Under the pieces are notes generated by a model. It saw only the letters and a list, made by a program, of their open reading frames with translations, searched no databases and had not been told where the DNA came from. Positions 1-64,000 of a DNA stretch of 64,000 nt are shown here, piece by piece; positions within the stretch are counted from its first letter, which is position 1; every line of letters starts with the position of its first letter. A program made the translations under genes and the position numbers. Origin of the DNA: Gammaproteobacteria bacterium (GTDB taxonomy: Bacteria; Pseudomonadota; Gammaproteobacteria; Pseudomonadales; Oceanobacteraceae); assembly GCA_013373125.1 (NCBI GenBank), contig JABXIK010000075.1, forward strand, positions 11,845 through 75,844. The letters run 5' to 3'.

Positions 1-466
1 GCTGAGAATATTCAATATTTTGTAAGCTGGGTTGTTTTTCCAGCGGCCACTTCAGTGAGAGCTCGGTTCTTGTAGACTGGCTTTGAGTTGCAGTTAATTC
101 ATCATGTTGAAGTGAGTTGGCAAGCTCGGGGTTTTTATTGATTATTTGTAGAAGGGTGTTTGCTTTCTCAGCTGATAAGCCTAGAAAGCCCTCGACACCA
201 GAAAGGCTATTGAATTCTCTGAGGGCTAAAGTGATGCTGGTAAATACTAATAGCGCAAGAACAAAAGTTAGTCCTAGCTCTTTATAGCCTAAGTGGTGTC
301 TTAAAATATGGTCGTGTGATGACTCTAAGCGCTCAAGGCGTTTTTCCATATGGGTGACACGGTTACTGAGTCCTAGTAAGAATCTCGCGCTGCCTTTAGG
401 TTGGGATTTTAAGTTGATGGTTTTATTACTATCATCACTTTTTACGAGTCTAGGTTGCGATAACAT
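1..466 (-). CDS. Hypothetical membrane-anchored protein, 3' end runs off the window
   Basis: Manual translation from ATG at 466 is open to position 1 (MLSQPRLVKS...LGLTFVLALLVFTSITLAL...), with one hydrophobic segment; not in the supplied ORF track. Confidence 0.6.
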   Translation of the reverse strand, partial: MLSQPRLVKSDDSNKTINLKSQPKGSARFLLGLSNRVTHMEKRLERLESSHDHILRHHLGYKELGLTFVLALLVFTSITLALREFNSLSGVEGFLGLSAEKANTLLQIINKNPELANSLQHDELTATQSQSTRTELSLKWPLEKQPSLQNIEYSQ

Positions 467-608
467 AAGCTTGCTTCTGTAAAATGCTTTGAAGATGAAA
501 AGCATAATGTTTGCCAAGTTTTAAAAAGGCTCTATTTTCTAGGTTTGCGTAAGCTTATTCGTTAAATTGCGGCAAAAGATTTCCCTATTAGGCAATAAGG
601 GCAGAAAA

Positions 609-1067
609 ATGAAGGTTTTATTTGTTTGTCTTGGCAATATATGTCGATCACCTTCCGCTGAGGCGGTAATGCGGTCTCTAGTGGCAACTTCGAAATTGGA
701 TATGCAGATTGATAGTGCCGGCACTGCGGCCTATCACATAGGTAAAACACCAGATGAGCGCTCCCAAGCGGCTGCATTGGAGCGCGGCATTTCTATGCAG
801 GGGCAATTTGCTCGCCAAGTATCGCAAGATGATTTTTATGAGTTTGATTATATCTTTGCTATGGATCGCTCTAATTTGGCTGATCTAGAAAGTGTTAGGC
901 CTGCGAACGGGTCAGCTCAATTAAGATTATTTCTTAAAGAATATGGCAGTATGGGATACGAAGAAGTCCCTGACCCTTATTATGGTGGTCAAAAGGGGTT
1001 TGAACTGGTTTTGGATTTATTACAGGATGCGTGTCAGGCATTTCTAAGTGAGAAGTTGAAAGAATGA
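609..1067 (+). CDS. Low-molecular-weight protein-tyrosine phosphatase
   Basis: VCLGNICRSP P-loop and DPYYG motif; start moved to ATG 609 (MKVLFV). Confidence 0.95.
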   Translation: MKVLFVCLGNICRSPSAEAVMRSLVATSKLDMQIDSAGTAAYHIGKTPDERSQAAALERGISMQGQFARQVSQDDFYEFDYIFAMDRSNLADLESVRPANGSAQLRLFLKEYGSMGYEEVPDPYYGGQKGFELVLDLLQDACQAFLSEKLKE

Positions 1068-2071
1068 ATATACAGCAAAACGTTGCGTTAAAAACGTTCA
1101 ATACACTGGGTGTAAATGCCTTTGCTGAATATATGACTCAGGTAAGCAGTATCGATGCCCTCAAGGAAGTCATCGAATATGCAAGTGATTCCAATTTACC
1201 TATCAAGGTGTTAGGCGGTGGCAGTAATGTGGTGTTAGCAAATGAAGTTTCGGGCTTGGTATTGCAATACACAAATGACTCACTAGAAATGTTAAGTGAG
1301 GATGAAGAGTATGTTTTGGTTCGTGTAGGTGCGGGCTTGAACTGGCATGAATGGGTTATGAGTTCGCTCAGTAAAGGCTGGTTTGGTTTACAAAATCTAG
1401 CCTATATTCCAGGCTTAGTGGGTGCGGCGCCGGTACAAAATATTGGTGCTTACGGTGTAGAAGTAAAAAGTGTGATTCGTTTGGTTAGAGGCGTCATGCT
1501 GGATACAGGTGAGGAATTTGAGTTGAGCAATGAAGCTTGTCAATTTGCTTACCGTGAAAGCATTTTTAAGCATGAATTAAATGAAAAAGTATTAATTACA
1601 TCCGTGGATTTTAGACTGTCTAAAACCCCACAAGTGGATGTTAGTTATGCGCCTCTGGATCAAATGGCTAAAGAACAGGGAATGCCAACACCGCTCACTT
1701 TGGCAAATTGGGTGATCGAGGTGCGTAAAAGTAAATTGCCTTCACCGGATATTCTGCCCAATGCAGGGTCTTTCTTTAAAAACCCAGTCATTACCTTTCA
1801 GCAGTTTGATCGACTGTCCGAGCAGTTTGATCATGTGCCAAGTTACCCGCAAAAAGAGGGTGTTAAAGTGCCTGCAGGTTGGTTAATTGATCAAATGGGG
1901 TTTAAGGGTAAATCATTTGGTCCGGTGAGTGTACATAAGCAGCAAGCCTTGGTGCTAATTAATGAGGGTGGCAGTGGGGAAGATGTATTAGCTGCTGCGC
2001 AACAGATTAAGCAGGCTGTATTTGACAGGTACGGGATTGCTATAGAGCAAGAGCCAAGAATTTTTCAGTGA
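1064..2071 (+). CDS. murB: UDP-N-acetylenolpyruvoylglucosamine reductase
   Basis: LGGGSN, IPGLVGAAPVQNIGAYG, GSFFKNP and C-terminal EQEP motifs. Confidence 0.97.
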   Translation: MNIQQNVALKTFNTLGVNAFAEYMTQVSSIDALKEVIEYASDSNLPIKVLGGGSNVVLANEVSGLVLQYTNDSLEMLSEDEEYVLVRVGAGLNWHEWVMSSLSKGWFGLQNLAYIPGLVGAAPVQNIGAYGVEVKSVIRLVRGVMLDTGEEFELSNEACQFAYRESIFKHELNEKVLITSVDFRLSKTPQVDVSYAPLDQMAKEQGMPTPLTLANWVIEVRKSKLPSPDILPNAGSFFKNPVITFQQFDRLSEQFDHVPSYPQKEGVKVPAGWLIDQMGFKGKSFGPVSVHKQQALVLINEGGSGEDVLAAAQQIKQAVFDRYGIAIEQEPRIFQ

Positions 2072-2099
2072 CTCTCTTAAATCAAAGGTGAGGCGTAAT

Positions 2100-2126
2100 A
2101 AAAAAGGGACCCTTGGGTCCCTTTTA
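2100..2126. terminator. Bidirectional intrinsic terminator between murB and rne
   Basis: AAAAGGGACCC-TT-GGGTCCCTTTT between convergent genes. Confidence 0.85.
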
Positions 2127-2127
2127 T

Positions 2128-4632
2128 TTAAGAGTTTGACTCTTGCGTTTGCTGTGCTTCGCGTTCGCGAGCTTCAGCTTCTAAACGGCGACGTTTAACT
2201 TCCCTAGGGTCGTTGTAAGCGCGTTTAGGTGCAGAGTTAGTTGGCGCCTCTGCAGCTTCAGTCGCTGCTGTGGTTACTTTAGGCTCGGCAGGTGCGATAG
2301 GGGCAACTTCAGCTTCCACCTTCTTTTCAACAGGCTTGGCAGTTTCAACTTTAGCGATAGGTGCTTCCGTTTTAGGTGCTTCTACTGTATTTGCCGAGTC
2401 GTCCAGTTTAGCAGGCTGCTCTTGAGCTGCCTTATTTTCAGTTGTTTTTACTTCAGCTTGTTGCGCTTGAGTTTCAACTGCTTTTGGTTGTTCAGCTTTA
2501 ACAGGCGCGGCTTCTTTCGCTGATGTGTTTTCAGCGGCAGTGCTAGTTGCCTTGATGTTCTCTGGTTTAGCTTCGGCAACCGGTGTCTTGGTTACTTCTT
2601 TTTCTGTAGCGGCAGGCTTGGCAGCTACTTCTTCCACTTTACGAGCAACATTTTCATCCAGCTTGCTTGGCTGCTGATTGCGATTGCGACGACGTGCATT
2701 GCTTTGATTGCGATTATCATCGCGCTCGCTGCGGTTTTCGTTGCGTTCATTGCGGTTTTCGCTACGCTCGCGACGTGGGCGTTCGTTACGGCTTTCCGCT
2801 TGTTGCTTGTCATTGTTGCGCGTATTGCGAGTGTCTTTTTTGTTGTCGTTACGACGGTTGTTGTTGCGATTGTTTTGGCGTGGGTTGTTGTTGCGACCAT
2901 TGCCACTGGCATTGCGGTTACGGTTGTTGTTCTTGCCGTTACCTTTTTTGCCTTTTTGCGCAGGTTTTTCATCCGCTTCAAATAAGCTAGAAATAGCAGA
3001 AGCTAGTTTGCTGAATAGGCCTGGTTCTTTTGCTGCTTTAGGGGCAGGGGCGCGAGCAGAGGAAACCGCTTGTACGGCTGCCGATTCTTTTTTCGCTAGT
3101 GTGCTTTGTTCTACGGCTAATTCTTGCTCGTAGTTGATCTCAAAGCTCACTTGGTCAACTTGATTGTCGCCAGTGCGAACGCGAGAAACTTCAAAGTGTG
3201 GCGTGTGGAAGTTTGGATTCGGAATGATCAGAATCTGTGCTTCGTGGCGCTTCTCAATGGCCATAACATCGGCGCGTTTATCATTGGTTAAGAAGTAAGC
3301 CACTTCAAGTGGCACTTCTGCGCGAACTTGAGCTGTATTGTCTTTGCTGGCTTCTTCTTCGATTAAGCGTAAAAGAGAAAGGCTCAAAGAGCGCATATCA
3401 CGGATAAAGCCTGTGCCTACACAGCGAGGGCAAACATGACCGCTGGTTTCGCCAAGAGATGGGCGCAAACGCTGACGAGACATTTCTAATAGACCAAAGC
3501 GAGAAATGCGACCTACTTGAACGCGCGCGCGGTCAATTTCTAGTGCATCTTTAACGCGATTTTCCACTTCACGTTGATTCTTATTAGACATCATGTCGAT
3601 GAAGTCGATAACAATCAAACCGCCGATATCGCGAAGGCGTAATTGACGTGCAATCTCATCAGCCGCTTCAAGGTTTGTGTTCACGGCGGTGTCTTCGATG
3701 TCAGAGCCTTTCGTTGCACGAGAGGAGTTGATATCGATAGAAATCAAGGCTTCAGTGGTATCAATAACAATGGAGCCACCGGAAGGTAGTTTCACTTCAC
3801 GTTGGAATGCGGTTTCGATTTGCGCTTCGATTTGATAGCGGCTGAATAGCGGAGTGCTGTCTTCGTAAAGCTTAATTTTGTTTTCGTACTGCGGCATAAC
3901 GTGCTGTACGAAGCTGAGGGCTTCTTCAAATACTGCTTTGTCATCGATTAGCACTTCGCCAATGTCTTGGCGTAGGTAGTCGCGAATAGCACGAATAACC
4001 ACGTTGCTTTCTTGCAGTAGAAGGCAAGGAGCTTTACGGTTTTCGGAAGCGCCTTTGATGGAGTCCCAAAGAAGGCATAGGTAATCCAAATCCCATTGTA
4101 GGTCTTCAGCGGCACGACCAATACCTGCGGTGCGCACAATCACGCCCATGTTGTTAGGTACGGTAACGTCACGCATGGCGTCACGAATTTGGTTACGCTC
4201 ATCGCCTTCAATGCGGCGAGAAATACCACCAGCGCGCGCGTTATTTGGCATGAGTACCAAGTAGCGACCGGCAAGGCTGATCATAGTAGTCAAAGCTGCG
4301 CCTTTGTTGCCGCGCTCTTCCTTGTCTACTTGAACGATGACTTCTTGGCCTTCTTCGATGACATCTTTGATGTTCGGGCGACCAGAGGCATTGGACTTAA
4401 AATATTCGCGAGAGATTTCTTTTAGAGGAAGGAAACCATGACGTTCAGCGCCAAAGTCCACGAAAGCAGCTTCTAGGCTAGGCTCTATGCGGGTAATCTT
4501 ACCTTTATAGATGTTGGCTTTCTTTTGTTCTCGGGTTGTAGGTTCAATATCTAAATCGTACAGGCGTTGGCCATCAACTAGCGCAACACGCAACTCTTCT
4601 GATTGAGTTGCGTTAATTAGCATTCTTTTCAT
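2128..4632 (-). CDS. rne: Ribonuclease E
   Basis: [31 protein letters not shown]-terminus, catalytic domain, Arg/Asn-rich disordered tail, C-terminal RAYNDPRE motif. Confidence 0.99.
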
Positions 4633-4699
4633 TAACTTCTAGAGCTCATATTTATGTGGTTCTGATGGAACACAAGGGTTGAGCTAATCAAAATATTTA

Positions 4700-4840
4700 T
4701 GCGTGCTTTGCGTGGATTTCTATACCGACTCTGGATTGACTGCTTCCACGCAGGGGTGTCTAGCTCTATTTATCGTGAATTTGCTAACACCGACACGAAA
4801 CATAAGCTGATTTAGCAAGACCCCTTGCTTAATCAGAACG
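4700..4840 (-). promoter_or_regulatory. Structured rne 5' leader, probable autoregulatory UTR hairpins
   Basis: Inverted repeats TGCGTGGA/TCCACGCA (~4709-4752) and TGATTTAGCAAG/CTTGCTTAATCA (~4809-4836) upstream of rne; structured rne leaders are known in gammaproteobacteria. Confidence 0.5.
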
Positions 4841-5041
4841 TATCATTTTTCTTATTTAGCGGTGATTTTTACCGCTAAATGCCAAAATTCCGGGAAGTTT
4901 ATATCTAACATTCCCAAACTTACGTTATCATCCGGGCCCAATGTTGTATGGGGCGCTTTAGCCCTGGGTACGACCGGAATGGCTGAATATAGCAAAGATT
5001 GGCAAGGCGTCAAACCGGTTTTTCTTAACTACGAGTTTTAT

Positions 5042-5998
5042 ATGTCTGAAAATTCTAAACGTGGTGTCATTTTCGAGGAAGTCAGCCTAGATTATGCTGG
5101 CCAGCGCCTTGATAACTTTTTGATGTCGCGGATTAAGGGTGCGCCTAAGTCATTGATCTATAGGATCATTCGTAAAGGTGAGGTACGTGTGAATAAAGGC
5201 CGCACCAAGCCGGATTACAAGCTAAAAACAGGGGATTTGGTACGAATCCCGCCTGTTCGAGTCAAAGAAGAGAATAAAATTGAGAATGTCCCAGATCGGT
5301 TGGCTGCGGACATAGAGTCGGCCATTTTGTTTGAAGATGATTATCTAATTGCCGTAAACAAGCCTCGGGGTATGGCGGTTCACGGTGGTAGTGGTATCAG
5401 CTTGGGGCTGATTGAGGCTCTGCGAGTCATTCGTCCGGATATTAAGCGCTTGGAGTTGGTTCATCGCTTGGATCGAGATACCTCTGGCGTGATCTTGGTG
5501 GCTAAAAAGCGCTCGGTTTTGGTAGCGTTGCATGAAATGCTGCAAAAGAAATCCGGCATTCAAAAACGTTACTGGGCTTTGGTGTATGGTTCTTGGCCTA
5601 AGCACATGAAAGATGTAACAGCACCCTTAATAAAGAATGAATTGCAATCAGGTGAGCGCATTGTCAGGGTGTCTCAGCAAGGTAAGCCTTGTCATACCCG
5701 TTATTCTTTGGAGCGTCGCTTTGAAGGATATACCCTGGTAAATGCGGAGCCAGTAACAGGGCGAACCCATCAGATTCGCGTGCACTGTCAGTTTTCAGGC
5801 CATGCTATTGTGGGTGACGAGAAATATGCAACGGATGATGAGTTGAAGCAAGCACGTCAGCAAGGCGCGAGACGTCTATTTTTGCACGCAAAGTCATTAC
5901 GATTTGTGCATCCGCAAACGAAAGAAAACCTGTTGTTAGAGGCGCCCATTGATTCAGCATTTGATGCGTTTTTGAATGCTTTAGCGCCCATTAATTAA
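5042..5998 (+). CDS. rluC: 23S rRNA pseudouridine(955/2504/2580) synthase
   Basis: S4 domain (GQRLDNFL) and HRLDRDTSG catalytic motif; divergent from rne; start moved to ATG 5042. Confidence 0.95.
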   Translation: MSENSKRGVIFEEVSLDYAGQRLDNFLMSRIKGAPKSLIYRIIRKGEVRVNKGRTKPDYKLKTGDLVRIPPVRVKEENKIENVPDRLAADIESAILFEDDYLIAVNKPRGMAVHGGSGISLGLIEALRVIRPDIKRLELVHRLDRDTSGVILVAKKRSVLVALHEMLQKKSGIQKRYWALVYGSWPKHMKDVTAPLIKNELQSGERIVRVSQQGKPCHTRYSLERRFEGYTLVNAEPVTGRTHQIRVHCQFSGHAIVGDEKYATDDELKQARQQGARRLFLHAKSLRFVHPQTKENLLLEAPIDSAFDAFLNALAPIN

Positions 5999-6022
5999 TT
6001 GCAAACTGATATTGAAGATTGA

Positions 6023-6718
6023 ATGAAATATAAAGCGATAGTGTTTGATTGGGATGGAACCTTGGTTGACTCGGCTAGTCGTATCGTCGAATCCATGCAA
6101 TGCGCAGCGCAAGACCATGATTTGCCATTTCGAAATGAATTTGAAGTGAAGCAAATAATTGGCTTGGGTTTGCCTGAGGCCATTGCTACTTTGTGGCCGG
6201 AAATTGATAGTGAGCGAGCTTTGATTAAGTCAGTGGCAAAACAATATGGCGTGCATTATATGGCTGAGCAGCGTGCGGAAATGGTGTTGTTTGATTATGC
6301 CCATGAATTGTTTGAGGTGATTAGGAAAAGTGGTTTGAAGTTGGCGGTTGCCACTGGTAAGGGGCGTGAAGGGTTGAATCGCGCCCTTGAAGAATTTCAG
6401 CTTGGCCATATTTTTGATGACACTCGCTGCGCTGATGAAACCAAATCAAAGCCACACCCGCTAATGTTGCATGAATTATCGAAGTCTCTGGAAGTGGATG
6501 TGGAACATATGCTGATGGTGGGGGATACCCAGTTTGATTTGGATATGGCGCACAATGCAGGCATGGATTCCGTTGCTATTACTCATGGCGCCCATGCTGT
6601 TGATAAGTTGAAATTAAGTCAGCCTTTGCACATGGTAAATAGCCTTCAAGAGTTGGCAAATTGGCTTGAAAATCAAAAACAGAGTTCAAATACAGTATTA
6701 AACATTGAAGTTAATTAA
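6023..6718 (+). CDS. HAD-IA family hydrolase (phosphoglycolate phosphatase-like)
   Basis: FDWDGTL, KPHP and VGDT motifs; usual neighbour of rluC. Confidence 0.9.
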   Translation: MKYKAIVFDWDGTLVDSASRIVESMQCAAQDHDLPFRNEFEVKQIIGLGLPEAIATLWPEIDSERALIKSVAKQYGVHYMAEQRAEMVLFDYAHELFEVIRKSGLKLAVATGKGREGLNRALEEFQLGHIFDDTRCADETKSKPHPLMLHELSKSLEVDVEHMLMVGDTQFDLDMAHNAGMDSVAITHGAHAVDKLKLSQPLHMVNSLQELANWLENQKQSSNTVLNIEVN

Positions 6719-6726
6719 GGGTTGTT

Positions 6727-7698
6727 ATGTATCAAGATCCAGTGGAACGTCCGCAGTCAGATAAAGAATGGAAGCTCATCGAAAAGGTGGTGGGCAGCAT
6801 CAATGTGGAGCAAAGAAGAGCCCGTCGTTGGGGGATATTCTTTAAGTTAATGACATTCGCGTATCTTTTTATTGCGTTAGCGATTTTTGCGCCAAATAGT
6901 ATTGATACTAAAGATATGGGTGTGGACGGAGAGTTTACAGCCTTAGTTGAAGTAAAAGGTGTTATTGCAGATGGCGAAGAAGCTTCTGCCGATTTAATCG
7001 TGACGGGTTTGCGTAATGCCTTTGATGCCGAGGGCACAAAAGCGGTTGTGTTGCGCATAAACAGTCCAGGTGGCTCACCGGTTCAGTCTGGTTATGTGTA
7101 TGACGAAATTATGCGCTTACGCAGTTTGCATCCAGAAGTACCTGTGTATGCGGTTATTTCAGACTTAGGAGCCTCTGGAGCATATTACATTGCCGCTGCT
7201 GCCAATGAGATTTATGCCGATAAGGCCAGTTTGGTGGGCTCCATTGGGGTGGTGGGCTCGGGCTTTGGCTTTGTGGATGCTATGGATAAGTTGGGCGTTG
7301 AGCGCCGTCAGTTTACAGCGGGTGAGCACAAGGCGTTCCTAGATCCATTTACGCCCCTAAATAAAGAAGAAAAGGTGTTCTGGGAAGGGGTGTTGGCTAC
7401 GACTCATAAACAATTTATTGAGCAGGTGAAAAAGGGTCGAGGCGACAGATTGGCGCAAGATGCTAAGCTGTTCAGTGGTCTGGTTTGGACTGGTGAGCAG
7501 GCTCTGTCTCTGGGCTTGGTGGATGGTCTTGGGAGCTCCAGTTATGTGGCTCGCGAGCTGGTTGGGGCAGAGAAAATCGTGGATTTCACACCTCAGCCAA
7601 CCCCGTTTGAGGCCTTGGTTGGGCGTCTTGGCGCATCCATGGGCAAGTCAATTGCATCAGCATTTGGCGTGTCGGGCACCCCAATTAGTCTAAAATAG
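6727..7698 (+). CDS. sppA: S49 family signal peptide peptidase
   Basis: INSPGGSP, ASGAYYIA and GSIGV motifs; N-terminal TM segment. Confidence 0.9.
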   Translation: MYQDPVERPQSDKEWKLIEKVVGSINVEQRRARRWGIFFKLMTFAYLFIALAIFAPNSIDTKDMGVDGEFTALVEVKGVIADGEEASADLIVTGLRNAFDAEGTKAVVLRINSPGGSPVQSGYVYDEIMRLRSLHPEVPVYAVISDLGASGAYYIAAAANEIYADKASLVGSIGVVGSGFGFVDAMDKLGVERRQFTAGEHKAFLDPFTPLNKEEKVFWEGVLATTHKQFIEQVKKGRGDRLAQDAKLFSGLVWTGEQALSLGLVDGLGSSSYVARELVGAEKIVDFTPQPTPFEALVGRLGASMGKSIASAFGVSGTPISLK

Positions 7699-7757
7699 AG
7701 GTTTGTGCTTGATTTTACTTGAAAAATCGTCAAATAGTTTTGACATAATCTGACCTC

Positions 7758-8291
7758 ATGAGTACCATTGCGCGCACTATGAACCAGGGTTTATTTCCAG
7801 TACGAGTCGATCCGCTCAAAAGCGTGGAGCAAGAAGCTGAATTCAGCGGTTCCATTGCGGTCTCCAAGTTAGAGCGTTTACAGGACTTTCTACAGGATGA
7901 CAGTGGTGAAGCTCAAGTTGAGATTCAATTTGGGCACGATGAACAAGGCACTGCCTTGTTGCGTGGTAAGTGTCACGCCCATGTACGCATGACGTGTCAG
8001 CGCTGCATGAACCCGGTTGAAGTGGCATTAGCTACTGACTTTGAGCTCGGCATCGTTTTTAGCGATGAACAGGCTAAGCACCTGAATAAGCAATACGAAC
8101 CTGTTATTGCGGATTCAGAATCCTTGGAACTGTTACCCGTGATTGAAGATGAGTTGATTTTGAGTTTGCCTATGTATGCCTACCACGAAAAATGTGGTGA
8201 TCATGACCTAGTGCATACCCAAGAAGAACCACCGGTTGAAACAGAAGCGCCGAACAATCCGTTTAGTGTGCTTGAGCAATTAAAGAAATAG
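7758..8291 (+). CDS. yceD: YceD/DUF177 family ribosome-maturation protein
   Basis: CQRC motif, [16 protein letters not shown]-terminus; directly upstream of rpmF. Confidence 0.92.
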
Positions 8292-8304
8292 TAGGAGAGC
8301 CCGA

Positions 8305-8484
8305 ATGGCTGTTCAAAAGAGCAAAAAATCTCGTTCACGTCGCGGTATGCGCCGTTCTCACGATGCACTAACTACTCGTGCATTGTCTATCGATCCAACT
8401 TCAGGTGAAACTCACATCCGTCACCACGTGACTGCTGATGGTTTCTACCGCGGTCGTAAAGTTGTTGAAGTTCAAGACAACTAA
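8305..8484 (+). CDS. rpmF: 50S ribosomal protein L32
   Basis: Manual translation [23 protein letters not shown]...[15 protein letters not shown] (59 aa) with a GGAG RBS; below the ORF-track cutoff. Confidence 0.98.
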
Positions 8485-8486
8485 TT

Positions 8487-9485
8487 ATGGTCACCATTGC
8501 CATTGACGCAATGGGCGGGGATCACGGTCCCCGCGTGACTGTTCCCGCAGCGTTATCCTCTCTCGAAAAACATCCCGATTTATCTATTATCCTTTTTGGC
8601 AATCGCGCCAAGTTAGATCCTTATTTACACCAATCTACTGCTAGTTCTCGTTTGAAGATTGTTCATACCGATGAAGTAGTCAGTTGTGGTGAGCGCTCTT
8701 CTGCTGCATTACGTAAAAAGCAATCCTCCATGCGTTTGGCCATTGACGCGGTACGCAATGAAGAAGCGCAGGCTTTGGTGAGTGCAGGTAATACAGGTGC
8801 TTTGGTTGCCATTTCTCGGTATGTACTTAAAACCATTTTAGGTATTGATCGCCCTGCATTGATCGCTCGTTTGCCTCATATTTCTGGTTTTAGTTATATG
8901 CTGGATTTAGGTGCCAATGTGGAAAGCGATTCTGAAAACTTACACCAGTTTGCAGTGATGGGCAGTGCCTATGCGTCTGCAATTGGTGGGGTTAAAAATC
9001 CTAAGGTGGCGTTGTTAAATATTGGTAGCGAAGAAATCAAAGGTAATGAGGATATCCGTTTAGCCAATGCGTCGTTAAAAGAATCAGAAGCGCTTAACTA
9101 TGTGGGTTATGTAGAAGGGGATGACTTATACAAAGGCATTGCGGATGTTATTGTGACCAATGGCTTTGCGGGCAATATTGCATTAAAAACCAGTGAGGGT
9201 TTGCTTAAGTACATTGTGCAGGTGATTCGTGAAGCGTTTCAAAAGAATGTATTCACGCGATTGGTTGGCATGATTGCCGTTCCTATTTTAGATAGCTTGC
9301 GCTTGGCGTTTGAGCCGGACCTTAAAAGTGGCGGCGTGCTGCTGGGTGTTCAAGGAATTGTTGTGAAAAGCCATGGTAAATCTCAAGCTGCGGCCTTTTC
9401 AAGCGCCATCGATGGTGCGTATTTACTGGCGAAGAACAAATTATTACAACAAATAGCTGAAATGCTCGACAGTGAAATGTTATAA
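8487..9485 (+). CDS. plsX: Phosphate acyltransferase
   Basis: IAIDAMGGDHGP, SAGNTGAL, GNIALKTSEG and KSHG motifs. Confidence 0.97.
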   Translation: MVTIAIDAMGGDHGPRVTVPAALSSLEKHPDLSIILFGNRAKLDPYLHQSTASSRLKIVHTDEVVSCGERSSAALRKKQSSMRLAIDAVRNEEAQALVSAGNTGALVAISRYVLKTILGIDRPALIARLPHISGFSYMLDLGANVESDSENLHQFAVMGSAYASAIGGVKNPKVALLNIGSEEIKGNEDIRLANASLKESEALNYVGYVEGDDLYKGIADVIVTNGFAGNIALKTSEGLLKYIVQVIREAFQKNVFTRLVGMIAVPILDSLRLAFEPDLKSGGVLLGVQGIVVKSHGKSQAAAFSSAIDGAYLLAKNKLLQQIAEMLDSEML

Positions 9486-9540
9486 AACCCGTCTTAAATA
9501 AAAAATATTCTTCTCTTCTAAAAATAATGCCATTCAGGAA

Positions 9541-10461
9541 ATGAATATGTACAAGAACGCCGTCGTTTTCCCCGGACAAGGCTCTCAAAGTGTTGGTATG
9601 TTGGCCGACATTATCTCTGAATACTCAGTTGCAAAAGAAACCTTACAGCAAGCAGACGAGGTTTTAGGTTTTAAATTAAGTGATTTAATTTTAAATGGAC
9701 CAGCTGAAGAGCTTAATAGCACCAATAATACACAGCCTGCATTAGTTGCTGTGGAGGTTGCTACGTGGCGTGCACTGAATGGTGCGATTAAAGCGGATGT
9801 TATGGCGGGTCACAGTTTAGGTGAATACTCTGCTTTGGTATGTGCGGGTGCTTTGAGCTTTAAAGATGCGTTGTTATTGGTGCGTCGTCGTGGTGAGCTT
9901 ATGCAAAAAGCCGTGCCCAATGGTGTGGGTGCAATGGCTGCCATCCTGGGTATGGAAGACGAAAAAGTGGAAGCTGTGTGTCTTGATTGTGCACAAGGTC
10001 AAGTCGTGCAGGCGGCGAATTACAATAGCCCAGGCCAGTTAGTAATTGCTGGGAATAAAGAAGCCGTCGAGCGCGCAGTTGTAGCGTGTAAAGAAGCCGG
10101 TGCTAAGCGTGCCATGTTGTTGCCGGTAAGTGGGCCGTTCCATAGCGCATTAATGGAGCCGGCTGCCGTAGAATTTAAGTCGTACTTAGCTGACTTTGAA
10201 ATTAACAATCCAAGCATTCCTGTGCTGCAAAATGCCACTAACACATTCGAGCAAGATGCTCAGCAAATTCGTGAAAATCTCGTTAAGCAAATCGCAAGCC
10301 CGGTACGTTGGACGCAATCTGTATTACAGCTAGCTGACAACGGGGTGGAAAACCTGATAGAAGTAGGTCCAGGTAAGGTATTAACCGGTTTAAATAAACG
10401 AATTGCGAAACAGCTAAACAGTCAAACCGTGCATTCGGTGGAATCTCTACAAGCTGTTTAG
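9541..10461 (+). CDS. fabD: Malonyl-CoA:ACP transacylase
   Basis: FPGQGSQ, GHSLGEY and PVSGPFHS motifs. Confidence 0.98.
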   Translation: MNMYKNAVVFPGQGSQSVGMLADIISEYSVAKETLQQADEVLGFKLSDLILNGPAEELNSTNNTQPALVAVEVATWRALNGAIKADVMAGHSLGEYSALVCAGALSFKDALLLVRRRGELMQKAVPNGVGAMAAILGMEDEKVEAVCLDCAQGQVVQAANYNSPGQLVIAGNKEAVERAVVACKEAGAKRAMLLPVSGPFHSALMEPAAVEFKSYLADFEINNPSIPVLQNATNTFEQDAQQIRENLVKQIASPVRWTQSVLQLADNGVENLIEVGPGKVLTGLNKRIAKQLNSQTVHSVESLQAV

Positions 10462-10471
10462 GGGAATATAT

Positions 10472-11197
10472 ATGCAACAATCCATCGCCGTTGTAACAGG
10501 TGCTAGTCGAGGTATTGGTCAAGCCATTGCTCAAGCATTGGTGGAAGCGAATTATTTTGTGGTGGCCTCGGCCACGTCTGAGTCCGGTGTAGCCGCAATC
10601 CAAGAATATTTGGGTGAGAAAGGTACGGCTTTCGTACTGAACCTTGCAGACAAAGATAGTTGTGCGCAATTTACTGAGCAGGTAAACGCCCTGGGTGCTG
10701 TGTCTGTGTTGGTGAACAACGCAGGTATTACTAAAGATACTCTTATGTTGCGCATGAAGGACGAAGATTGGGATAGTGTAATTGAAACCAATCTGAGTGG
10801 AGCCTTCCGTCTGACTAAATCCTTCTTGAAGGGCATGATGAAGCAGCGTTGGGGTCGTATAGTTAATATCAGCTCTGTTGTGGGTGCCATGGGTAATCCA
10901 GGTCAAGCTAACTACTGTGCATCTAAGGCAGGTATTGAAGGGTTTACCCGTTCGCTGGCGTATGAGCTGGGTAGTCGTGGTATCACTGTGAATGCGGTTG
11001 CCCCTGGGTTTATCGCCACAGATATGACTCATGAGCTTACCGAAGATCAAAAGCAAGCCATGATGGCCAATATCCCGCTAGGACGTTATGGTGAAGCGGA
11101 TGAAATTGCCAAGGCTGTACGCTTCTTGGCGTCAGATGATGCTGCTTACATCACAGGGCAAGTATTGGGTGTGAATGGCGGCCTAAATATGGGATAA
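10472..11197 (+). CDS. fabG: 3-oxoacyl-ACP reductase
   Basis: TGASRGIG, NNAGIT and YCASK SDR motifs; fab operon context. Confidence 0.98.
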   Translation: MQQSIAVVTGASRGIGQAIAQALVEANYFVVASATSESGVAAIQEYLGEKGTAFVLNLADKDSCAQFTEQVNALGAVSVLVNNAGITKDTLMLRMKDEDWDSVIETNLSGAFRLTKSFLKGMMKQRWGRIVNISSVVGAMGNPGQANYCASKAGIEGFTRSLAYELGSRGITVNAVAPGFIATDMTHELTEDQKQAMMANIPLGRYGEADEIAKAVRFLASDDAAYITGQVLGVNGGLNMG

Positions 11198-11431
11198 AAT
11201 CGCCAGTGGGGATGATATTCTGGCCGTAATGAGCTAGTTTTGTTTCCATTAAGATTTTAAATGCTTAATAATCAAGGTGTTAAGAGCAAAATATGGCTCT
11301 GTGAAGCATTTGTGATTTCTACCTACTTGGCGGTAAACTTAGGTTTACCCCTGATTAAAGAGGGGTATAATACTGCCCTCAATTGGTCAGGCCTTGTAGG
11401 GCACACAAGCTCTATATAATAAACAGGATAA

Positions 11432-11668
<237 letters not shown>

Positions 11669-11686
11669 TTGTTAAGCGCCGATGTC

Positions 11687-11715
11687 AAAGCCGCCCCTCA
11701 ATAGGCGGCTTTTTT
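11687..11715 (+). terminator. Intrinsic terminator after acpP
   Basis: AAAGCCGCC-loop-GGCGGCTTTTTT. Confidence 0.8.
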
Positions 11716-11758
11716 GTTTCTACCAATTGATGCAAATAAATAATAAGAAGGAAGGGCT

Positions 11759-12988
11759 ATGGCGAAGCGTCGTGTTGTTGTAACCGGAATAGGGGCGGTG
11801 ACGCCACTAGCGAATGATGCAAATGCAACTTGGCAGGCTTTGATTCAAGGCAAGAGTGGCATTGAAACCATTACCCATTTCGATCCTTCTGCATTGGCCA
11901 CGCAATTCGCGGGCACGATCAAAGATTTTTCGCTAAACGACGTGATCACACCTAAAGATGCCAAGAAGATGGATATCTTTATCCAGTATGGTTTGGTTGC
12001 GTGTGCCGAAGCCGTGGTTCAGTCTGGCTTGTTAGAGGCAGGTTACGATTCTGATCGCATCGGTTGTGCGCTAGGTTCTGGCATTGGTGGTTTAAGTACC
12101 ATTGAAGCCAACCATTCCCAATTATTAAATTCTGGCCCACGTCGCGTGAGCCCGTTTTATATCCCGGCATCCATTGTGAATATGCTGTCAGGCCATTTGG
12201 CTATGTTGTACGGTTTCACAGGCCCCAATTTTGCTATTTCTACTGCGTGTACCACAGGAACTCATAATATTGGTTATGCGGCGCGTACCATTGCTTATGG
12301 CGATGCAGATGTGATGATTGCCGGTGGTGCTGAAGCAGCGTGTACGCCAAGTGGTATGGCAGGTTTTTGTGCGGCACGAGCCATGTCGACACGCAATGAT
12401 GATCCGAAAAAAGCATCGCGCCCATGGGACAAAGACCGTGATGGTTTTGTGTTAGGTGATGGTGCGGGTGCATTAGTTTTAGAAGAGTATGAAGCAGCGA
12501 CAAAACGTGGTGCTACCATTTTGGCTGAAATCTCTGGCTTTGGTATGAGTGACGATGCGTTTCATATGACGTCACCACCAGAAGATGGCAGTGGCGCTGC
12601 TAAGGCCATGAAAAATGCTTTGAACGATGCAGGCTTAAGCGGTGCTGACATTCAATATGTGAATGCCCATGGAACCTCCACACCTGCCGGTGACGTGGCC
12701 GAAAGTCGCGCCATTGAATCAGTAATTGGACAACAGGTTTTAGTGTCTTCAACTAAATCCATGACAGGGCATTTATTGGGTGCAGCCGGTGCCATCGAAG
12801 CCATATTTTCTATTCAGGCGCTTATGAATAATAAAGTGCCACCGACCATCAACTTAGAAAACTTAGAAGATGGCTGTCACCTAGATTACGTGGCGAATAC
12901 CGCCCGCGATGTGGAGTTGAAGCATGTTCTCAGCAATTCATTTGGGTTTGGTGGTACCAACGGATCAATTATCTTCAGTAAGGTTTAA
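11759..12988 (+). CDS. fabF: Beta-ketoacyl-ACP synthase II
   Basis: [21 protein letters not shown] and SNSFGFGG motifs. Confidence 0.98.
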
Positions 12989-12994
12989 CGCACT

Positions 12995-13828
12995 GTGTGG
13001 GTCATTGATAACCAGGATTATTTAGGCAAGCTGGATGGTTGGAATCGTTCAGCGCAATTCGCGGATGGTTTGTTTGAAACCATGCGAATTCATGATGGAA
13101 AGATTCTTGGTTTGCCTCAACATGTTGCGCGATTATCCAATGACCTTGCGCGCTTGAATATTCAACCACCGGCTGGGGATTTATCCGATTTATTATCCAG
13201 TTATGCGCACACCATGGCGGACATGTCTCACGTGGCGGATGGTGTGATGAAAGTCATCATTAGTCGTGGTGATAGTGAGCGAGGATATGGCTATCACGAT
13301 GAAATCAAACCCCATATTACGGTGTTTTATAATCAAGCTGCTCAATTACCGGATAGCGTGTACACCAAGGGAGTGGATGTTGTTTTGCTGCAAACTCAGT
13401 GCGCGATTCAGCCTCAGCTAGCGGGTATAAAACATTTGAATCGCTTAGAAAATGTACTGGCCAAAAAAGAGTTAGGCACACAAGCATTTGAAGGCTTAAT
13501 GCAAAATCATCTAGGTTTGATTATTGAAGGCGCCATGTCCAATGTGTTTTTTGAACACCAAGGGCAATTAATCACCCCTAAATTAACGCTTTCCGGCGTA
13601 GCAGGTGTCATGCGTCAGCATGTATTGGCATTTGCTGATAAACTGGGCGTCAAAATTGAAATTCGCGATATTAGTATTGATGAATTAGCTGGCTTTGAGC
13701 ATGGTTTCTTGAGCAATAGCGTCATGGGTATTGTGCCGGTTAAATCATTAATGCAGCGTGATGTGAAGATAGGAAAATTAACCATGCAGTTGTTAAAGGC
13801 ATGGCAGTCAGGAGTTATTTATGAATAA
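12995..13828 (+). CDS. pabC: Aminodeoxychorismate lyase
   Basis: DGLFETM, IKHLNRLENV and SGVAGVMR motifs; canonical position after fabF. Confidence 0.93.
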   Translation: MWVIDNQDYLGKLDGWNRSAQFADGLFETMRIHDGKILGLPQHVARLSNDLARLNIQPPAGDLSDLLSSYAHTMADMSHVADGVMKVIISRGDSERGYGYHDEIKPHITVFYNQAAQLPDSVYTKGVDVVLLQTQCAIQPQLAGIKHLNRLENVLAKKELGTQAFEGLMQNHLGLIIEGAMSNVFFEHQGQLITPKLTLSGVAGVMRQHVLAFADKLGVKIEIRDISIDELAGFEHGFLSNSVMGIVPVKSLMQRDVKIGKLTMQLLKAWQSGVIYE

Positions 13829-14840
13829 GAGCATGAAATTATTAGTACAAATGCTAATTATTTGGATGTTGGCTCTTATGGTTTATGGGGTGTATCAATT
13901 ACAGCGACCTCTTGCTATTGAAGAAAATAAAATAGTTAGCTTAGAAAAGGGCAAACCCTTATCGAGCTTCTTTTCAAAATTAGAAAGCGAAAAGTGGATG
14001 CAGGATGGTCGCTGGATCATGCTCATTGCTAAAGTAACCGGCAAAGCACGCTTAGCAAAAGCAGGTGAATATGAATTAACCCCAAATATGAACAGCTGGG
14101 ATATTTTAGATTTATTGGTCTCGGGCAAAACCGTTCAATACAAAATTACGCTGGTAGAGGGGCAAAACGTGCGCGAAATGTTGGCACGCATTGCTGCTCA
14201 CGATAAATTAATTCAAGACTTGCCTTCAGATATCAATGAACTGATGCCTTTCTTGGGATTAGAAGGGCATCCTGAAGGGCGCTTCTTCCCAGATACTTAT
14301 TTATTTCACTCGAATACTCGTGCTTCCGAAATATTAGTGCGCGCGCAAATTCGTTTAGAAACGGTTTTAGCGGAAGAGTGGCGTGAGCGAGAAGAAAACC
14401 TGCCGTATAAAACACCGTACGAAGCATTAATCATGGCTTCTATTGTAGAAAAAGAAACCGCCGTGCCAGCAGAGCGCGAACAAATTGCAGGTGTATTCGT
14501 ACGACGCTTGCAAAAACGCATGCGCTTAGAAACCGATCCAACGGTTATCTACGGATTAGGTGAGCGTTATAAGGGCAATATTCGTAAAAAACATCTACGC
14601 GAATTAACGCCATACAATACTTATCGCATTAAGGGTTTGCCGCCGACACCGATTGCCATGGTGGGGCGTGAAGCCATTTACGCGGCACTGCACCCTGCCG
14701 ATGGTGAGGAATTATTTTTTGTGGCGAAAGGGGATGGCAGTCATCAGTTTTCCGCCACCTTAGAAGAGCACAATAAAGCCGTGCGCCATTACCAAATTTA
14801 CAAGCGTAGTGAAGACTACCGCTCAACACCTGCGGACTAA
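13821..14840 (+). CDS. mltG: Endolytic transglycosylase
   Basis: EGRFFPDTY, ASIVEKET, LETDPTVIYG and PPTPIA motifs. Confidence 0.97.
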   Translation: MNKSMKLLVQMLIIWMLALMVYGVYQLQRPLAIEENKIVSLEKGKPLSSFFSKLESEKWMQDGRWIMLIAKVTGKARLAKAGEYELTPNMNSWDILDLLVSGKTVQYKITLVEGQNVREMLARIAAHDKLIQDLPSDINELMPFLGLEGHPEGRFFPDTYLFHSNTRASEILVRAQIRLETVLAEEWREREENLPYKTPYEALIMASIVEKETAVPAEREQIAGVFVRRLQKRMRLETDPTVIYGLGERYKGNIRKKHLRELTPYNTYRIKGLPPTPIAMVGREAIYAALHPADGEELFFVAKGDGSHQFSATLEEHNKAVRHYQIYKRSEDYRSTPAD

Positions 14841-14844
14841 GTGT

Positions 14845-15465
14845 ATGAAAGGCCGTTTTATTACCATCGAAGGCATTGAAGGTGTGGGCAAAACCACCAA
14901 TATTCAATTTATTCAAGATTGGTTAACGACAAACAAAATTGAATTTATTTCCACCCGCGAACCTGGCGGCACGGAGTTGGGTGAACAACTGCGCAATTTA
15001 TTACTGCACGGTGGTCATGTATCCAATAACGCAGAATTGTTAATGATGTTTGCCGCCCGCGCTCAGCATTTAGATGAAGTGATCAAACCTGCTATTGAAT
15101 CTGGTAAATGGGTTATCTGTGATCGCTTTACGGATTCGACTTATGCTTACCAAGGTGGAGGCCGTCAGATGGATGTGGCGACCATTTCGCAGCTAGAAGC
15201 GCTGGTTCATGGTGCGTTTCAACCGCACATGACACTGTTGCTAGATGCACCGGTTGAAATTGGCCGAGCGCGTGCGGCAAAACGCGGCGCGGCGGATCGT
15301 ATCGAAGCAGAAGATTTAGCCTTTTTTAATCGCGTGCGCGATATGTTTTTAAATCGGGCTAAACAAGCCGAGCGTTTTCAAATCGTGGATGCCACGCAAG
15401 ATTTATCCAGCGTGCAACAGCAAATCCAAGTGTGTTTACAGACGTTACTCGAGTCACCTCAATGA
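14845..15465 (+). CDS. tmk: Thymidylate kinase
   Basis: FITIEGIEGVGKTT, TREPGGT and CDRF motifs; start moved to ATG 14845. Confidence 0.97.
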   Translation: MKGRFITIEGIEGVGKTTNIQFIQDWLTTNKIEFISTREPGGTELGEQLRNLLLHGGHVSNNAELLMMFAARAQHLDEVIKPAIESGKWVICDRFTDSTYAYQGGGRQMDVATISQLEALVHGAFQPHMTLLLDAPVEIGRARAAKRGAADRIEAEDLAFFNRVRDMFLNRAKQAERFQIVDATQDLSSVQQQIQVCLQTLLESPQ

Positions 15466-16469
15466 AAGTTGCCAGCGCCTTACCTTGGATCGCTCCCATC
15501 AGTGAGCAAATCTTGCAGCAATATTCCAAGCAACGATTGGGTCATGCACTTTTATTAGTGGGGCAAGAAGGTCTTGGCAAACGTGTGTATTTGCGCGAAT
15601 TGAGTCAGCTTTTGTTGTGCTCGCAATCCCAAGGAACACCCTGTGGTGAATGTTCTAGCTGCCATTTGTTTAATGCAGGCACACACCCCGATTTGCTAAT
15701 GGTGGAGCCCGAAGAAAAGGGCAAACAAATTAAAATCGAGCAGGTGCGTAAAGTCACCGAATTTGTAAATACCACTGCACAAAAAGGCCACAATAAAGTG
15801 GTTTTGCTCGGTCCGGCAGAAGCTATGAATGTGAACGCATCGAACGCGTTGCTTAAAAGCTTAGAAGAGCCCAGTGCCAATGTGACGCTATTGCTATACA
15901 GTCACCAGCCCAGTGGTTTGTTAGCCACTATCAAAAGCCGTTGTCAGCACTTTGCAGTGCATGGGCCAAGTTTCAATGACGGTTTAATCTGGTTGCAGCA
16001 AAATAGCCAGGCTCAACTAAACGATCAAACCGCTGCCAGCGTGTTAAGACTTGCAGCCAGTGCTCCGCTAAAAGCCATCGAAATGATCGAACAAGATGTG
16101 CATGTTCAATATATGCAGTTTTGTCAAAACATGGTGGACCTACAAAACCGCCAAGTGCAATGGAATGACCTATTAAGCAAATGGAAAAACTGGGATATGC
16201 AAAACATCTTACAGTGGTTTTATGGGTTACTATTGGACGCGCAGAAACAAAAAGCCGGTTTGAGTGCAGATGGCTTAGCCATGGCCGAACTAGCGGGGCA
16301 AAGCCAACAAGTGGCGCGCCAAGCTCAGTACGGCCAGATCGAACAAGCATTAACCCGACTCAGCGAAGCGCAACAAGCGTATCGCAGTCAGGCAAACCCA
16401 AATACCACCATGATGACAGAAGCCTTGCTCATTGACTGGTTGGGTTTATTGGGGCAATCTGCCCATTAA
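15462..16469 (+). CDS. holB: DNA polymerase III delta' subunit
   Basis: Zn motif CGECSSC, THPD, NALLKSLEEP and TIKSRC; start at ATG 15462 overlaps the tmk stop. Confidence 0.95.
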   Translation: MKVASALPWIAPISEQILQQYSKQRLGHALLLVGQEGLGKRVYLRELSQLLLCSQSQGTPCGECSSCHLFNAGTHPDLLMVEPEEKGKQIKIEQVRKVTEFVNTTAQKGHNKVVLLGPAEAMNVNASNALLKSLEEPSANVTLLLYSHQPSGLLATIKSRCQHFAVHGPSFNDGLIWLQQNSQAQLNDQTAASVLRLAASAPLKAIEMIEQDVHVQYMQFCQNMVDLQNRQVQWNDLLSKWKNWDMQNILQWFYGLLLDAQKQKAGLSADGLAMAELAGQSQQVARQAQYGQIEQALTRLSEAQQAYRSQANPNTTMMTEALLIDWLGLLGQSAH

Positions 16470-16500
16470 TTTGCAGTATTAGAATAATAAAGGTCTAGAT

Positions 16501-16848
16501 ATGGCGCCTAAATTAGGGCCGGGTAACGGCATTTTATCCTTAACCATCAAAGATAAGGCAGTTTTGTACGCTGCCTACATGCCATTTATCAAGCACGGTG
16601 GGTTGTTTATTCCTACCAACAAAAATTACGCCATGGGCGATGAAGTATTCATGCTTTTGAACCTAATGGACGAGCCTGAAAAAATCCCGGTGGCGGGCAA
16701 AGTGATTTGGATTACCCCAAAAGGGGCGCAAGGCAATAAAGCCGCTGGTGTGGGTGTGCAGTTTGCGGAAAACAACACAGCGCGCAATAAGATTGAAACC
16801 CATTTGGCAGGGGCGTTAAGTTCGGATCGACCGACGCATACGTTGTAA
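16501..16848 (+). CDS. pilZ: Type IV pilus assembly PilZ-domain protein
   Basis: LYAAYMPFIKHGGLFIPT...GKVIWITP; canonical position after holB. Confidence 0.95.
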   Translation: MAPKLGPGNGILSLTIKDKAVLYAAYMPFIKHGGLFIPTNKNYAMGDEVFMLLNLMDEPEKIPVAGKVIWITPKGAQGNKAAGVGVQFAENNTARNKIETHLAGALSSDRPTHTL

Positions 16849-16852
16849 ATTT

Positions 16853-16878
16853 AAAAAGCCGGTTCGCCGGCTTTTTTT
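16853..16878. terminator. Bidirectional intrinsic terminator after pilZ
   Basis: AAAAAGCCGG-TTCG-CCGGCTTTTTTT. Confidence 0.9.
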
Positions 16879-16880
16879 AT

Positions 16881-17034
16881 GGGTGAGTGAGTTCAATTTT
16901 TTAAACCGTTCGCACTGAGCAGCGAGGAACGAGCGTAGTCGAAGGGTGGCTGTCTATAAGCGCAAGTGCGTCTTACGAATAGCGTTAATTATTTGAGGTT
17001 TCGCATTTTGGATAATTAAATCCAGCACGGTTTT
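16881..17034. repeat. Copy 1 of a ~155-bp imperfect direct repeat
   Basis: Aligns to 17289-17441 at an offset of ~408 bp (shared GTTCGCACTGAGC...GCGAGGAACGAGC...GTCGAAG...CGCAAGTGCGT...GCGTTAATTATTTGAG...GCACGGTTTT). Confidence 0.95.
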
Positions 17035-17288
17035 TTCTTCTCGGGATTGCATCCCGGACCCTGCTTCGAGGCTCGCCTCACAGTGAATTAGATTGTGGTT
17101 ATGCGGCGTTCGGAGGCCGCATATTGTTATCGACTCGTGTCTGGTTGCCGGTTGGTTCTGAAACAACATTGCTTGTACGAGAGTGTCCCGCGCCCGATAA
17201 ACGGTTGTTCATTAAAACCGTTTTCCCTGAGCTAGTAGGAACCTGCACCCAGAATGCCCCGCGAACGAAGTGAGTGTTTTGGGTATGC

Positions 17289-17441
17289 GGGTGAATGTGA
17301 TTGATTTTTAAAACAGTTCGCACTGAGCGCGAGGAACGAGCAGTCGAAGTGTGGCTAATATCTAATTCGCAAGTGCGTTTTACGGATAGCGTTAATTATT
17401 TGAGTTTTCGCATCTTGGATGATTAAAGCCTGCACGGTTTT
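17289..17441. repeat. Copy 2 of the ~155-bp imperfect direct repeat
   Basis: See copy 1; overlaps the 3' half of the 51-aa ORF. Confidence 0.95.
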
Positions 17442-17510
17442 CTTATTGTATTTCAAGTACTCTGCCCACTTGATTGCCCCTTGCTGTATAAAAAAAGGAC
17501 TTTTGCCCAT
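17355..17510 (-). pseudogene. 51-aa ORF at the integron-integrase position: probable intI remnant or replacement microprotein
   Basis: Starts MGKSPF (resembles IntI N-termini) with an AAGGA RBS; lies just downstream of a LexA box and divergent from attI; no tyrosine-recombinase catalytic residues. Confidence 0.45.
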
Positions 17511-17533
17511 AATCTTTCCTTGCAGTAAAGAAT

Positions 17534-17549
17534 CTGTATAAATAAACAG
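17534..17549. promoter_or_regulatory. LexA (SOS) operator in the integrase-type promoter
   Basis: CTGT-ATAAATAA-ACAG matches CTGT-N8-ACAG exactly; LexA boxes are established features of intI promoters. Confidence 0.9.
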
Positions 17550-17806
17550 TATATTTGAGATTATGAAAGAAAATAGCAAGATGAGGCACGAAAAATCAGA
17601 AAAAAAGTTCTCATTTTTACCTATTCAATAAACGAAAAATACTTTAGATTCAATGGCTTATTAAAATCGCGTCCGAAATCATGAGACCCCATGATTTCGG
17701 ACAAAAGCGGCATGCTCATTTTTATTGGACATAATAAGACGAGAATCAGCTTTAGTGCTTATTAATCAAGCATTTATAGGGTTCTTGAAAGGTTGATTGA
17801 AAATGC

Positions 17807-17840
17807 AAAAATGAGCATGCGCACGATTAAAATGTTAAAT
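17807..17840 (+). other. attI recombination site (core GTTAAAT at 17834-17840)
   Basis: GTTAAAT is the exact reverse complement of the first cassette's inverse core ATTTAAC (18426-18432) but is not preceded by an attC hairpin; left boundary is approximate. Confidence 0.8.
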
Positions 17841-17846
17841 TTAAGT

Positions 17847-18425
17847 ATGAGAAATATGAAAAATATATTAGTTACCTTACTTTTTCTGATGTCTGTAAAA
17901 GTGACAGCTGATGTGGGAAAGCAAGCCTATGACTTAGTAAATTCAGGGGATGTGCAAAAAGCAATTGAATTGCTTTCTAAGAAAGAACATAAAGAAAAGC
18001 CTGAAGCTTTATTCATGATGGGAATGATTTACGACTCAGGAAGAGGTGTTGAAAAGGATATAGTAAAAGCCTCAAATTACTATGAGCGTGCTGCAAAGAA
18101 AGGGAATGCCGTAGCTCAATTTTATATTGGTATGTTTTATAAAGATGGTGTTGGCGTTGAAAAGGACTCGGAGAAGGCAATATATTGGCTTCGAAAAGCT
18201 TCTGAGCATAAAAATACTAGAGCGATGGGTATGTTAGCTGCATTACTAGCAGCTCCAGAAAAAGGAGATTTGATAGAGGCTTATGCATGGGCACATATCG
18301 CCGCAAAGTATGACGCAGTACAAGCCCAAACATCAGCTAGAAAAGTAATTGAACATTATTTAACGAAAGAACAGATAGCCGAAGCAAAGTTGTTAATTAA
18401 AAAAATTGAATCTAATTGGAATTAA
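17847..18425 (+). CDS. Cassette 1: secreted Sel1-like repeat (tetratricopeptide) protein
   Basis: ALFMMGMIYDSGRGVEKDIVKASNYYERAAKKG and AQFYIGMFYKDGVGVEKD Sel1 repeats; signal peptide; start moved inside the cassette. Confidence 0.9.
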   Translation: MRNMKNILVTLLFLMSVKVTADVGKQAYDLVNSGDVQKAIELLSKKEHKEKPEALFMMGMIYDSGRGVEKDIVKASNYYERAAKKGNAVAQFYIGMFYKDGVGVEKDSEKAIYWLRKASEHKNTRAMGMLAALLAAPEKGDLIEAYAWAHIAAKYDAVQAQTSARKVIEHYLTKEQIAEAKLLIKKIESNWN

Positions 18426-18486
18426 ATTTAACAAGGCGCTCAAGCAAGGACGCAGCAAAGCTGCGCCGCTTAGCTTGGCGTTATTT
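18426..18486 (+). repeat. attC1 (61 bp)
   Basis: ATTTAAC...GCTCAAGC/GCTTAGC...GTTATTT. Confidence 0.93.
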
Positions 18487-18503
18487 GGCAACTGGAATCT
18501 AGT

Positions 18504-18812
18504 ATGAGAAAAGTTATTGGTTTAATTCCAGGTATTAGCTTCTTTATATATTTCGTAGCTACGTTTGATGAAATTAAACTATCAATTTTGATGGGAGCTT
18601 TAGCTCAATCTATTGCAGTGGGTAGTATTGGGTATTTCTATTTTAATGCTCCAGCTGGAAGGCATCATACTGAAACTGCTTTCGGAATAACGGGTAAATA
18701 TAGAAACCCGATACACGGAACAATTATACCTGCCAAAACGGCAGTGATTGTCATTGCCATGATTATATTGTCCTGCATTTTAGGTCTAATTTTTAATCGC
18801 TATGGCTATTAA
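18504..18812 (+). CDS. Cassette 2: hypothetical membrane protein (about 3 TM)
   Basis: 102 aa with hydrophobic segments, between attC1 and attC2. Confidence 0.75.
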   Translation: MRKVIGLIPGISFFIYFVATFDEIKLSILMGALAQSIAVGSIGYFYFNAPAGRHHTETAFGITGKYRNPIHGTIIPAKTAVIVIAMIILSCILGLIFNRYGY

Positions 18813-18815
18813 TGC

Positions 18816-18875
18816 AAATAACAAGGCGCTTAAGCTTTGGACGTGCTCCGCACGCCGCTTAGCTTGGCGTTAACT
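18816..18875 (+). repeat. attC2 (60 bp)
   Basis: AAATAAC...GCTTAAGC/GCTTAGC...GTTAACT; very similar to attC1. Confidence 0.93.
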
Positions 18876-18896
18876 CTTCGTGCATTAAGGATAGAT

Positions 18897-19418
18897 ATGC
18901 GAATTTTCTATAGTTTATTACTTCTCTGTTTTTCTCAATTTGTACTTGCTGATTGGAAGGTCCAAGGAATTAGAATGGCCTGTGGAGATGATTTTAAGGT
19001 GCTCTCTCACAATCTAATTAACAAAGAGCCTAAAGAAGAGCTATATGAAGACATTGATGGCTCTTGGCTAGTTTTTAGAGCTCAAGAGAAAGAATTAGAA
19101 TGTAGCCTGAATGGCCTAACAATCAAAAGTAAAGTCACAGGAAAAAAGTCTTCTGCGCGAGGAGCTTGTGGCTCCGCAAAAGGAGCGAGCTTAAGTCTAA
19201 CGATTAATGGATTAGAAATTTTAAAGAATTCATTAATGAATAATGAGTGCTATCAATCAATTGATAAAATTGAAATCAGTCCTCAAAAAATTACAATTTG
19301 TGGCCATCAAGGAAATGGTAAGGCACAGGAATGCTTTGATAGCAGCTGGGAAAATATCAGTGATATGCAATTACCGCTTTCCCCATTTCCAATTAGTAAG
19401 TTAAAAAATCAAGAATGA
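18897..19418 (+). CDS. Cassette 3: secreted Cys-rich hypothetical protein
   Basis: Signal peptide MRIFYSLLLLCFSQFVLA; several Cys in the mature part; supplied start 18837 lies inside attC2. Confidence 0.8.
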   Translation: MRIFYSLLLLCFSQFVLADWKVQGIRMACGDDFKVLSHNLINKEPKEELYEDIDGSWLVFRAQEKELECSLNGLTIKSKVTGKKSSARGACGSAKGASLSLTINGLEILKNSLMNNECYQSIDKIEISPQKITICGHQGNGKAQECFDSSWENISDMQLPLSPFPISKLKNQE

Positions 19419-19521
19419 GTTAACAAGTGGCAGCAACGGACTTGCAAAAGTGTCACTCGTTTTGCCAAAAAGCCGGCAAAACCAGCGCCACTTTTGCAAG
19501 CCGCTGTGCCAGGCGTTAGCT
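19418..19521 (+). repeat. attC3 (104 bp)
   Basis: AGTTAAC...CTTGCAAAAGTG/CACTTTTGCAAG...GTTAGCT. Confidence 0.92.
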
Positions 19522-19538
19522 GTATAAAAGGATATGAT

Positions 19539-20021
19539 ATGAAATTAACACTTGGAAAAACTAGGTGGCAAAGATTTGAGAGTATTGCTCTTCTTGTTTT
19601 GATTTTCTTGGGTCTATCTGGATATGGCGTGTTTAAACATTTTGCCTCAGGAGTAACTTCCTCAGGTGAAGATTCAAAGCAATATGTAGAAGCTTATATT
19701 GCAAGTTCTCTAGAGAAAGAAATTGAGTGTAATTGGGCGGGTTATGCGCAAAGCAGAAAGACCGATCTTAAACAAGTTTTCGTTCAATGCCGTCCTCTTA
19801 ATAATATACCGGTCGAGATTAATAACGAAGAGCAATTACATAAAGCTATTGATGAGTATGTTGTCTCGCCTGCAATACACTCTTTGCCTATGGATGAGGG
19901 GCTTTCTATCGTTACGATTATGCAGATAGATAAAGCAACAGTAACTTGTAACGATATCAGGAAAGGAAAAATAGTTAACCAGTGGATAGATACCTATGAG
20001 AACTATTGCTGGCCACTTTAA
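19539..20021 (+). CDS. Cassette 4: membrane-anchored hypothetical protein
   Basis: N-terminal TM segment; start ATG 19539 after AAGGA. Confidence 0.78.
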   Translation: MKLTLGKTRWQRFESIALLVLIFLGLSGYGVFKHFASGVTSSGEDSKQYVEAYIASSLEKEIECNWAGYAQSRKTDLKQVFVQCRPLNNIPVEINNEEQLHKAIDEYVVSPAIHSLPMDEGLSIVTIMQIDKATVTCNDIRKGKIVNQWIDTYENYCWPL

Positions 20022-20024
20022 ATC

Positions 20025-20072
20025 AGCTAACAAACAAAGGCAGCGGATAAACCGCTGCTTTGGGCGTTAAAA
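20025..20072 (+). repeat. attC4, minimal 48-bp site
   Basis: AGCTAAC-AAACA-AAGGCAGC-GGATAAACC-GCTGCTT-TGGGC-GTTAAAA. Confidence 0.88.
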
Positions 20073-20077
20073 ATCGT

Positions 20078-20380
20078 ATGAATACGGAAGCGCTAAACAA
20101 AGTATTTGAAAGAGTCGCGGTAGCTTTGGAAACTGTGGAGATAGACCAATACTTTTGCGATCCACGTGGTGGGTTCTTATCAATCTTACAAGGAACACGC
20201 ATTTTCTTGCGGAGAGAGAGCTACCCAGAACAAATTGAGTCTCTGGCTAATTCACACCTAGACCAGTGTGAACTATTGCTAAGGGAAGTTACCGAAAATG
20301 GAGTATCTAGTACTTCAAAAAACGAGGCTTTCCGCCTAGCAAAACAAATTAGGGAGCAGCAGTGGGGCCAAACTTTTTAA
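20078..20380 (+). CDS. Cassette 5: hypothetical cytoplasmic protein (100 aa)
   Basis: ORF fills the cassette; stop TAA lies within R'' TTTTAAC. Confidence 0.75.
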   Translation: MNTEALNKVFERVAVALETVEIDQYFCDPRGGFLSILQGTRIFLRRESYPEQIESLANSHLDQCELLLREVTENGVSSTSKNEAFRLAKQIREQQWGQTF

Positions 20381-20518
20381 CAAGGCCAGGCAGGATGCTC
20401 CGGGCCTTCGGCCTTCCGCGGGATAGCGTACCTTGGGCACGTTTTGCGCGGGTCGCTGCGCTCCCAGTTTCGCGAAAAACGTGTACAAGGTAAGCTGCCC
20501 CTGCTGGCGGCGTTACAT
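20375..20518 (+). repeat. attC5 (144 bp, GC-rich)
   Basis: TTTTAAC...branched palindrome (TACCTTGGGCACGTTTT/AAAACGTGTACAAGGTA)...GTTACAT. Confidence 0.9.
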
Positions 20519-20533
20519 TTCTAAGGATATGCA

Positions 20534-21181
20534 GTGACCTCCGATTGGCAGGATTATATTAAGGCTAGAAAGAACGGCTTAAAAAAGCAGTGGAAAGCAC
20601 TGCTTGCAGAGAGGGTCAGTTATATTGATTCCCTTGATGCTGATAAACAAGCCGAATACTTGAATAACCTTTGCCATCATTACTTTGATCTCGGCGCGAC
20701 AGAAATTCCTATTCAGCATCCTGATATCTGGAACAAGATTCTTGAAGCTTGGAAAGTAGCTAATATTTGGGAGAATAGTATCTATCTTTTTTGGCTTGCA
20801 AAGGCATTAACTTCTACGACTGGAAGCTTCAAAGGTGCATATCTGCTATTAAATAAAGATCCTATAGATATATTGAGTAGAGTAATGGAGCTTGACTCAA
20901 ATAACTTTGAGGCAAAGAAAATCTTATTTAAGCAACACCTGCACACTTTAGATTTTGGTATGCATTCAATTGATACTGGAATGGTAATCGAAAAATATGT
21001 AGGTGATGAGGCAATCACGGAATGTGAAAAACTCATAAAAATTGAACCTAATTTAAAACATTGTAAATCTAGATTTGGTGGTGATTTCGAATACTACAAA
21101 AGCAGGTTTTTAGCTTGGTATGAATATTCGAAAGAAGATACAAAATTAGACTTCGATGATTGGTATAAACAAAAAATGTAA
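20534..21181 (+). CDS. Cassette 6: hypothetical cytoplasmic protein (215 aa, probably helical)
   Basis: GTG start 6 nt after AAGGA; stop within R'' ATGTAAC. Confidence 0.8.
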   Translation: MTSDWQDYIKARKNGLKKQWKALLAERVSYIDSLDADKQAEYLNNLCHHYFDLGATEIPIQHPDIWNKILEAWKVANIWENSIYLFWLAKALTSTTGSFKGAYLLLNKDPIDILSRVMELDSNNFEAKKILFKQHLHTLDFGMHSIDTGMVIEKYVGDEAITECEKLIKIEPNLKHCKSRFGGDFEYYKSRFLAWYEYSKEDTKLDFDDWYKQKM

Positions 21182-21247
21182 CAATACGTTGGTGTACGCC
21201 CCTTCGGGGCTGGACGGCTACGCCGCCCCACAACATTGGCGTTAGCG
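21176..21247 (+). repeat. attC6 (72 bp)
   Basis: ATGTAAC...GCCCCTTCGGGGC...GGCTACGCC...GTTAGCG. Confidence 0.92.
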
Positions 21248-21257
21248 AGTAGAACTA

Positions 21258-21677
21258 ATGAGAATGATTAGATATTTAATTGCAGTATTACTAGCTGCTT
21301 CATCTATTTGCTCCAAAGCTGAAGTATTTACACCCGTCGGTACTTTTAGTGACTTGAAATGTATTGAATCACAAGGTGATGTTCTTGGGGTTGAAATATC
21401 ATTTATCCCAGGCTTCAAAGATTCACGATATGAGTATTATGCTTTGGTTCAATTTGCGGAAGGTGTCGCAGCTAAACCAGAGTATGTACCTGTAAAAATG
21501 GTCAAGGATGAATTTTCATTTCTGGTTAATTATCTTGGATACTTTGATGTAACCGTTGAAGGTAAAATTTCAAGCGACCGCTTGATTGGTAAAATCAGCG
21601 CACCACTAAAACAAGAGATTGAATTGAAAAGACAAGTTAGCTTCTGGAATAGAGGTGGGTCTCAGTGTATTCGCTAA
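21258..21677 (+). CDS. Cassette 7: secreted hypothetical protein
   Basis: Signal peptide; stop within R'' CGCTAAC. Confidence 0.8.
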   Translation: MRMIRYLIAVLLAASSICSKAEVFTPVGTFSDLKCIESQGDVLGVEISFIPGFKDSRYEYYALVQFAEGVAAKPEYVPVKMVKDEFSFLVNYLGYFDVTVEGKISSDRLIGKISAPLKQEIELKRQVSFWNRGGSQCIR

Positions 21678-21747
21678 CAAAGCCAGCCAAAATCGCCAGC
21701 AAGCTGGCTGGACTCGTTTCACTCGCCATTGCTGGCAGGCGTTAGGT
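21672..21747 (+). repeat. attC7 (76 bp)
   Basis: CGCTAAC...GCCAGCAAGCTGGC...GTTAGGT; near-identical to attC12, similar to attC10. Confidence 0.93.
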
Positions 21748-21763
21748 TCATCAAGGAAGTCCA

Positions 21764-22564
21764 ATGCGAAGAAATCGAAATATAAGCAATATAATAGGTG
21801 GTGGACCTGCTTTAGATCTCGTTTCAACAGTTGAAAGATTTGTATATAGAACCCCTATAGATAGAAATGAAGAACTACATTTTGAAGAGTTAGATCAAGA
21901 TTTGCTTCAATATGCGCTTGATGCAGAACAAATATCTGAAAATACGGCCTTGCACAAGGTATTAAGTGATTTAGCGTACATTGACTTCTACTTATATCTT
22001 TATGATGACCTAGATTGGGTTAGTGAGTATACGGACTTTTCAGAGTATGCAATCACCATGTTTAAACATATGAATATAACTGTGCCTAGAGAGTTTAATA
22101 GAAAGTCAGCAGAAGGAATTATCGAGGCGAGAGACTTACATCGAGATTTATTTCTTTCCGGCCTGCAAACTTTTGTAAACTCAGCCTTTGCTCACTTATG
22201 GTATAGAAAAGCGTTCTTACATGATTTCAACGTTAGATTGGCAGAGAAGATCGCTCCTTTGTTAAAGTCCGACTTTCCATGTCTAGAGCAGGATGGAAGG
22301 CTGGCAAGGGCGCAGCATTTCAATAAATGGGTTCGTGATTTAATACTAAATCGAGAGGGCGGGCTTTGCCATTATTGTAGCCAGCCAGTAGCAATACCTT
22401 CGCTGCCCAACCAAACCTACGACATTGATCATATGGTTCCCATCGCACGAGGCGGAACAAATGACCCTACTAATTTGGTTTTATCATGTTCAAAATGCAA
22501 CAACAAAAAAAGAGCCAAGGTTCAATCAGTACCAGACACTTTTGCCTGGCCAGAGAGAACCTAA
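21764..22564 (+). CDS. Cassette 8: HNH endonuclease (C-terminal HNH domain)
   Basis: CHYC...DIDHMVPIARGGTNDPTNLVLSCSKCNNKK is a classic Zn-bound HNH motif. Confidence 0.9.
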   Translation: MRRNRNISNIIGGGPALDLVSTVERFVYRTPIDRNEELHFEELDQDLLQYALDAEQISENTALHKVLSDLAYIDFYLYLYDDLDWVSEYTDFSEYAITMFKHMNITVPREFNRKSAEGIIEARDLHRDLFLSGLQTFVNSAFAHLWYRKAFLHDFNVRLAEKIAPLLKSDFPCLEQDGRLARAQHFNKWVRDLILNREGGLCHYCSQPVAIPSLPNQTYDIDHMVPIARGGTNDPTNLVLSCSKCNNKKRAKVQSVPDTFAWPERT

Positions 22565-22618
22565 CAAATCAAAGCACTCGGACGCAGCAATGCTGCGCCG
22601 GTGTTTGAGGCGTTATAA
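22559..22618 (+). repeat. attC8 (60 bp)
   Basis: ACCTAAC...AAAGCACT/GGTGTTT...GTTATAA. Confidence 0.92.
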
Positions 22619-22624
22619 ATCAAC

Positions 22625-23053
22625 ATGAAAAAATTACTATTTTCTTTAATGTTTCTTTCACCTAGTTTGTATGCTTGTGAAATACCACTGGGTAAATATA
22701 TCGCGATTACAGAAACTGAGTATTCACTTGAGCTTGAACTTAAAGCTGATGGGCTTTACACGTTTTATCATAAAAATTGGCTCCCAGGAGGCCTTCATCA
22801 TGTTGGTGAAGAGCACATTTATAAAGGGTTATATGTCTGTACTGCTAATAAGCTTATTCTCGTTTACACAGACATAAGCGAAAAATTAATAGGCACATAT
22901 ATTGAGCGGTCTCTGAAAGATGAAGGTTTTCCTCTGGAGGTGGGGGAAACAAAAGTTTTAGATTTTACTGGGGCACCCGAAACAAAAAGTGTTGTCACTG
23001 GTTGGTACTATTGGCCGGAAAGCTATGTTCAAGAGGCTTCTGAAAATTTATAA
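22625..23053 (+). CDS. Cassette 9: secreted hypothetical protein
   Basis: Signal peptide MKKLLFSLMFLSPSLYA-C; stop within R''. Confidence 0.8.
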   Translation: MKKLLFSLMFLSPSLYACEIPLGKYIAITETEYSLELELKADGLYTFYHKNWLPGGLHHVGEEHIYKGLYVCTANKLILVYTDISEKLIGTYIERSLKDEGFPLEVGETKVLDFTGAPETKSVVTGWYYWPESYVQEASENL

Positions 23054-23176
23054 CAAAGCCATCATGCGTCGCCAGCAAGCTGGCTGGACAAATTTTCCTT
23101 CGTTTGTTTTGTGGCTTAACGCTACGCTACCACAAAACAATCAACTCCAAATTTGCCGCATATGGCGGCGTTATGA
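23048..23176 (+). repeat. attC9 (129 bp)
   Basis: TTATAAC...TTTGTTTTGTGG/CCACAAAACAA...GTTATGA. Confidence 0.92.
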
Positions 23177-23188
23177 GGCAGAGCTGAT

Positions 23189-23482
23189 TTGAAGCTTTTA
23201 TTTTACTTTATAAATATCGCTTTAATTTTAAGTGTGTTGGCTTGGCCATATGGCATATTAATCAGCACATTTATGTTTAGCGACCCAAGTATTACTTATA
23301 CAATTAGTCACGAAATTTTAGGTTATTGGATTATATTTTATCCCGCACTTGTCTATATCGGGAGCACTCGTTTTTTCAAAAAACGAAATATTGAACCCAT
23401 TTTAAAATTATCAGGATATACTGTCATTTCAGCCTTAGGACCTATTCCGTTTTTTATTTTGTATCTTTTAAATGTTCACTGA
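23189..23482 (+). CDS. Cassette 10: hypothetical membrane protein (about 3 TM)
   Basis: TTG start; hydrophobic segments. Confidence 0.7.
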   Translation: MKLLFYFINIALILSVLAWPYGILISTFMFSDPSITYTISHEILGYWIIFYPALVYIGSTRFFKKRNIEPILKLSGYTVISALGPIPFFILYLLNVH

Positions 23483-23516
23483 ATTTTCAGTGTACTCAGA
23501 AAATAGATTTTAAATC

Positions 23517-23590
23517 TCATAACAAAGCCAGCCAATTCGCCAGTAAGCTGGCTGGACACGTAAACTCGCCATTGCTGGCAGGCGTTAGGT
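23517..23590 (+). repeat. attC10 (74 bp)
   Basis: TCATAAC...GTTAGGT; same family as attC7 and attC12. Confidence 0.92.
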
Positions 23591-23595
23591 GAACA

Positions 23596-23898
23596 ATGGA
23601 TAATCAAGCAAAGGCGCTAGCCGCAATAAAGGAAGCTTCTGGCACGGAGTTAGGTGAATATAGTGTTGATGAATTTATTTCACACCATCTAGAGGAATTG
23701 CCAGCCGATTACTGGAAAAAGCATTTAGGTACAACCTCTCCGACTACTGAAAGTGTCATTGGGCTGCTTGTTTTACGCAGCAAGTGGGATGATTCTGAAG
23801 TATATGATTTTACTCTCCCCGAAGAGGTTACAGATTATGTTGTTAGCGTATCATTTGACGACGACGGTGAAATTGAAGATATAACAATGGAAAGTTAA
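23596..23898 (+). CDS. Cassette 11: small acidic protein, DUF2004-like
   Basis: C-terminal DFTLPEEVTDYVVSVSFDDDGEIEDITMES resembles DUF2004 as recalled from memory, not searched. Confidence 0.55.
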   Translation: MDNQAKALAAIKEASGTELGEYSVDEFISHHLEELPADYWKKHLGTTSPTTESVIGLLVLRSKWDDSEVYDFTLPEEVTDYVVSVSFDDDGEIEDITMES

Positions 23899-23902
23899 GT
23901 TC

Positions 23903-24003
23903 ACCTAACAAGTCATTTCAGCAGGACAAAAAACAGCTGGTTTTTGCTCGTGCCTCGCTAATTTTAACCAGCTATTTTGTTGCCTCTGAATGAGGCGTTA
24001 ATA
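23903..24003 (+). repeat. attC11 (101 bp)
   Basis: ACCTAAC...AGCTGGTT/AACCAGCT...GTTAATA. Confidence 0.92.
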
Positions 24004-24011
24004 GTATAAAT

Positions 24012-24437
24012 ATGATATTTACATTCCCTAAAAACGTAGCTTCAAAAGCTCAAAGTAATATCCGCTGGTTAATTTTAGTTTGGATTGTACTCTTGGGTTT
24101 CATGATAGGAACATCGCCAAAGGAACAAGGAGAGATGCCTAGTCTATTTAATGCTATATCATCAGCATTATTTAGCTTTTGGTTCTTTGTTTTATTTTCT
24201 ATAGTTATTGCCGTTTCATACTTTAAGGAAAAACCTGGAATCCCCGTGAGCTCTTTTTGGGTGCAAGTAACTAGCTCTAATTGGTACGTTAAGCTATCAA
24301 GTTCTAGCATTCTTTCATGGCTTAATAAGAAATGGAGTCAATTTGCGTATTTAATGTTTTTATTAGTATTCTACGCGATGGGTTTATTCGGATTATTTAC
24401 ACTTTTTTTCATTGTATATGGTTATTCAGAAATTTAA
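24012..24437 (+). CDS. Cassette 12: hypothetical membrane protein (about 3 TM)
   Basis: Hydrophobic segments; ORF fills the cassette. Confidence 0.75.
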   Translation: MIFTFPKNVASKAQSNIRWLILVWIVLLGFMIGTSPKEQGEMPSLFNAISSALFSFWFFVLFSIVIAVSYFKEKPGIPVSSFWVQVTSSNWYVKLSSSSILSWLNKKWSQFAYLMFLLVFYAMGLFGLFTLFFIVYGYSEI

Positions 24438-24448
24438 TTTCAAAGCAC

Positions 24449-24524
24449 TATTAACAAATCCAGCCAAAATCGCCAGCAAGCTGGCTGGACTCGTTTCACT
24501 CGCCTTTGCTGGCAAACGTTATTT
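24449..24524 (+). repeat. attC12 (76 bp)
   Basis: TATTAAC...GTTATTT; near-identical to attC7. Confidence 0.92.
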
Positions 24525-24533
24525 ATCGCGGTA

Positions 24534-25142
24534 ATGATACTCGTTAGGGTTATAGGTATGATTTATTTTCGATTTCTTCTTATTTTAGTTTTTTTTAGTG
24601 GTGTTGGTGCTTGTGCATATGGTCCAACTAATAATGTCGATTTTAATAATAAAATTAGTTTAAAAGATTTAGATGGCTCTTATGAGAATGAAATGGAAAC
24701 TACAGAAAATAACTTGAACCTATTTTCTGCATACATATGGCCATACCCCGAAAATCTACAATATAAAGAGCTTTTGGCTCTTTCAAATAAGCACAAAAAT
24801 ATAGATCTTATAAATATATCACTTTTAGGGTCTGAACTAATATTCGAAGCTATTGATAATAATTGTGTAATATTAAAGAAAAGTATCAATGTTCATTATC
24901 GATTTGAAAGTGGACAATTTAAATTAGAGTCAAGTTATAGCAATTGGAGTGAAGTTCATATAGGCCCAAAATTTAATAAGAAAACTATTGGATTGGATCT
25001 TAATGATTATGCCAAACTGAGAAGCTTAGACCGTGCTGGAGGGTTAGCATTTTGGGTTATTCCATTTGCAATATTCGAATCAAGAGATTATAGAATTAAA
25101 AGAGTTTCTGAAAAGCATTCATTCGCTGAGTGTAAAACTTAA
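24534..25142 (+). CDS. Cassette 13: putative lipoprotein
   Basis: Hydrophobic leader ending GVGA-C (lipobox-like); true start may be 24558. Confidence 0.72.
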   Translation: MILVRVIGMIYFRFLLILVFFSGVGACAYGPTNNVDFNNKISLKDLDGSYENEMETTENNLNLFSAYIWPYPENLQYKELLALSNKHKNIDLINISLLGSELIFEAIDNNCVILKKSINVHYRFESGQFKLESSYSNWSEVHIGPKFNKKTIGLDLNDYAKLRSLDRAGGLAFWVIPFAIFESRDYRIKRVSEKHSFAECKT

Positions 25143-25206
25143 ACTATTGGCATAAGTAATCGTTAATGTGTCAAGTACAAAAAGTACGCAGTATAAGCTT
25201 CAAACT

Positions 25207-25254
25207 AAATAACAAATCGTTCTTGCGGATGAACCGCAAAACTAGGCGTTAGGA
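25207..25254 (+). repeat. attC13, minimal 48-bp site
   Basis: AAATAAC-AAATC-GTTCTTGC-GGATGAACC-GCAAAAC-TAGGC-GTTAGGA. Confidence 0.9.
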
Positions 25255-25260
25255 ATACTT

Positions 25261-25602
25261 ATGTTGGATACTGAACGTTCAATATTAATTTGGTTTAGTG
25301 TTGCTATGATTCCCACTGTGATCTATTCAATAATTCAGATTGCCTTTTACAGTGGTTTAAAAAATAATTTCCCTAAGCAATGGGAGCACGCTGGCCGACC
25401 TACAATATGGTCTGACGGTAGCTGGGTCACTTCCGGTCATGTTATTGATTACCTGCGAAATGAAAAGTTTAGAGAAAGTAATGACACACTAGGTATGGAA
25501 TATTGTAGGAATAATAGAAAAGCTATGATTCTAAGTTATTGGCTATCTATATATTCATGTGGCGCATTCTTTATTTTTCTTCTTATTACTGCATATTGGT
25601 AA
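25261..25602 (+). CDS. Cassette 14: UspB-like two-TM membrane protein
   Basis: Size (113 aa), topology and the pattern LKNxxP...YL...KFR...D...C..NR...IL parallel E. coli UspB; aligned by eye. Confidence 0.55.
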   Translation: MLDTERSILIWFSVAMIPTVIYSIIQIAFYSGLKNNFPKQWEHAGRPTIWSDGSWVTSGHVIDYLRNEKFRESNDTLGMEYCRNNRKAMILSYWLSIYSCGAFFIFLLITAYW

Positions 25603-25615
25603 CACAAGTGGCTAC

Positions 25616-25699
25616 TCCTAGCAAAGCAAGGCACAACCGCACAGCGAGCTGTGCTGGACTCACTCATACTTCACTCGCCTGTGCTTGCGGGCGTTACAA
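25616..25699 (+). repeat. attC14 (84 bp) with mutated inverse core
   Basis: R'' reads TCCTAGC instead of TCCTAAC; R' is GTTACAA. Confidence 0.85.
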
Positions 25700-25705
25700 G
25701 GCACA

Positions 25706-25993
25706 ATGAAATTAAGAGCCTGAGTTCATTTGTTAACTTCATTTACCTTCATGTCTCTATTGGGGATGGAGTTTATAGCTTTTCTAATAGCTAACTTTTT
25801 CGACGGAGTATGGGTTTTAATTGTTGCGGGCCAATTGATACTTTTGACTTTAGCTGTATTTTGGATGCACAAAGTAACATCTATTAAATGTGTATCTTGT
25901 GGGAAGCCTTATGGAGTATTGATTGGTATAGAGTGCTGGCCATCCTTACCACCTAGGTGCCAAAGTTGTGGAAGTGATATGGATGCCTTGTAA
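25706..25993 (+). pseudogene. Cassette 15: membrane protein with C-terminal CxxC...CxxC; in-frame TGA at codon 6
   Basis: ATG AAA TTA AGA GCC TGA GTT CAT TTG... is in frame with the supplied ORF 25730-25993. Confidence 0.65.
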
Positions 25994-26058
25994 TAAAAAA
26001 ATGATCGCCCTAAGAGCTGGACTTCACTACGTTCGGCCCATTACTAAGGGCGCTACGA
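25988..26058 (+). repeat. attC15, degenerate terminal site (71 bp)
   Basis: R'' TTGTAAT (AAC to AAT) and R' GCTACGA (GTT to GCT); internal CACTACGTTCG module retained. Confidence 0.7.
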
Positions 26059-26066
26059 ATTAAAAC

Positions 26067-26312
26067 ATGCTTAAAAAACTAAACCAATTACTAGAATCCA
26101 TTCCATATCCGCTCTTACTGGTCATGAGTGTGTTTATGTTGATCGCGCCCATTCAGCCTGAGCCGCACTTAGTGCAAAAGTTTCATTGGTTGGTGAAGGG
26201 GTTACCGTTTAAGGCGATTGATGTGTTTGATGTGTTCTGGCACTTGTTGCCATTGTTTCTGTTAGGGTTGAAATTTTTCTTGGCTAGGCATTATCAACGG
26301 CCTCACTCTTAA
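26067..26312 (+). CDS. Small conserved-looking membrane protein
   Basis: PxxPEPHLxxK...IDVFDVFWH pattern; no downstream attC, so treated as chromosomal. Confidence 0.7.
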   Translation: MLKKLNQLLESIPYPLLLVMSVFMLIAPIQPEPHLVQKFHWLVKGLPFKAIDVFDVFWHLLPLFLLGLKFFLARHYQRPHS

Positions 26313-26324
26313 AGCGCGAGCGTA

Positions 26325-27347
26325 TTAACGTTCACGCTCACGAAATTCTCCGGGTGTCATACCCAGCCAGCTTTTAAAACTACGATGAAATGATCTTGGT
26401 TCGCTAAAACCTAAGCGCGCGGCAATGTCTTGAATAGAAAGTTCGCTGCTAATGAGTAAATGTTTGGCTTGTTCTTGGCGAACGTCATCTAAAATATTTT
26501 GGTAGCTGGTGTCATGCTGTTGCAGGCGACGTTGCATGGTGCGTTCTGACATGCCGAGACGTTTGGCCACCATTTCTTTTCGAGGGATGCCTTCTACTAA
26601 TAATCCCTTAATCACATTTTTGGTTTGCATGGGTAATGGCTGTTTGTCGCTGATGTTGGCCATTAATATGTCGGCGTGATTTTCTAGGGTTTTTAGCAGT
26701 TGTTCGTCGGGTTGGCGCATGGGTAGGGCCAGTAGTTTTTGATCAATGATCAAAGAGCTGTGGTCGCAGTTAAATTCCATGGGGCACTGAAACATGCTTT
26801 GAAATTGCAACATGGCATTGTGATCCGGTTGCGGAAATTCAAAATAGATTTTGCGGGGATTGCCGTTGGGTTTGTCGGTAAGAAAGCGGGCAAAGTTAAT
26901 CCACGAGCCCAGTACGTTGGCGATCATATGTGGGCGCACCGTTGGGTCTGGGTAGTGGCAGTGCCAACGCATTTCGATGGCGCCATCGTCTTGTGAGAGA
27001 ACTTCTGTGTGTCCCATGTCGCCCACTAAGCGCTCATAGGTGGGGGTGATCTTGATGGCTTCTTTAAGGCTTTTGCAATTCATTACCATGTAGCCTAAAA
27101 CACTGTAGGAGCCTGCTTGCACGTAGCGCGAGCTTTTTAAACCAAAGCAGGGGTCTTGTGTGGCGCGGGCTAGATAAGCCAGAACACGCTGAAACTCTTC
27201 GCCTGTGATGCGCTTTACATCATTATTTAAGACTTCCAAGCTCACGTCGTTTGCGTTGAGCACGTGGGCAGGGTCTAGCCCATAGTCGGCAGCGGCTTTT
27301 AGATATTGCAATATGGCCGGTGATGAAGCATAACCTAGGTGATTCAT
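26325..27347 (-). CDS. AraC-family regulator (long N-terminal ligand domain; GliR/PA3027-like)
   Basis: C-terminal double HTH (VAKRLGMSERTMQRRL...LGFSEPRSFHRSFKSWLGMTPGEFR); divergent from the AGPS operon. Confidence 0.92.
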   Translation of the reverse strand: MNHLGYASSPAILQYLKAAADYGLDPAHVLNANDVSLEVLNNDVKRITGEEFQRVLAYLARATQDPCFGLKSSRYVQAGSYSVLGYMVMNCKSLKEAIKITPTYERLVGDMGHTEVLSQDDGAIEMRWHCHYPDPTVRPHMIANVLGSWINFARFLTDKPNGNPRKIYFEFPQPDHNAMLQFQSMFQCPMEFNCDHSSLIIDQKLLALPMRQPDEQLLKTLENHADILMANISDKQPLPMQTKNVIKGLLVEGIPRKEMVAKRLGMSERTMQRRLQQHDTSYQNILDDVRQEQAKHLLISSELSIQDIAARLGFSEPRSFHRSFKSWLGMTPGEFRERER

Positions 27348-27508
27348 GGCGAATAAAGTTCTCTTATGATTATTCTGACTTTATTTGTACGGACGATGGC
27401 ATTTTATGACAGTGTATCCAAATGAGCCAACGTTATGATGGCTGCCATAATAACGTCAGATAAAATACGCGTCTATTTCTTACAAAAATAAATCTTTAGG
27501 AGTGGGTT

Positions 27509-29113
27509 ATGCGCCGCTGGAATGGTTGGGGTGATGATGGTTTTGAAATGGCCACCCCAGAAAATGGTATTCGCTATTTAAATAGTAAAGTGGCGGCCGG
27601 TACTGTGTTGCCGGATGCTGATTTACAAGATGTGTGTGCGCAAGTGCCTGCCACCAGATTGCCTCAGCATCCGTTAATTAGCACTAAAGCCGAAGATCGT
27701 GTGCGTCATGCGCGTGGCCAAAGTTTGCCAGATTGGTTAGCAATGCGAAGCGGTGATTTTGGTGTATTCCCTGATGGTGTGAGCTTTCCGCAAAGCACTG
27801 AACAAGTGGAAGAGTTACTACAGTTTGCGTATTTGCATGATATCGAAGTCATTCCTTATGGTGGGGGGACCAGTGTGGCGGGGCATATTAATCCGCTGCA
27901 AAGTGAGAAACCTGTGTTGACCATCGACATGGGTCACATGAATACCTTGTTAGATTTAAATACCGATAGCCAAATCGCAACGTTTGGTGCAGGTGTGCCT
28001 GGCCCTCAAGTGGAAGCCCAGTTGCGTGCGAGGGGTTACACCTTGGGCCACTTCCCGCAATCGTGGGAGTTGTCTACGTTAGGTGGTTGGGTGGCGAGCC
28101 GTTCTAGTGGTCAGCAGTCTTTGCGTTATGGCCGCATCGAGCAAATGTTTGCTGGTGGCACCATGGTTACGCCAAAAGGACGATGGGATATTCCTACCAT
28201 TCCTGCATCATCTGCAGGGCCTGATGCGAGAGAAATGGTGTTAGGTAGTGAAGGCCGCATGGGCATCATTACCGAAGTGAAAGTACGTGTTACGCCTTTA
28301 GCTCAACAAGAAACGTTTTATGCTGTGTTCTTACCGAGCTTTGAAGCCGCAAAAAATGCAGTACGAAACATCGTACAAAACAAAATTCCGCTTTCTATGT
28401 TACGTGTGAGTAACGCGCTTGAAACAGAAACCCAGCTAAAATTAGCCGGACATGAAACGTTAATTGCATGGCTTGAACGTTACTTGTCATTGCGTGGCGT
28501 GGGAGAAGGAAAGTGCTTGTTAACCTTTGGTGTAACCGGTAACAAACAACAAAACAAAGTTTCTCTTAAGCAGGCGTTTAAAATATTTAAACAGTTTGGG
28601 GGCGTTAAAGGCCCGGCAATGATGGGCGAAAAGTGGGCGGAGAATCGCTTTAAATTCCCTTATTTGCGTGAAAACTTATGGCTTGAAGGCTATGCGGTGG
28701 ATACGTTTGAAACCGCAACCGACTGGCATCGCGTAACCGATTTAATGAACGCCATGGAAGACAGTGTGCGCACAGCGCTGAGTGAAGAGGGCATTGTGCC
28801 TCATGTTTATACTCACTTGTCGCACATGTACACCCAAGGTTGCAGCATCTACACAACTTATGTGTTTCCAAATGCGGACAGCTATGAAGCGACTCTTGAG
28901 CGTTGGAAAAAAATCAAACACGCTGCCAGTACCACAGTGGCAAACGGTCATGCCACCATTAGTCACCAACATGGTGTAGGTAAAGATCATGCGCCGTATA
29001 TGCCAGCTGAAAAAGGCGAACTGGGTATGCACAGTATTCAAGTGTTGGTCGATGGCTTTGACCCCAAACAATTACTCAATCCGGGCACGCTGTTAGAGCG
29101 TCACCCTAAGTAA
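27509..29113 (+). CDS. Alkylglycerone-phosphate (alkyl-DHAP) synthase-like FAD oxidoreductase
   Basis: PYGGGTSV, GHFPQSWELSTLGGWVASRSSG, HMYTQGCSIY and SHQHGVG parallel the eukaryotic AGPS motifs. Confidence 0.88.
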   Translation: MRRWNGWGDDGFEMATPENGIRYLNSKVAAGTVLPDADLQDVCAQVPATRLPQHPLISTKAEDRVRHARGQSLPDWLAMRSGDFGVFPDGVSFPQSTEQVEELLQFAYLHDIEVIPYGGGTSVAGHINPLQSEKPVLTIDMGHMNTLLDLNTDSQIATFGAGVPGPQVEAQLRARGYTLGHFPQSWELSTLGGWVASRSSGQQSLRYGRIEQMFAGGTMVTPKGRWDIPTIPASSAGPDAREMVLGSEGRMGIITEVKVRVTPLAQQETFYAVFLPSFEAAKNAVRNIVQNKIPLSMLRVSNALETETQLKLAGHETLIAWLERYLSLRGVGEGKCLLTFGVTGNKQQNKVSLKQAFKIFKQFGGVKGPAMMGEKWAENRFKFPYLRENLWLEGYAVDTFETATDWHRVTDLMNAMEDSVRTALSEEGIVPHVYTHLSHMYTQGCSIYTTYVFPNADSYEATLERWKKIKHAASTTVANGHATISHQHGVGKDHAPYMPAEKGELGMHSIQVLVDGFDPKQLLNPGTLLERHPK

Positions 29114-29132
29114 ATATTGGAATAGGAATATC

Positions 29133-30725
29133 ATGGATACATGGCAGTCACCTGAACGTCTACAAACGCTAGCAACCATTAAGCGTACAACGCAGTGGGA
29201 TATGTTAGTGATTGGCGGTGGTATTACGGGTGTGGGGATTGCGCGTGAAGCTGCGCGCCAAGGATTGTCCGTTTTACTGTTGGAGCAAAAAGATATTGCG
29301 TGGGGGACGTCCAGTCGTTCCTCAAAAATGGTCCATGGTGGCTTACGATATTTAGCTTCAGGCAATTTAAAGTTAACCAGCCACTCAGTGAAAGAACGCG
29401 AGCGCTTAATGGATGAAGCGCCGGGCTTGGTGGATTTAATGGCATACAGCTGGCCTCATTACAAAGGGCAGTTTCCTGGGCCTAAAGTATTTTCGATTTT
29501 ATTGGCTTTGTATGATCGCTTTGCTGGGCAAAAGTATCGTCACTTTATTGATAAGCAAGAAGCGCTGTATGAGTTACCCGGCTTAAGTGAAGACGGTTTA
29601 TTAGGCGCGACTCGTTTTGCCGATGCGGTGACGGATGATTCACGTTTGGTCATGCGTGTCTTAAACGAAGCGCATAATGATGGCGCCATCAGTTTGAATT
29701 ACTGCCAAGTAGATGAAATGCAGTATCAAAATGATCGCGTCAGTGGTGTTATTGCAACCGATCAAGTAACTGGTGAGCGTTATGAAATTTCAGCTAATGT
29801 CGTAGTGAGTGCCACAGGTGCTTGGGCAGATAAATTTCGTAAGCAGCTTGGGCAAGAAGGAAAGATTCGCCCATTACGTGGCAGCCATTTAATGATCCCG
29901 GCTTGGCGCTTGCCTTGTGCTCAATCTATTACCCTTAAGCATCCGGTAGATGGACGCAGTATGTTCATTTATCCATGGGAAGGATTAACTGTCATTGGCA
30001 CCACGGATTTGGATCATCCTGAGGTGGATAGTACAGAGCCAAGTATTCAGCCTGCCGAAGTGGATTATTTACTAAAAGCGGCAAATCACCTGTTTCCAAA
30101 ATCGAATTTAGAAAAGACCGATATCGTGGCAACGTTTGCCGGTGTACGCCCCATTGTATCGGGTGGCGCATTGAATCCTTCTTCAGAAAAACGTGATCAC
30201 AGCATTTGGGATGACAAAGGACTCATTACCGTCAGTGGCGGTAAATTGACCACGTTCCGTTTGATTGCATTGGATGTTTTAAAAGCGGCCAGTGTGTACT
30301 TCAAACAGCTGAACTATAAAGATTTAGGTCAACGTATTTTTAATGATGCAAAAGCATCGTCACAACAGTTCTCTTTACTTGAAACACAATGGCAACGTCG
30401 CTTATTAGGCTTTTATGGTCAGCAAATTGATGACGTGTGTGAGTGTGCGCAAGAAGAAGGTTGGGCTTTAGTGCCAGGCACCATGACGTATTGGGCGCAA
30501 GTGCGCTTTGCCGCACGTAGCGAGTTTGTTGTGAATCTAGATGATTTATTACTGCGTCGTACTCGCATTGGCTTGTGTGTGGGCGAAGGTGGTCGAGCGT
30601 TCGAAGAAAAAATAAAACATATTTGTCAGCAAGAGTTGCAATGGGATGACGCCCAATGGCAGCAGCAGTGGCAAAACTATTTGGCCGTTTGGCAGCGTTA
30701 TTATTCGTTGCCAGAAAGTGCATAG
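29133..30725 (+). CDS. Glycerol-3-phosphate dehydrogenase/oxidase family (GlpD2-like)
   Basis: IGGGITG, GTSSRSSKMVHGGLRYL, IGTTD, GVRP and GGKLTTFR motifs. Confidence 0.92.
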   Translation: MDTWQSPERLQTLATIKRTTQWDMLVIGGGITGVGIAREAARQGLSVLLLEQKDIAWGTSSRSSKMVHGGLRYLASGNLKLTSHSVKERERLMDEAPGLVDLMAYSWPHYKGQFPGPKVFSILLALYDRFAGQKYRHFIDKQEALYELPGLSEDGLLGATRFADAVTDDSRLVMRVLNEAHNDGAISLNYCQVDEMQYQNDRVSGVIATDQVTGERYEISANVVVSATGAWADKFRKQLGQEGKIRPLRGSHLMIPAWRLPCAQSITLKHPVDGRSMFIYPWEGLTVIGTTDLDHPEVDSTEPSIQPAEVDYLLKAANHLFPKSNLEKTDIVATFAGVRPIVSGGALNPSSEKRDHSIWDDKGLITVSGGKLTTFRLIALDVLKAASVYFKQLNYKDLGQRIFNDAKASSQQFSLLETQWQRRLLGFYGQQIDDVCECAQEEGWALVPGTMTYWAQVRFAARSEFVVNLDDLLLRRTRIGLCVGEGGRAFEEKIKHICQQELQWDDAQWQQQWQNYLAVWQRYYSLPESA

Positions 30726-30764
30726 TAAACAATAAAAACAAGAAAATAGATTTCAGGTTGATTC

Positions 30765-32324
30765 ATGCAGTCGCAATACATTCTCACCATTGATAATGGC
30801 ACGCAAAGCGTTCGTGCTTTGCTGTTCGACTTACAAGGTCAGTTAATGGCAAAAGGTAAGGTTGAAATAGAACCTTACTTTTCTAAGCAGCCCGGCTGGG
30901 CTGAGCAAGATCCTGAGTATTATTGGCAATGTGCAGGGGAAGCCTGCAAGGCCCTTTGGGCTGAGACAGATATTTCGCCTGAATCGGTAATCGGTGTGGG
31001 GCTGACTACACAACGGGGCACCATGATCAACTTGGATCAAGATGGTAAACCGTTAAGGCCAGCCATTATCTGGTTGGATCAACGTCAAGCTGAAATAGAA
31101 AAGCCTATTTCTGGTTTATGGGGCATTTTGTTTAAAGTTTTGGGCTTGAATCCTGTGATTCATGGATTTCAACGCAAGGCACAAGCTGCATGGATCGAGC
31201 AAAATCAACCGGATATCTGGCATAAAACCCATAAGTTTTTATTGTTAAGCGGCTACTTAACTTATCGCTTAACGGGTGAGTACAAAGATTCTGTGGGGTG
31301 CACGGTTGGGTATTTACCGTTCGATTATAAACATCACAAGTGGGCCGCAAAAAGTGATTGGAAGTGGCAAGTAGCCAACGTTGCAGATGACATGTTGCCA
31401 GAGCTGGTTAAACCCGGTGAACAGCTTGGGCGTTTAACCCAAGACGCAGCTGAGCATTTAGGTTTGCCTGTGGGCTTGCCTTTGATTGCATGTGCATCGG
31501 ATAAGGCGTGTGAAGTGATTGGCAGTGGAGCATTAGACCCACACATTGCCTGTTTAAGTTACGGCACCACGGCTACGATTAATACCACGACAAAAAAATA
31601 CGTGGAGCCTGTGCAGTTTATTCCACCTTATCCAGCGGCAATTCCCAATGCTTACAATACCGAGGTCATGATTTATCGTGGTTTTTGGATGGTGAGTTGG
31701 TTTAAAAAACAATTTGGTTTGCGTGAACAACAAATAGCCGACGATCGAGGTGTCGCCCCTGAAGTGTTGTTTGATGAATTGGTGAATTCGGTTCCGGCGG
31801 GTTCCATGGGGTTGATGTTGCAACCTTATTGGTCTCCGGGTACGCGCATTCCGGGGCCTGAAGCAAAAGGAGCGGTTATCGGGTTTGGTGACGTGCACAC
31901 GCGTGCGCACTTGTATCGCTCTATTTTGGAAGGTTTGGCTTATGGTTTGCGCGAAGGCAAAGAGCGTATAGAAAAGCGCAGTGGCACCAAGATTACAAAA
32001 TTGCGCATCAGTGGTGGCGGTAGTCAAAGTGATGCTGCCATGCAATTAACGGCCAATATTTTTAATTTGCCGGCAGAGCGCCCGAGTACTTACGAAACAT
32101 CAGGCTTGGGTGCAGCGATTAATGTGGCGGTCGGTTTGGGGCGTTATTCAAATTACGAACAAGCCATTGATCAGATGACATCAGTAGGACAGGTGTTTGA
32201 ACCGGATTTTCAAACCAGTCGTTTATATGATCAATTATATAAAAATGTGTATTTGAAAATGTATAAACGCTTACAACCCTTGTATCGGCAAATTAAAGAA
32301 ATCACGGGTTACCCAAAAGCATAA
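30765..32324 (+). CDS. FGGY-family carbohydrate kinase (glycerol-kinase-like)
   Basis: IDNGTQSVRA, PGWAEQDP, SYGTTAT and SGGGSQS motifs. Confidence 0.92.
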   Translation: MQSQYILTIDNGTQSVRALLFDLQGQLMAKGKVEIEPYFSKQPGWAEQDPEYYWQCAGEACKALWAETDISPESVIGVGLTTQRGTMINLDQDGKPLRPAIIWLDQRQAEIEKPISGLWGILFKVLGLNPVIHGFQRKAQAAWIEQNQPDIWHKTHKFLLLSGYLTYRLTGEYKDSVGCTVGYLPFDYKHHKWAAKSDWKWQVANVADDMLPELVKPGEQLGRLTQDAAEHLGLPVGLPLIACASDKACEVIGSGALDPHIACLSYGTTATINTTTKKYVEPVQFIPPYPAAIPNAYNTEVMIYRGFWMVSWFKKQFGLREQQIADDRGVAPEVLFDELVNSVPAGSMGLMLQPYWSPGTRIPGPEAKGAVIGFGDVHTRAHLYRSILEGLAYGLREGKERIEKRSGTKITKLRISGGGSQSDAAMQLTANIFNLPAERPSTYETSGLGAAINVAVGLGRYSNYEQAIDQMTSVGQVFEPDFQTSRLYDQLYKNVYLKMYKRLQPLYRQIKEITGYPKA

Positions 32325-32533
32325 AATAAAATTCTCCAAGGCGATGCAAATCGCCTTTTTTGATTCTTTTCTAATCAATTTTCTAATATTCATTTGTGCA
32401 CTTTTCACATTTTTGCCGATTGTTAAACACAATTTGGCGCATTTGGTGTATTCTTCGCCGCTTTTGAGCTTGGTCAAAATAAGCCATTGGGTTTTTCTTG
32501 ATCAAAAAAACAGCGAAGGAAACCGTGTTTGTG

Positions 32534-34285
32534 ATGGTTAAAAATAAAATAGCGAAATCGATTCAAGCTGGATTGTTGGCATCAGGTCTGCTGACAGCTG
32601 TGTCTTCCCATGGTGTTGAGTTCTTCATGGATGTAGAAGGCAGTTTCACTTCTCAATTATCCATTGGTTCCAGCTGGCGTGTAAGTGATCAAGATGAGCG
32701 CTTGTTAGCACCAGGTAACAATAATGATGGCAATGCGAACTTTGAAAAAGGCGATGCTTTTTCACAAATCTTTAAAGGCAGTCATGACCTGCATTTGCGT
32801 AGCGGTAATCACGGTGTATTTGTACGCGGTAAATATTGGCACGACTTCGCATTAGAAGAGGGTGAATTTGATCATGGTCATTCTGCTAATGGTTTTACAT
32901 CTGAAGAAAAATTAAACGATAAAGAGTTTAATGAGCTTTCAAAGTTTTCAGGCGCTGCGCTTTTAGACGCGTATGTGTACGGCATGTACGAAATCGGTTA
33001 CACACCCATTGATGTGCGTTTAGGTCGCCAAGTGGTGAGTTGGGGCGAAAGCACATTTATTTTAGGCGGTGTGAATTCCATTAACCCTGTGGATGTGAAT
33101 GCGTTTCGTCGCCCAGGTGCTGAGATTAAAGAAGGTTTGTTGCCGGTTAACATGGCGTACGTGAATATTGGTTTAACCGAATTTTTGTCTATGGAAGCCT
33201 TTTATCAATTGGAATTCCAAGAGACGGTAATTCCAGGTTGCGGCACTTACTTCGCGTTTAACGACTACGCCCCAGAGGGTTGTAATCAAGTTATTTTAAC
33301 CTCAGATGCTTTAGCTGGTTTGGGTGATGCTCAGCGTTCTGCAGGTGGTTATGTGATTATTCGTGATGCAAATGGTAACCGCTTGGCTAAGGATGAAGGC
33401 CAGTACGGTATTGCTTTTCGTTATATGAGCGAAGCACTAGGTGATACGGAATTTGGTTTTTATGCCATGAACATTCACAGCCGTTTACCTGTGGTTAATG
33501 GTATTAAATCTGCGACTTGGGGCGCAGCCGCGAGTCCTTCAGATGCAGATCAACTGACAGCCATTAACAATAATAAAGACGGTACTTTTTATTATGTAAC
33601 GTACCCTGAAGATATTCAGTTAGCGGGTTTAAGCTTTTCAACCAATGTAGGCTCCATGGCGGTGTCTGGTGAAATTAGTCATAAAAAAGATGTGCCACTA
33701 CAAATTAACGCCACCATGTTGTTAGGTGCAGGTTTAACGGGTTTGTCTACGTCAACTAAGTTGATGGCGGATGTGGCGGCAACGGCAAACGGTGCGGACT
33801 TTGAAGGCTATCGCTTGTTTGATGTGAGTCAGGCACAATTCACCATGTTGCAATTTTTTGATCGATTCTTAGGTGCAAGCCGCTATACCTTAATTGCAGA
33901 AGCCGGTTACACCTTTATTCATGACTTTGATGAAAGTGATGATGCGATTAAATTCAGTCGTGCGGGTGTATTTGATGGCGAAGAGGGTGGTTTTGTGACA
34001 GAACGCTCTTGGGGCTATCGCGCTCGTTTAGTAGGCGAATATAATAATGCATTTGCAGGTGTGAACTTAAAACCAACCTTGGCGTTTTCTCACGATGTAG
34101 AAGGCTTTGCGCCACAGCCAGGTGGTGCATTTAAAGAAGGTGAACAATCTGTTGGTTTCACTTTGCAAGCTGACTACGCGTCTATGTACAGTGCCAGTGT
34201 GTCTTATACCGAATACATGGGTGGTGATTACAGCCTAACGTCTGATCGTGATTTTGTTTCTGTCAGTATGAGCGTACAGTTCTAA
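32534..34285 (+). CDS. DUF1302-family outer-membrane beta-barrel protein
   Basis: Signal peptide; NDGNANF, GRQVVSWGES, NPVDVNAFRRPGAEIKE and DRDFVSVSMSVQF (terminal Phe). Confidence 0.88.
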   Translation: MVKNKIAKSIQAGLLASGLLTAVSSHGVEFFMDVEGSFTSQLSIGSSWRVSDQDERLLAPGNNNDGNANFEKGDAFSQIFKGSHDLHLRSGNHGVFVRGKYWHDFALEEGEFDHGHSANGFTSEEKLNDKEFNELSKFSGAALLDAYVYGMYEIGYTPIDVRLGRQVVSWGESTFILGGVNSINPVDVNAFRRPGAEIKEGLLPVNMAYVNIGLTEFLSMEAFYQLEFQETVIPGCGTYFAFNDYAPEGCNQVILTSDALAGLGDAQRSAGGYVIIRDANGNRLAKDEGQYGIAFRYMSEALGDTEFGFYAMNIHSRLPVVNGIKSATWGAAASPSDADQLTAINNNKDGTFYYVTYPEDIQLAGLSFSTNVGSMAVSGEISHKKDVPLQINATMLLGAGLTGLSTSTKLMADVAATANGADFEGYRLFDVSQAQFTMLQFFDRFLGASRYTLIAEAGYTFIHDFDESDDAIKFSRAGVFDGEEGGFVTERSWGYRARLVGEYNNAFAGVNLKPTLAFSHDVEGFAPQPGGAFKEGEQSVGFTLQADYASMYSASVSYTEYMGGDYSLTSDRDFVSVSMSVQF

Positions 34286-34301
34286 TGACAATTTAAAGTA
34301 C

Positions 34302-34335
34302 CAATAAAAAAGGGCCTGTTGGCCCTTTTTTATTG
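34302..34335. terminator. Bidirectional intrinsic terminator
   Basis: Perfect 15-bp inverted repeat CAATAAAAAAGGGCC-TGTT-GGCCCTTTTTTATTG. Confidence 0.92.
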
Positions 34336-34342
34336 TGTGGCA

Positions 34343-35563
34343 TTAAGCGGTTTGCATAACGTCATTTTGTTTTTGAATTTGGTAGAGCCAAATAAAAGAG
34401 ATGATACCTAAAGCCAGTATTGTAAAGCTTAACCAACTTGGGGCAGTGACAACCCAGATCGAGTTGGCGAGTAAGCATGCATATTTAATCAGCTCCAATA
34501 CTAAACTGTGTTTATGATTCTCTTGCATACGACCTAAGCTGTATAAACCTAACGCCAACGTTAAGCCCACAGAAAAATGTTGGTACATGGCCAGCTCTTT
34601 CACGTTATGCATGAGCAAAAATACACCTAATGTCACGACGGCTAATTGTACGATGGCGTACCATTTGGCAGATAGGCTCAGTGGTGTGTCATATTTTTCT
34701 ACGGCCCCATTGCTCTTGATAAGCGGGTATTTGGCTTCCACATCCGCTGGACGATAGCCTGTACGGCGAAACCAAAGCGTGAATTTATCTTTCCAATTAT
34801 TGGTGCGCCAAGCATCTTTGCAAAGGGATGTCACAAAGTGCAGATTCCCCCAGATTGGGTTCCAACTGGCCAGTTGAGTGCTGATGCCAAAAATGACTTT
34901 TTCGTTAACCAATTCCGGTTGGAACGTTCCAAAGATTCGATCCCATAAAATGAAAACGCCGCCATAGTTTTTGTCTACATACACTTTATTTTTAGCATGA
35001 TGAACACGGTGATTACTTGGGGTTACAAAAATAAACTCGTACCAGTTTGGCATTTTATCAATGGCTTGAGTGTGTACCCAAAACTGATAAAGCAAGTTCA
35101 ACGAACCAACGGCCACTAGAACCACAGGCGGGAAGCCCATAAAGGCCAGTGGTATGTAGAATACCCATCCAATGACATTAGGAACGCTGGTTTGGCGTAG
35201 TGCGGTTGTGAGGTTATATTCTTCGCTGGAGTGGTGGATCACATGACTGGCCCAAGAAATATTCATGGTATGGCCAATGCGATGCACCCAGTAATAACTG
35301 AAATCATACAGCACAAATGCGGCTAACCAAGTCCATACATTGCTTTGCCATTCGAACAGGGCAAAGTCTTCATAAAAATACACATAAAATGAAAACGGCA
35401 CGGCTGCATAAAGAATTTGCGTGATGCGACTCATAATGCCCATGGCTAGGGAGTTGATCGCATCATTGAGGCGATACACATTTTGCTTTTTATATGTGGT
35501 CCAAGCGAGCTCAAGCACTATGAGCACAAAGAACACAGGAATGGCCATTAAAATATAATTCAT
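34343..35563 (-). CDS. Alkylglycerol monooxygenase (AGMO/TMEM195)-like di-iron membrane hydroxylase
   Basis: YYWVHRIGH, HVIHHSSEEYNLTTALRQ, QFWVHT, TPSNHRVHH, DKNYGG and WDRIFGTF, plus the AGMO-type C-terminal TM extension (KWYAIVQ...SLG...LELIKY); start moved to 35563. Confidence 0.82.
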   Translation of the reverse strand: MNYILMAIPVFFVLIVLELAWTTYKKQNVYRLNDAINSLAMGIMSRITQILYAAVPFSFYVYFYEDFALFEWQSNVWTWLAAFVLYDFSYYWVHRIGHTMNISWASHVIHHSSEEYNLTTALRQTSVPNVIGWVFYIPLAFMGFPPVVLVAVGSLNLLYQFWVHTQAIDKMPNWYEFIFVTPSNHRVHHAKNKVYVDKNYGGVFILWDRIFGTFQPELVNEKVIFGISTQLASWNPIWGNLHFVTSLCKDAWRTNNWKDKFTLWFRRTGYRPADVEAKYPLIKSNGAVEKYDTPLSLSAKWYAIVQLAVVTLGVFLLMHNVKELAMYQHFSVGLTLALGLYSLGRMQENHKHSLVLELIKYACLLANSIWVVTAPSWLSFTILALGIISFIWLYQIQKQNDVMQTA

Positions 35564-35673
35564 CGTTATTCTCGTTATTATTTTGATGAGTTTATCTTTG
35601 TAGATTGGACTGAAACCCACAATGACCCTAGGGGTCACATAGTGATCCTAGGTGCCATTTATGGGGTTTAAGG

Positions 35674-36243
35674 TCATATTGGCTTGGTATTGAGGTGGCG
35701 ACTGCTTAAAGTGATCAGAACGTAAAAGCTGCTTAAACACAGGTGGAAGACCCCAATTCGCAGGCTTTCATCTTGAATGATGGCGCCCCAGACAAGGGTG
35801 CTAAGTAACAAGATAACTCCGGCTATCCCCATGTAGAGTGCTTGCATATTCTGACGAACCTTAAAGATCAAAACCAAGCTGAGTATCACGATATAGGCAT
35901 CGCTGATGATGCCGATTGGGGTTAAGTAGTTAATTACAGTGAAGATGAGCGCAAGGCCCACCAAACCATAGGGCAGAGCTCTAGGCGTTAGAGTTTGCCA
36001 GAGTAGAGCGATAAGGAAGCTGGCCATGGCGAAGTGTTTGCCCGCAAAGCTCAGTTCTTTGTGCCACTCTAGAGTATTGGCAAGTTCGAGATAACGTAGT
36101 AAACCCATAACTGCTGCACCAAAGGTGATGCCTAAAGCGACATAGATTAGTGGGTGACGTTTTTGTTGGGCGCCTTGTTTTGCTGAAAATAATAAGGCGC
36201 TTAATAGCAAGAGTTCAGATAGGCCGGCAATGTACATAATCAT
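35674..36243 (-). CDS. Hypothetical polytopic membrane protein (about 6 TM)
   Basis: Almost entirely hydrophobic 189-aa ORF. Confidence 0.8.
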   Translation of the reverse strand: MIMYIAGLSELLLLSALLFSAKQGAQQKRHPLIYVALGITFGAAVMGLLRYLELANTLEWHKELSFAGKHFAMASFLIALLWQTLTPRALPYGLVGLALIFTVINYLTPIGIISDAYIVILSLVLIFKVRQNMQALYMGIAGVILLLSTLVWGAIIQDESLRIGVFHLCLSSFYVLITLSSRHLNTKPI

Positions 36244-36296
36244 CTCTTATTTTTATTTATTGCCAGCCTACTGGGCTTTGGAATATAAGAATAGGT

Positions 36297-37232
36297 TTAA
36301 CTTGGCCGAGTTGGGTTGAGTGTGGTTGGAGCCAAGTTGATCAGGTCAGCCAGTGCAACTATGCATATTAAGAAAAGGACTAAGAAACCTAAGCCCATCC
36401 AAAAATAGCGCTTAGCGATGCCAGTTTGATCATCTGTGCCAATGATGTATGGCAAGCCCTTATGTTTTTCCATGATGTGCTGTTCTGGTTGAGACGCTAA
36501 TTGATCTTTAATGTCTTGAGCTTCTAGTTGGGCGGCTAAGCGTACCAATTTCCACTCTTTCATATCTAAAGAGCCGTCGCCATTGCGATCGAAACGCGCT
36601 AACAGTTGATCGTAATCTTTTTTCCAAGTGGCAATGAGTTTATTCACCGCAGAATCGTGTTTGTGAGAATCTATGGCTCTTAGGGTTTTGAAATAACCCA
36701 ATGCATAAATAGGGCTGCTTTCAATAATGAGCTCTTCCGTATATCGATAGTCGCCAAATTGTAAAAAGCTTTCTTTGCGTTTAATACTCAATTCTGTGGG
36801 ATAGGGTGAGCTGCCACTCCAAGTGGATTTTAACGATGTGTGAATGCTGGCGCCTTTAATACTTAGCATGCATTGACCCGTTGGGTCTTCCATTAAAATT
36901 GGGCCTGGATGTTGCCCCCGTTGAATGGTTCGCCAACTGGTGGTTTTGCCATTATCTTCTTTACGTTCGATAGAAAATCGATACCACAGGCAGGGTGTGC
37001 GAGACAGTGGCGATAAAATCGGGTGTTTGAGTGTGCGACCAATGCCTTCGAGTTCAACAAAGCCTTGGGCCGCCGAACGAATTTTAGACGTGGGAGTGTC
37101 TTTAATTAAGCGAGCAATGCGCAGGTGATGCGCGAAAAACCATAAACTGCCAATAGAAAATAAAATGACAAAGGCTAATGCCCCCCAATACACGGGGGGA
37201 TCAAGTTGTTGAACAAATTGAGCTGATAACAT
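36297..37232 (-). CDS. GIDE-domain-like membrane protein with an EF-hand
   Basis: TPTSKIRSAAQGFVELEG...YTEELI pattern; canonical EF-hand loop DRNGDGSLDMKE; TM segments at both ends. Confidence 0.7.
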   Translation of the reverse strand: MLSAQFVQQLDPPVYWGALAFVILFSIGSLWFFAHHLRIARLIKDTPTSKIRSAAQGFVELEGIGRTLKHPILSPLSRTPCLWYRFSIERKEDNGKTTSWRTIQRGQHPGPILMEDPTGQCMLSIKGASIHTSLKSTWSGSSPYPTELSIKRKESFLQFGDYRYTEELIIESSPIYALGYFKTLRAIDSHKHDSAVNKLIATWKKDYDQLLARFDRNGDGSLDMKEWKLVRLAAQLEAQDIKDQLASQPEQHIMEKHKGLPYIIGTDDQTGIAKRYFWMGLGFLVLFLICIVALADLINLAPTTLNPTRPS

Positions 37233-37234
37233 GT

Positions 37235-37810
37235 TTACGAGTTGAATAACTGCTTGATATTAACGTCTTGTTTCTCGCTGTCACTGAATTCTAATAAATC
37301 AGCGGCTTTGAAGTTGAATTTTTTGGCAATGATCACATCAGGGAATTGCTCGATGCGCACATTATTTTGGTTTACAGCATCATTATAAAATTCACGACGA
37401 TCAGCAATGCTGTTTTCAAGTTGGCTAATGCGACTTTGTAATTGTTGGAACGAATCATTGCTGCGTAATTCCGGGTACGCCTCAGCTAGCGCGAATAATT
37501 GACCCAGACCGGCACGTAACGTGTTTTCGGCTTTACCAAGGGCTTTCATGTCTTGATCTTGTTGTGCATTGTGCACTTGGGATCTCGCTTTGATGACTTT
37601 TTCGAGGGTTTCGGTTTCAAATTTCATGTATTGCTGGCAGGTGGAAACCAATTTAGGTAGCTCGTCATGGCGCTGTTTGAGTAGTACATCGATATTAGCC
37701 CAAGCTTTGCTTACGCCATGCTTCAAATTTACGAGGCTGTTGTATATGAGAACGCCATAGACCAGAAGGGCGATAACGACGGCAAGTATGATCCATTGGT
37801 TGGTAGTCAT
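37235..37810 (-). CDS. LemA family protein
   Basis: YNSLV...WANIDVLLKQRHD, AEAYPEL and RREFYNDAV motifs. Confidence 0.95.
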   Translation of the reverse strand: MTTNQWIILAVVIALLVYGVLIYNSLVNLKHGVSKAWANIDVLLKQRHDELPKLVSTCQQYMKFETETLEKVIKARSQVHNAQQDQDMKALGKAENTLRAGLGQLFALAEAYPELRSNDSFQQLQSRISQLENSIADRREFYNDAVNQNNVRIEQFPDVIIAKKFNFKAADLLEFSDSEKQDVNIKQLFNS

Positions 37811-37902
37811 AGTTTTTATACTCCTTTAATGCAGGCTAAAGGCTACCAGAAACAGATGAAATGCCAATCAATAATACGTAGGTAAAAGGTGAAAATGTGA
37901 GA

Positions 37903-39126
37903 TTAGTGAAGCGCTTCTATTTGCCCGTCAGCTTCTAATAAAGTGTCTTTATAAAGCTCGTTCATGGTTTCAATGTCTAAGCCGTACTTAATCAGAGTGG
38001 CTTCGTTAATGTCGTTCAGTCGACCTTCTTGGAAGCATTTGGCGGTTTCTAGAGCCAACCCCAGAGAGCCTTGGTTATTCATCAGGGCTTTTACCATAGC
38101 AGGGGGTAATTTTAGGCTTTTAATGATTTCAAGAATCGGGCGGTCGATAAATGCGTCTAATAAAGAGAATAAGCCGACGGTGTAATAATCAAAAATAGAG
38201 AACTCCCCAATCTTTTCACCTAATTTTTGACACAGAATGGCTCTTTCTAAACTGGTTTGACGCAGCGCTAAGGGCTTGTCTTCAAGGGTGCCCAGTGCAA
38301 TGAGTATCACCCAGCTGCGAATGTGATTAAAACCAAGTAAAGAAATGGCTTGCTGTAATGACGTACATTTTTGTACCCGAGCAAAGGCTGCGGAATTCAC
38401 CAGCTTTAATAGCTTGTATCCCATCTGAGGGTCTTGGCTGAGTGTTTCGGTCAGTTGTGCGGCGGTCACTTCAGGGTCTTGAATTTCCTTTAATAGCTTG
38501 AGGACCACGAGTTTGTTGTCTGGTATCACCTTGCCTTCAATGTTCTGCGGTTTGCTCAAAAAATAACCTTGGAAAAACTCAAATCCCAAACCTTTGCAGA
38601 ATTCGTACATTTCATGGGTTTCAACTTTCTCGGCTAGCAACGTCATTTTGCGTGGAATGAAGACCTTCGCAAAACGCTCAATTTGCTGTTTGGATAGGCT
38701 AAGCACATCAATTTTTACTATGTCCACCAAGTGTAAAAGCGGGGCACTGTTGTGATTTAAAATGAAATCATCCAAGGCCAGTTTGGCACCTTGAGACTTG
38801 GCATAGTTAAGCGCCTTTATTAGGGCGTCATCTACTTCAATGTCCTCAAGAATTTCAATGACAAATTGCTTAGGATCGAAGGGCGGTAATTCTAATATAA
38901 GCTTTTTGGTGAAATTGATATAAGCAGGGTGCTGACCACAGATACTCTCTAAACCAGCTTCTCCAAAGGCGTTCAGGATCACCTGGCTGGTGGCTTTGTC
39001 ACCACAGGTAAAATCGGCCCCTTCACTGTGTGTGTGGCTTCTAAAAAGTAACTCGTAGGCGGCTATTTCTAATTCTGTGTTGTAGATTGGCTGCCTTGCG
39101 AGTAATACATGACTTTCTTGGCCCAT
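37903..39126 (-). CDS. EAL-HDOD domain protein (YuxH/CdgJ-like)
   Basis: ARQPI...YELLFR, LALDDF, LAEKVET and FQGYF, followed by HDOD (DPQMGYKLLKLVNS...GLFSLLD). Confidence 0.92.
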   Translation of the reverse strand: MGQESHVLLARQPIYNTELEIAAYELLFRSHTHSEGADFTCGDKATSQVILNAFGEAGLESICGQHPAYINFTKKLILELPPFDPKQFVIEILEDIEVDDALIKALNYAKSQGAKLALDDFILNHNSAPLLHLVDIVKIDVLSLSKQQIERFAKVFIPRKMTLLAEKVETHEMYEFCKGLGFEFFQGYFLSKPQNIEGKVIPDNKLVVLKLLKEIQDPEVTAAQLTETLSQDPQMGYKLLKLVNSAAFARVQKCTSLQQAISLLGFNHIRSWVILIALGTLEDKPLALRQTSLERAILCQKLGEKIGEFSIFDYYTVGLFSLLDAFIDRPILEIIKSLKLPPAMVKALMNNQGSLGLALETAKCFQEGRLNDINEATLIKYGLDIETMNELYKDTLLEADGQIEALH

Positions 39127-39229
39127 GAGTATCCTGATTGTGCTCTCTACTTATAGAGCTTAGTAGAAAGTGGGCAAAGCTGTACCTTGGGCTACACTAA
39201 ATAATAGAGTGTTTACAGGGTGTAACGAT

Positions 39230-40162
39230 ATGTCAGGTGTGTTGTCTAACGTGGACTCGCGGACCAAGCTGGTAGGGCAAAACCGGCTGGAATTGCTGTT
39301 ATTTAATTTTGGCCGGGGTCAGTCATACGCCATCAACGTCTTCAAGATTCAAGAAGTACTGCGCATGACCCATCTTACGAATATTCCAGATTCACACCCT
39401 GTTGTTAGAGGGGTTACCCATCTACGTGGGCATACCTTACCTGTGGTTGATCTAAGCCATGCCATTGGCATGCGCCCTATAGAAATGAATGAAGATACCA
39501 CTATGATCGTGACGGAATACAACCGTACGGTGCAGGCCTTCTTGGTGGATGGGGTGGAACGCATCGTGAATATGAACTGGGAAGAAATCATGCCGCCGCC
39601 AAAAGGTACTGGGCGCTCCCATTATCTTACTGCTATCACTAAAGTGGACGGCAAGATCGTTGAAATCATCGATGTAGAGAAGGTACTAGCCGAGATTGTT
39701 CCTTATCAAACTTCCGTCAGTGCAGAGGTGGTTGACTTAGATGTCATGACCCGTGCAGCGCAATCAGGCTTGAAAGTGTTGGCAGTGGATGATTCACCGA
39801 TTGCCCGTTCACAGGTGAAAGAAACGCTAAACAGTATTGGTATCGAAGTGATTCAAGCCTGTGATGGTTTAGAGGGCTTACACATTCTCAAGAAATTGGC
39901 ATCTGAGGGGCCCATTAATAGTCAGCTGTTAATGGTGATCACCGATGCAGAAATGCCCTCAATGGATGGGTATATGCTAACCACTGAGATTCGACAAGAT
40001 GCCAATCTTAAAGATTTGTATGTGGTATTGCACACCTCACTCAGTGGTAGTTTTAACGAAGCCATGGTGGAGAAGGTGGGCTGTAATGCATTCTTATCCA
40101 AGTTTCAGCCTGATGGTTTAGCACAAGCGGTTGAAGTGCGAGCGAAACAATTATTTGGCTAA
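39230..40162 (+). CDS. cheV: Chemotaxis coupling protein CheV
   Basis: CheW domain (NRLELLLF...INVFKIQEV) fused to a receiver domain (VDDS, TDAEMP, KF); start moved to ATG 39230. Confidence 0.96.
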   Translation: MSGVLSNVDSRTKLVGQNRLELLLFNFGRGQSYAINVFKIQEVLRMTHLTNIPDSHPVVRGVTHLRGHTLPVVDLSHAIGMRPIEMNEDTTMIVTEYNRTVQAFLVDGVERIVNMNWEEIMPPPKGTGRSHYLTAITKVDGKIVEIIDVEKVLAEIVPYQTSVSAEVVDLDVMTRAAQSGLKVLAVDDSPIARSQVKETLNSIGIEVIQACDGLEGLHILKKLASEGPINSQLLMVITDAEMPSMDGYMLTTEIRQDANLKDLYVVLHTSLSGSFNEAMVEKVGCNAFLSKFQPDGLAQAVEVRAKQLFG

Positions 40163-40187
40163 AAGTGAGTTAAATAGCAGTAAATTT

Positions 40188-40215
40188 AAAATAGGGCTTT
40201 AAGCTCTATTTTTTT
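40188..40215 (+). terminator. Probable terminator after cheV
   Basis: AAAATAGGGCTT/AAGCTCTATTTTTTT hairpin followed by a T tract. Confidence 0.5.
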
Positions 40216-40248
40216 GCGTATAATTTGCGGCAACTAAGGAGAGCCGCC

Positions 40249-41043
40249 ATGTATATTAGCCAGTTGTATCAGTATCCCGTTAAATCATTAAAAGGCAGGG
40301 AAATGTCGTCAATGGAGATTGATGATTTTGGCCCTAAGTGGGATCGCCGTTGGATGCTGGTGGATGAAAAAGGCCGCTTTGTTACGCAAAGACAGTGTCC
40401 AAAGATGGGACAAGTGGGCGTAACGGTTTTATTGGATAAAGTGGTATTTGATTTTCAACAAGAAACCCAATCTCTATCTTTGGATCAAGCCCAAGGAAGT
40501 ACGACTCAGAAATTGGTGAATGTTTGGGATGATGCTGTTTTAGGTAATCCTGTGGAGCATGAAGTTAACCAGTGGCTGAGTGACAAGTTGCAGCGACACG
40601 TTCAGTTGATTTTTATGCCGCAGGCGACATTGCGTCAAGTGGATACAGAATTTGCACAACAAGGCGATCGTGTGAGCTTTGCTGATGGCTTTCCTTTTTT
40701 GATTCTTAGTGAGGCCTCTATTGAATTTATGTCCGAAAAAGTAGGGTTTGAATTATCCCCATTACGATTTAGGCCCAATATTTTGGTGTCAGGATGTGAA
40801 GCTTTTGCGGAAGATGCTTGGAAGCGGATTGCGATTGGTGACATTGAATTTGAAATAGTGAAACCTTGCTCTCGATGTGTGATTCCTACATTGGATTTAG
40901 CCACCAGTGAAAAGCAACCAGAAGTTATGAAGGCGTTATTGGCTCATCGCAAGCAAGGTAAGCACGTAATGATGGGGCAAAACGCAATTCATAGACAATT
41001 AGGGGACATAACGGTTGGTCAAGAGGTTAAGGTGTTGGCTTAG
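40249..41043 (+). CDS. MOSC domain protein (YcbX-like, molybdenum cofactor)
   Basis: YPVKSL, DRRWML, FADGFP, RFRPN and KPCSRC motifs. Confidence 0.93.
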   Translation: MYISQLYQYPVKSLKGREMSSMEIDDFGPKWDRRWMLVDEKGRFVTQRQCPKMGQVGVTVLLDKVVFDFQQETQSLSLDQAQGSTTQKLVNVWDDAVLGNPVEHEVNQWLSDKLQRHVQLIFMPQATLRQVDTEFAQQGDRVSFADGFPFLILSEASIEFMSEKVGFELSPLRFRPNILVSGCEAFAEDAWKRIAIGDIEFEIVKPCSRCVIPTLDLATSEKQPEVMKALLAHRKQGKHVMMGQNAIHRQLGDITVGQEVKVLA

Positions 41044-41046
41044 CAC

Positions 41047-41646
41047 CTAAAATAATTCAACTTCATCGCCACTTTGCTGATCTTTGCCCTTGTCCTGTTG
41101 GTCAAAGTGGTGACGATAAATATCCAGTGCTTCCTCGATGCTGTGACCACGCAGTATATGTTCGAACATGATGCGCTCGGCATCCATGGTGTAAGAACCT
41201 TTGATTTTATCTTGTAATTGTTTCCATGATTCTGGGTTGTATAGAGCGTCTTTTTTGCTGATTAAAGCACCTAGCTGATCCAGTGAGTGGCAGACGTGAT
41301 CTAAGCGTTGACTGATGCGATCATAGAATTGAAAGGCAATGACGGCGTTTTGCACGTTATCTTGAAGATTGCCAGTGGTTTCATCAATGACCGATTTGTA
41401 ACGATCAAGATTATCCGGGGTTACTTTGTGGGTGAGGTTGCGAATGCGTGAAAGATATTCTGCCATTTCAGTGAACGAGGCAGATAGTGCGCCGACACTT
41501 TGCTCACCATCTTTCATGGAGGATTCCACTTGCGCAACTGCCAAAGCCAGCATGGTGATGGTTTCTTTAATTTGGCTCCAATCTAAATCTGGATTGTGGA
41601 CGCTAGAGCCATGTTGACTGATATCGTAACGTTTACCGGATTTCAC
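41047..41646 (-). CDS. Chemotaxis-associated helical protein, CheZ-like
   Basis: FQFYDRISQRL (DxxxQ) motif and C-terminal EVELF. Confidence 0.5.
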   Translation of the reverse strand: MKSGKRYDISQHGSSVHNPDLDWSQIKETITMLALAVAQVESSMKDGEQSVGALSASFTEMAEYLSRIRNLTHKVTPDNLDRYKSVIDETTGNLQDNVQNAVIAFQFYDRISQRLDHVCHSLDQLGALISKKDALYNPESWKQLQDKIKGSYTMDAERIMFEHILRGHSIEEALDIYRHHFDQQDKGKDQQSGDEVELF

Positions 41647-41681
41647 GCTAGTTGTCCCTTTATCTGCTAATTAAAGAATAG

Positions 41682-43637
41682 TTAACCTTTGTCGTTTTGC
41701 TTCATATTTGCATCAGAGATTTTAAGCTCTTCCGGTTGTAATTGTGCCCATGCACTAATGGTTGAGTCATCCAGTATGGGCTGAAGGTATCCAAGGCGAT
41801 AGGAGTAAATCGTGCTGTAGGTTAAAACCCTTTGTACATATTCCTTAGTTTCATTAAAAGGAATTTGTTCAATCCAAATATCTAGGGGGCCGGTGTTTTT
41901 CTTAAGCCAACGTTTCACATTACCAGGCCCTGCATTGTAGGCGGCGGTGGCTAAAATACGATTGCCGTCAAAGCGTTTTAATAAGGAATGTAAATAGTGA
42001 CTGCCAAGCTGAATGTTGTAGCTTGGATCGGTTAAACGCTTAGATGAATAAGCAACCCTCATACGACGAGAGATGGTACGTGCCGTACTGGGCATGAGTT
42101 GCATTAATCCAGTAGCTCCCACTGGGCTGCGCGCGTCTTGCATGAATGCACTTTCTTGACGAGCAATACCGTATATCCAGTTTTTATTAATATTATTTTT
42201 CTTAGCCGCTAGGTCAAATAAATGGTCGTGAGCCAATGGGAAACGTAATTGCAGGTCATGCCAGCTCTTGATTTGTGCGAGGCTCATAATGGCGCGATCA
42301 GGCCATTCCAATCGGGCTGCTAAAATTGCTAACGCTTGTTTACCATCTACATTTTGTTGATCGAAGACAGCTTGAAATTCACGACGAGCGGGCACAATGC
42401 GACCAAGATCAAATAAGGCTAAGGCGCGTTTGATGCCGGGTTCTAGTTTAATTCTTTGCATAATAGAAGCGGGCACATGGGTTGGCGCATGATTCATGCT
42501 AGCGCTCACCCCCAGTTTTTGACTGGCCATAAACCCGTAATAATCACGGTGTAGCGCGGCCGTTTCATAAAATGGTCGACTTTGTTTTAAGGAAGCGCCT
42601 AATGAGGACAGGGCTCGTCCTTGCCAATATTGCCACTTAGGCTCTTGTTTAAACGGTTCATCGGTTAATTTAAATAAATGCGTATAAAGTGGCCAGTTTT
42701 GTGATGTGATGGCACCTTGAAGAAAATCTTGTTGTAACTCTTCTGATAGTAATCGGTTGGATTGAGCGATTTCATACCACTCATAAATGTTGCTAGGTGA
42801 TTGTAGGGCACTGGCATGTAATGCAGTTTTTCTTAATGCTTGCTTTTGCTCTTGGTCTAACCCATTAAATACTTTGTGGTTGGCATAGCTAAGCAAAAAT
42901 TCAGGGTGTTTTTTTAGTACTTTATTAAGCACCATGAAACGTACTTGTGGGGTTTGTTCTAAAGCATTTTTTTGCGTGAAAATCATATTTGGATGACGCC
43001 AAAAATATTCCACGACCTTGGCTTTTGCTAAATAGCTACTATCCATTCTGCGCTTTAAATAACGTACTAATTTATGCTGACGCTTGGGTAGGGCGTTAAT
43101 CATACGCTGGTAAATCAAATCTTGGCTTAAGTAACCATAGCGTTTCCAACCTGCAAATAATTTGTCGCAGGCTTTTGGTAGGGATACGCCCATCAACCAG
43201 ATCTCTTGGCCTTCGCGAATGGCATCGAATTGCTTTTTAGTCTGCTCTAATGCTTTAACCCGCTGGCATTGCAGCGATAAATTTGATGTAGGTTGATAGT
43301 AAGAAAGAAATAAATTCCATTCTTGGCGTCGAGCGAGATAAGACAGCCAGCGTTTTCGCAATTGAATGGCTGGAGGTTGCTCTGCATATTCTTTAAAAAA
43401 TTGATCAATTTCAGTGATGGGTTTCTTATGAAATTGAGTTTGTAGCCATCTGGTTTCTAAGTAGGGGGCAAGAGGGTGGTTGTGTAGCTTCTCAAAGGCT
43501 AGTTTGAATTGGCCATATTGGCGTTTCTGTAGAAATTTCTCTGCTTTTAAGAAATCATCTTGGCCTGGGGTCATAGCCAAAGCGCTGGAAGATAGCACCA
43601 CCAGCCAACATCCAATTGTCTTTACCCAATTCCCCAT
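41682..43637 (-). CDS. slt: Soluble lytic murein transglycosylase (Slt70-like)
   Basis: IARQESAF, GATGLMQLMP, AAYNAGPG and ETKEYV motifs; signal peptide from ATG 43637. Confidence 0.93.
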   Translation of the reverse strand: MGNWVKTIGCWLVVLSSSALAMTPGQDDFLKAEKFLQKRQYGQFKLAFEKLHNHPLAPYLETRWLQTQFHKKPITEIDQFFKEYAEQPPAIQLRKRWLSYLARRQEWNLFLSYYQPTSNLSLQCQRVKALEQTKKQFDAIREGQEIWLMGVSLPKACDKLFAGWKRYGYLSQDLIYQRMINALPKRQHKLVRYLKRRMDSSYLAKAKVVEYFWRHPNMIFTQKNALEQTPQVRFMVLNKVLKKHPEFLLSYANHKVFNGLDQEQKQALRKTALHASALQSPSNIYEWYEIAQSNRLLSEELQQDFLQGAITSQNWPLYTHLFKLTDEPFKQEPKWQYWQGRALSSLGASLKQSRPFYETAALHRDYYGFMASQKLGVSASMNHAPTHVPASIMQRIKLEPGIKRALALFDLGRIVPARREFQAVFDQQNVDGKQALAILAARLEWPDRAIMSLAQIKSWHDLQLRFPLAHDHLFDLAAKKNNINKNWIYGIARQESAFMQDARSPVGATGLMQLMPSTARTISRRMRVAYSSKRLTDPSYNIQLGSHYLHSLLKRFDGNRILATAAYNAGPGNVKRWLKKNTGPLDIWIEQIPFNETKEYVQRVLTYSTIYSYRLGYLQPILDDSTISAWAQLQPEELKISDANMKQNDKG

Positions 43638-43708
43638 ATGAATCTCCCCTTTACTCAATTTCAGCATAGCTGAAATTTGAAAGAGGAGATGCGTTTTAGG
43701 TCTCTATT

Positions 43709-46700
43709 TTATATAGCGTTTTGTGCTAACAGAGCTTCTTTCCTTTTGAGTTTCTTTTGGTCATTAAGTACCAAAAGGCAAGGCGTGAGCATTAATGTGA
43801 GCACGGTAGCAAAGCTTAAGCCGCCCGCAATGGCGGTTGATAGTTGAGTCCACCATTGTGAACTGGGTGCGTCTACCAGTATTTCGCGACCAATTAGGTC
43901 AATGTTTAGCTGATACACCATAGGGATTAGGCCGCAAACCGTGGTGATGGTCGTCAGCAATACTGGGCGTAAACGTTGTGCACCGGTTCTCAGTGCCGCA
44001 TCGACAGGATCTAGGCCTTCTTTCTTTAATCGAGCGTAGGTGTCGATCAGAACAATGTTGTTGTTCACCACTATGCCGGCAAGGGCGATCATACCTACAC
44101 CACTCATTACGATGCCAAACGGCTCGCCACGAATCATTAGACCCATGTAGACACCCGCAAACGATAAAACGATGGCGCTCAAAACCAAGCCTGCGCGATA
44201 GATGCTGTTGAATTGCGTAACCAGAATGACCACCATCATAAAAATGGCAAAGAAGAAGGCTTGAATAAGGAAAACACCTGTTTCAATTTGATCTTCTGCG
44301 TCCCCTTTAAAGCGATAACTGACGCCCATGGGTAATTCAGCCTCTTTTAGAGCGGCTTCAATTTTTAGGCGTTTTTCATTGGCATTCACGCCATCGATCA
44401 CATCGGCTTCAACCATGTAGCGGATATTATTACCGGTACGAATGAGGTTGCCACTTTGTTGCTTGGCTACTTTTTCGGTGAAGCTGCTGATAGGGACGAG
44501 TTCACCTTGGGTTGATACGCGTAATTCGTCTAGCTGATCCAGATTACGACTGGTACTTGGTAGCCTTAAACGGATATCCACTTCATCATCCGCATCATCA
44601 GGGCGGTAAGCACCCAGGTTAAGCCCAGATGTCACCATTTTTACCAAGCTGCCGACGCTTGCGATGCTGGCCCCCATACGGCTGGCGGCTTCGCGATCCA
44701 CGTCTAATTCCCATTCGATACCCTCTAATGGGCGACTGTCTTTGATGTCGCGCAGCTCCGGGTCTTTTTCAAATTGCTTGCGAATTTTTTCAACTACCGC
44801 GAGAAGAACAGGATCATATGAACCAGAAAACTCTAGTTGTATGGCCGCGCCGCCGGCAGGGCCATCTTCTTTCTTTTTGGTTTCAATGATGACACCAGGA
44901 ATATCCTGAGTACGAAGGCGAATGTCTTCCAAAATATCTTTAGCTAATCGGCGCTCTTGCCAATCTTCAAGTTCAAGCTGAACACGACCAACCAAATCTA
45001 CCGCGCTGCTGCCATCATTCGGTGGGGTTATAAATGTGCTAGTGTAAAGCGTTTTGATTTCGGCCATGTCATAAACCCGTTTCTCAACGTTTTTAACCAG
45101 CAGGTCTCGCTCCTCTAGCGATAAATTACCTCGGGCACGAACATCAATCACCGCGATTTCAGCATCCACATCAGGGAAAAATTCCACGCCTTTACCTAAA
45201 AACGAATAGGTAAAGATCGTAACAACCATAATACCAATAATGCTCCATAAGGTTTTACGTGGGTGTTGCACTAGCACACTTAAAATGTGGACATATTTAC
45301 CGGTAAATCCATCCAAATCTTTTAAATCACCGGTTTCAGACGCTTCCATGGATTTTAAAGATTTATCGGTAATGGCGCCCGGTTTTCCTAACCATGCGCC
45401 GAGGGCTGGAATGACGATCAAGGCCATGATTAAAGATGCACTGAGTGTTATTAGAATCGTAATGGGGATGTATTTCATAAATTCCCCCATGATGCCTGGC
45501 CAGAAAATAAGCGGTAAAAATACGGCCAGTGTAGTGGCAGTGGAGGCAGTAATAGGCCAAGCCATGCGTTTAGCAGCTTCGCGGAAAGCATGAAATTTAG
45601 GTGTGCCTTCTGCCATGCGGCGATCGGCATATTCGGTCACTACTATGGCGCCATCCACTAACATGCCCACACTTAAAATCAACGCAAACAGCACCACCAT
45701 ATTTAAGGTGTAACCCATCAGGCTAAGTACGAGAATGCCCATGAGAAATGAGCCTGGAATGGCTAAGCCTACAAGTAAAGAAGAACGTCCGCCTAAAAAG
45801 GCTACGATGATGATCATCACTAAAACAGTGGCGAATAACACATTGTTAAATAAGTCATCGAGAGTGCGTTTAATTTCTTTAGACTGATCTTGATTGAAGC
45901 TCACTTCAATGCCATCTGGCCAGTTGGCTTGTTCTTCTTTTACAACGCGTTTTACTTCATCTAATGTCTCGATGATATTGGCGCCTAAACGTTTGGAGAC
46001 TTCGACAGCCAGAGCAGGCTTGCCATTAATGCGTGCTTTGCTTTGAGGATCTTTATAAGTGCGTTGACCAATGGCAATGTCTGAAAAGCGAACCACTTTT
46101 TCTCCTACCACTTTAATCGGCATGGATAAAATGTCTTGTGTGCTTTCAATTAAACCCGGTAATTTAACTGCAAATCGACCAGCGCCTGTATCTAGATTGC
46201 CAGCAGCAACTAATTGATTGTTGTTATTGATTAAATTAAAAAGAGTCGCTTGATCGATGTTGTAACTGTCTAGCTTGGCAGGATCAATGATGATTTCCGC
46301 AACTTCTTCACGATCTCCTTGAATTTTTGCTTCGAGTACACCAGTTAACGCTTCCAGTTTGTCACGTAAATCTTTGGCGATGGCAAATAATACGCGCTCA
46401 TCCACATTACCAGCTAAACCCACCACCATAACTGGAAAAAGCGATAAGTTGATTTCCATGACTTTCGGTTCGTCTGTGGTTTGTGGTAATTCGCCTTTTG
46501 CAGCGTCCACGGCTTCACGAACATCCACTAAGGCTTCGTCGATATCGACATCGCTGTAAAATTCTAACTGAATGGAAAGATGACCTTCCGTAGCGGTGGA
46601 TACGATTTCTTTTAAACCATCCAGTGATTTCAACTCTTTGTACATAGGTTGATATAAAAGCCGGTCAGCGTCTTCTGGACTGATACCTTCATGGTTGATG

Positions 46701-46846
46701 GAAACATAAACATTAGGTATTTGAACGTCAGGAAAGCTTTCTTTAGGTATCGTAATAAACGAAATAGTGCCCACAATCATTGCAAGGCTGAATAACAAGA
46801 CAACCGTTCGGATGCGACTCAGTGCAGCGTTAATCAATGCATTCAT
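43709..46846 (-). CDS. RND efflux transporter permease subunit (AcrB/AcrD/AcrF family)
   Basis: 1045 aa; GMLVDGAIVV, GIVVNNNIVL and RLRPVLLT motifs. Confidence 0.95.
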   Translation of the reverse strand: MNALINAALSRIRTVVLLFSLAMIVGTISFITIPKESFPDVQIPNVYVSINHEGISPEDADRLLYQPMYKELKSLDGLKEIVSTATEGHLSIQLEFYSDVDIDEALVDVREAVDAAKGELPQTTDEPKVMEINLSLFPVMVVGLAGNVDERVLFAIAKDLRDKLEALTGVLEAKIQGDREEVAEIIIDPAKLDSYNIDQATLFNLINNNNQLVAAGNLDTGAGRFAVKLPGLIESTQDILSMPIKVVGEKVVRFSDIAIGQRTYKDPQSKARINGKPALAVEVSKRLGANIIETLDEVKRVVKEEQANWPDGIEVSFNQDQSKEIKRTLDDLFNNVLFATVLVMIIIVAFLGGRSSLLVGLAIPGSFLMGILVLSLMGYTLNMVVLFALILSVGMLVDGAIVVTEYADRRMAEGTPKFHAFREAAKRMAWPITASTATTLAVFLPLIFWPGIMGEFMKYIPITILITLSASLIMALIVIPALGAWLGKPGAITDKSLKSMEASETGDLKDLDGFTGKYVHILSVLVQHPRKTLWSIIGIMVVTIFTYSFLGKGVEFFPDVDAEIAVIDVRARGNLSLEERDLLVKNVEKRVYDMAEIKTLYTSTFITPPNDGSSAVDLVGRVQLELEDWQERRLAKDILEDIRLRTQDIPGVIIETKKKEDGPAGGAAIQLEFSGSYDPVLLAVVEKIRKQFEKDPELRDIKDSRPLEGIEWELDVDREAASRMGASIASVGSLVKMVTSGLNLGAYRPDDADDEVDIRLRLPSTSRNLDQLDELRVSTQGELVPISSFTEKVAKQQSGNLIRTGNNIRYMVEADVIDGVNANEKRLKIEAALKEAELPMGVSYRFKGDAEDQIETGVFLIQAFFFAIFMMVVILVTQFNSIYRAGLVLSAIVLSFAGVYMGLMIRGEPFGIVMSGVGMIALAGIVVNNNIVLIDTYARLKKEGLDPVDAALRTGAQRLRPVLLTTITTVCGLIPMVYQLNIDLIGREILVDAPSSQWWTQLSTAIAGGLSFATVLTLMLTPCLLVLNDQKKLKRKEALLAQNAI

Positions 46847-46848
46847 GA

Positions 46849-47988
46849 TTAATTGGCCTCACTTGTTTGTGCATTGTCCGCGGTGGCTTGTTTGGCGATG
46901 CCTTCGGGTGCAATAGGCGTTTTGAAAACGGGATTTACTTTCTCGCCAGCACTGACAAAACTTTGCCCTACAACGATTAAATCCGCTGGATTGGGTAAAC
47001 CTGAAACCCAAACCCCTTGTGCTTCCGCTTTAACCAATTGTACTGGAGCAAACTCAACCTCTTGATTGTTGTTGACCAGTTTCGCACCTAATAGGCCGTT
47101 TTCATTTAAAGATAAAAGGGCAGGTGAAATAAATACACCATCGGTTGCATCTAATGGAATCGATATGTTGGCAGTCACGCCATCTGCTTGGCGTTCACTT
47201 GGGTTAGGGATTTCCAGTTCCACCGCGAAGGTGCGGGATGCTTTATTGGCTGTGCTGGAAACGTAGCGAATACGGCCTTCCATTGTTTTGCCATCAAGAG
47301 TTTTACCAAAGGCTTTTATCCCTGGTTTGATTAGGTGTAAATCTTTTTCGGCGGCAAAACTTTTAATGATGAATGGATTAAAATCCATGACTTCAATGAT
47401 GGGGTCGCCACTTCTTAAATAACTACCAACCTCCACTTGGCGGTTTTCTAAAATACCACTAAAAGGCGCGCGAATTTTTGTAGCGGCCAATTCAATAGTA
47501 AGTAGCTCAAGTTGAGCTTTAGCCGCTTCTAATTCGGCTTCGCTGGCGGCCAAGCGCGTTTCATTTTGCAGACCTTTACCAATCAGTGATTTGTTCGCTT
47601 TGTGTTCCAGGGTTTTTTGTTTTACCACTGCCTTTGCTTGATTTAACTGTTGGACTTTACCTTTTGGGTCGATTTCAAGAATGAGTTGGCCTTTTTTTAC
47701 GAAGTCACCTTCACGATGGTGAATGGCGGTTACTTTTCCAGCGACTTCGCTGCTGATCAAAACATGACTAGAAGGCGCGGTTTCGCCATGAATGATGAGT
47801 TCTGGGGTGATGGATTTTGCGTGGAAGCGTTCTACTTGCACGCTGAACAAGGTGTCGGATTCATTTTTAACGGGGGCTTCAATAGCCACCTTGTCATCAG
47901 AAGAAAAAATACCGCTTAGCATCCATAACGAGATAAAGGCAAAGGAGCCAATGGCAATGGCGGGACCTTTTTGTAGCTTCATGTACAT
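46849..47988 (-). CDS. RND efflux periplasmic adaptor (membrane fusion protein)
   Basis: N-terminal anchor, lipoyl-like halves (IRAPFSG), adjacent to the permease. Confidence 0.93.
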   Translation of the reverse strand: MYMKLQKGPAIAIGSFAFISLWMLSGIFSSDDKVAIEAPVKNESDTLFSVQVERFHAKSITPELIIHGETAPSSHVLISSEVAGKVTAIHHREGDFVKKGQLILEIDPKGKVQQLNQAKAVVKQKTLEHKANKSLIGKGLQNETRLAASEAELEAAKAQLELLTIELAATKIRAPFSGILENRQVEVGSYLRSGDPIIEVMDFNPFIIKSFAAEKDLHLIKPGIKAFGKTLDGKTMEGRIRYVSSTANKASRTFAVELEIPNPSERQADGVTANISIPLDATDGVFISPALLSLNENGLLGAKLVNNNQEVEFAPVQLVKAEAQGVWVSGLPNPADLIVVGQSFVSAGEKVNPVFKTPIAPEGIAKQATADNAQTSEAN

Positions 47989-48179
47989 TTGTCCTAAATG
48001 TGTGAGAGATATGATTATTTTAATGGCGGAACAGAATATAGGACATTCTCAGACCGCGGAAATATAAAAGTGTTCTGAAATAGGAACAATACTCTAATTT
48101 GGCCGAATTGCACCCTCGTTCCCGCTAGGTTTGTTTTGCCGTACAATGCCGCGTTTTAAAGGTTGTTGGATTGACATAT

Positions 48180-50099
48180 ATGGCAGTCGTTATTCTGGAT
48201 AACGTGGGATTGCATTACGGCGAGCAGGTTTTGCTTGATGGCGTAAATTTGACCATCAATGAGCGTGACCGCTTGTGCTTGGTAGGACGTAATGGCGCGG
48301 GTAAGTCTTCATTGATGCGCTTACTGCTGGGCCAAAACTTGCCTGACTCTGGTGTGGTGCGTGTGGCAGATGGTTGTACCCTTGCGGAACTGCCTCAGAG
48401 CTTACCGGCTGCGGATGAGCGTAATGTAATGGACGTGGTGCTGAGCGGCAAAGCCGAACTCGGCCAGGTGCTGCATGATTATCATGAGCTGAGTATGACG
48501 GCCAGTACCGATGCGGATATGAAGCGACTAGAGCAGCTTCAGGCTCAAATCGAAGCGCAAGATGGCTGGATGCTGCAACAGAAAGTCGATGCCATAGTTG
48601 AAAAACTGAACCTGCCAAAAGAAAAGACCATGGCAGAATTGTCCGGTGGGTGGCGACGTCGTGTCATGTTAGGACGAGCACTCTTAAGTGAGCCGGATTT
48701 ATTATTATTGGATGAACCAACTAACCATTTAGATATTCCGGCTATTGAGTGGCTGGAAGAGCAGTTGGCGGATTTTCCGGGTGCGGTTTTGTTTGTAACC
48801 CACGATCGTGCCTTCATGGAGAAAGTTGCTAAACAAGTGTTGGATTTGGATCGTGGCAGTATTTATCGCTATGACGGCTGTGACTATGAAGGCTTGGTAG
48901 ATTGGCGCGAAAAACGCTTGGAAGATGAAGAAAAAGAAAATGCCCTGTTTGATAAGCGTTTAGCGGAAGAAGAAAAATGGATTCGTCAGGGCATTAAAGC
49001 GCGTCGTACTCGTAACGAAGGCCGTGTACGTGCGTTAAAGGCTATGCGTAATGAGCGTAGTGCGCGTGTGGATCGTCAAGGGAAAGCAGACTTCAGCATG
49101 GATGTGTCGGATAAGTCCGGCAAGATCGTAATTGATGCGCGTAATGTGAGTTATGGCTATGAAGGTAAAACATTAATCAACGATTTTACCAGCTTGATTC
49201 AACGAGGCGATCGAATTGGCCTTTTGGGCGTGAATGGTTGTGGTAAGAGTACATTATTACGTCTGTTACTAGATCAGCTGCAACCTCAGTCAGGGACAAT
49301 TAAGCAGGGTACAAAACTTGAGATTGCCTATTTTGATCAGCTACGTGCCGAATTGGATTTAGAAAAGAATGTGGTCGATAACCTAGCAGAAGGGCGTGAG
49401 TTTATTGATACCGCAGGTGGTTCACGACATATCTTAAGTTATTTAAGCGATTTCTTGTTTACTCCTCAACGTGCTCGCACACCGGTAAAAGCATTATCGG
49501 GTGGTGAAACCAGCCGCGTAATGTTAGCCAAACTGTTTAGTAAGCCTTCCAATATGCTGGTTTTGGACGAGCCCACGAACGACTTAGATGTTGAAACCCT
49601 AGAAATGCTGGAAAACCGTTTAATGGATTATCCCGGTACGCTTTTAGTTGTGAGCCATGACCGTTCATTTTTAGATAATGTGGTGACATCACTTTATGCC
49701 TTTGATGGTGATGGTGAAATCTCTGAGCATGTGGGAGGGTATAGTGAATGGTATGCCCGTGGACATAGATTAAAAGATGAAGATGTTTCTGTTCGCCAGC
49801 AAGCCAAGCAAGCGGCTCAAGCTAAAAAGGAAGTAGCACAAGAAACCGTTAAACCTAAGCCTGCCAAAAAGCTAAGTTATAAATTGCAGTTAGAACTGGA
49901 TGGTTTGCCAGAAATTATCGAAGGTTTGGAAGCCGCTGTAGAAGCATTATCAGCCGAAACTTCGGGTGCTGACTTTTATGTAAAAGACACGGACTACGTG
50001 ACGCAAACATTGGCTAAATTAGAACAGACCCAAGCTCAGTTAGATGAAAAAGTTGAGCGTTGGATGGAACTAGAAGCCATGAAAGAAGGGGATGCTTAA
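48180..50099 (+). CDS. uup: ABC-F family ATPase Uup
   Basis: Two ABC domains (GRNGAGKS, GVNGCGKS), QGIKARRTRNEGRVRAL linker, C-terminal KLSYKLQLEL coiled coil. Confidence 0.96.
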   Translation: MAVVILDNVGLHYGEQVLLDGVNLTINERDRLCLVGRNGAGKSSLMRLLLGQNLPDSGVVRVADGCTLAELPQSLPAADERNVMDVVLSGKAELGQVLHDYHELSMTASTDADMKRLEQLQAQIEAQDGWMLQQKVDAIVEKLNLPKEKTMAELSGGWRRRVMLGRALLSEPDLLLLDEPTNHLDIPAIEWLEEQLADFPGAVLFVTHDRAFMEKVAKQVLDLDRGSIYRYDGCDYEGLVDWREKRLEDEEKENALFDKRLAEEEKWIRQGIKARRTRNEGRVRALKAMRNERSARVDRQGKADFSMDVSDKSGKIVIDARNVSYGYEGKTLINDFTSLIQRGDRIGLLGVNGCGKSTLLRLLLDQLQPQSGTIKQGTKLEIAYFDQLRAELDLEKNVVDNLAEGREFIDTAGGSRHILSYLSDFLFTPQRARTPVKALSGGETSRVMLAKLFSKPSNMLVLDEPTNDLDVETLEMLENRLMDYPGTLLVVSHDRSFLDNVVTSLYAFDGDGEISEHVGGYSEWYARGHRLKDEDVSVRQQAKQAAQAKKEVAQETVKPKPAKKLSYKLQLELDGLPEIIEGLEAAVEALSAETSGADFYVKDTDYVTQTLAKLEQTQAQLDEKVERWMELEAMKEGDA

Positions 50100-50588
50100 A
50101 TGGGAATCTGGTTCGCAATTATATTGGTGACTTTAGTGGTTGTGGGTAGTGTGGTTTGGATACGTCCAAGCCCGCGTGATCAGAAGCTTGCAAAGTGGCG
50201 TCGGGACGCCATTGTTGCTGGTATGAAGGTGCGTATGCAGACGCTCAAGGCAGAGCCTAAAAACAGCGGTATTAGAGACGATGTCAGTGGCGTGACGTAT
50301 GAGTGGTTTAATCCTCAATCAGATAAAAAAGACACATCATCTTGGGCGGTTGTTAAAACACAAGGATGGTTGACGGATCATTTGCCGGAAGGTTGGAGTT
50401 GGTACAATGAGATACCCGCTAATGTGGAAGCGCAAAAGATCAATGAAATTATTAATGCCGCGCCATATGCCTTGAATGCTTTGGAGAGAACCCCAATTTC
50501 AAGCCGAATAATTTGGGATGAAAATGGGGCAGAATTTGATGCTCAGGTTTTAAAAGCTTACTTGCAACAACTGCAGGCTATTTCTTAG
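50100..50588 (+). CDS. Hypothetical membrane-anchored protein
   Basis: N-terminal TM followed by WIRPSPRD; coupled to uup. Confidence 0.8.
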   Translation: MGIWFAIILVTLVVVGSVVWIRPSPRDQKLAKWRRDAIVAGMKVRMQTLKAEPKNSGIRDDVSGVTYEWFNPQSDKKDTSSWAVVKTQGWLTDHLPEGWSWYNEIPANVEAQKINEIINAAPYALNALERTPISSRIIWDENGAEFDAQVLKAYLQQLQAIS

Positions 50589-51411
50589 CTTGTAGTTGTT
50601 GGCTGTAAAACTCTTCAATTGTTTCTAGGTCGCTGGTAATGCGATCGCCATAGCTACTTACAATGAATGGCACAGCATTTTCGTTGTAATTAGCAATGGA
50701 TTTGGCAATGAATTCCCATTTCACTTCTACTTGGTCCACTAGTTTAAAGATTCGACGTTCGCTGGTGCCTTCTGTTTTTAATTTTTGTAGTAGCGCAGAG
50801 AATTTTTTGCCTTGGTTGTCCATGCCGCCTTCATTGATGGTGATGACGTTTACTTGGCCAAGGCTTGAGGTGCTACGAGCCGCATATTCTGCCGTTACGG
50901 TTTGAATGATGATGCCCATATCCCGAGTATATTGAGTGAATTGAGATAATTTAATGCCGCTTTCACTGATTAAAGCATCGTAAACGGCACCAAGGCTATT
51001 GCTTAATGCAACGGCTTCATCACTCAGTTCTGAAACTAGGCGGGCATTTGCATAGCCTTGTGTTAAGAAATCAGCACGGTTAGTTTCAAGTAATCTTTTA
51101 TAGCTTTGCCACTTACTGATAGCAGTAGCAAGAGTAGATAGTTTGGCAGAAGGGGCGCCGCTATCTGTAATTTGAGTTAGGCGGTGTTCAAATTGCTTAA
51201 CATTGGACTCGATTTCTCGGTTGTAACGGGAATCACCTTCTAGACCACTAAACATGTAGTAATCACTGAGGATGGCGTAGGCCAATGTGCGCATTTCATA
51301 AATGCGTTTTAAGGTCTCTGGGGTGTTTGCATCAGCGGTGGCTGGATTGGCAGCTAACAAGAAGCTTAAAGCAATCGTACTGCACGCCAATTTCAGGGCT
51401 TTTTTTATCAT
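50578..51411 (-). CDS. Secreted helical protein, possibly a duplicated PilJ/NarX-like sensor domain
   Basis: Signal peptide; two similar helical halves; family assignment is a guess. Confidence 0.6.
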   Translation of the reverse strand: MIKKALKLACSTIALSFLLAANPATADANTPETLKRIYEMRTLAYAILSDYYMFSGLEGDSRYNREIESNVKQFEHRLTQITDSGAPSAKLSTLATAISKWQSYKRLLETNRADFLTQGYANARLVSELSDEAVALSNSLGAVYDALISESGIKLSQFTQYTRDMGIIIQTVTAEYAARSTSSLGQVNVITINEGGMDNQGKKFSALLQKLKTEGTSERRIFKLVDQVEVKWEFIAKSIANYNENAVPFIVSSYGDRITSDLETIEEFYSQQLQAKK

Positions 51412-51738
51412 TTTGTATCCTGAGGGCATCTTTTTTTATTTTTGTGACAGTTTGCTTAATTTTAGCCATAAGTCAAAGGGGAGTTCGGCCTTATATTGCT
51501 TTTGTTTATAAATAATGGTCTGTAATTCCATTTATCTGCCATTTCGCCCCTAAAATCTATGGGATTAGCACGATAATCTCAGCATTTTTACCTACTATCG
51601 TCTATGGTCATATATGCCAATACACACCCATACGGCAATTTGCTTTGGGTGAAAATTATACGATTTCAAAGGGATTTTCAGTAAAAAATACGGAAATGGT
51701 TGACTTTTATGGCCAGATTTACGAAGGTTCCGCTACCA

Positions 51739-51760
51739 AATTCAAACGGGCGTATGAATT
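51739..51760. promoter_or_regulatory. Putative PsrA (TetR family) operator upstream of fadBA
   Basis: Palindrome AATTCAAACG-GG-CGTATGAATT resembles the PsrA CAAAC-N4-GTTTG site known at fadBA in Pseudomonas-like bacteria. Confidence 0.7.
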
Positions 51761-51902
51761 AGGTTAGTTGGGTGTTTTTTAACCAAATGCCCGTAACGTA
51801 GCAGATTTGTTATTTAAGGCACTTGCCAAGCCTCAGGTTTGCCAAGTTCTTTTTCAAACAAGGCTGTGTTCACTCAGCTAAATATAGCGTGGAGATGTGT
51901 TG

Positions 51903-55255
<3,353 letters not shown>

Positions 55256-55299
55256 GTTTTCTTAAAGACGTATAGAGAAGTTAGCTTCTCTATTTGAAG

Positions 55300-55330
55300 A
55301 AAAGGCTGAGTGACGACTCAGCCTTTTTTT
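55300..55330 (+). terminator. Intrinsic terminator after fadA, preceded by a second 9-bp hairpin at 55272-55293
   Basis: AAAAGGCTGAGT-GACG-ACTCAGCCTTTTTTT. Confidence 0.9.
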
Positions 55331-55352
55331 ATGAGTATAAGAGATTGGTTTT

Positions 55353-55565
55353 ATGATTGAGCATGGGATTTATCAGCATTATAAAGGTCCTTTGTACAAG
55401 GTTATCGGTTGTGCCCAGCACAGTGAAACGGAAGAATGGTTAGTTTATTATCAGGCTTTGTATGGAGAGTATGGCTACTGGGTGAGGCCATTGGATATGT
55501 TCAAGCAGGTTGTGGATGTTGAGGGTAGGGAAGTTCCTCGTTTCAAATTGATTAAGAAAGATTAA
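55353..55565 (+). CDS. DUF1653 domain protein
   Basis: GIYQHYKG, HSETEE, YQALYG, WVRPLDMF and PRF motifs. Confidence 0.93.
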   Translation: MIEHGIYQHYKGPLYKVIGCAQHSETEEWLVYYQALYGEYGYWVRPLDMFKQVVDVEGREVPRFKLIKKD

Positions 55566-56347
55566 TCTTTTCGTGCTTTGCCTGCCATAACATTAAGATC
55601 CGCTGGTAAGCCAAATTCGTCCACTGCTTTTTCATCGGCTAGATTTTTATCTAGTTTTTCTTTGATTACATTGCCAAATAAAGTTTGATTTTTTTCGGTG
55701 ATATTGCGGATGTGTTCGTGTTTGCCTTCAAAATTTAAATCCGACTCTATTAATATTTTTTTTGCGTATTTGTAATAATTGGTCGCCACGGCTGGATTTT
55801 TCTTTTCGCCAGCAAGGTCGCCCATTTTTTCAAAGGTTGTAACTTCTAATTGCAAAAGAGTGAACTTTAAATACTCTTGCATACTCATAAATGACTCTTT
55901 GCTAACAATATTTTTGCTGGCACACACTCTGAGAATTTTACTGGCTTTTTTAAACGCCATTTTACAGCGCTTTATTTCTGCATCGCTGTTTAGCTCGATG
56001 ATACTATCGCTAGGGGTGAATTGAGAGCGAAGTAGTTCGCCCCGAGAAATGAGTTTTTCTGTATCGATTTGTGGCGTCAGTTGTTCTCTTTGGTGGATAT
56101 AGGTTAAGTAGTATTGAATCAGTGCGTCAATGATGTCACCGTTATTGATGTAATCACAAATAGTAGTAGTGGTCTCTAGAATGTCATTGGCTCGATCTAA
56201 GAGTCGCTTAGACCTTTGTGCTAGAACGCGCCGTTCCTCTTCGCGTTGGGCGGCACGATGGGCGATAACGATAGCCGTTATGGCCACAATAAGAATGATA
56301 GATATCGCTAAATATGCCATAAAGTTTGCATAATCCATTTTTAACAA
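55562..56347 (-). CDS. Hypothetical membrane-anchored helical protein next to topA
   Basis: N-terminal TM; 261 aa; divergent from topA. Confidence 0.8.
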   Translation of the reverse strand: MLKMDYANFMAYLAISIILIVAITAIVIAHRAAQREEERRVLAQRSKRLLDRANDILETTTTICDYINNGDIIDALIQYYLTYIHQREQLTPQIDTEKLISRGELLRSQFTPSDSIIELNSDAEIKRCKMAFKKASKILRVCASKNIVSKESFMSMQEYLKFTLLQLEVTTFEKMGDLAGEKKNPAVATNYYKYAKKILIESDLNFEGKHEHIRNITEKNQTLFGNVIKEKLDKNLADEKAVDEFGLPADLNVMAGKARKD

Positions 56348-56516
56348 CTAGAACCTTGTTTAAGTGTAGCAGCTGTATTGAGCATGAATGCGTACAAAAA
56401 ATAAGCATTTTACGTCTTGCTTGGCACTTTATAGGGTTTTTACTTGACCGATGAAAACCTGAGCCTTATATATGGGCCAGCCAAATTTAGGACGTACCTA
56501 GGGAATAGCAAGGTAT

Positions 56517-59228
56517 ATGGGAAAATCGCTCGTAATTGTCGAATCACCGGCAAAAGCCAAAACAATTAATAAATATCTCGGCAATGACTATATTGTGAAG
56601 TCCTCTGTGGGCCATGTTCGGGATTTGCCTACAGGTGCGAATAAGCAACCTGTGGATGCGAAAGAACGTGCTCGCCAAGCAGCGATTACTCGAAAGCTTT
56701 CGCCTGAAGAAAAAATCATACATAAAAAGAAGAAAGACAAAATTAACCTCATTAACAAAATGGGTGTCGATCCTGAGCATGATTGGAAGGCTCAGTATGA
56801 AATTTTGCCTGGCAAAGAAAAGGTTGTGGCTGAGCTGCAAAAATTGGCGAAAAATGCCGATACCATCTATCTCGCAACGGATTTGGATAGAGAAGGGGAG
56901 GCAATTGCTTGGCATTTGAAAGAAGTGATTGGAGATACCGGCGCGAAATATAAGCGTGTGGTTTTCAATGAGATTACCAAGACTGCCATTACTCAAGCCT
57001 TTGAAAAGCCATCTGAGTTGGATTTGAACCGAGTAAATGCACAACAAGCCCGTCGCTTTTTGGATCGCGTTGTGGGCTTTATGGTTTCTCCGTTGTTATG
57101 GGCGAAAATTGCCCGTGGTTTATCTGCTGGACGTGTACAGTCAGTGGCCGTGCGCTTGGTTGTTGAGCGTGAAGCAGAAATCAGAGCGTTTGTGCCGGAA
57201 GAATATTGGGAAACGTTTAGTCATCTTAATTCAAAAGAAAACGATGCCATTCGTTTCCAAGTGACAAAAGAAGCGGGCGAAGAGTACAAACCGACTAATG
57301 AGACTTCGGCTATGGCGGCGGTGGCAAAACTTCAAAGCCAGCCTTATGAAATCGTTCAGCGAGAAGATAAGCCTACCAAATCAAAACCAGCCGCACCGTT
57401 TATTACGTCTACGTTGCAGCAAGCGGCGAGTACGCGTTTAGGATTCAGCGTTAAGAAAACCATGATGATGGCCCAGCGACTGTATGAAGCGGGTTATATT
57501 ACATACATGCGTACCGACTCTACCAACCTGAGTAAAGAAGCGGTTGAAGGGGCGCGAGAATACATCGTTTCTAAGTTTGGTGATAAATATTTGCCGGATC
57601 AGCCACGTATATATAGCAGTAAGGACGGCGCACAAGAGGCGCACGAGGCGATTCGTCCTTCTGATGTACGTATGAGTTCAAACTTGTTGAACGCTATGGA
57701 GCCAGACGCTCACAAGCTCTACGATCTAATTCGAAATCGATTCTTAGCTTGTCAGATGGCTGATGCAGAATTCACCAGTAGTACCCTAACCGCTAAATGC
57801 GGTGATTTTGAGCTGAAAGCAAAAGGCCGTGTGATTCGCTTTGATGGTCATATGGCTGCCATGAGTGCGGTATCAAAAGGGGATGATGATAAGGTACTGC
57901 CGGATTTAAAAGCGGGTGATGTTTTAGATCTTGATCATGTTGAGCCAAAACAACACTTTACCAAGCCAACCGCGCGTTACAACGAAGCCAGCTTAGTCCG
58001 TGAATTAGAAAAGCGTGGTATTGGTCGTCCATCAACTTATGCATCTATTATTTCTACCATTCAAGATCGTGGATATGTGCGACTTGAAGGTCGTCGATTC
58101 TATGCAGAAAAAATGGGTGAGATTGTTACGTCTCGTTTAGAAGAGAACTTTAATGATCTGATGGATTATGGTTTTACGGCCAATATGGAAGAGCAATTGG
58201 ATGATATTGCTGAAGGTCGTGAAGAATGGAAAAAGGTGCTGAATAAATTCTATGATGACTTTTCCATTAAGTTAGATAAAGCCAGTAATGATGATGGCAT
58301 GCGTCTTAATTCACCTGTGCCAACAGATATTGAGTGCCCAGAGTGTGGTCGTCATATGATGATTCGTACCGGCTCTACGGGTGTGTTTCTAGGCTGTGAA
58401 GGCTATGCCTTGCCGCCGAAAGAACGTTGCACCAAAACCATGAATCTCACACCAGGCGATGAAGCCATCAGTGCAGATGATGACGAAGAAGCAGAAAGCC
58501 GTCGCTTGCGTGAAAAGCGTCGCTGTAAAATTTGCAGTGCAGCGATGGAGAGTTACCTGTTAGATGAAAAACGCAAATTGCATATCTGTGGTAATAACCC
58601 AGATTGTGCCGGTGTTGAAGTCGAAGCGGGCGAATTTAAAATCAAAGGCTACGAAGGACCAACTCTAGAGTGTGATAAGTGTGGCAGTGAAATGCAGCTT
58701 AAAAACGGTCGTTTTGGTAAGTACTTTGGTTGCATGAATGAAGAATGTAAAAATACTCGTAAGCTGTTGAAGAATGGCCAGCCAGCGCCACCTAAGATGG
58801 ACCCAATTCCGTGTCCTGAATTGCAATGCGAAAAAGTGGATGACACATATGTGTTGCGTGATGGGGCGGCAGGTTTGTTCTTGGCTGCCAGTCAATTTCC
58901 TAAAAACCGTGAAACTCGTGCGCCTAAAGTGTTTGAGCTGATTCCACATAAATCTGAATTGCCTGAGAAGTATCATTACTTGTTAGAGGCACCTCTGAAG
59001 GACAGCGATGGTAATGACGCTACCGTACGCTATAGTCGTAAAACGGCTCAGATTTACGTGGCATCTGATAACGAAGAGGGTAAGGCTACAGGTTGGAGTG
59101 CGTTTTATGAGGATGGTAAATGGGCGGTAACCGAGAAGAAAACCTCGGCGAAAAAAACCTCTGCCAAGAAAACGTCCGCTAAAAAGACCAGTGCAAAAAA
59201 GAAAACCTCGGCTAAAAAAGCCAAGTAA
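56517..59228 (+). CDS. topA: DNA topoisomerase I with Zn ribbons and a Lys-rich repeat tail
   Basis: [33 protein letters not shown] and C4 Zn fingers. Confidence 0.99.
59136..59228 (+). repeat. Coding tandem repeat (KKTSA)x5 at the TopA C-terminus
   Basis: [30 protein letters not shown], encoded with varied synonymous codons. Confidence 0.95.
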
Positions 59229-59242
59229 TTATTAAGATCGTG

Positions 59243-59271
59243 AAAAACCCAGCATGATTGCTGGGTTTTTT
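59243..59271 (+). terminator. Intrinsic terminator after topA
   Basis: AAAAACCCAGCA-TGAT-TGCTGGGTTTTTT. Confidence 0.9.
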
Positions 59272-59289
59272 GCTTTTGGAGGCAAAGAA

Positions 59290-59700
59290 ATGAATACCAA
59301 AATTTATAAGCGAGTCTTGTCGTTAGCAGAAAGTTTATTAAAGGCTGCGAATAAACAAGATCAAGTGACGTTTGATGCTTTATATGCAGAATTAGAAAGT
59401 ATTTGTAAAGAGCATGAAGGCCAGGAAAAAGACCACCCAGTGCAATGGGAGACTCTGGGAGACTTCACTGAAGATTATGCCAAGGCAGCAAAGATTTATC
59501 GAAAAGCATTGGCGTTAGCAGATGCCATTGAGTCAGCTGATTTCCAATCTTCAGTCGCACTTTCGTTAGCGAATATGCTGATTGAGTTAGGTGAAAAGCA
59601 AGAGGCGAAATTGGTTTTGCAAAAAGCGAAATTAGATTGTGCAAATATTGAAGATAAAGCCTTAAAAAATGAGATCCACGATTTACTAATGTCCCTATAA
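59290..59700 (+). CDS. TPR-like hypothetical protein
   Basis: WETLGDFTEDYAKAAKIYRKAL TPR-like helix pair; start moved past the terminator. Confidence 0.75.
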   Translation: MNTKIYKRVLSLAESLLKAANKQDQVTFDALYAELESICKEHEGQEKDHPVQWETLGDFTEDYAKAAKIYRKALALADAIESADFQSSVALSLANMLIELGEKQEAKLVLQKAKLDCANIEDKALKNEIHDLLMSL

Positions 59701-59704
59701 TTAT

Positions 59705-60208
59705 ATGCAGTTGGTGGATCGATATTTGGCTGGTTATTCTCCCTCAGTAAGAGATCAGGTTGTTAAGCTGATTGAGAATGAAAAATTAAGCACCTATTTA
59801 AATGCGCGCTATAGCAAGGCCCATATGGTGAAATCGGATGGTGAGTTGCGCGAATATGTTTTGAGTATAAAGAATCAATACATTAAAAAATCAGCGCCGT
59901 TAAGTAAGGTGGTTTTTGATAATAAGATTCATGTTATTAAAAATGCCTTAGGTACACATAGTTATGTGAACCGTGTTCAGGGCAGTAAAATTAAGAGCAA
60001 AAATGAGATTCATATTAGCTCGGTATTTAAACAGGCGCCGGCGGCATTTTTACACATGATTGTGGTGCATGAATTAGCGCATTTAAAGGAGAAGGATCAC
60101 AATAAGGCGTTTTATCAGCTTTGCCAGCATATGTTGCCGGATTATCATCAGCTGGAATTCGATATGCGTTTGTATTTAATCGATCAGGCTATTAATAAAC
60201 AACAATAA
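59705..60208 (+). CDS. YgjP/DUF45-family M48 metallopeptidase-like protein (UTP pyrophosphatase-like)
   Basis: IVVHELAHLKEKDHNKAFYQLC; size and N-terminus resemble YgjP. Confidence 0.88.
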   Translation: MQLVDRYLAGYSPSVRDQVVKLIENEKLSTYLNARYSKAHMVKSDGELREYVLSIKNQYIKKSAPLSKVVFDNKIHVIKNALGTHSYVNRVQGSKIKSKNEIHISSVFKQAPAAFLHMIVVHELAHLKEKDHNKAFYQLCQHMLPDYHQLEFDMRLYLIDQAINKQQ

Positions 60209-60242
60209 AGGTTATGTATTAATAGCCCAAGTGTGAATACAG

Positions 60243-60689
60243 TTAATGATGCTTGGAGGATTGCAGTTGATTGAATTGATCTTTCACTGCATCAGGTATC
60301 TCGCAGCTTTTGGCTTGGTTGTAATCATAATACACTACCAAGCCTTCACCTTTGGCAGCTAGGGTGTCTTGTTGCTCGCTATAGACGCCGTATTCCATCA
60401 CAAAACGCTTTTCTGAAATCTCTTTAATGCGAGCACCGACTAGGATTCGATCTGGGTAACTAACGGGGGCTCGAAACTGACATTGGGTACTGGCGAGAAT
60501 AGGCCCTATGTTGGTCGCCTCCATGTGTTCCATCACTCCAGTGCGTTCAAAGAAAGCCATACGAGCATCCTCGAAATATCGGAAGTACACCGTGTTATTT
60601 ACATGGTTGAATGCGTCCATGTCGCCCCAAATCACATCTTGTTTTACGATGATGTCAAACTCTTGTAAAAACGCTTGTTTGCTCGTCAT
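60243..60689 (-). CDS. Acyl-CoA thioesterase (4HBT/YbgC hotdog fold)
   Basis: WGDMDAFNHVNNTVYFRYFEDAR. Confidence 0.93.
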   Translation of the reverse strand: MTSKQAFLQEFDIIVKQDVIWGDMDAFNHVNNTVYFRYFEDARMAFFERTGVMEHMEATNIGPILASTQCQFRAPVSYPDRILVGARIKEISEKRFVMEYGVYSEQQDTLAAKGEGLVVYYDYNQAKSCEIPDAVKDQFNQLQSSKHH

Positions 60690-60698
60690 GATAAATCC

Positions 60699-61652
60699 TT
60701 AAAGAGAAAAAGCTGGCGTGTCACAGGCAATTCTATATTCCTTGATTAGGCTTGCAACCAGCTCTGCAACAGATGGGACATCCTGAATGCCTCCTACGCC
60801 ATGACCAGCGCTCCAGATGTCCTTCCAGCTATTGGTGTTGCCCAGATCTAAATCCACTTTGTCCTTACCCGTTAAAGCGCTGATATCTATACCCGCTTGA
60901 ATGAGAGAATCTTTCAAGTAATTGGCATGCACGCCAGTAAAATAATCGCTGTAGATGATGTCTTCGATCTGACTCTTGATGAGCATGGCTTTGTACTCAT
61001 TGGGTACTTGAGCCTCTTGCGTGGCGATAAATCTCGTGCCCATGTACACATAGTCGGCACCCAGAACTTCAGCGGCACGGATACCTTGACCATCATTGAT
61101 CGCGCCAGCCAATGCTAACGGGCCGTCCCAAAACGCTCTGATCTCACGAATGAGAGCAAACGGATTGAGTGTGCCGCCATGACCACCGGCGCCGGCTGCA
61201 ACCACTATTATACCGTCGACACCGGCTTCAATGGCCTTTTTTGCATGCTGGGTCTTAATGACGTCATGAAACACAATGCCACCCCAGCTATGCACATCCT
61301 TCACTATGTCACTTGGATTACCTTGGCTGGTAATGACAAATGGCACCTTGTGCTTTTTGATTAATGCATGATCGGCCATTAAGCGTGAATTAGACGGGTG
61401 GACCACTTGGTTGACAGCGAATGGGGCAACTTTTGCGTTAGGGTTGTCTTGTTTATATTGCTCAAGGCTTGTGGAAACCTCTGTGAGCCACTCATCGAGT
61501 TTTTTCTGTGGTCGAATGTTTAAAGCAGGAAAACTGCCTACAACGCCGTTTTTACAGCATTCAATCACTAATCTAGGGGTGCTAACTAGAAACATAGGTG
61601 CGCAAATAACGGGAAGAGATAATTGCGACTTTAAGGTATCGGTAGATGACAT
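60699..61652 (-). CDS. Nitronate monooxygenase / FabK-like flavoprotein
   Basis: CAPMFLVS, AGGHGG, AGAI, YMGTRFIAT and WSAGHG motifs. Confidence 0.9.
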   Translation of the reverse strand: MSSTDTLKSQLSLPVICAPMFLVSTPRLVIECCKNGVVGSFPALNIRPQKKLDEWLTEVSTSLEQYKQDNPNAKVAPFAVNQVVHPSNSRLMADHALIKKHKVPFVITSQGNPSDIVKDVHSWGGIVFHDVIKTQHAKKAIEAGVDGIIVVAAGAGGHGGTLNPFALIREIRAFWDGPLALAGAINDGQGIRAAEVLGADYVYMGTRFIATQEAQVPNEYKAMLIKSQIEDIIYSDYFTGVHANYLKDSLIQAGIDISALTGKDKVDLDLGNTNSWKDIWSAGHGVGGIQDVPSVAELVASLIKEYRIACDTPAFSL

Positions 61653-61752
61653 GGCATTTATTGTAATTATTAGTTTCCACCACTTTACCTGTTTCTAAGG
61701 GAACAGGTATTGGCTATTTATGACAAATTACCTTGTATAAAGCGCAAGTTCG

Positions 61753-61977
61753 TTAGCCGTCAGGAAAGATTTTACTGACCACTTTATGCACAAGCGGCCC
61801 GACAAAAAAGGCGATTGGATAGGCAATTGGAAAGGCTATGATAAAACTGTATGCCCAGCGAATGAAGAAGCCATCGTCTATGCCCGTATTAATGGCAACT
61901 AATACCCCTGACATGAAGAATGCCATTAGAAATGACATGCCAAAGGCGAATGCCGCCCGAAACCGTAATGATGTCAT
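61753..61977 (-). CDS. DUF2798-like small membrane protein
   Basis: MSFLMAFFMSG...W...F.IAFPIA pattern. Confidence 0.8.
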   Translation of the reverse strand: MTSLRFRAAFAFGMSFLMAFFMSGVLVAINTGIDDGFFIRWAYSFIIAFPIAYPIAFFVGPLVHKVVSKIFPDG

Positions 61978-61980
61978 GGG

Positions 61981-62745
61981 TTATCTCAATGGGGTGAGGC
62001 CGTATTTGGCCAGTAATTTTTGTAAGGTTCCATTGTTTTGTATGGCGCTAAGTAGGTGATTCATTTCTTCTGCTGTTAGGGGGCCATTTTTACGTAGTAA
62101 AACCCTGTGCTGATAGGTTTGATCGAACTTTTCTGAAATGAAAATCTTTTCGTTCAATACTGGGTTGAGTTTCATCTGGTCTTGTAAATAGGAATAAGTC
62201 GAAATCCCTAAATCCGCTTTTCCGTTGAGAACTTGATTGATCACTGTTTTCGGTGAATTGACTAATCTGATATCAAATTGCTGTTTGAGTTGGTCTGAAT
62301 CAGTAATGTTGTCAGCAAATTTATAGTGGTAGCCTAGAATCGCGACAATGCGTTTGTTGGTAAGGTTTTCAAAGTAACTTTGATTAATGCCTTTTTGATT
62401 GCGTGTAAAAAAGACTTCGCCACCGGATAAAAAGACATCACTTGATAATAGGTTGTAGTCTTGCCAGCCCCAATCGATGTTCTCAAAAAAGATGACGTCA
62501 AACATGCCGCGTTTGAAGTCGTTGTAGCGGCGCTTGGGGCTTGTAGGAATGAAAGAGAAGTGATAATCCGACTGTTGCTCGTTGAACAGTTCAATCATGC
62601 CAATGGTCAGGCCAGAGACTTGCTGGCCATGTATTTGAATAAATGGAGGGAATAAATAGCCACCCACGCGGACCTCTTTAGGGGCTGCGGCGGCAGTCGC
62701 GCTCATGGTAGTAAGCGCAATTAAGATAAGCGTGAGTCTAAGCAT
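61981..62745 (-). CDS. Periplasmic substrate-binding protein (family 3-like)
   Basis: Signal peptide, FPPF, PKRRY and ILGY motifs. Confidence 0.8.
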   Translation of the reverse strand: MLRLTLILIALTTMSATAAAAPKEVRVGGYLFPPFIQIHGQQVSGLTIGMIELFNEQQSDYHFSFIPTSPKRRYNDFKRGMFDVIFFENIDWGWQDYNLLSSDVFLSGGEVFFTRNQKGINQSYFENLTNKRIVAILGYHYKFADNITDSDQLKQQFDIRLVNSPKTVINQVLNGKADLGISTYSYLQDQMKLNPVLNEKIFISEKFDQTYQHRVLLRKNGPLTAEEMNHLLSAIQNNGTLQKLLAKYGLTPLR

Positions 62746-62808
62746 ATAAAAGATTAAATAGCATAATTTTTAAATCTAGCAGTAATTAACAATACTGCTA
62801 GTGTGGGT

Positions 62809-63666
62809 TTATGCTGCTTTTTCTTTTTTACCACTGACATTCCAGAGGCCTGCAATGATGATCAATGCGCTGCCAATTATCGTGGTTATCAGTAAGGTTT
62901 CACCCCAGAAAATCCAGCCTAAGATAGCACCATATACCACTGAGCTATAAACGTAAGGGCCAATTTGACCTGGGTTAGCTATGCGATAGGCACGAGTCAG
63001 CGCCAGTTGGCCACAAGTGGCCACTAAACCCATTAATACAATCCATGGCCATTGGTCTGCAGAAGGCCAGTATGGAGACCAAATAAGAGGTATAGCTGCC
63101 AATACAGTGCTAATGGCGCCAAAATAAAAGACGATGCGCACACTGGATTCGGTGGCACTCATGCGACGAATGGTCACTTTGGCTGTGCTGGCAAGTGCAG
63201 CGGAGGCTATGCCCACCAGAGCAACTGGCGTGAACTCATCCGTACCTGGGCGCAAGATAAACATAACCCCAATAAAGCCGATGGCAATGGCCCAGCCGGT
63301 TTTGGGCTTGATCATCTCACCTAGCCAGATGGCGGCTACAATGGGCATAAAGAAAGGACTGGTCAATTTCACTAAAAACGCTTCTGCTAAAGGCATGTTG
63401 GCAATGACATAGAAAAAGCCATACATGGCGCTTAAGCCAACTGCCGCACGTAATAAGTGAAAGTGAAGAACCTTGGTTTTTAGTTCCTGAATGCCATTGT
63501 GCATGATGATGGGGATCAGCATGACCAAGCCAAATAGATTACGGTAAAACACAATGTGTTCGGTGGGCATTTCAGCACTCAAGTGTTTAATGATGGCGCC
63601 CATGATGGATAAAAGACCTTCACCTAAGAGTATAAGCAAAGCACCTTGAACTAGGTTGTTTGGCAT
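62809..63666 (-). CDS. DMT/EamA family transporter
   Basis: About 10 TM with duplicated halves; FYRN and TSPFF motifs. Confidence 0.9.
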   Translation of the reverse strand: MPNNLVQGALLILLGEGLLSIMGAIIKHLSAEMPTEHIVFYRNLFGLVMLIPIIMHNGIQELKTKVLHFHLLRAAVGLSAMYGFFYVIANMPLAEAFLVKLTSPFFMPIVAAIWLGEMIKPKTGWAIAIGFIGVMFILRPGTDEFTPVALVGIASAALASTAKVTIRRMSATESSVRIVFYFGAISTVLAAIPLIWSPYWPSADQWPWIVLMGLVATCGQLALTRAYRIANPGQIGPYVYSSVVYGAILGWIFWGETLLITTIIGSALIIIAGLWNVSGKKEKAA

Positions 63667-63750
63667 AAAGGCTGTCTGATTCGATAGATATTAAGAGGAG
63701 GGCTATTATACAGAAGTCGCAATAATTTGATGCAAGTCAATGCTGTCTTC

Positions 63751-63779
63751 CTTGAAAAAGAATGTTGCTGTCACCATAA
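63751..63779 (+). promoter_or_regulatory. Sigma-32 (RpoH) heat-shock promoter of clpB
   Basis: CTTGAAA-N14-CACCATAA against the consensus CTTGAAA-N13-15-CCCCATnT. Confidence 0.8.
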
Positions 63780-63816
63780 CTGAGCCATAGAAAAAATATG
63801 TACGAGGAAACCTTAA

Positions 63817-64000
63817 ATGCGAATGGATAAATTCACCAGTTCCTTGCAACAAGCTTTGTCCGATGCTCAGTCTTTAGCTTTGGGGCATGATCATAATCAG
63901 ATAGATACTCTGCACCTATTGTTAGCGTTGTTGGATCAAGCGCCCGGTGGGATTCGCCCTTTATTGCAGGGATTGAATGTGCAGTTTCAGCCATTAAAAA
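63817..64000 (+). CDS. clpB: ATP-dependent chaperone ClpB, N-terminal part, truncated by the window edge
   Basis: Manual translation [39 protein letters not shown]. Confidence 0.95.

What the first reader, a model, noticed from the sequence alone, without database searches (positions are those of the whole stretch)
26325..35660. Candidate dual-route bacterial ether-lipid (alkylglycerol) utilisation island
Seen: an AraC regulator divergent from an AGPS-like, GlpD-like and FGGY-kinase operon, followed by a DUF1302 outer-membrane protein and a convergent full-length AGMO homologue. Established: AGPS exchanges acyl and alkyl chains on DHAP, and AGMO cleaves the O-alkyl ether bond. The AraC/AGPS/GlpD2/kinase core matches P. 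aeruginosa GliR (PA3027) with PA3026-PA3024, whose substrate is not established to my knowledge; there the operon continues with a lipid kinase rather than DUF1302/AGMO. Inference: alkylglycerol enters via DUF1302, the kinase makes alkyl-G3P, the GlpD-like enzyme makes alkyl-DHAP, and AGPS run in reverse releases a fatty alcohol. AGMO would give a parallel oxidative route. Two independent ether-bond enzymes next to a lipid-uptake barrel suggest scavenging of marine ether lipids, feeding fadBA 16 kb away.
Basis: partly seen in the sequence, partly recalled or inferred. Interest (0 to 1): 0.85.

Follow-up and report, generated by a model that had tools for sequence, protein, structure and literature searches.

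The report
GliR-type glycerolipid operon with added neighbours
A Bermanella chromosome carries the widespread but functionally unsolved GliR-type operon (ether-lipid-synthase-like flavoenzyme, glycerol-3-phosphate-dehydrogenase-like enzyme, sugar-type kinase), and in this genus an outer-membrane barrel and an animal-type ether-lipid-cleaving-like hydroxylase sit beside it, which makes ether-lipid breakdown a plausible, testable but unproven function.

Summary
The AraC regulator plus AGPS-like, GlpD-like and FGGY-kinase genes are the Bermanella version of the P. aeruginosa GliR/PA3026-PA3024 cluster. That cluster occurs in more than 580 species genomes inside a core-genome neighbourhood shared with Pseudomonas (CheV, MOSC, Slt, ABC-F, fadBA, topA). 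It is therefore not an island, and the nearby fadBA is inherited synteny.

The locus has three transcription units:
- The operon ends at a strong terminator.
- DUF1302 has its own promoter. In this sub-lineage that promoter carries a 13-nt box identical to the conserved box in the AraC/AGPS promoter.
- The hydroxylase is convergent, behind a bidirectional terminator.

DUF1302 and the hydroxylase flank the operon only in Bermanella-type genomes. The AGPS-like protein keeps the AGPS fold and catalytic Arg/Arg/Tyr, but its HHH loop reads HQH. The kinase lacks the glycerol-kinase pocket residues, and the dehydrogenase keeps the G3P-binding residues. The hydroxylase matches the essential AGMO residues but has Thr in place of the pterin-binding Glu.

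The best reading is catabolism of a 1-O-substituted glycerol lipid. The "dual route" idea is only weakly supported.

The parts
26325..27347 (-). AraC-family regulator, a GliR (PA3027) homologue, divergent from the operon
   Evidence: Pfam Arabinose_bd + HTH_18. NCBIfam GliR model scores 422.6 bits over the full length, below the 570 cut-off. It is conserved divergently upstream of the operon in 69 loci.
27376..27430 (.). Conserved operator-like block in the divergent promoter: TGACTTTATTTG, TGGCATTTTATGAC (27397-27410) and GTGTATCCAAATGAGCCAA (27412-27430). The last reads TTGGCTCATTTGG on the - strand.
   Evidence: The block is conserved across Bermanella loci with 72-96% AGPS identity, and in B. 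marisrubri. Each half-site matches P. aeruginosa GliR motif A (PMC8151288) at 12 of 15 positions, by my own comparison.
27509..29113 (+). AGPS-like flavoenzyme (PA3026 homologue)
   Evidence: PDB 2uuu E=5e-73. The AF2 model has pLDDT 82.5, and the top 37 Foldseek hits are all AGPS with TM 0.74-0.87 (0.79-0.87 for 36 of them). The catalytic residues R352, R447 and Y508 of Dictyostelium AGPS correspond to R299, R387 and Y448, which are invariant. The HHH loop reads H486-Q487-H488.
29133..30725 (+). GlpD-like FAD dehydrogenase (PA3025 homologue)
   Evidence: DAO + DAO_C. The NCBIfam GlpD model scores 286 bits against a 360 cut-off. Residues R54, H233, R317, R332 and K354 of E. coli GlpD are conserved in the alignment to 2qcu.
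30765..32324 (+). FGGY-family kinase (PA3024 homologue), not a canonical glycerol kinase
   Evidence: FGGY_N + FGGY_C. XylB scores 273 bits and GlpK 179 bits, both below their cut-offs. The glycerol-kinase pocket residues are replaced: R-E becomes R-G, the Y135 region is XylB-like, D-Q becomes D-K, and F270 becomes T.
32338..32365 (+). Intrinsic terminator that ends the three-gene operon
   Evidence: An 8-bp GC-rich stem followed by a T-run, starting 14 nt after the kinase stop codon. Folding energy is -11.6 kcal/mol, z=-2.9. Equivalent hairpins occur in L001, L002, L003, L019 and L020.
32434..32453 (+). Operator-like box TTGGCGCATTTGG-TGTATTC in the DUF1302 promoter region
   Evidence: This is one of only two exact TTGGCNCATTTGG sites in the 64 kb window; the other is in the AraC/AGPS promoter. 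It is exact in L001 and L002 and differs by one mismatch in L003, L019 and L020, although the flanking sequence has diverged. Only the GTATCC core is kept in B. marisrubri and L102.
32534..34285 (+). Orphan DUF1302 outer-membrane beta-barrel, its own transcription unit (the ORF caller starts it at 32498)
   Evidence: Pfam DUF1302 at 524 bits. A signal-peptide-like N-terminus is present. There is no DUF1329 partner, whereas 78 of 80 other DUF1302 loci have one directly downstream.
34306..34331 (.). Bidirectional intrinsic terminator between the convergent DUF1302 and hydroxylase genes
   Evidence: Sequence AAAAAAGGGCCTGTTGGCCCTTTTTT. Folding energy is -24.8 and -23.2 kcal/mol on the two strands, z -5.4 and -6.0.
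34343..35563 (-). AGMO-family di-iron membrane hydroxylase, the Thr-variant clade (the ORF caller extends it to 35638)
   Evidence: FA_hydroxylase at 104 bits. JGI and NCBI name family members alkylglycerol monooxygenase. The nine His plus Q, D, N, Y, W and D that are essential in human AGMO (PMC7911779) align with the same spacing. The residue equivalent to the pterin-binding Glu137 is Thr99.
35674..36243 (-). 189-aa multi-pass membrane protein upstream of the hydroxylase on the same strand; possibly co-transcribed
   Evidence: No family hit was found. It is hydrophobic throughout. It recurs upstream of the hydroxylase in L001, L003, L020, L023, L182, L183 and L180.

Best explanation
The locus is three separate transcription units at a conserved core-chromosome site, not one island.

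Unit 1 is the Bermanella member of the GliR-type module: an AraC activator divergent from an AGPS-like / GlpD-like / FGGY-kinase operon. I think this operon is a self-contained catabolic route for a 1-O-substituted glycerol lipid, most plausibly 1-O-alkylglycerol and otherwise monoacylglycerol. The inferred steps are:
1. The non-canonical kinase phosphorylates sn-3.
2. The GlpD-like flavoprotein oxidises C2 and passes electrons to the quinone pool, giving a 1-substituted DHAP.
3. The AGPS-like flavoenzyme uses its flavin-N5 chemistry at C1 to release the substituent. The product is either DHAP plus a fatty alcohol or acid, or acyl-DHAP by exchange.

Unit 2 is an orphan DUF1302 outer-membrane barrel. 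It was probably recruited into the same regulon in this sub-lineage to pass a hydrophobic substrate through the outer membrane.

Unit 3 is an AGMO-family di-iron hydroxylase, possibly transcribed with a small membrane protein. It is an inherited neighbour in the Bermanella clade. Its link to the operon is unproven, and because it lacks the pterin-binding Glu its cofactor or substrate may differ from animal AGMO.

Shown here: gene identities, fold, conserved residues, transcription-unit boundaries, phylogenetic distribution and the shared promoter box. Inferred: substrate, reaction direction, co-regulation, and any role of the hydroxylase.
For: - AGPS identity at sequence, residue and fold level: E=5e-73; R299, R387 and Y448 correspond to the catalytic R352, R447 and Y508; TM 0.79-0.87 to AGPS for 36 of its 37 chains against 0.63-0.68 for D-LDH.
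- The kinase lacks the glycerol-kinase pocket residues E84, Y135, Q246 and F270. The dehydrogenase keeps the GlpD G3P-site residues. Together these imply a glycerol-phosphate-like substrate that carries an extra group.
- The three genes travel together, without a transporter or other enzymes, in more than 580 genomes. This suggests a self-contained pathway for a membrane-permeant substrate.
- Lipid-related genes recur beside the operon: YegS lipid kinase in Pseudomonas, DUF1302-DUF1329 in the P. koreensis group, Fe-ADH in Hahella, PhoD in Colwelliaceae, and FA_hydroxylases in Bermanella and two Endozoicomonas genomes.
- GliR in P. aeruginosa also activates the phospholipase C gene PlcA (PMC8151288).
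- DUF1302/DUF1329 are needed for growth on Tween 20 and butyl stearate in P. putida.
- Terminators define three transcription units.
- The shared box is conserved in six genomes. AraC-type regulators commonly sit upstream of DUF1302-DUF1329 pairs (PMC13499233).
- The operon-DUF1302-hydroxylase arrangement is kept in B. marisrubri at 63-82% protein identity.
Against: - No substrate has been shown for any member of this cluster. A P. aeruginosa deletion of PA3026-PA3024 had no phenotype on glycerol or on Biolog plates, and GliR activated its promoter in E. coli without an added ligand (PMC8151288).
- I found no evidence that AGPS enzymes run in the ether-cleaving direction.
- The catalytic HHH loop is HQH in every bacterial member, so the chemistry may differ.
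- The kinase pocket resembles xylulokinases as much as anything else.
- The promoter box was found post hoc. I estimate a chance probability of about 0.02 for a 12-of-13 match between the two regions. It is not conserved in B. marisrubri or in L102.
- The slot between the kinase gene and the EAL-HDOD gene is variable. It also holds LemA, GIDE-like, HD, GNAT and GGDEF genes, so adjacency there carries little weight.
- The hydroxylase family is a stand-alone gene elsewhere. In Pseudomonas it lies next to hemB-ppk-ppx.
Confidence: 0.4

Rival explanations
1. One reading: one dual-route alkylglycerol utilisation island. DUF1302 imports alkylglycerol. The operon cleaves it non-oxidatively by reverse AGPS. 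The AGMO homologue cleaves it oxidatively in parallel. Both routes feed fadBA.
For: - The AGMO-type essential residues are present.
- The hydroxylase is adjacent to the operon across the Bermanella clade, down to 55% identity.
- A different FA_hydroxylase follows the operon in two Endozoicomonas genomes.
- A shared box links DUF1302 to the operon promoter.
Against: - The hydroxylase is convergent, lies behind a bidirectional terminator, and has no shared box.
- It lacks the AGMO-specific pterin-binding Glu (Thr99).
- In 78 of 80 family loci none of these partners lies within 10 kb.
- Related genomes have the operon without the hydroxylase or DUF1302 (L009, L010, L012, L155).
- fadBA proximity is synteny shared with Pseudomonas, and the region is not an island.
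Confidence: 0.12
2. The biosynthetic reading proposed in the GliR paper: glycerol to G3P to DHAP, then acyl-DHAP to alkyl-DHAP, so the operon makes ether-lipid precursors. A variant starts from monoacylglycerol or lysophosphatidate and uses fatty alcohols, which are abundant in alkane degraders.
For: - AGPS normally works in the synthetic direction, and its catalytic residues are kept.
- The host range is rich in hydrocarbon and lipid degraders that generate fatty alcohols: Marinobacter, Oleispira, Thalassolituus, Hahella, Pseudomonas.
- This is the scheme given in PMC8151288.
Against: - No DHAP acyltransferase or alkyl-DHAP reductase lies in or near the operon in any of about 100 loci.
- The kinase lacks the glycerol-binding residues.
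- From my own knowledge, ether lipids are not reported for these genera.
- An inducible AraC-controlled operon suits catabolism better than membrane biosynthesis.
Confidence: 0.15
3. A soluble polyol or sugar-alcohol pathway of the erythritol type (FGGY kinase plus GlpD-like polyol-phosphate dehydrogenase), with the AGPS-like protein acting as an ordinary FAD-linked oxidase or isomerase on a phosphorylated ketose. DUF1302 and the hydroxylase would be unrelated neighbours.
For: - The kinase scores best against the xylulokinase model, and parts of its pocket look XylB-like.
- From my own knowledge, Brucella EryA and EryB are an FGGY kinase and a GlpD homologue.
- The slot next to the operon is a variable hot spot.
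Against: - The AGPS-specific fold includes the N-terminal domain, and the catalytic Arg/Arg/Tyr are invariant.
- The GlpD G3P-site residues are conserved.
- No sugar transporter, isomerase or aldolase accompanies the operon in any lineage.
- The recurrent neighbours are lipid-related.
Confidence: 0.15
4. A redundant glycerol / glycerol-3-phosphate catabolic operon (a GlpK and GlpD paralogue pair) with an accessory flavoprotein of unrelated function.
For: - The GlpD-like active site is intact.
- PMC8151288 reports that some genomes carrying the cluster lack other glpK and glpD genes.
Against: - The kinase lacks the glycerol-kinase residues E84, Y135, Q246 and F270 and is below the GlpK cut-offs.
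- The AGPS-like gene is invariably the first gene of the operon.
- Deleting the cluster had no effect on growth on glycerol in P. aeruginosa, although redundancy could explain that.
Confidence: 0.1

Closest known systems
P. aeruginosa GliR (PA3027) with the PA3026-PA3024 operon (Kotecka et al. 2021, PMC8151288)
   Same: An AraC regulator of the same subfamily sits divergent from AGPS-like, GlpD-like and FGGY-kinase genes in the same order. The chromosomal neighbourhood is shared (CheV, MOSC, Slt, ABC-F, fadBA, topA). The half-sites in the divergent promoter resemble GliR motif A.
   Different: There is no YegS-type lipid kinase (PA3023) here. The regulator scores below the GliR equivalog cut-off (422 against 570 bits). 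In Bermanella an orphan DUF1302 and an AGMO-family hydroxylase occupy the slot after the kinase gene. The function of the Pseudomonas cluster is itself unknown.
Eukaryotic alkyl-DHAP synthase (AGPS, EC 2.5.1.26; PDB 2uuu, 4bby)
   Same: The match covers the full-length fold, including the N-terminal domain. The FAD-binding and cap domains and the catalytic Arg/Arg/Tyr are shared.
   Different: The HHH loop reads HQH. There is no peroxisomal targeting. The gene is embedded in an inducible operon with a kinase and a dehydrogenase, which suggests the opposite (catabolic) direction or a different leaving group. Activity is untested.
Animal alkylglycerol monooxygenase (AGMO/TMEM195)
   Same: Both have the eight-His motif, the ninth His, and the equivalents of Q162, D233, N235, Y236, W243 and D244 at the same spacing. 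Length is similar (406 against 445 aa), and both are multi-pass membrane proteins.
   Different: The window protein has Thr where AGMO has the pterin-binding Glu137; 66 of 80 bacterial relatives do have Glu. The C-terminal AGMP_C domain is not detected in the window protein. No bacterial member has been characterised.
DUF1302/DUF1329 outer-membrane system (PP_0765/PP_0766 of P. putida; Sama_1588/1589)
   Same: It is the same Pfam family, an 18-stranded barrel according to PMC13499233. Like many members, it is associated with AraC-type regulators and with the use of hydrophobic substrates.
   Different: The DUF1329 lipoprotein partner that follows DUF1302 in 78 of 80 other loci is missing. No BNR or RND partner genes are adjacent.
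Mammalian alkylglycerol salvage kinase (ACAD10 kinase domain; bioRxiv 10.1101/2025.09.10.675409)
   Same: It catalyses the reaction proposed here for the first step, 1-O-alkylglycerol to 1-O-alkyl-G3P.
   Different: The paper describes a kinase domain inside an acyl-CoA-dehydrogenase-family protein that serves salvage into membrane lipids, not catabolism. My recollection that this domain is APH-like, and so unrelated to FGGY kinases, was not checked here.

Membership tests
GliR / PA3026-PA3024 cluster | AraC regulator that matches the GliR equivalog model | tested here: inconclusive
   NF050186 aligns over the full length at 422.6 bits, E=1e-126, but the curated cut-off is 570. Identity to Pseudomonas orthologues is 44-50%.
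GliR / PA3026-PA3024 cluster | Divergent AGPS-like, GlpD-like and FGGY genes in this order | tested here: met
   The order is the same in about 100 loci, including Pseudomonas.
GliR / PA3026-PA3024 cluster | YegS-type lipid kinase (PA3023) downstream | tested here: not met
   It is present in Pseudomonas loci (TIGR03702 at 438 bits). It is absent from the window and from all Bermanella loci.
GliR / PA3026-PA3024 cluster | GliR binding motifs A and B in the divergent promoter | tested here: inconclusive
   Two conserved half-sites match motif A at 12 of 15 positions each. Binding was not tested.
Alkyl-DHAP synthase (AGPS) | VAO-type FAD fold with the AGPS-specific N-terminal and cap regions | tested here: met
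   The Foldseek top 37 hits are all AGPS, TM 0.74-0.87 (0.79-0.87 for 36 of them), against 0.63-0.68 for D-LDH. Model pLDDT is 82.5.
Alkyl-DHAP synthase (AGPS) | Catalytic Arg352, Arg447 and Tyr508 (Dictyostelium numbering) | tested here: met
   R299, R387 and Y448 align to them and are invariant in 26 bacterial sequences. The residue roles come from PMC3509576.
Alkyl-DHAP synthase (AGPS) | His-His-His active-site loop | tested here: not met
   The loop is SHQHGVG here, and H486-Q487-H488 is invariant. The importance of this loop is from my own memory of the AGPS structures.
Alkyl-DHAP synthase (AGPS) | Acyl/alkyl exchange on DHAP | not testable with these tools
   This needs an enzyme assay.
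Alkylglycerol monooxygenase (AGMO) | Eight-His motif plus the ninth essential His | tested here: met
   H94, 98, 107, 110, 111, 164, 185, 188 and 189 correspond to human H132, 136, 145, 148, 149, 201, 221, 224 and 225. Spacing is equal within one residue.
Alkylglycerol monooxygenase (AGMO) | Additional essential residues Q162, D233, N235, Y236, W243 and D244 | tested here: met
   Q124, D197, N199, Y200, W207 and D208 lie at identical offsets. No animal AGMO sequence was available for a direct alignment.
Alkylglycerol monooxygenase (AGMO) | Glu next to the second His (Glu137, tetrahydrobiopterin interaction), unique to AGMO among FA hydroxylases | tested here: not met
   The residue is Thr99 in the window protein and in the Bermanella clade. 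It is Glu in 66 of 80 family loci.
Alkylglycerol monooxygenase (AGMO) | AGMO C-terminal domain (Pfam PF24858) | tested here: inconclusive
   The window protein gives no hit even at E<=10. Relatives P0092 and P0112 score 24.6-24.7 bits against a 28.3 cut-off.
Glycerol kinase (GlpK) | Glycerol-binding residues (E. coli R83, E84, W103, Y135, D245, Q246, F270) | tested here: not met
   R, W and D are kept. E becomes G, the Y135 region is XylB-like, Q becomes K and F becomes T in the alignment to glycerol kinase 2zf5. The residue list is from memory. The GlpK models score 179 bits against cut-offs of 498 and 590.
Aerobic G3P dehydrogenase (GlpD) | FAD DAO fold, C-terminal domain and G3P-site residues | tested here: met
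   DAO + DAO_C. R54, H233, R317, R332 and K354 are conserved against 2qcu (residue list partly from memory). The protein is below the equivalog cut-off at 286 against 360 bits, so it is a paralogue.
DUF1302/DUF1329 outer-membrane system | DUF1302 barrel with an adjacent DUF1329 lipoprotein | tested here: not met
   DUF1302 scores 524 bits, but no DUF1329 is present in the window. DUF1329 follows DUF1302 in 78 of 80 other loci.

The most novel reading that the evidence does not exclude
The AGPS-like / GlpD-like / FGGY operon, present in more than 580 gammaproteobacterial species including P. aeruginosa, is the first bacterial pathway for breaking down 1-O-alkylglycerol ether lipids. It would work non-oxidatively: kinase, then quinone-linked dehydrogenase, then a flavin-N5 'reverse AGPS' ether cleavage that yields DHAP plus a fatty alcohol. 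In Bermanella it would be extended by a dedicated outer-membrane barrel and a pterin-independent AGMO-like oxidative route.
Probability: 0.2. Interest if true: 0.85.

Novelty: new variant of a known kind. Interest (0 to 1): 0.5.

Why it matters
The GliR-type operon is conserved in hundreds of species, including P. aeruginosa, marine oil degraders and coral and sponge symbionts, yet no substrate is known for it. The residue-level evidence here narrows the search to 1-substituted glycerols: the kinase is not a glycerol kinase, the dehydrogenase still binds a G3P-like moiety, and the AGPS catalytic core is intact.

If alkylglycerols are the substrate, this would be the first bacterial ether-lipid catabolic route and a new, non-oxidative way to break an ether bond. 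That would bear on the turnover of abundant marine and host ether lipids.

Separately, a large bacterial family carries the AGMO-specific residues, and most members also carry the pterin-binding Glu. That makes bacterial AGMO activity directly testable. B. marisrubri is cultured and has the same gene arrangement, so the experiments are feasible.

Tried and rejected
- **Island idea:** rejected. The GC profile is flat across the locus, and the flanking genes are syntenic with Pseudomonas.
- **fadBA link:** rejected as inherited synteny.
- **DUF1302 inside the operon:** rejected. A terminator follows the kinase gene and DUF1302 has its own promoter region.
- **Conserved partners of the hydroxylase outside Bermanella:** none found. 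Neighbours are hemB, ppk, ppx, DedA and DJ-1, and one apparent 'partner' was a spurious antisense ORF in GC-rich Pseudomonas DNA.
- **Homology between the 189-aa membrane protein and neighbours of the hydroxylase elsewhere:** only one weak hit.
- **P. aeruginosa GliR motifs A and B in the P. koreensis-group loci:** the degenerate motifs hit too often in GC-rich DNA to mean much. Two conserved sites lie between the kinase gene and the DUF1302 cluster, which is a lead only.
- **Literature on PA3024-PA3026 induction:** only incidental mentions.
- **Literature on bacterial AGMO or bacterial growth on alkylglycerols:** nothing found.
- **Metatranscriptome contigs (run X5):** they show low-level transcripts of the AGPS/GlpD, DUF1302 and hydroxylase genes but say nothing about conditions.
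- **PDB sequence search with the hydroxylase:** no hit.
- **Genome-wide co-occurrence statistics:** not possible, because each collection scan returns only the best 80 of 600 or more matches, and the candidate list is cut before ranking.

Full report
**Observation**

- 26325-27347 (-) is an AraC-family regulator with Arabinose_bd and HTH_18 domains. Its best curated match is the GliR model, over the full length at 422.6 bits, below the equivalog cut-off of 570.
- 27509-29113 (+) has FAD_binding_4 and FAD-oxidase_C domains and matches Dictyostelium and guinea-pig AGPS at E=5e-73 and 6e-59. The next family, D-lactate dehydrogenase, scores 5e-22.
- 29133-30725 (+) is GlpD-like (DAO + DAO_C).
- 30765-32324 (+) is an FGGY kinase.
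- 32498-34285 (+) is DUF1302 at 524 bits.
- 34343-35638 (-) is a FA_hydroxylase-family protein.

Two starts need refining. The hydroxylase most likely begins at the ATG at 35563, giving 406 aa, because its homologues are 405-410 aa and align from there. DUF1302 most likely begins at the ATG at 32534, followed by a signal-peptide-like sequence.

**Organism and chromosomal setting**

The window comes from a Bermanella (Oceanospirillaceae); the closest locus has 96% AGPS identity. The surrounding genes are core housekeeping genes: rne, rluC, plsX, fabF, pabC, mltG, tmk, holB and pilZ upstream, and CheV, MOSC, Slt, an RND pump, ABC-F, fadBA and topA downstream.

Pseudomonas loci show the same order around their copy of the operon: moeA, AraC, AGPS-like, GlpD-like, FGGY, sometimes pirin, YegS, CheV, MOSC, Slt. 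GC content across the locus (0.42-0.47) matches the flanks. So the locus is not an island, and fadBA 16 kb away is inherited synteny, not a functional clue. The only compositionally foreign stretch is a low-GC insert at about 16.9-26.3 kb, upstream of the regulator.

**The core module**

A profile-guided scan found the AGPS-like gene in more than 580 species genomes. In essentially all of the roughly 100 loci examined it is followed by the GlpD-like and FGGY genes. In 69 of them the AraC gene is divergent upstream. Hosts include Pseudomonas, Marinobacter, Hahella, Oleispira, Thalassolituus, Colwellia, Thalassotalea, Endozoicomonas and Halomonas.

This is the cluster described for P. aeruginosa as GliR (PA3027) with PA3026-PA3024. 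There, GliR overproduction activates the operon, the phospholipase C gene PA3464 (PlcA) and PA3342. Deletion mutants showed no phenotype on glycerol or on Biolog plates, and the substrate remains unknown (PMC8151288). Bermanella lacks that kinase here.

**What the three enzymes look like**

*AGPS-like protein.* The residues shown by mutagenesis to matter in Dictyostelium AGPS are R352, R447 and Y508 (PMC3509576). They align to R299, R387 and Y448, which are invariant in 26 bacterial homologues. An AlphaFold2 model (pLDDT 82.5) finds only AGPS structures among its first 37 PDB hits, with TM 0.79-0.87 for 36 of them (0.74 for the last). D-lactate dehydrogenases follow at 0.63-0.68. One difference stands out: the His-His-His loop reads His-Gln-His in every bacterial member.

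*Kinase.* It is about equally distant from glycerol kinases and xylulokinases. In the alignment to a glycerol kinase, the residues I recall as binding glycerol are replaced. R-E becomes R-G, the Tyr135 region looks xylulokinase-like, D-Q becomes D-K, and Phe270 becomes Thr. It is therefore not an ordinary GlpK.

*GlpD-like protein.* It scores below the GlpD equivalog cut-offs but keeps R54, H233, R317, R332 and K354 of E. coli GlpD.

Read together, the three enzymes suggest a substrate that looks like glycerol with an extra group. It would be phosphorylated, oxidised at C2 to a substituted DHAP, and handed to an enzyme whose known chemistry is exchange of the C1 substituent of DHAP. It is self-contained: no transporter or other enzyme travels with the operon. 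However, every step is inferred, and I found no evidence that AGPS enzymes run in the ether-cleaving direction.

**Transcription units**

A clean intrinsic terminator lies 14 nt after the kinase stop codon: AAGGCGAT-GCAA-ATCGCCTT plus a T-run at 32338-32365, with a folding energy of -11.6 kcal/mol. Close relatives have equivalent hairpins at the same place.

DUF1302 and the hydroxylase converge on a strong bidirectional terminator at 34306-34331, with -24.8 and -23.2 kcal/mol on the two strands. The locus is therefore three units: the operon, DUF1302 alone, and the hydroxylase, perhaps together with the 189-aa membrane protein upstream of it.

**Is DUF1302 linked to the operon?**

The AraC/AGPS intergenic region contains a block conserved across Bermanella. 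It includes GTGTATCCAAATGAGCCAA, which reads TTGGCTCATTTGG on the other strand. The only other exact TTGGCNCATTTGG in the 64-kb window lies about 90 nt upstream of the DUF1302 start, at 32434-32446. That geometry is similar to the operon promoter.

The site is exact in L001 and L002 and has one mismatch in L003, L019 and L020, although the flanking sequence has diverged. It is not kept in B. marisrubri or in Bermanella sp. R86531, where only a GTATCC core remains. I found the box post hoc and estimate a chance probability near 0.02. It is a lead, not proof.

Three independent observations add some support:
- A DUF1302-DUF1329 cluster lies directly downstream of the operon in seven P. koreensis-group genomes.
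- AraC-type regulators sit upstream of DUF1302-DUF1329 pairs in 12 of 80 loci, and the same association is noted in PMC13499233.
- DUF1302 and DUF1329 are required for growth on Tween 20 and butyl stearate in P. putida.

The Bermanella copy is unusual in lacking the DUF1329 partner that follows DUF1302 in 78 of 80 other loci. Other Bermanella paralogues do have it.

**Is the hydroxylase an AGMO, and is it linked?**

Its family is large. More than 600 genome hits were found, and JGI and NCBI name many members alkylglycerol monooxygenase.

The published essential residues of human AGMO are nine His plus Q162, D233, N235, Y236, W243 and D244 (PMC7911779). They map onto H94, 98, 107, 110, 111, 164, 185, 188 and 189 and Q124, D197, N199, Y200, W207 and D208, with the same spacing to within one residue.

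The hallmark that sets AGMO apart from other fatty-acid hydroxylases is Glu137, next to the second His, which binds tetrahydrobiopterin (PMC3617469). That position is Glu in 66 of 80 bacterial loci but Thr in the window protein and its Bermanella clade. The Pfam AGMO C-terminal domain is detected only weakly in relatives and not at all in the window protein. So this is a member of a bacterial AGMO-like family that fails one defining feature.

On linkage, the evidence is mixed:
- The convergent position next to the kinase gene is kept in B. marisrubri (63% identity) and in two more distant genomes (59% and 55%). In R86531-type genomes a 7-kb insert separates it from the operon.
- Related genomes have the operon followed directly by EAL-HDOD and CheV, with no hydroxylase (L009, L010, L012, L155).
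- One clade member sits in a different context (L180).
- In 78 of 80 family loci none of the operon genes or DUF1302 lies within 10 kb. In Pseudomonas the gene sits by hemB-ppk-ppx.
- The slot between the kinase and EAL-HDOD genes also accumulates unrelated genes: LemA, a GIDE-like protein, HD, GNAT, GGDEF and ADH.
- A different, 296-aa FA_hydroxylase follows the operon in two Endozoicomonas genomes. This is suggestive but isolated.

**Other neighbours of the operon**

Hahella has an isochorismatase and an Fe-ADH downstream of the operon. Colwelliaceae have a PhoD-like phosphatase. Endozoicomonas has a choloylglycine-hydrolase-family gene upstream of it. Together with YegS and PlcA, these lean towards lipid rather than sugar metabolism. 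None of them is conserved broadly.

**Verdict**

The core is a known cluster of unknown function, and the residue evidence favours a 1-substituted glycerol substrate. That makes alkylglycerol catabolism a reasonable hypothesis, with monoacylglycerol as an alternative. DUF1302 is a plausible lineage-specific recruit to the regulon.

The AGMO-like gene is an inherited neighbour with no demonstrated link, and it lacks the pterin-binding Glu. The 'island' and fadBA arguments fail.

Metatranscriptome contigs show only that the AGPS/GlpD, DUF1302 and hydroxylase genes are transcribed at low level in a salt marsh. No paper in the library reports a bacterial AGMO or bacterial growth on alkylglycerols. 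The hypothesis is therefore open and testable in the cultured B. marisrubri.

Noticed in passing
window 16900-26320: A low-GC insert (0.35-0.40) of about 9.4 kb lies between pilZ (16501-16848) and the AraC gene. It holds about 15 co-directional small ORFs, including a Sel1-repeat protein (17793-18425) and an HNH endonuclease (21764-22564); most have no family hit. No tRNA is nearby. In relatives the AraC gene instead abuts pilZ-holB (L183) or a hybrid sensor kinase (L179, L182, L102). It may be a mobile or toxin-immunity-type island.
   Followed up: partly
L102:14762-15700 (Bermanella sp. R86531): About 3.5 tandem copies of a ~260-bp repeat fill the gap between the kinase gene and DUF1302. Each copy contains a GC-rich palindromic REP-like element (TAAGTAGTGCGGCCGGAGCCGTAGGCGACCCCCGCAATTGGGG...). 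An inverted copy lies just before the DUF1302 promoter.
   Followed up: no
window 34343-39126 and loci L009-L012, L102, L179-L183: The slot between the FGGY kinase gene and the EAL-HDOD gene is a hot spot for variable content among related genomes. It holds different combinations of DUF1302, the hydroxylase, a 189-199-aa membrane protein, a LemA plus GIDE-like pair, and HD, GNAT, GGDEF, Zn-ADH and Na/Pi cotransporter genes.
   Followed up: partly
L024-L101 (hydroxylase family loci): Most bacterial AGMO-like proteins (66 of 80) keep the Glu that binds tetrahydrobiopterin in animal AGMO. Those in many Pseudomonas sit next to hemB-ppk-ppx and a DedA/VTT gene. A pterin-dependent bacterial AGMO would be worth testing in its own right.
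   Followed up: partly
L013:14947-16995 and L014 (Endozoicomonas): The operon is followed on the same strand by a metallo-beta-lactamase-fold (lactonase-like) protein of 372 aa and a distinct 296-aa FA_hydroxylase. That hydroxylase also has Glu after the second motif His (HRYMHE). A choloylglycine-hydrolase-family gene lies upstream.
   Followed up: partly
window ~35620-35652 (- strand): An imperfect palindrome (CCTAGGATCAC-TAT-GTGACCCCTAGG) lies just upstream of the likely hydroxylase start, inside the 5' extension that the ORF caller added. It could be an operator for an unidentified regulator.
   Followed up: no
window 36297-37810 (-): A LemA-family protein (37235-37810) is paired with a 311-aa GIDE-like membrane protein that has an EF-hand-like motif (36297-37232). 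The pair recurs together in L011, L179 and L181.
   Followed up: no
L149, L151, L159, L165, L175 (P. koreensis group), ~14910-14950: Two tandem sites resembling GliR motif A lie in the intergenic region between the kinase gene and the unknown-429-aa / DUF1302 / DUF1329 cluster. This hints that GliR may control that cluster in Pseudomonas. The degenerate motif is common in GC-rich DNA, so the evidence is weak.
   Followed up: partly
L187, L188, L198 (Bermanella MAG 9NakV-09): A single Bermanella genome carries at least four DUF1302-DUF1329 pairs elsewhere, two of them in tandem in L188. A DUF1329 partner for the orphan operon-adjacent DUF1302 could therefore be supplied in trans.
   Followed up: no
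run X1 (seawater metagenome), whole window region 26000-40300: One 2020 seawater metagenome run holds this stretch at essentially 100% identity, at a word depth of about 640. The organism apparently dominated that sample, which may have been an enrichment.
   Followed up: no

Follow-up and report, generated by a model that had tools for sequence, protein, structure and literature searches.

A gammaproteobacterial protein assigned to the alkylglycerol monooxygenase (AGMO/TMEM195) family with threonine at the position of the animal pterin-contact glutamate

The gene P0001, located on the minus strand of the analysed window (the whole stretch of 64,000 nucleotides taken from contig JABXIK010000075.1 of the Gammaproteobacteria bacterium assembly GCA_013373125.1), almost certainly codes for a bacterial protein of the AGMO/TMEM195 family, as judged from sequence identity, conserved residues and phylogeny. 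Within this family, the clade of P0001 has stably lost the glutamate that makes contact with the pterin in the animal enzyme, and an animal-style docking of the pterin is disfavoured for P0001. Judged by the animal enzyme, the hydroxylation of a 1-O-alkyl glycerolipid is the likeliest reaction of P0001, an explanation that is put forward tentatively. The features discussed in this study are compiled in Table 1.

The deduced product of P0001 comprises 406 amino acids and is encoded by an intact open reading frame that begins with an ATG and ends with the stop codon at positions 34343–34345. The longest possible open reading frame reaches a GTG at position 35638; however, the ATG rather than this upstream GTG is the likely start, because homologues of 405–406 amino acids align to P0001 from residue 1 onwards with 100% coverage. 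Orthologues featuring 56–91% identity to P0001 are present across the genus. The catalytic core was recognized by the Pfam model FA_hydroxylase (residues 79–213; 8.5e-30). In the AF2 model of the protein, which is of middling confidence (overall pLDDT of 72.6), four C-terminal helices were placed at residues 297–318, 326–347, 353–371, and 376–405. No related solved structure was obtained in a sequence search of the PDB with P0001, and Foldseek returned no match for the AF2 model at E ≤ 0.001. In the wide VIA-align comparison, residues 293–406 matched generic four-helix bundles only, with Z values of up to 11.2, representing a range that is called common for helical bundles, and the catalytic core obtained no informative match.

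Table 1. Positions of the AGMO-like gene P0001, its segments, and the neighbouring features within the window.
Feature	Position	Strand	Basis or remark
AraC regulator, GliR-like	26325–27347	minus	Pfam/NCBIfam
FAD enzyme, AGPS-like	27509–29113	plus	Pfam/NCBIfam and AGPS match
GlpD-like	29133–30725	plus	Pfam/NCBIfam
FGGY kinase	30765–32324	plus	Pfam/NCBIfam
DUF1302	32498–34285	plus	Pfam/NCBIfam
Whole neighbouring cluster, regulator to DUF1302	26325–34285		Link to the P0001 gene putative
Predicted AGMO/TMEM195-family membrane di-iron oxygenase gene (P0001)	34343–35563	minus	Translation, Pfam, identity to vertebrate AGMO, trees
C-terminal four-helix membrane extension (residues 285–406)	34346–34711	minus	hhalign, AF2 helices, hydropathy peaks
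FA_hydroxylase catalytic core (residues 79–213)	34925–35329	minus	Pfam
HHSSEEYNLTTALRQ segment (residues 110–124)	35192–35236	minus	Translation and alignment
Thr99 codon, position of human AGMO Glu137	35267–35269	minus	Alignment
Two palindromic boxes, TGACCCTAGGGGTCA and TGATCCTAGGTGCCA, 20 bp apart	35623–35657		Between P0122 and the P0001 start codon
Multi-pass membrane ORF of 189 aa (P0122)	35674–36243	minus	Upstream, co-directional; translation

The initial annotation, which was made from the letters of the window, had described P0001, with no strand given, as a full-length AGMO homologue, and this description is borne out by the BLASTP alignment with the AGMO of Bombina, which shows 37% identity over 371 residues (E 2e-77) and spans the protein from its first helix to residue 365. 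Named eukaryotic AGMOs were reached in a stepwise manner: the slime mould protein P0200 (Ceratiomyxa) was among the best 150 matches of P0001, and the search with P0200 led to NCBI- and UniRef-named AGMOs from Bombina, Rhineura, Narcine, Callorhinchus, Mytilus, Rhopilema, and Tachypleus, among others. The fatty-acid-hydroxylase histidine boxes that had been noted in the protein could likewise be confirmed, as an alignment of 13 sequences showed that all nine histidines known to be essential in human AGMO (H132, 136, 145, 148, 149, 201, 221, 224, and 225; PMC7911779) are kept in P0001 in invariant columns (His 94, 98, 107, 110, 111, 164, 185, 188, and 189). Six further residues essential in the human enzyme (Q162, D233, N235, Y236, W243, and D244; PMC7911779) correspond in the same alignment to Gln124, Asp197, Asn199, Tyr200, Trp207, and Asp208 of P0001. 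The segment HHSSEEYNLTTALRQ, also pointed out beforehand as an AGMO characteristic, occupies the same columns as the HHSSEDYNL[TS]TALRQ block of animal AGMOs.

Concerning the C-terminal transmembrane extension of AGMO type that had been claimed for P0001, profile–profile comparison by means of hhalign aligned residues 285–406 with the C-terminus of animal AGMO at a probability of 97.6% (E 4e-12, 87 columns), in agreement with the four helices of the AF2 model. The Pfam family AGMP_C (PF24858) obtained no match on P0001 at E ≤ 1, and its matches on the homologues P0091 (24.6 bits) and P0243 (20.4 bits) stayed below the cut-off of 28.3 bits. The genome encodes two other FA_hydroxylase proteins of 277 and 373 amino acids, which scored 63 and 42 bits against P0001; compared to vertebrate AGMO, P0001 achieved 239 bits and these two proteins 54 and 52 bits. 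Phylogenetic trees were calculated with FastTree (193 rows) and, as a quick tree, with IQ-TREE (61 rows, 59 of them AGMO-like), both with a thin outgroup that was confined to the two other fatty acid hydroxylases of the genome and lacked ERG3, ERG25, and FA2H references. The AGMO-like rows were split from this outgroup with an SH-aLRT value of 99 in the IQ-TREE tree, in agreement with FastTree, and the phylogeny that had been suggested as a check, calculated with these two hydroxylases as the outgroup, grouped P0001 with AGMO. Eukaryotic AGMOs formed a single clade nested among bacterial clades in both trees (SH-aLRT 99 in the IQ-TREE tree), and P0001 was placed by both programs in a small marine gammaproteobacterial clade.

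An exhaustive search with P0001 yielded 12,614 matches at E ≤ 0.001 and 1,709 matches at E ≤ 1e-30. Close homologues originate from Bermanella (82%), and further ones were found in Paraglaciecola, Bowmanella, Thalassotalea, many Pseudomonas species, Woeseiaceae, Halieaceae, Leptospira, Bacteroidota, and Gemmatimonadota. Many close homologues in JGI and one NCBI record already bear the name 'alkylglycerol monooxygenase', and most homologues in NCBI are labelled 'sterol desaturase family protein'. In view of the number of matches and of the AGMO name being in use in the databases, the notion that a bacterial AGMO-like gene is a rarity does not hold. AGMO-like matches at E ≤ 1e-40 were obtained for 31 out of the 41 genomes in the search of relatives (with the genome of the window counted) and at E ≤ 1e-60 for 6 out of a further 200 genomes sampled evenly across the class. 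The AGMO family is large but patchy in bacteria.

At the position of human Glu137, P0001 reads HRIGH-T-MN (Thr99) compared to HRMAH-E-VN in animals. The feature connected with affinity for tetrahydrobiopterin (BH4) is a glutamate that directly follows the second box-1 histidine, in the consensus H-E-[ILV]-N (PMC3304488), and this glutamate is not present in P0001, which features H-T-M-N instead. In human AGMO, the exchange E137A raised the Km for BH4 18-fold while activity was kept, Glu137 being the sole acidic residue whose mutation has this effect on the Km, and a glutamate or aspartate at this position was reported to be absent from other enzymes with the fatty-acid-hydroxylase motif (PMC3304488). 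The replacement of Glu137 by Thr99, which bears directly on the cofactor, had been missed in the initial annotation.

Threonine, valine, or methionine occupies the position of residue 99 in all 60 nearest database homologues (≥54% identity), glutamate in all of the next 61 (≤51% identity), and threonine or valine in each of the 14 genus orthologues fetched. Residue 99 belongs to the only four clade-specific changes that affect columns otherwise conserved between eukaryotes and the sister group with glutamate. Among 150 cluster representatives, glutamate was the commonest residue at this position (85), with arginine, threonine, glutamine, and others also occurring, and the AGMO-like protein of Mytilus carries a lysine; on account of this variation, glutamate is typical of the AGMO family but not universal. 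Its loss is compatible with a pterin as donor, since the E137A variant stays active and the Mytilus protein has lysine at this position.

A search of the genome for phhAB, folX, and folM, which had been recommended for clarification of the cofactor, gave a mixed result. An aromatic amino acid hydroxylase (PF00351; phhA) obtained no match in the genome, the completeness of which is 99.99%, whereas an adjacent folE–folX pair (FolE with 364 bits at a cut-off of 202, FolX with 186.8 bits at a cut-off of 152) and a pterin-4a-carbinolamine dehydratase (PCD, phhB; 171 bits at a cut-off of 133), the latter located beside a class I fumarase, were identified. Furthermore, a pteridine-reductase-like SDR is encoded beside folK–folB; it is 29% identical to E. 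coli FolM, and its score of 283.3 bits lies just under the cut-off of 288. Based on folE–folX, the SDR, and PCD, a reduced pterin would plausibly be available in the host. PCD was detected in 34 and the hydroxylase in 7 out of the 41 relatives, five genomes (G026, G030, G031, G032, and G038) have PCD while lacking AGMO-like matches (E ≤ 1e-40) and hydroxylase matches alike, and PCD adjoins the AGMO-like gene in none of the 80 loci fetched. Because relatives devoid of both the hydroxylase and an AGMO-like match possess PCD as well, the enzyme is not AGMO-specific and gives no specific support for a pterin-dependent AGMO; the orphan PCD was rejected as a sign of such an enzyme, being near-universal in the order irrespective of the AGMO-like gene.

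A second AGMO-family gene, not mentioned in the initial annotation, is located on contig C98 of the same genome and encodes a protein of 546 amino acids fused to a Polyketide_cyc2/SRPBCC domain. According to the alignment, glutamate is kept at the Glu137 position of this paralogue; it achieved 252 bits against vertebrate AGMO, compared to 239 bits for P0001, and was placed nearer to the eukaryotic AGMO clade in the tree. By these features, the C98 paralogue is a better candidate than P0001 for an enzyme of this genome that depends on a pterin. Its divergence, together with the lipid-binding SRPBCC domain, suggests that substrates have diversified.

The cluster facing P0001 (Table 1) includes a FAD enzyme that, on the basis of sequence comparison, is clearly AGPS-like, as it matched Dictyostelium AGPS (2uuu) with 250 bits (5.3e-73) compared to 81 bits for D-lactate dehydrogenase. 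No more than 6 kb thus separates a homologue of the enzyme that forms the ether bond in animals from a homologue of the enzyme that breaks it. The GliR-like regulator was matched by NF050186 with 422.6 bits, below the cut-off of 570. Gene order and divergent layout of the cluster are the same as in the GliR (PA3027) regulon of P. aeruginosa, comprising PA3026–PA3024 (Kotecka et al. 2021, PMC8151288); however, no AGMO-like gene is reported for that regulon, whereas the P0001 locus has one, and the YegS-type lipid kinase PA3023 is replaced by DUF1302 at the P0001 locus. The stop codons of the DUF1302 and P0001 genes are 57 bp apart, and, because the two genes are convergent, the AGPS-like cluster is not co-transcribed with P0001. 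A simple scan of the region between them found no intrinsic terminator.

The AGPS-like cluster was found beside orthologues of at least 63% identity at the loci L019, L021, L025, L029, and L042, and at L020 with an insertion of approximately 5 kb. It was not adjacent in orthologues of 57–60% identity (L027, L028, and L030) and was absent from 79 out of the 80 AGMO-like loci of other genera; the AGPS-like gene was also found in relatives without a P0001 orthologue. The linkage of the AGMO-like and AGPS-like genes is shallow and confined to part of one genus, and no sign was found that P0001 is linked to, or regulated together with, the AGPS-like, GlpD-like, and FGGY genes in a conserved manner. 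More generally, clustering of 1,258 neighbouring ORFs from 80 loci revealed no conserved partner gene beyond lineage synteny, the neighbours sampled in other lineages being hemB, guanylate kinase, RidA, DUF3014, and Ada/AlkA.

Upstream of P0001, the co-directional ORF P0122 may represent an operon partner. It is separated from the AGMO-like gene by 2–3 bp at the loci L027 and L028, was found at L019, L025, L027, L028, and L030, and was not found at L020, L021, L026, and L029. P0122 is unlike the small ORFs adjoining AGMO-like genes in other genera and obtained no Pfam match even at E ≤ 1, on which grounds its interpretation as a diverged YhhN was dismissed. Regarding the two palindromic boxes between P0122 and P0001, TGACCCTAGGGGTCA and TGATCCTAGGTGCCA, a similar box was found at L029 only and none at L019, L020, L021, L025, and L026. 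A shared operator of the AGMO-like and AGPS-like promoters was considered and discarded, as the AGPS-like promoter was found to have no such boxes and the genus does not conserve them.

Compared to animal AGMO (EC 1.14.16.5), P0001 features the same arrangement of N-terminal helices, a fatty-acid-hydroxylase core with eight plus one histidines, and a C-terminal four-helix domain. Both share the block HHSSE[ED]YNL..ALRQ and the equivalents of Q162, D233, N235, Y236, W243, and D244, at an identity of 36–37% over approximately 370 residues. In contrast to animal AGMO, P0001 carries Thr99 for Glu137, is shorter by approximately 35 N-terminal residues, and would be a protein of the bacterial inner membrane rather than of the ER; its clade in the tree is bacterial and well apart from the eukaryotic AGMO clade. 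AGMO reviews deal with animals only (PMC3617469), and ether cleavage by a bacterial AGMO-like enzyme was not found described in the literature searched. As far as the work of de Rond et al. 2017 is represented in the articles citing it (PMC7911779; PMC6667630), a reaction has been demonstrated for a single bacterial AGMO-like enzyme, the prodigiosin cyclase PRUB680 of Pseudoalteromonas rubra, which is of marine gammaproteobacterial origin, as is P0001, and acts on prodigiosin rather than on an ether lipid.

Several AGMO-family members are fused to further domains, namely to YhhN, representing the lysoplasmalogenase family, in P0140 (134 bits), P0213, and P0257, and to alpha/beta-hydrolase or esterase domains in P0162 and P0243. 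The YhhN fusions belong to the same large bacterial clade as P0001 in the FastTree tree, and YhhN is adjacent to the AGMO-like gene in 3 out of 80 loci, all of them betaproteobacterial. At the level of the family, these fusions and adjacencies would fit glycerolipid or ether-lipid chemistry. Unlike the genes encoding the fusions, P0001 is neither fused to nor located beside YhhN, the YhhN gene of its genome residing on a different contig, at C57:40200-40907.

Considering these results, P0001 is proposed to function as an integral-membrane di-iron monooxygenase, in which a catalytic core of approximately 280 residues precedes the four-helix membrane domain. In analogy to animal AGMO, it would hydroxylate a 1-O-alkyl glycerolipid at the carbon adjoining the ether oxygen, and the resulting hemiacetal would break into a fatty aldehyde and the glycerol moiety. 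The electrons would probably not be delivered via the animal-type Glu–pterin contact, but might stem from a bacterial tetrahydropterin that docks differently or from a non-pterin donor. An ether lipid can tentatively be named as the substrate of P0001, and a pterin of any kind as the electron donor is slightly less likely.

The main alternative concerns the substrate, for which an ether lipid and a different lipid are about equally likely. P0001 may be an enzyme of AGMO fold that hydroxylates, desaturates, or cyclises an alkyl chain in some other hydrophobic compound, for instance a membrane lipid made by the cell itself or a metabolite derived from hydrocarbons, and this reading too is advanced with reserve. 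It agrees with the action on prodigiosin described in the citing articles for PRUB680, the sole characterised bacterial relative, with the solitary location of the AGMO-like gene beside unrelated housekeeping genes in most lineages, and with the patchy occurrence of the family in the class (6 out of 200 other genomes at E ≤ 1e-60). Moreover, the clade has changed an otherwise conserved residue next to the iron ligands, and a diverged, SRPBCC-fused paralogue resides in the same genome. On the other hand, the fusions to YhhN and esterase domains speak for chemistry on glycerolipids, ethers, or vinyl ethers in at least part of the family, the clade-specific changes at conserved columns number only four and leave the other catalytic residues and the C-terminal domain intact, and an AGPS-like operon is adjacent in the lineage of P0001.

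The initial annotation had named tetrahydromonapterin as a candidate cofactor; the corresponding reading, in which P0001 is a functional AGMO equivalent cleaving ethers with this pterin and the PCD of the genome recycles it, now appears unlikely. Although every other essential AGMO residue is kept in P0001, and folE–folX, the pteridine-reductase-like SDR, and PCD are present with no aromatic amino acid hydroxylase to use them, the glutamate responsible for pterin affinity is missing from the whole clade, PCD occurs equally in relatives having neither an AGMO-like gene nor the hydroxylase and adjoins no AGMO-like gene in the 80 loci fetched, and the Glu-bearing C98 paralogue represents the better pterin-dependent candidate. 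That P0001 is a generic sterol desaturase, another enzyme of the fatty-acid-hydroxylase superfamily, or a decaying gene is very improbable. The NCBI naming of most homologues would suggest a sterol desaturase, and OlsE is the best NCBIfam match; however, the OlsE match reached 62 bits compared to a cut-off of 475, P0001 exceeds the other fatty acid hydroxylases by far in its score against vertebrate AGMO (239 bits versus 54 and 52), and it carries the AGMO-specific C-terminal domain. Decay is contradicted by the intact frame, the presence of all catalytic residues, and the genus-wide orthologues at 56–91% identity.

With the AGMO-type hydroxylation of a 1-O-alkyl glycerolipid retained as the likeliest reaction, a further-reaching scenario can be formulated, which is regarded as improbable. 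The Bermanella-type clade, carrying threonine or valine for glutamate, would represent an AGMO lineage that switched from a pterin to another donor and, together with the GliR-controlled AGPS-like/GlpD-like/FGGY operon and the DUF1302 outer-membrane protein, would form a two-route island for marine alkylglycerol ether lipids. In such an island, an oxidative route via the AGMO-like enzyme would operate alongside a route via kinase, dehydrogenase, and reverse AGPS.

The AGMO family was already known from bacteria and annotated in databases, and P0001 adds one further member. Ether lipids are abundant in marine environments, and no bacterial route for their degradation was found described in the literature searched; the P0001 gene alone does not establish such a route. 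If the two-route island proved true, bacteria would have in it their first system for ether-lipid catabolism, and the animal enzyme, which has never been purified, would gain a tractable model. The natural variants with threonine or valine for glutamate, occurring beside Glu-bearing paralogues and here within one genome, offer a ready comparison of electron supply to di-iron enzymes, and an expressible bacterial member of the AGMO family could yield the first structure and mechanism.

Directly upstream of the AGMO-like gene, two features were recognized (listed with the other features in the table below). Among the pair of boxes preceding the start codon, the first is a perfect palindrome and the second a related box. 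A similar box was found solely in one close relative (locus L029), and the palindromic boxes therefore probably represent a recent, local operator or repeat. For the co-directional membrane ORF, no family match was obtained; at two loci of the same genus (L027 and L028) it is separated from the AGMO-like gene by 2-3 bp, and several other species of that genus yielded no copy of it.

Features upstream of the AGMO-like gene, in the adjacent cluster and elsewhere in the same genome (C, contigs)
Feature	Position	Strand	Remarks
Two boxes, 20 bp apart	window 35623-35657		TGACCCTAGGGGTCA and TGATCCTAGGTGCCA; upstream of the AGMO-like start codon
189-aa multi-pass membrane ORF	window 35674-36243	minus	directly upstream of the AGMO-like gene, co-directional
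GliR-type cluster	window 26325-34285		AraC regulator divergent from AGPS-like FAD enzyme, GlpD-like enzyme and FGGY kinase; then DUF1302
Second AGMO-family paralogue, 546 aa	C98:24399-26039 (L033:8400-10040)	minus (C98)	
YhhN (lysoplasmalogenase-family) gene	C57:40200-40907	minus	only one in the genome
Short FA_hydroxylase gene, 277 aa	C57:45523-46356	plus	distantly related
Pterin genes	C57:99210-100227, C93:31698-33319, C36:6592-6990		

The second AGMO-family paralogue is fused C-terminally to a Polyketide_cyc2/SRPBCC lipid-binding domain, retains the pterin-contact Glu (Glu137 of human AGMO) and resembles vertebrate AGMO slightly more than the gene under study does. The second gene downstream of this paralogue encodes an SDR, and the 530-550-aa form was seen again in several genomes of the genus. 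Besides YhhN fusions of AGMO-like proteins, database homologues were found in which the AGMO-like core is joined to beta-lactamase-like and Golvesin_C domains (P0143, 772 aa), alpha/beta-hydrolase domains (P0162, 838 aa) or a phospholipase/carboxylesterase-like domain (P0243, 647 aa). The sole YhhN gene of the genome itself is located approximately 5 kb from the short FA_hydroxylase gene. Since the AGMO-like protein P0365 of the animal Mytilus californianus features Lys at the "invariant" Glu137 position (H-K-V-N), its sequence shows that this residue is not absolutely conserved, even among animals.

Regarding the pterin genes of the genome, folE and folX are adjacent to each other, a pteridine-reductase-like SDR gene adjoins folK-folB, and the pterin-4a-carbinolamine dehydratase gene adjoins a class I fumarase gene; no aromatic amino acid hydroxylase was found in this genome. 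In the order-level comparison, the dehydratase was present in 34 of 41 genomes, whereas the hydroxylase was present in only seven of the 41; in this order, a dehydratase gene is thus as a rule an "orphan".

The cluster beside the AGMO-like gene resembles the regulon of the Pseudomonas aeruginosa AraC-type regulator GliR, the counterpart operon having been described previously (PMC8151288). Its AGPS-like FAD enzyme matched Dictyostelium AGPS at 5.3e-73, and the gene for the DUF1302 outer-membrane protein follows that of the FGGY kinase. On a hypothetical reading of this gene content, the kinase would act before the dehydrogenase and the reverse-AGPS step last, and together these steps would constitute an O2-independent route freeing the alkyl chain from alkylglycerol.
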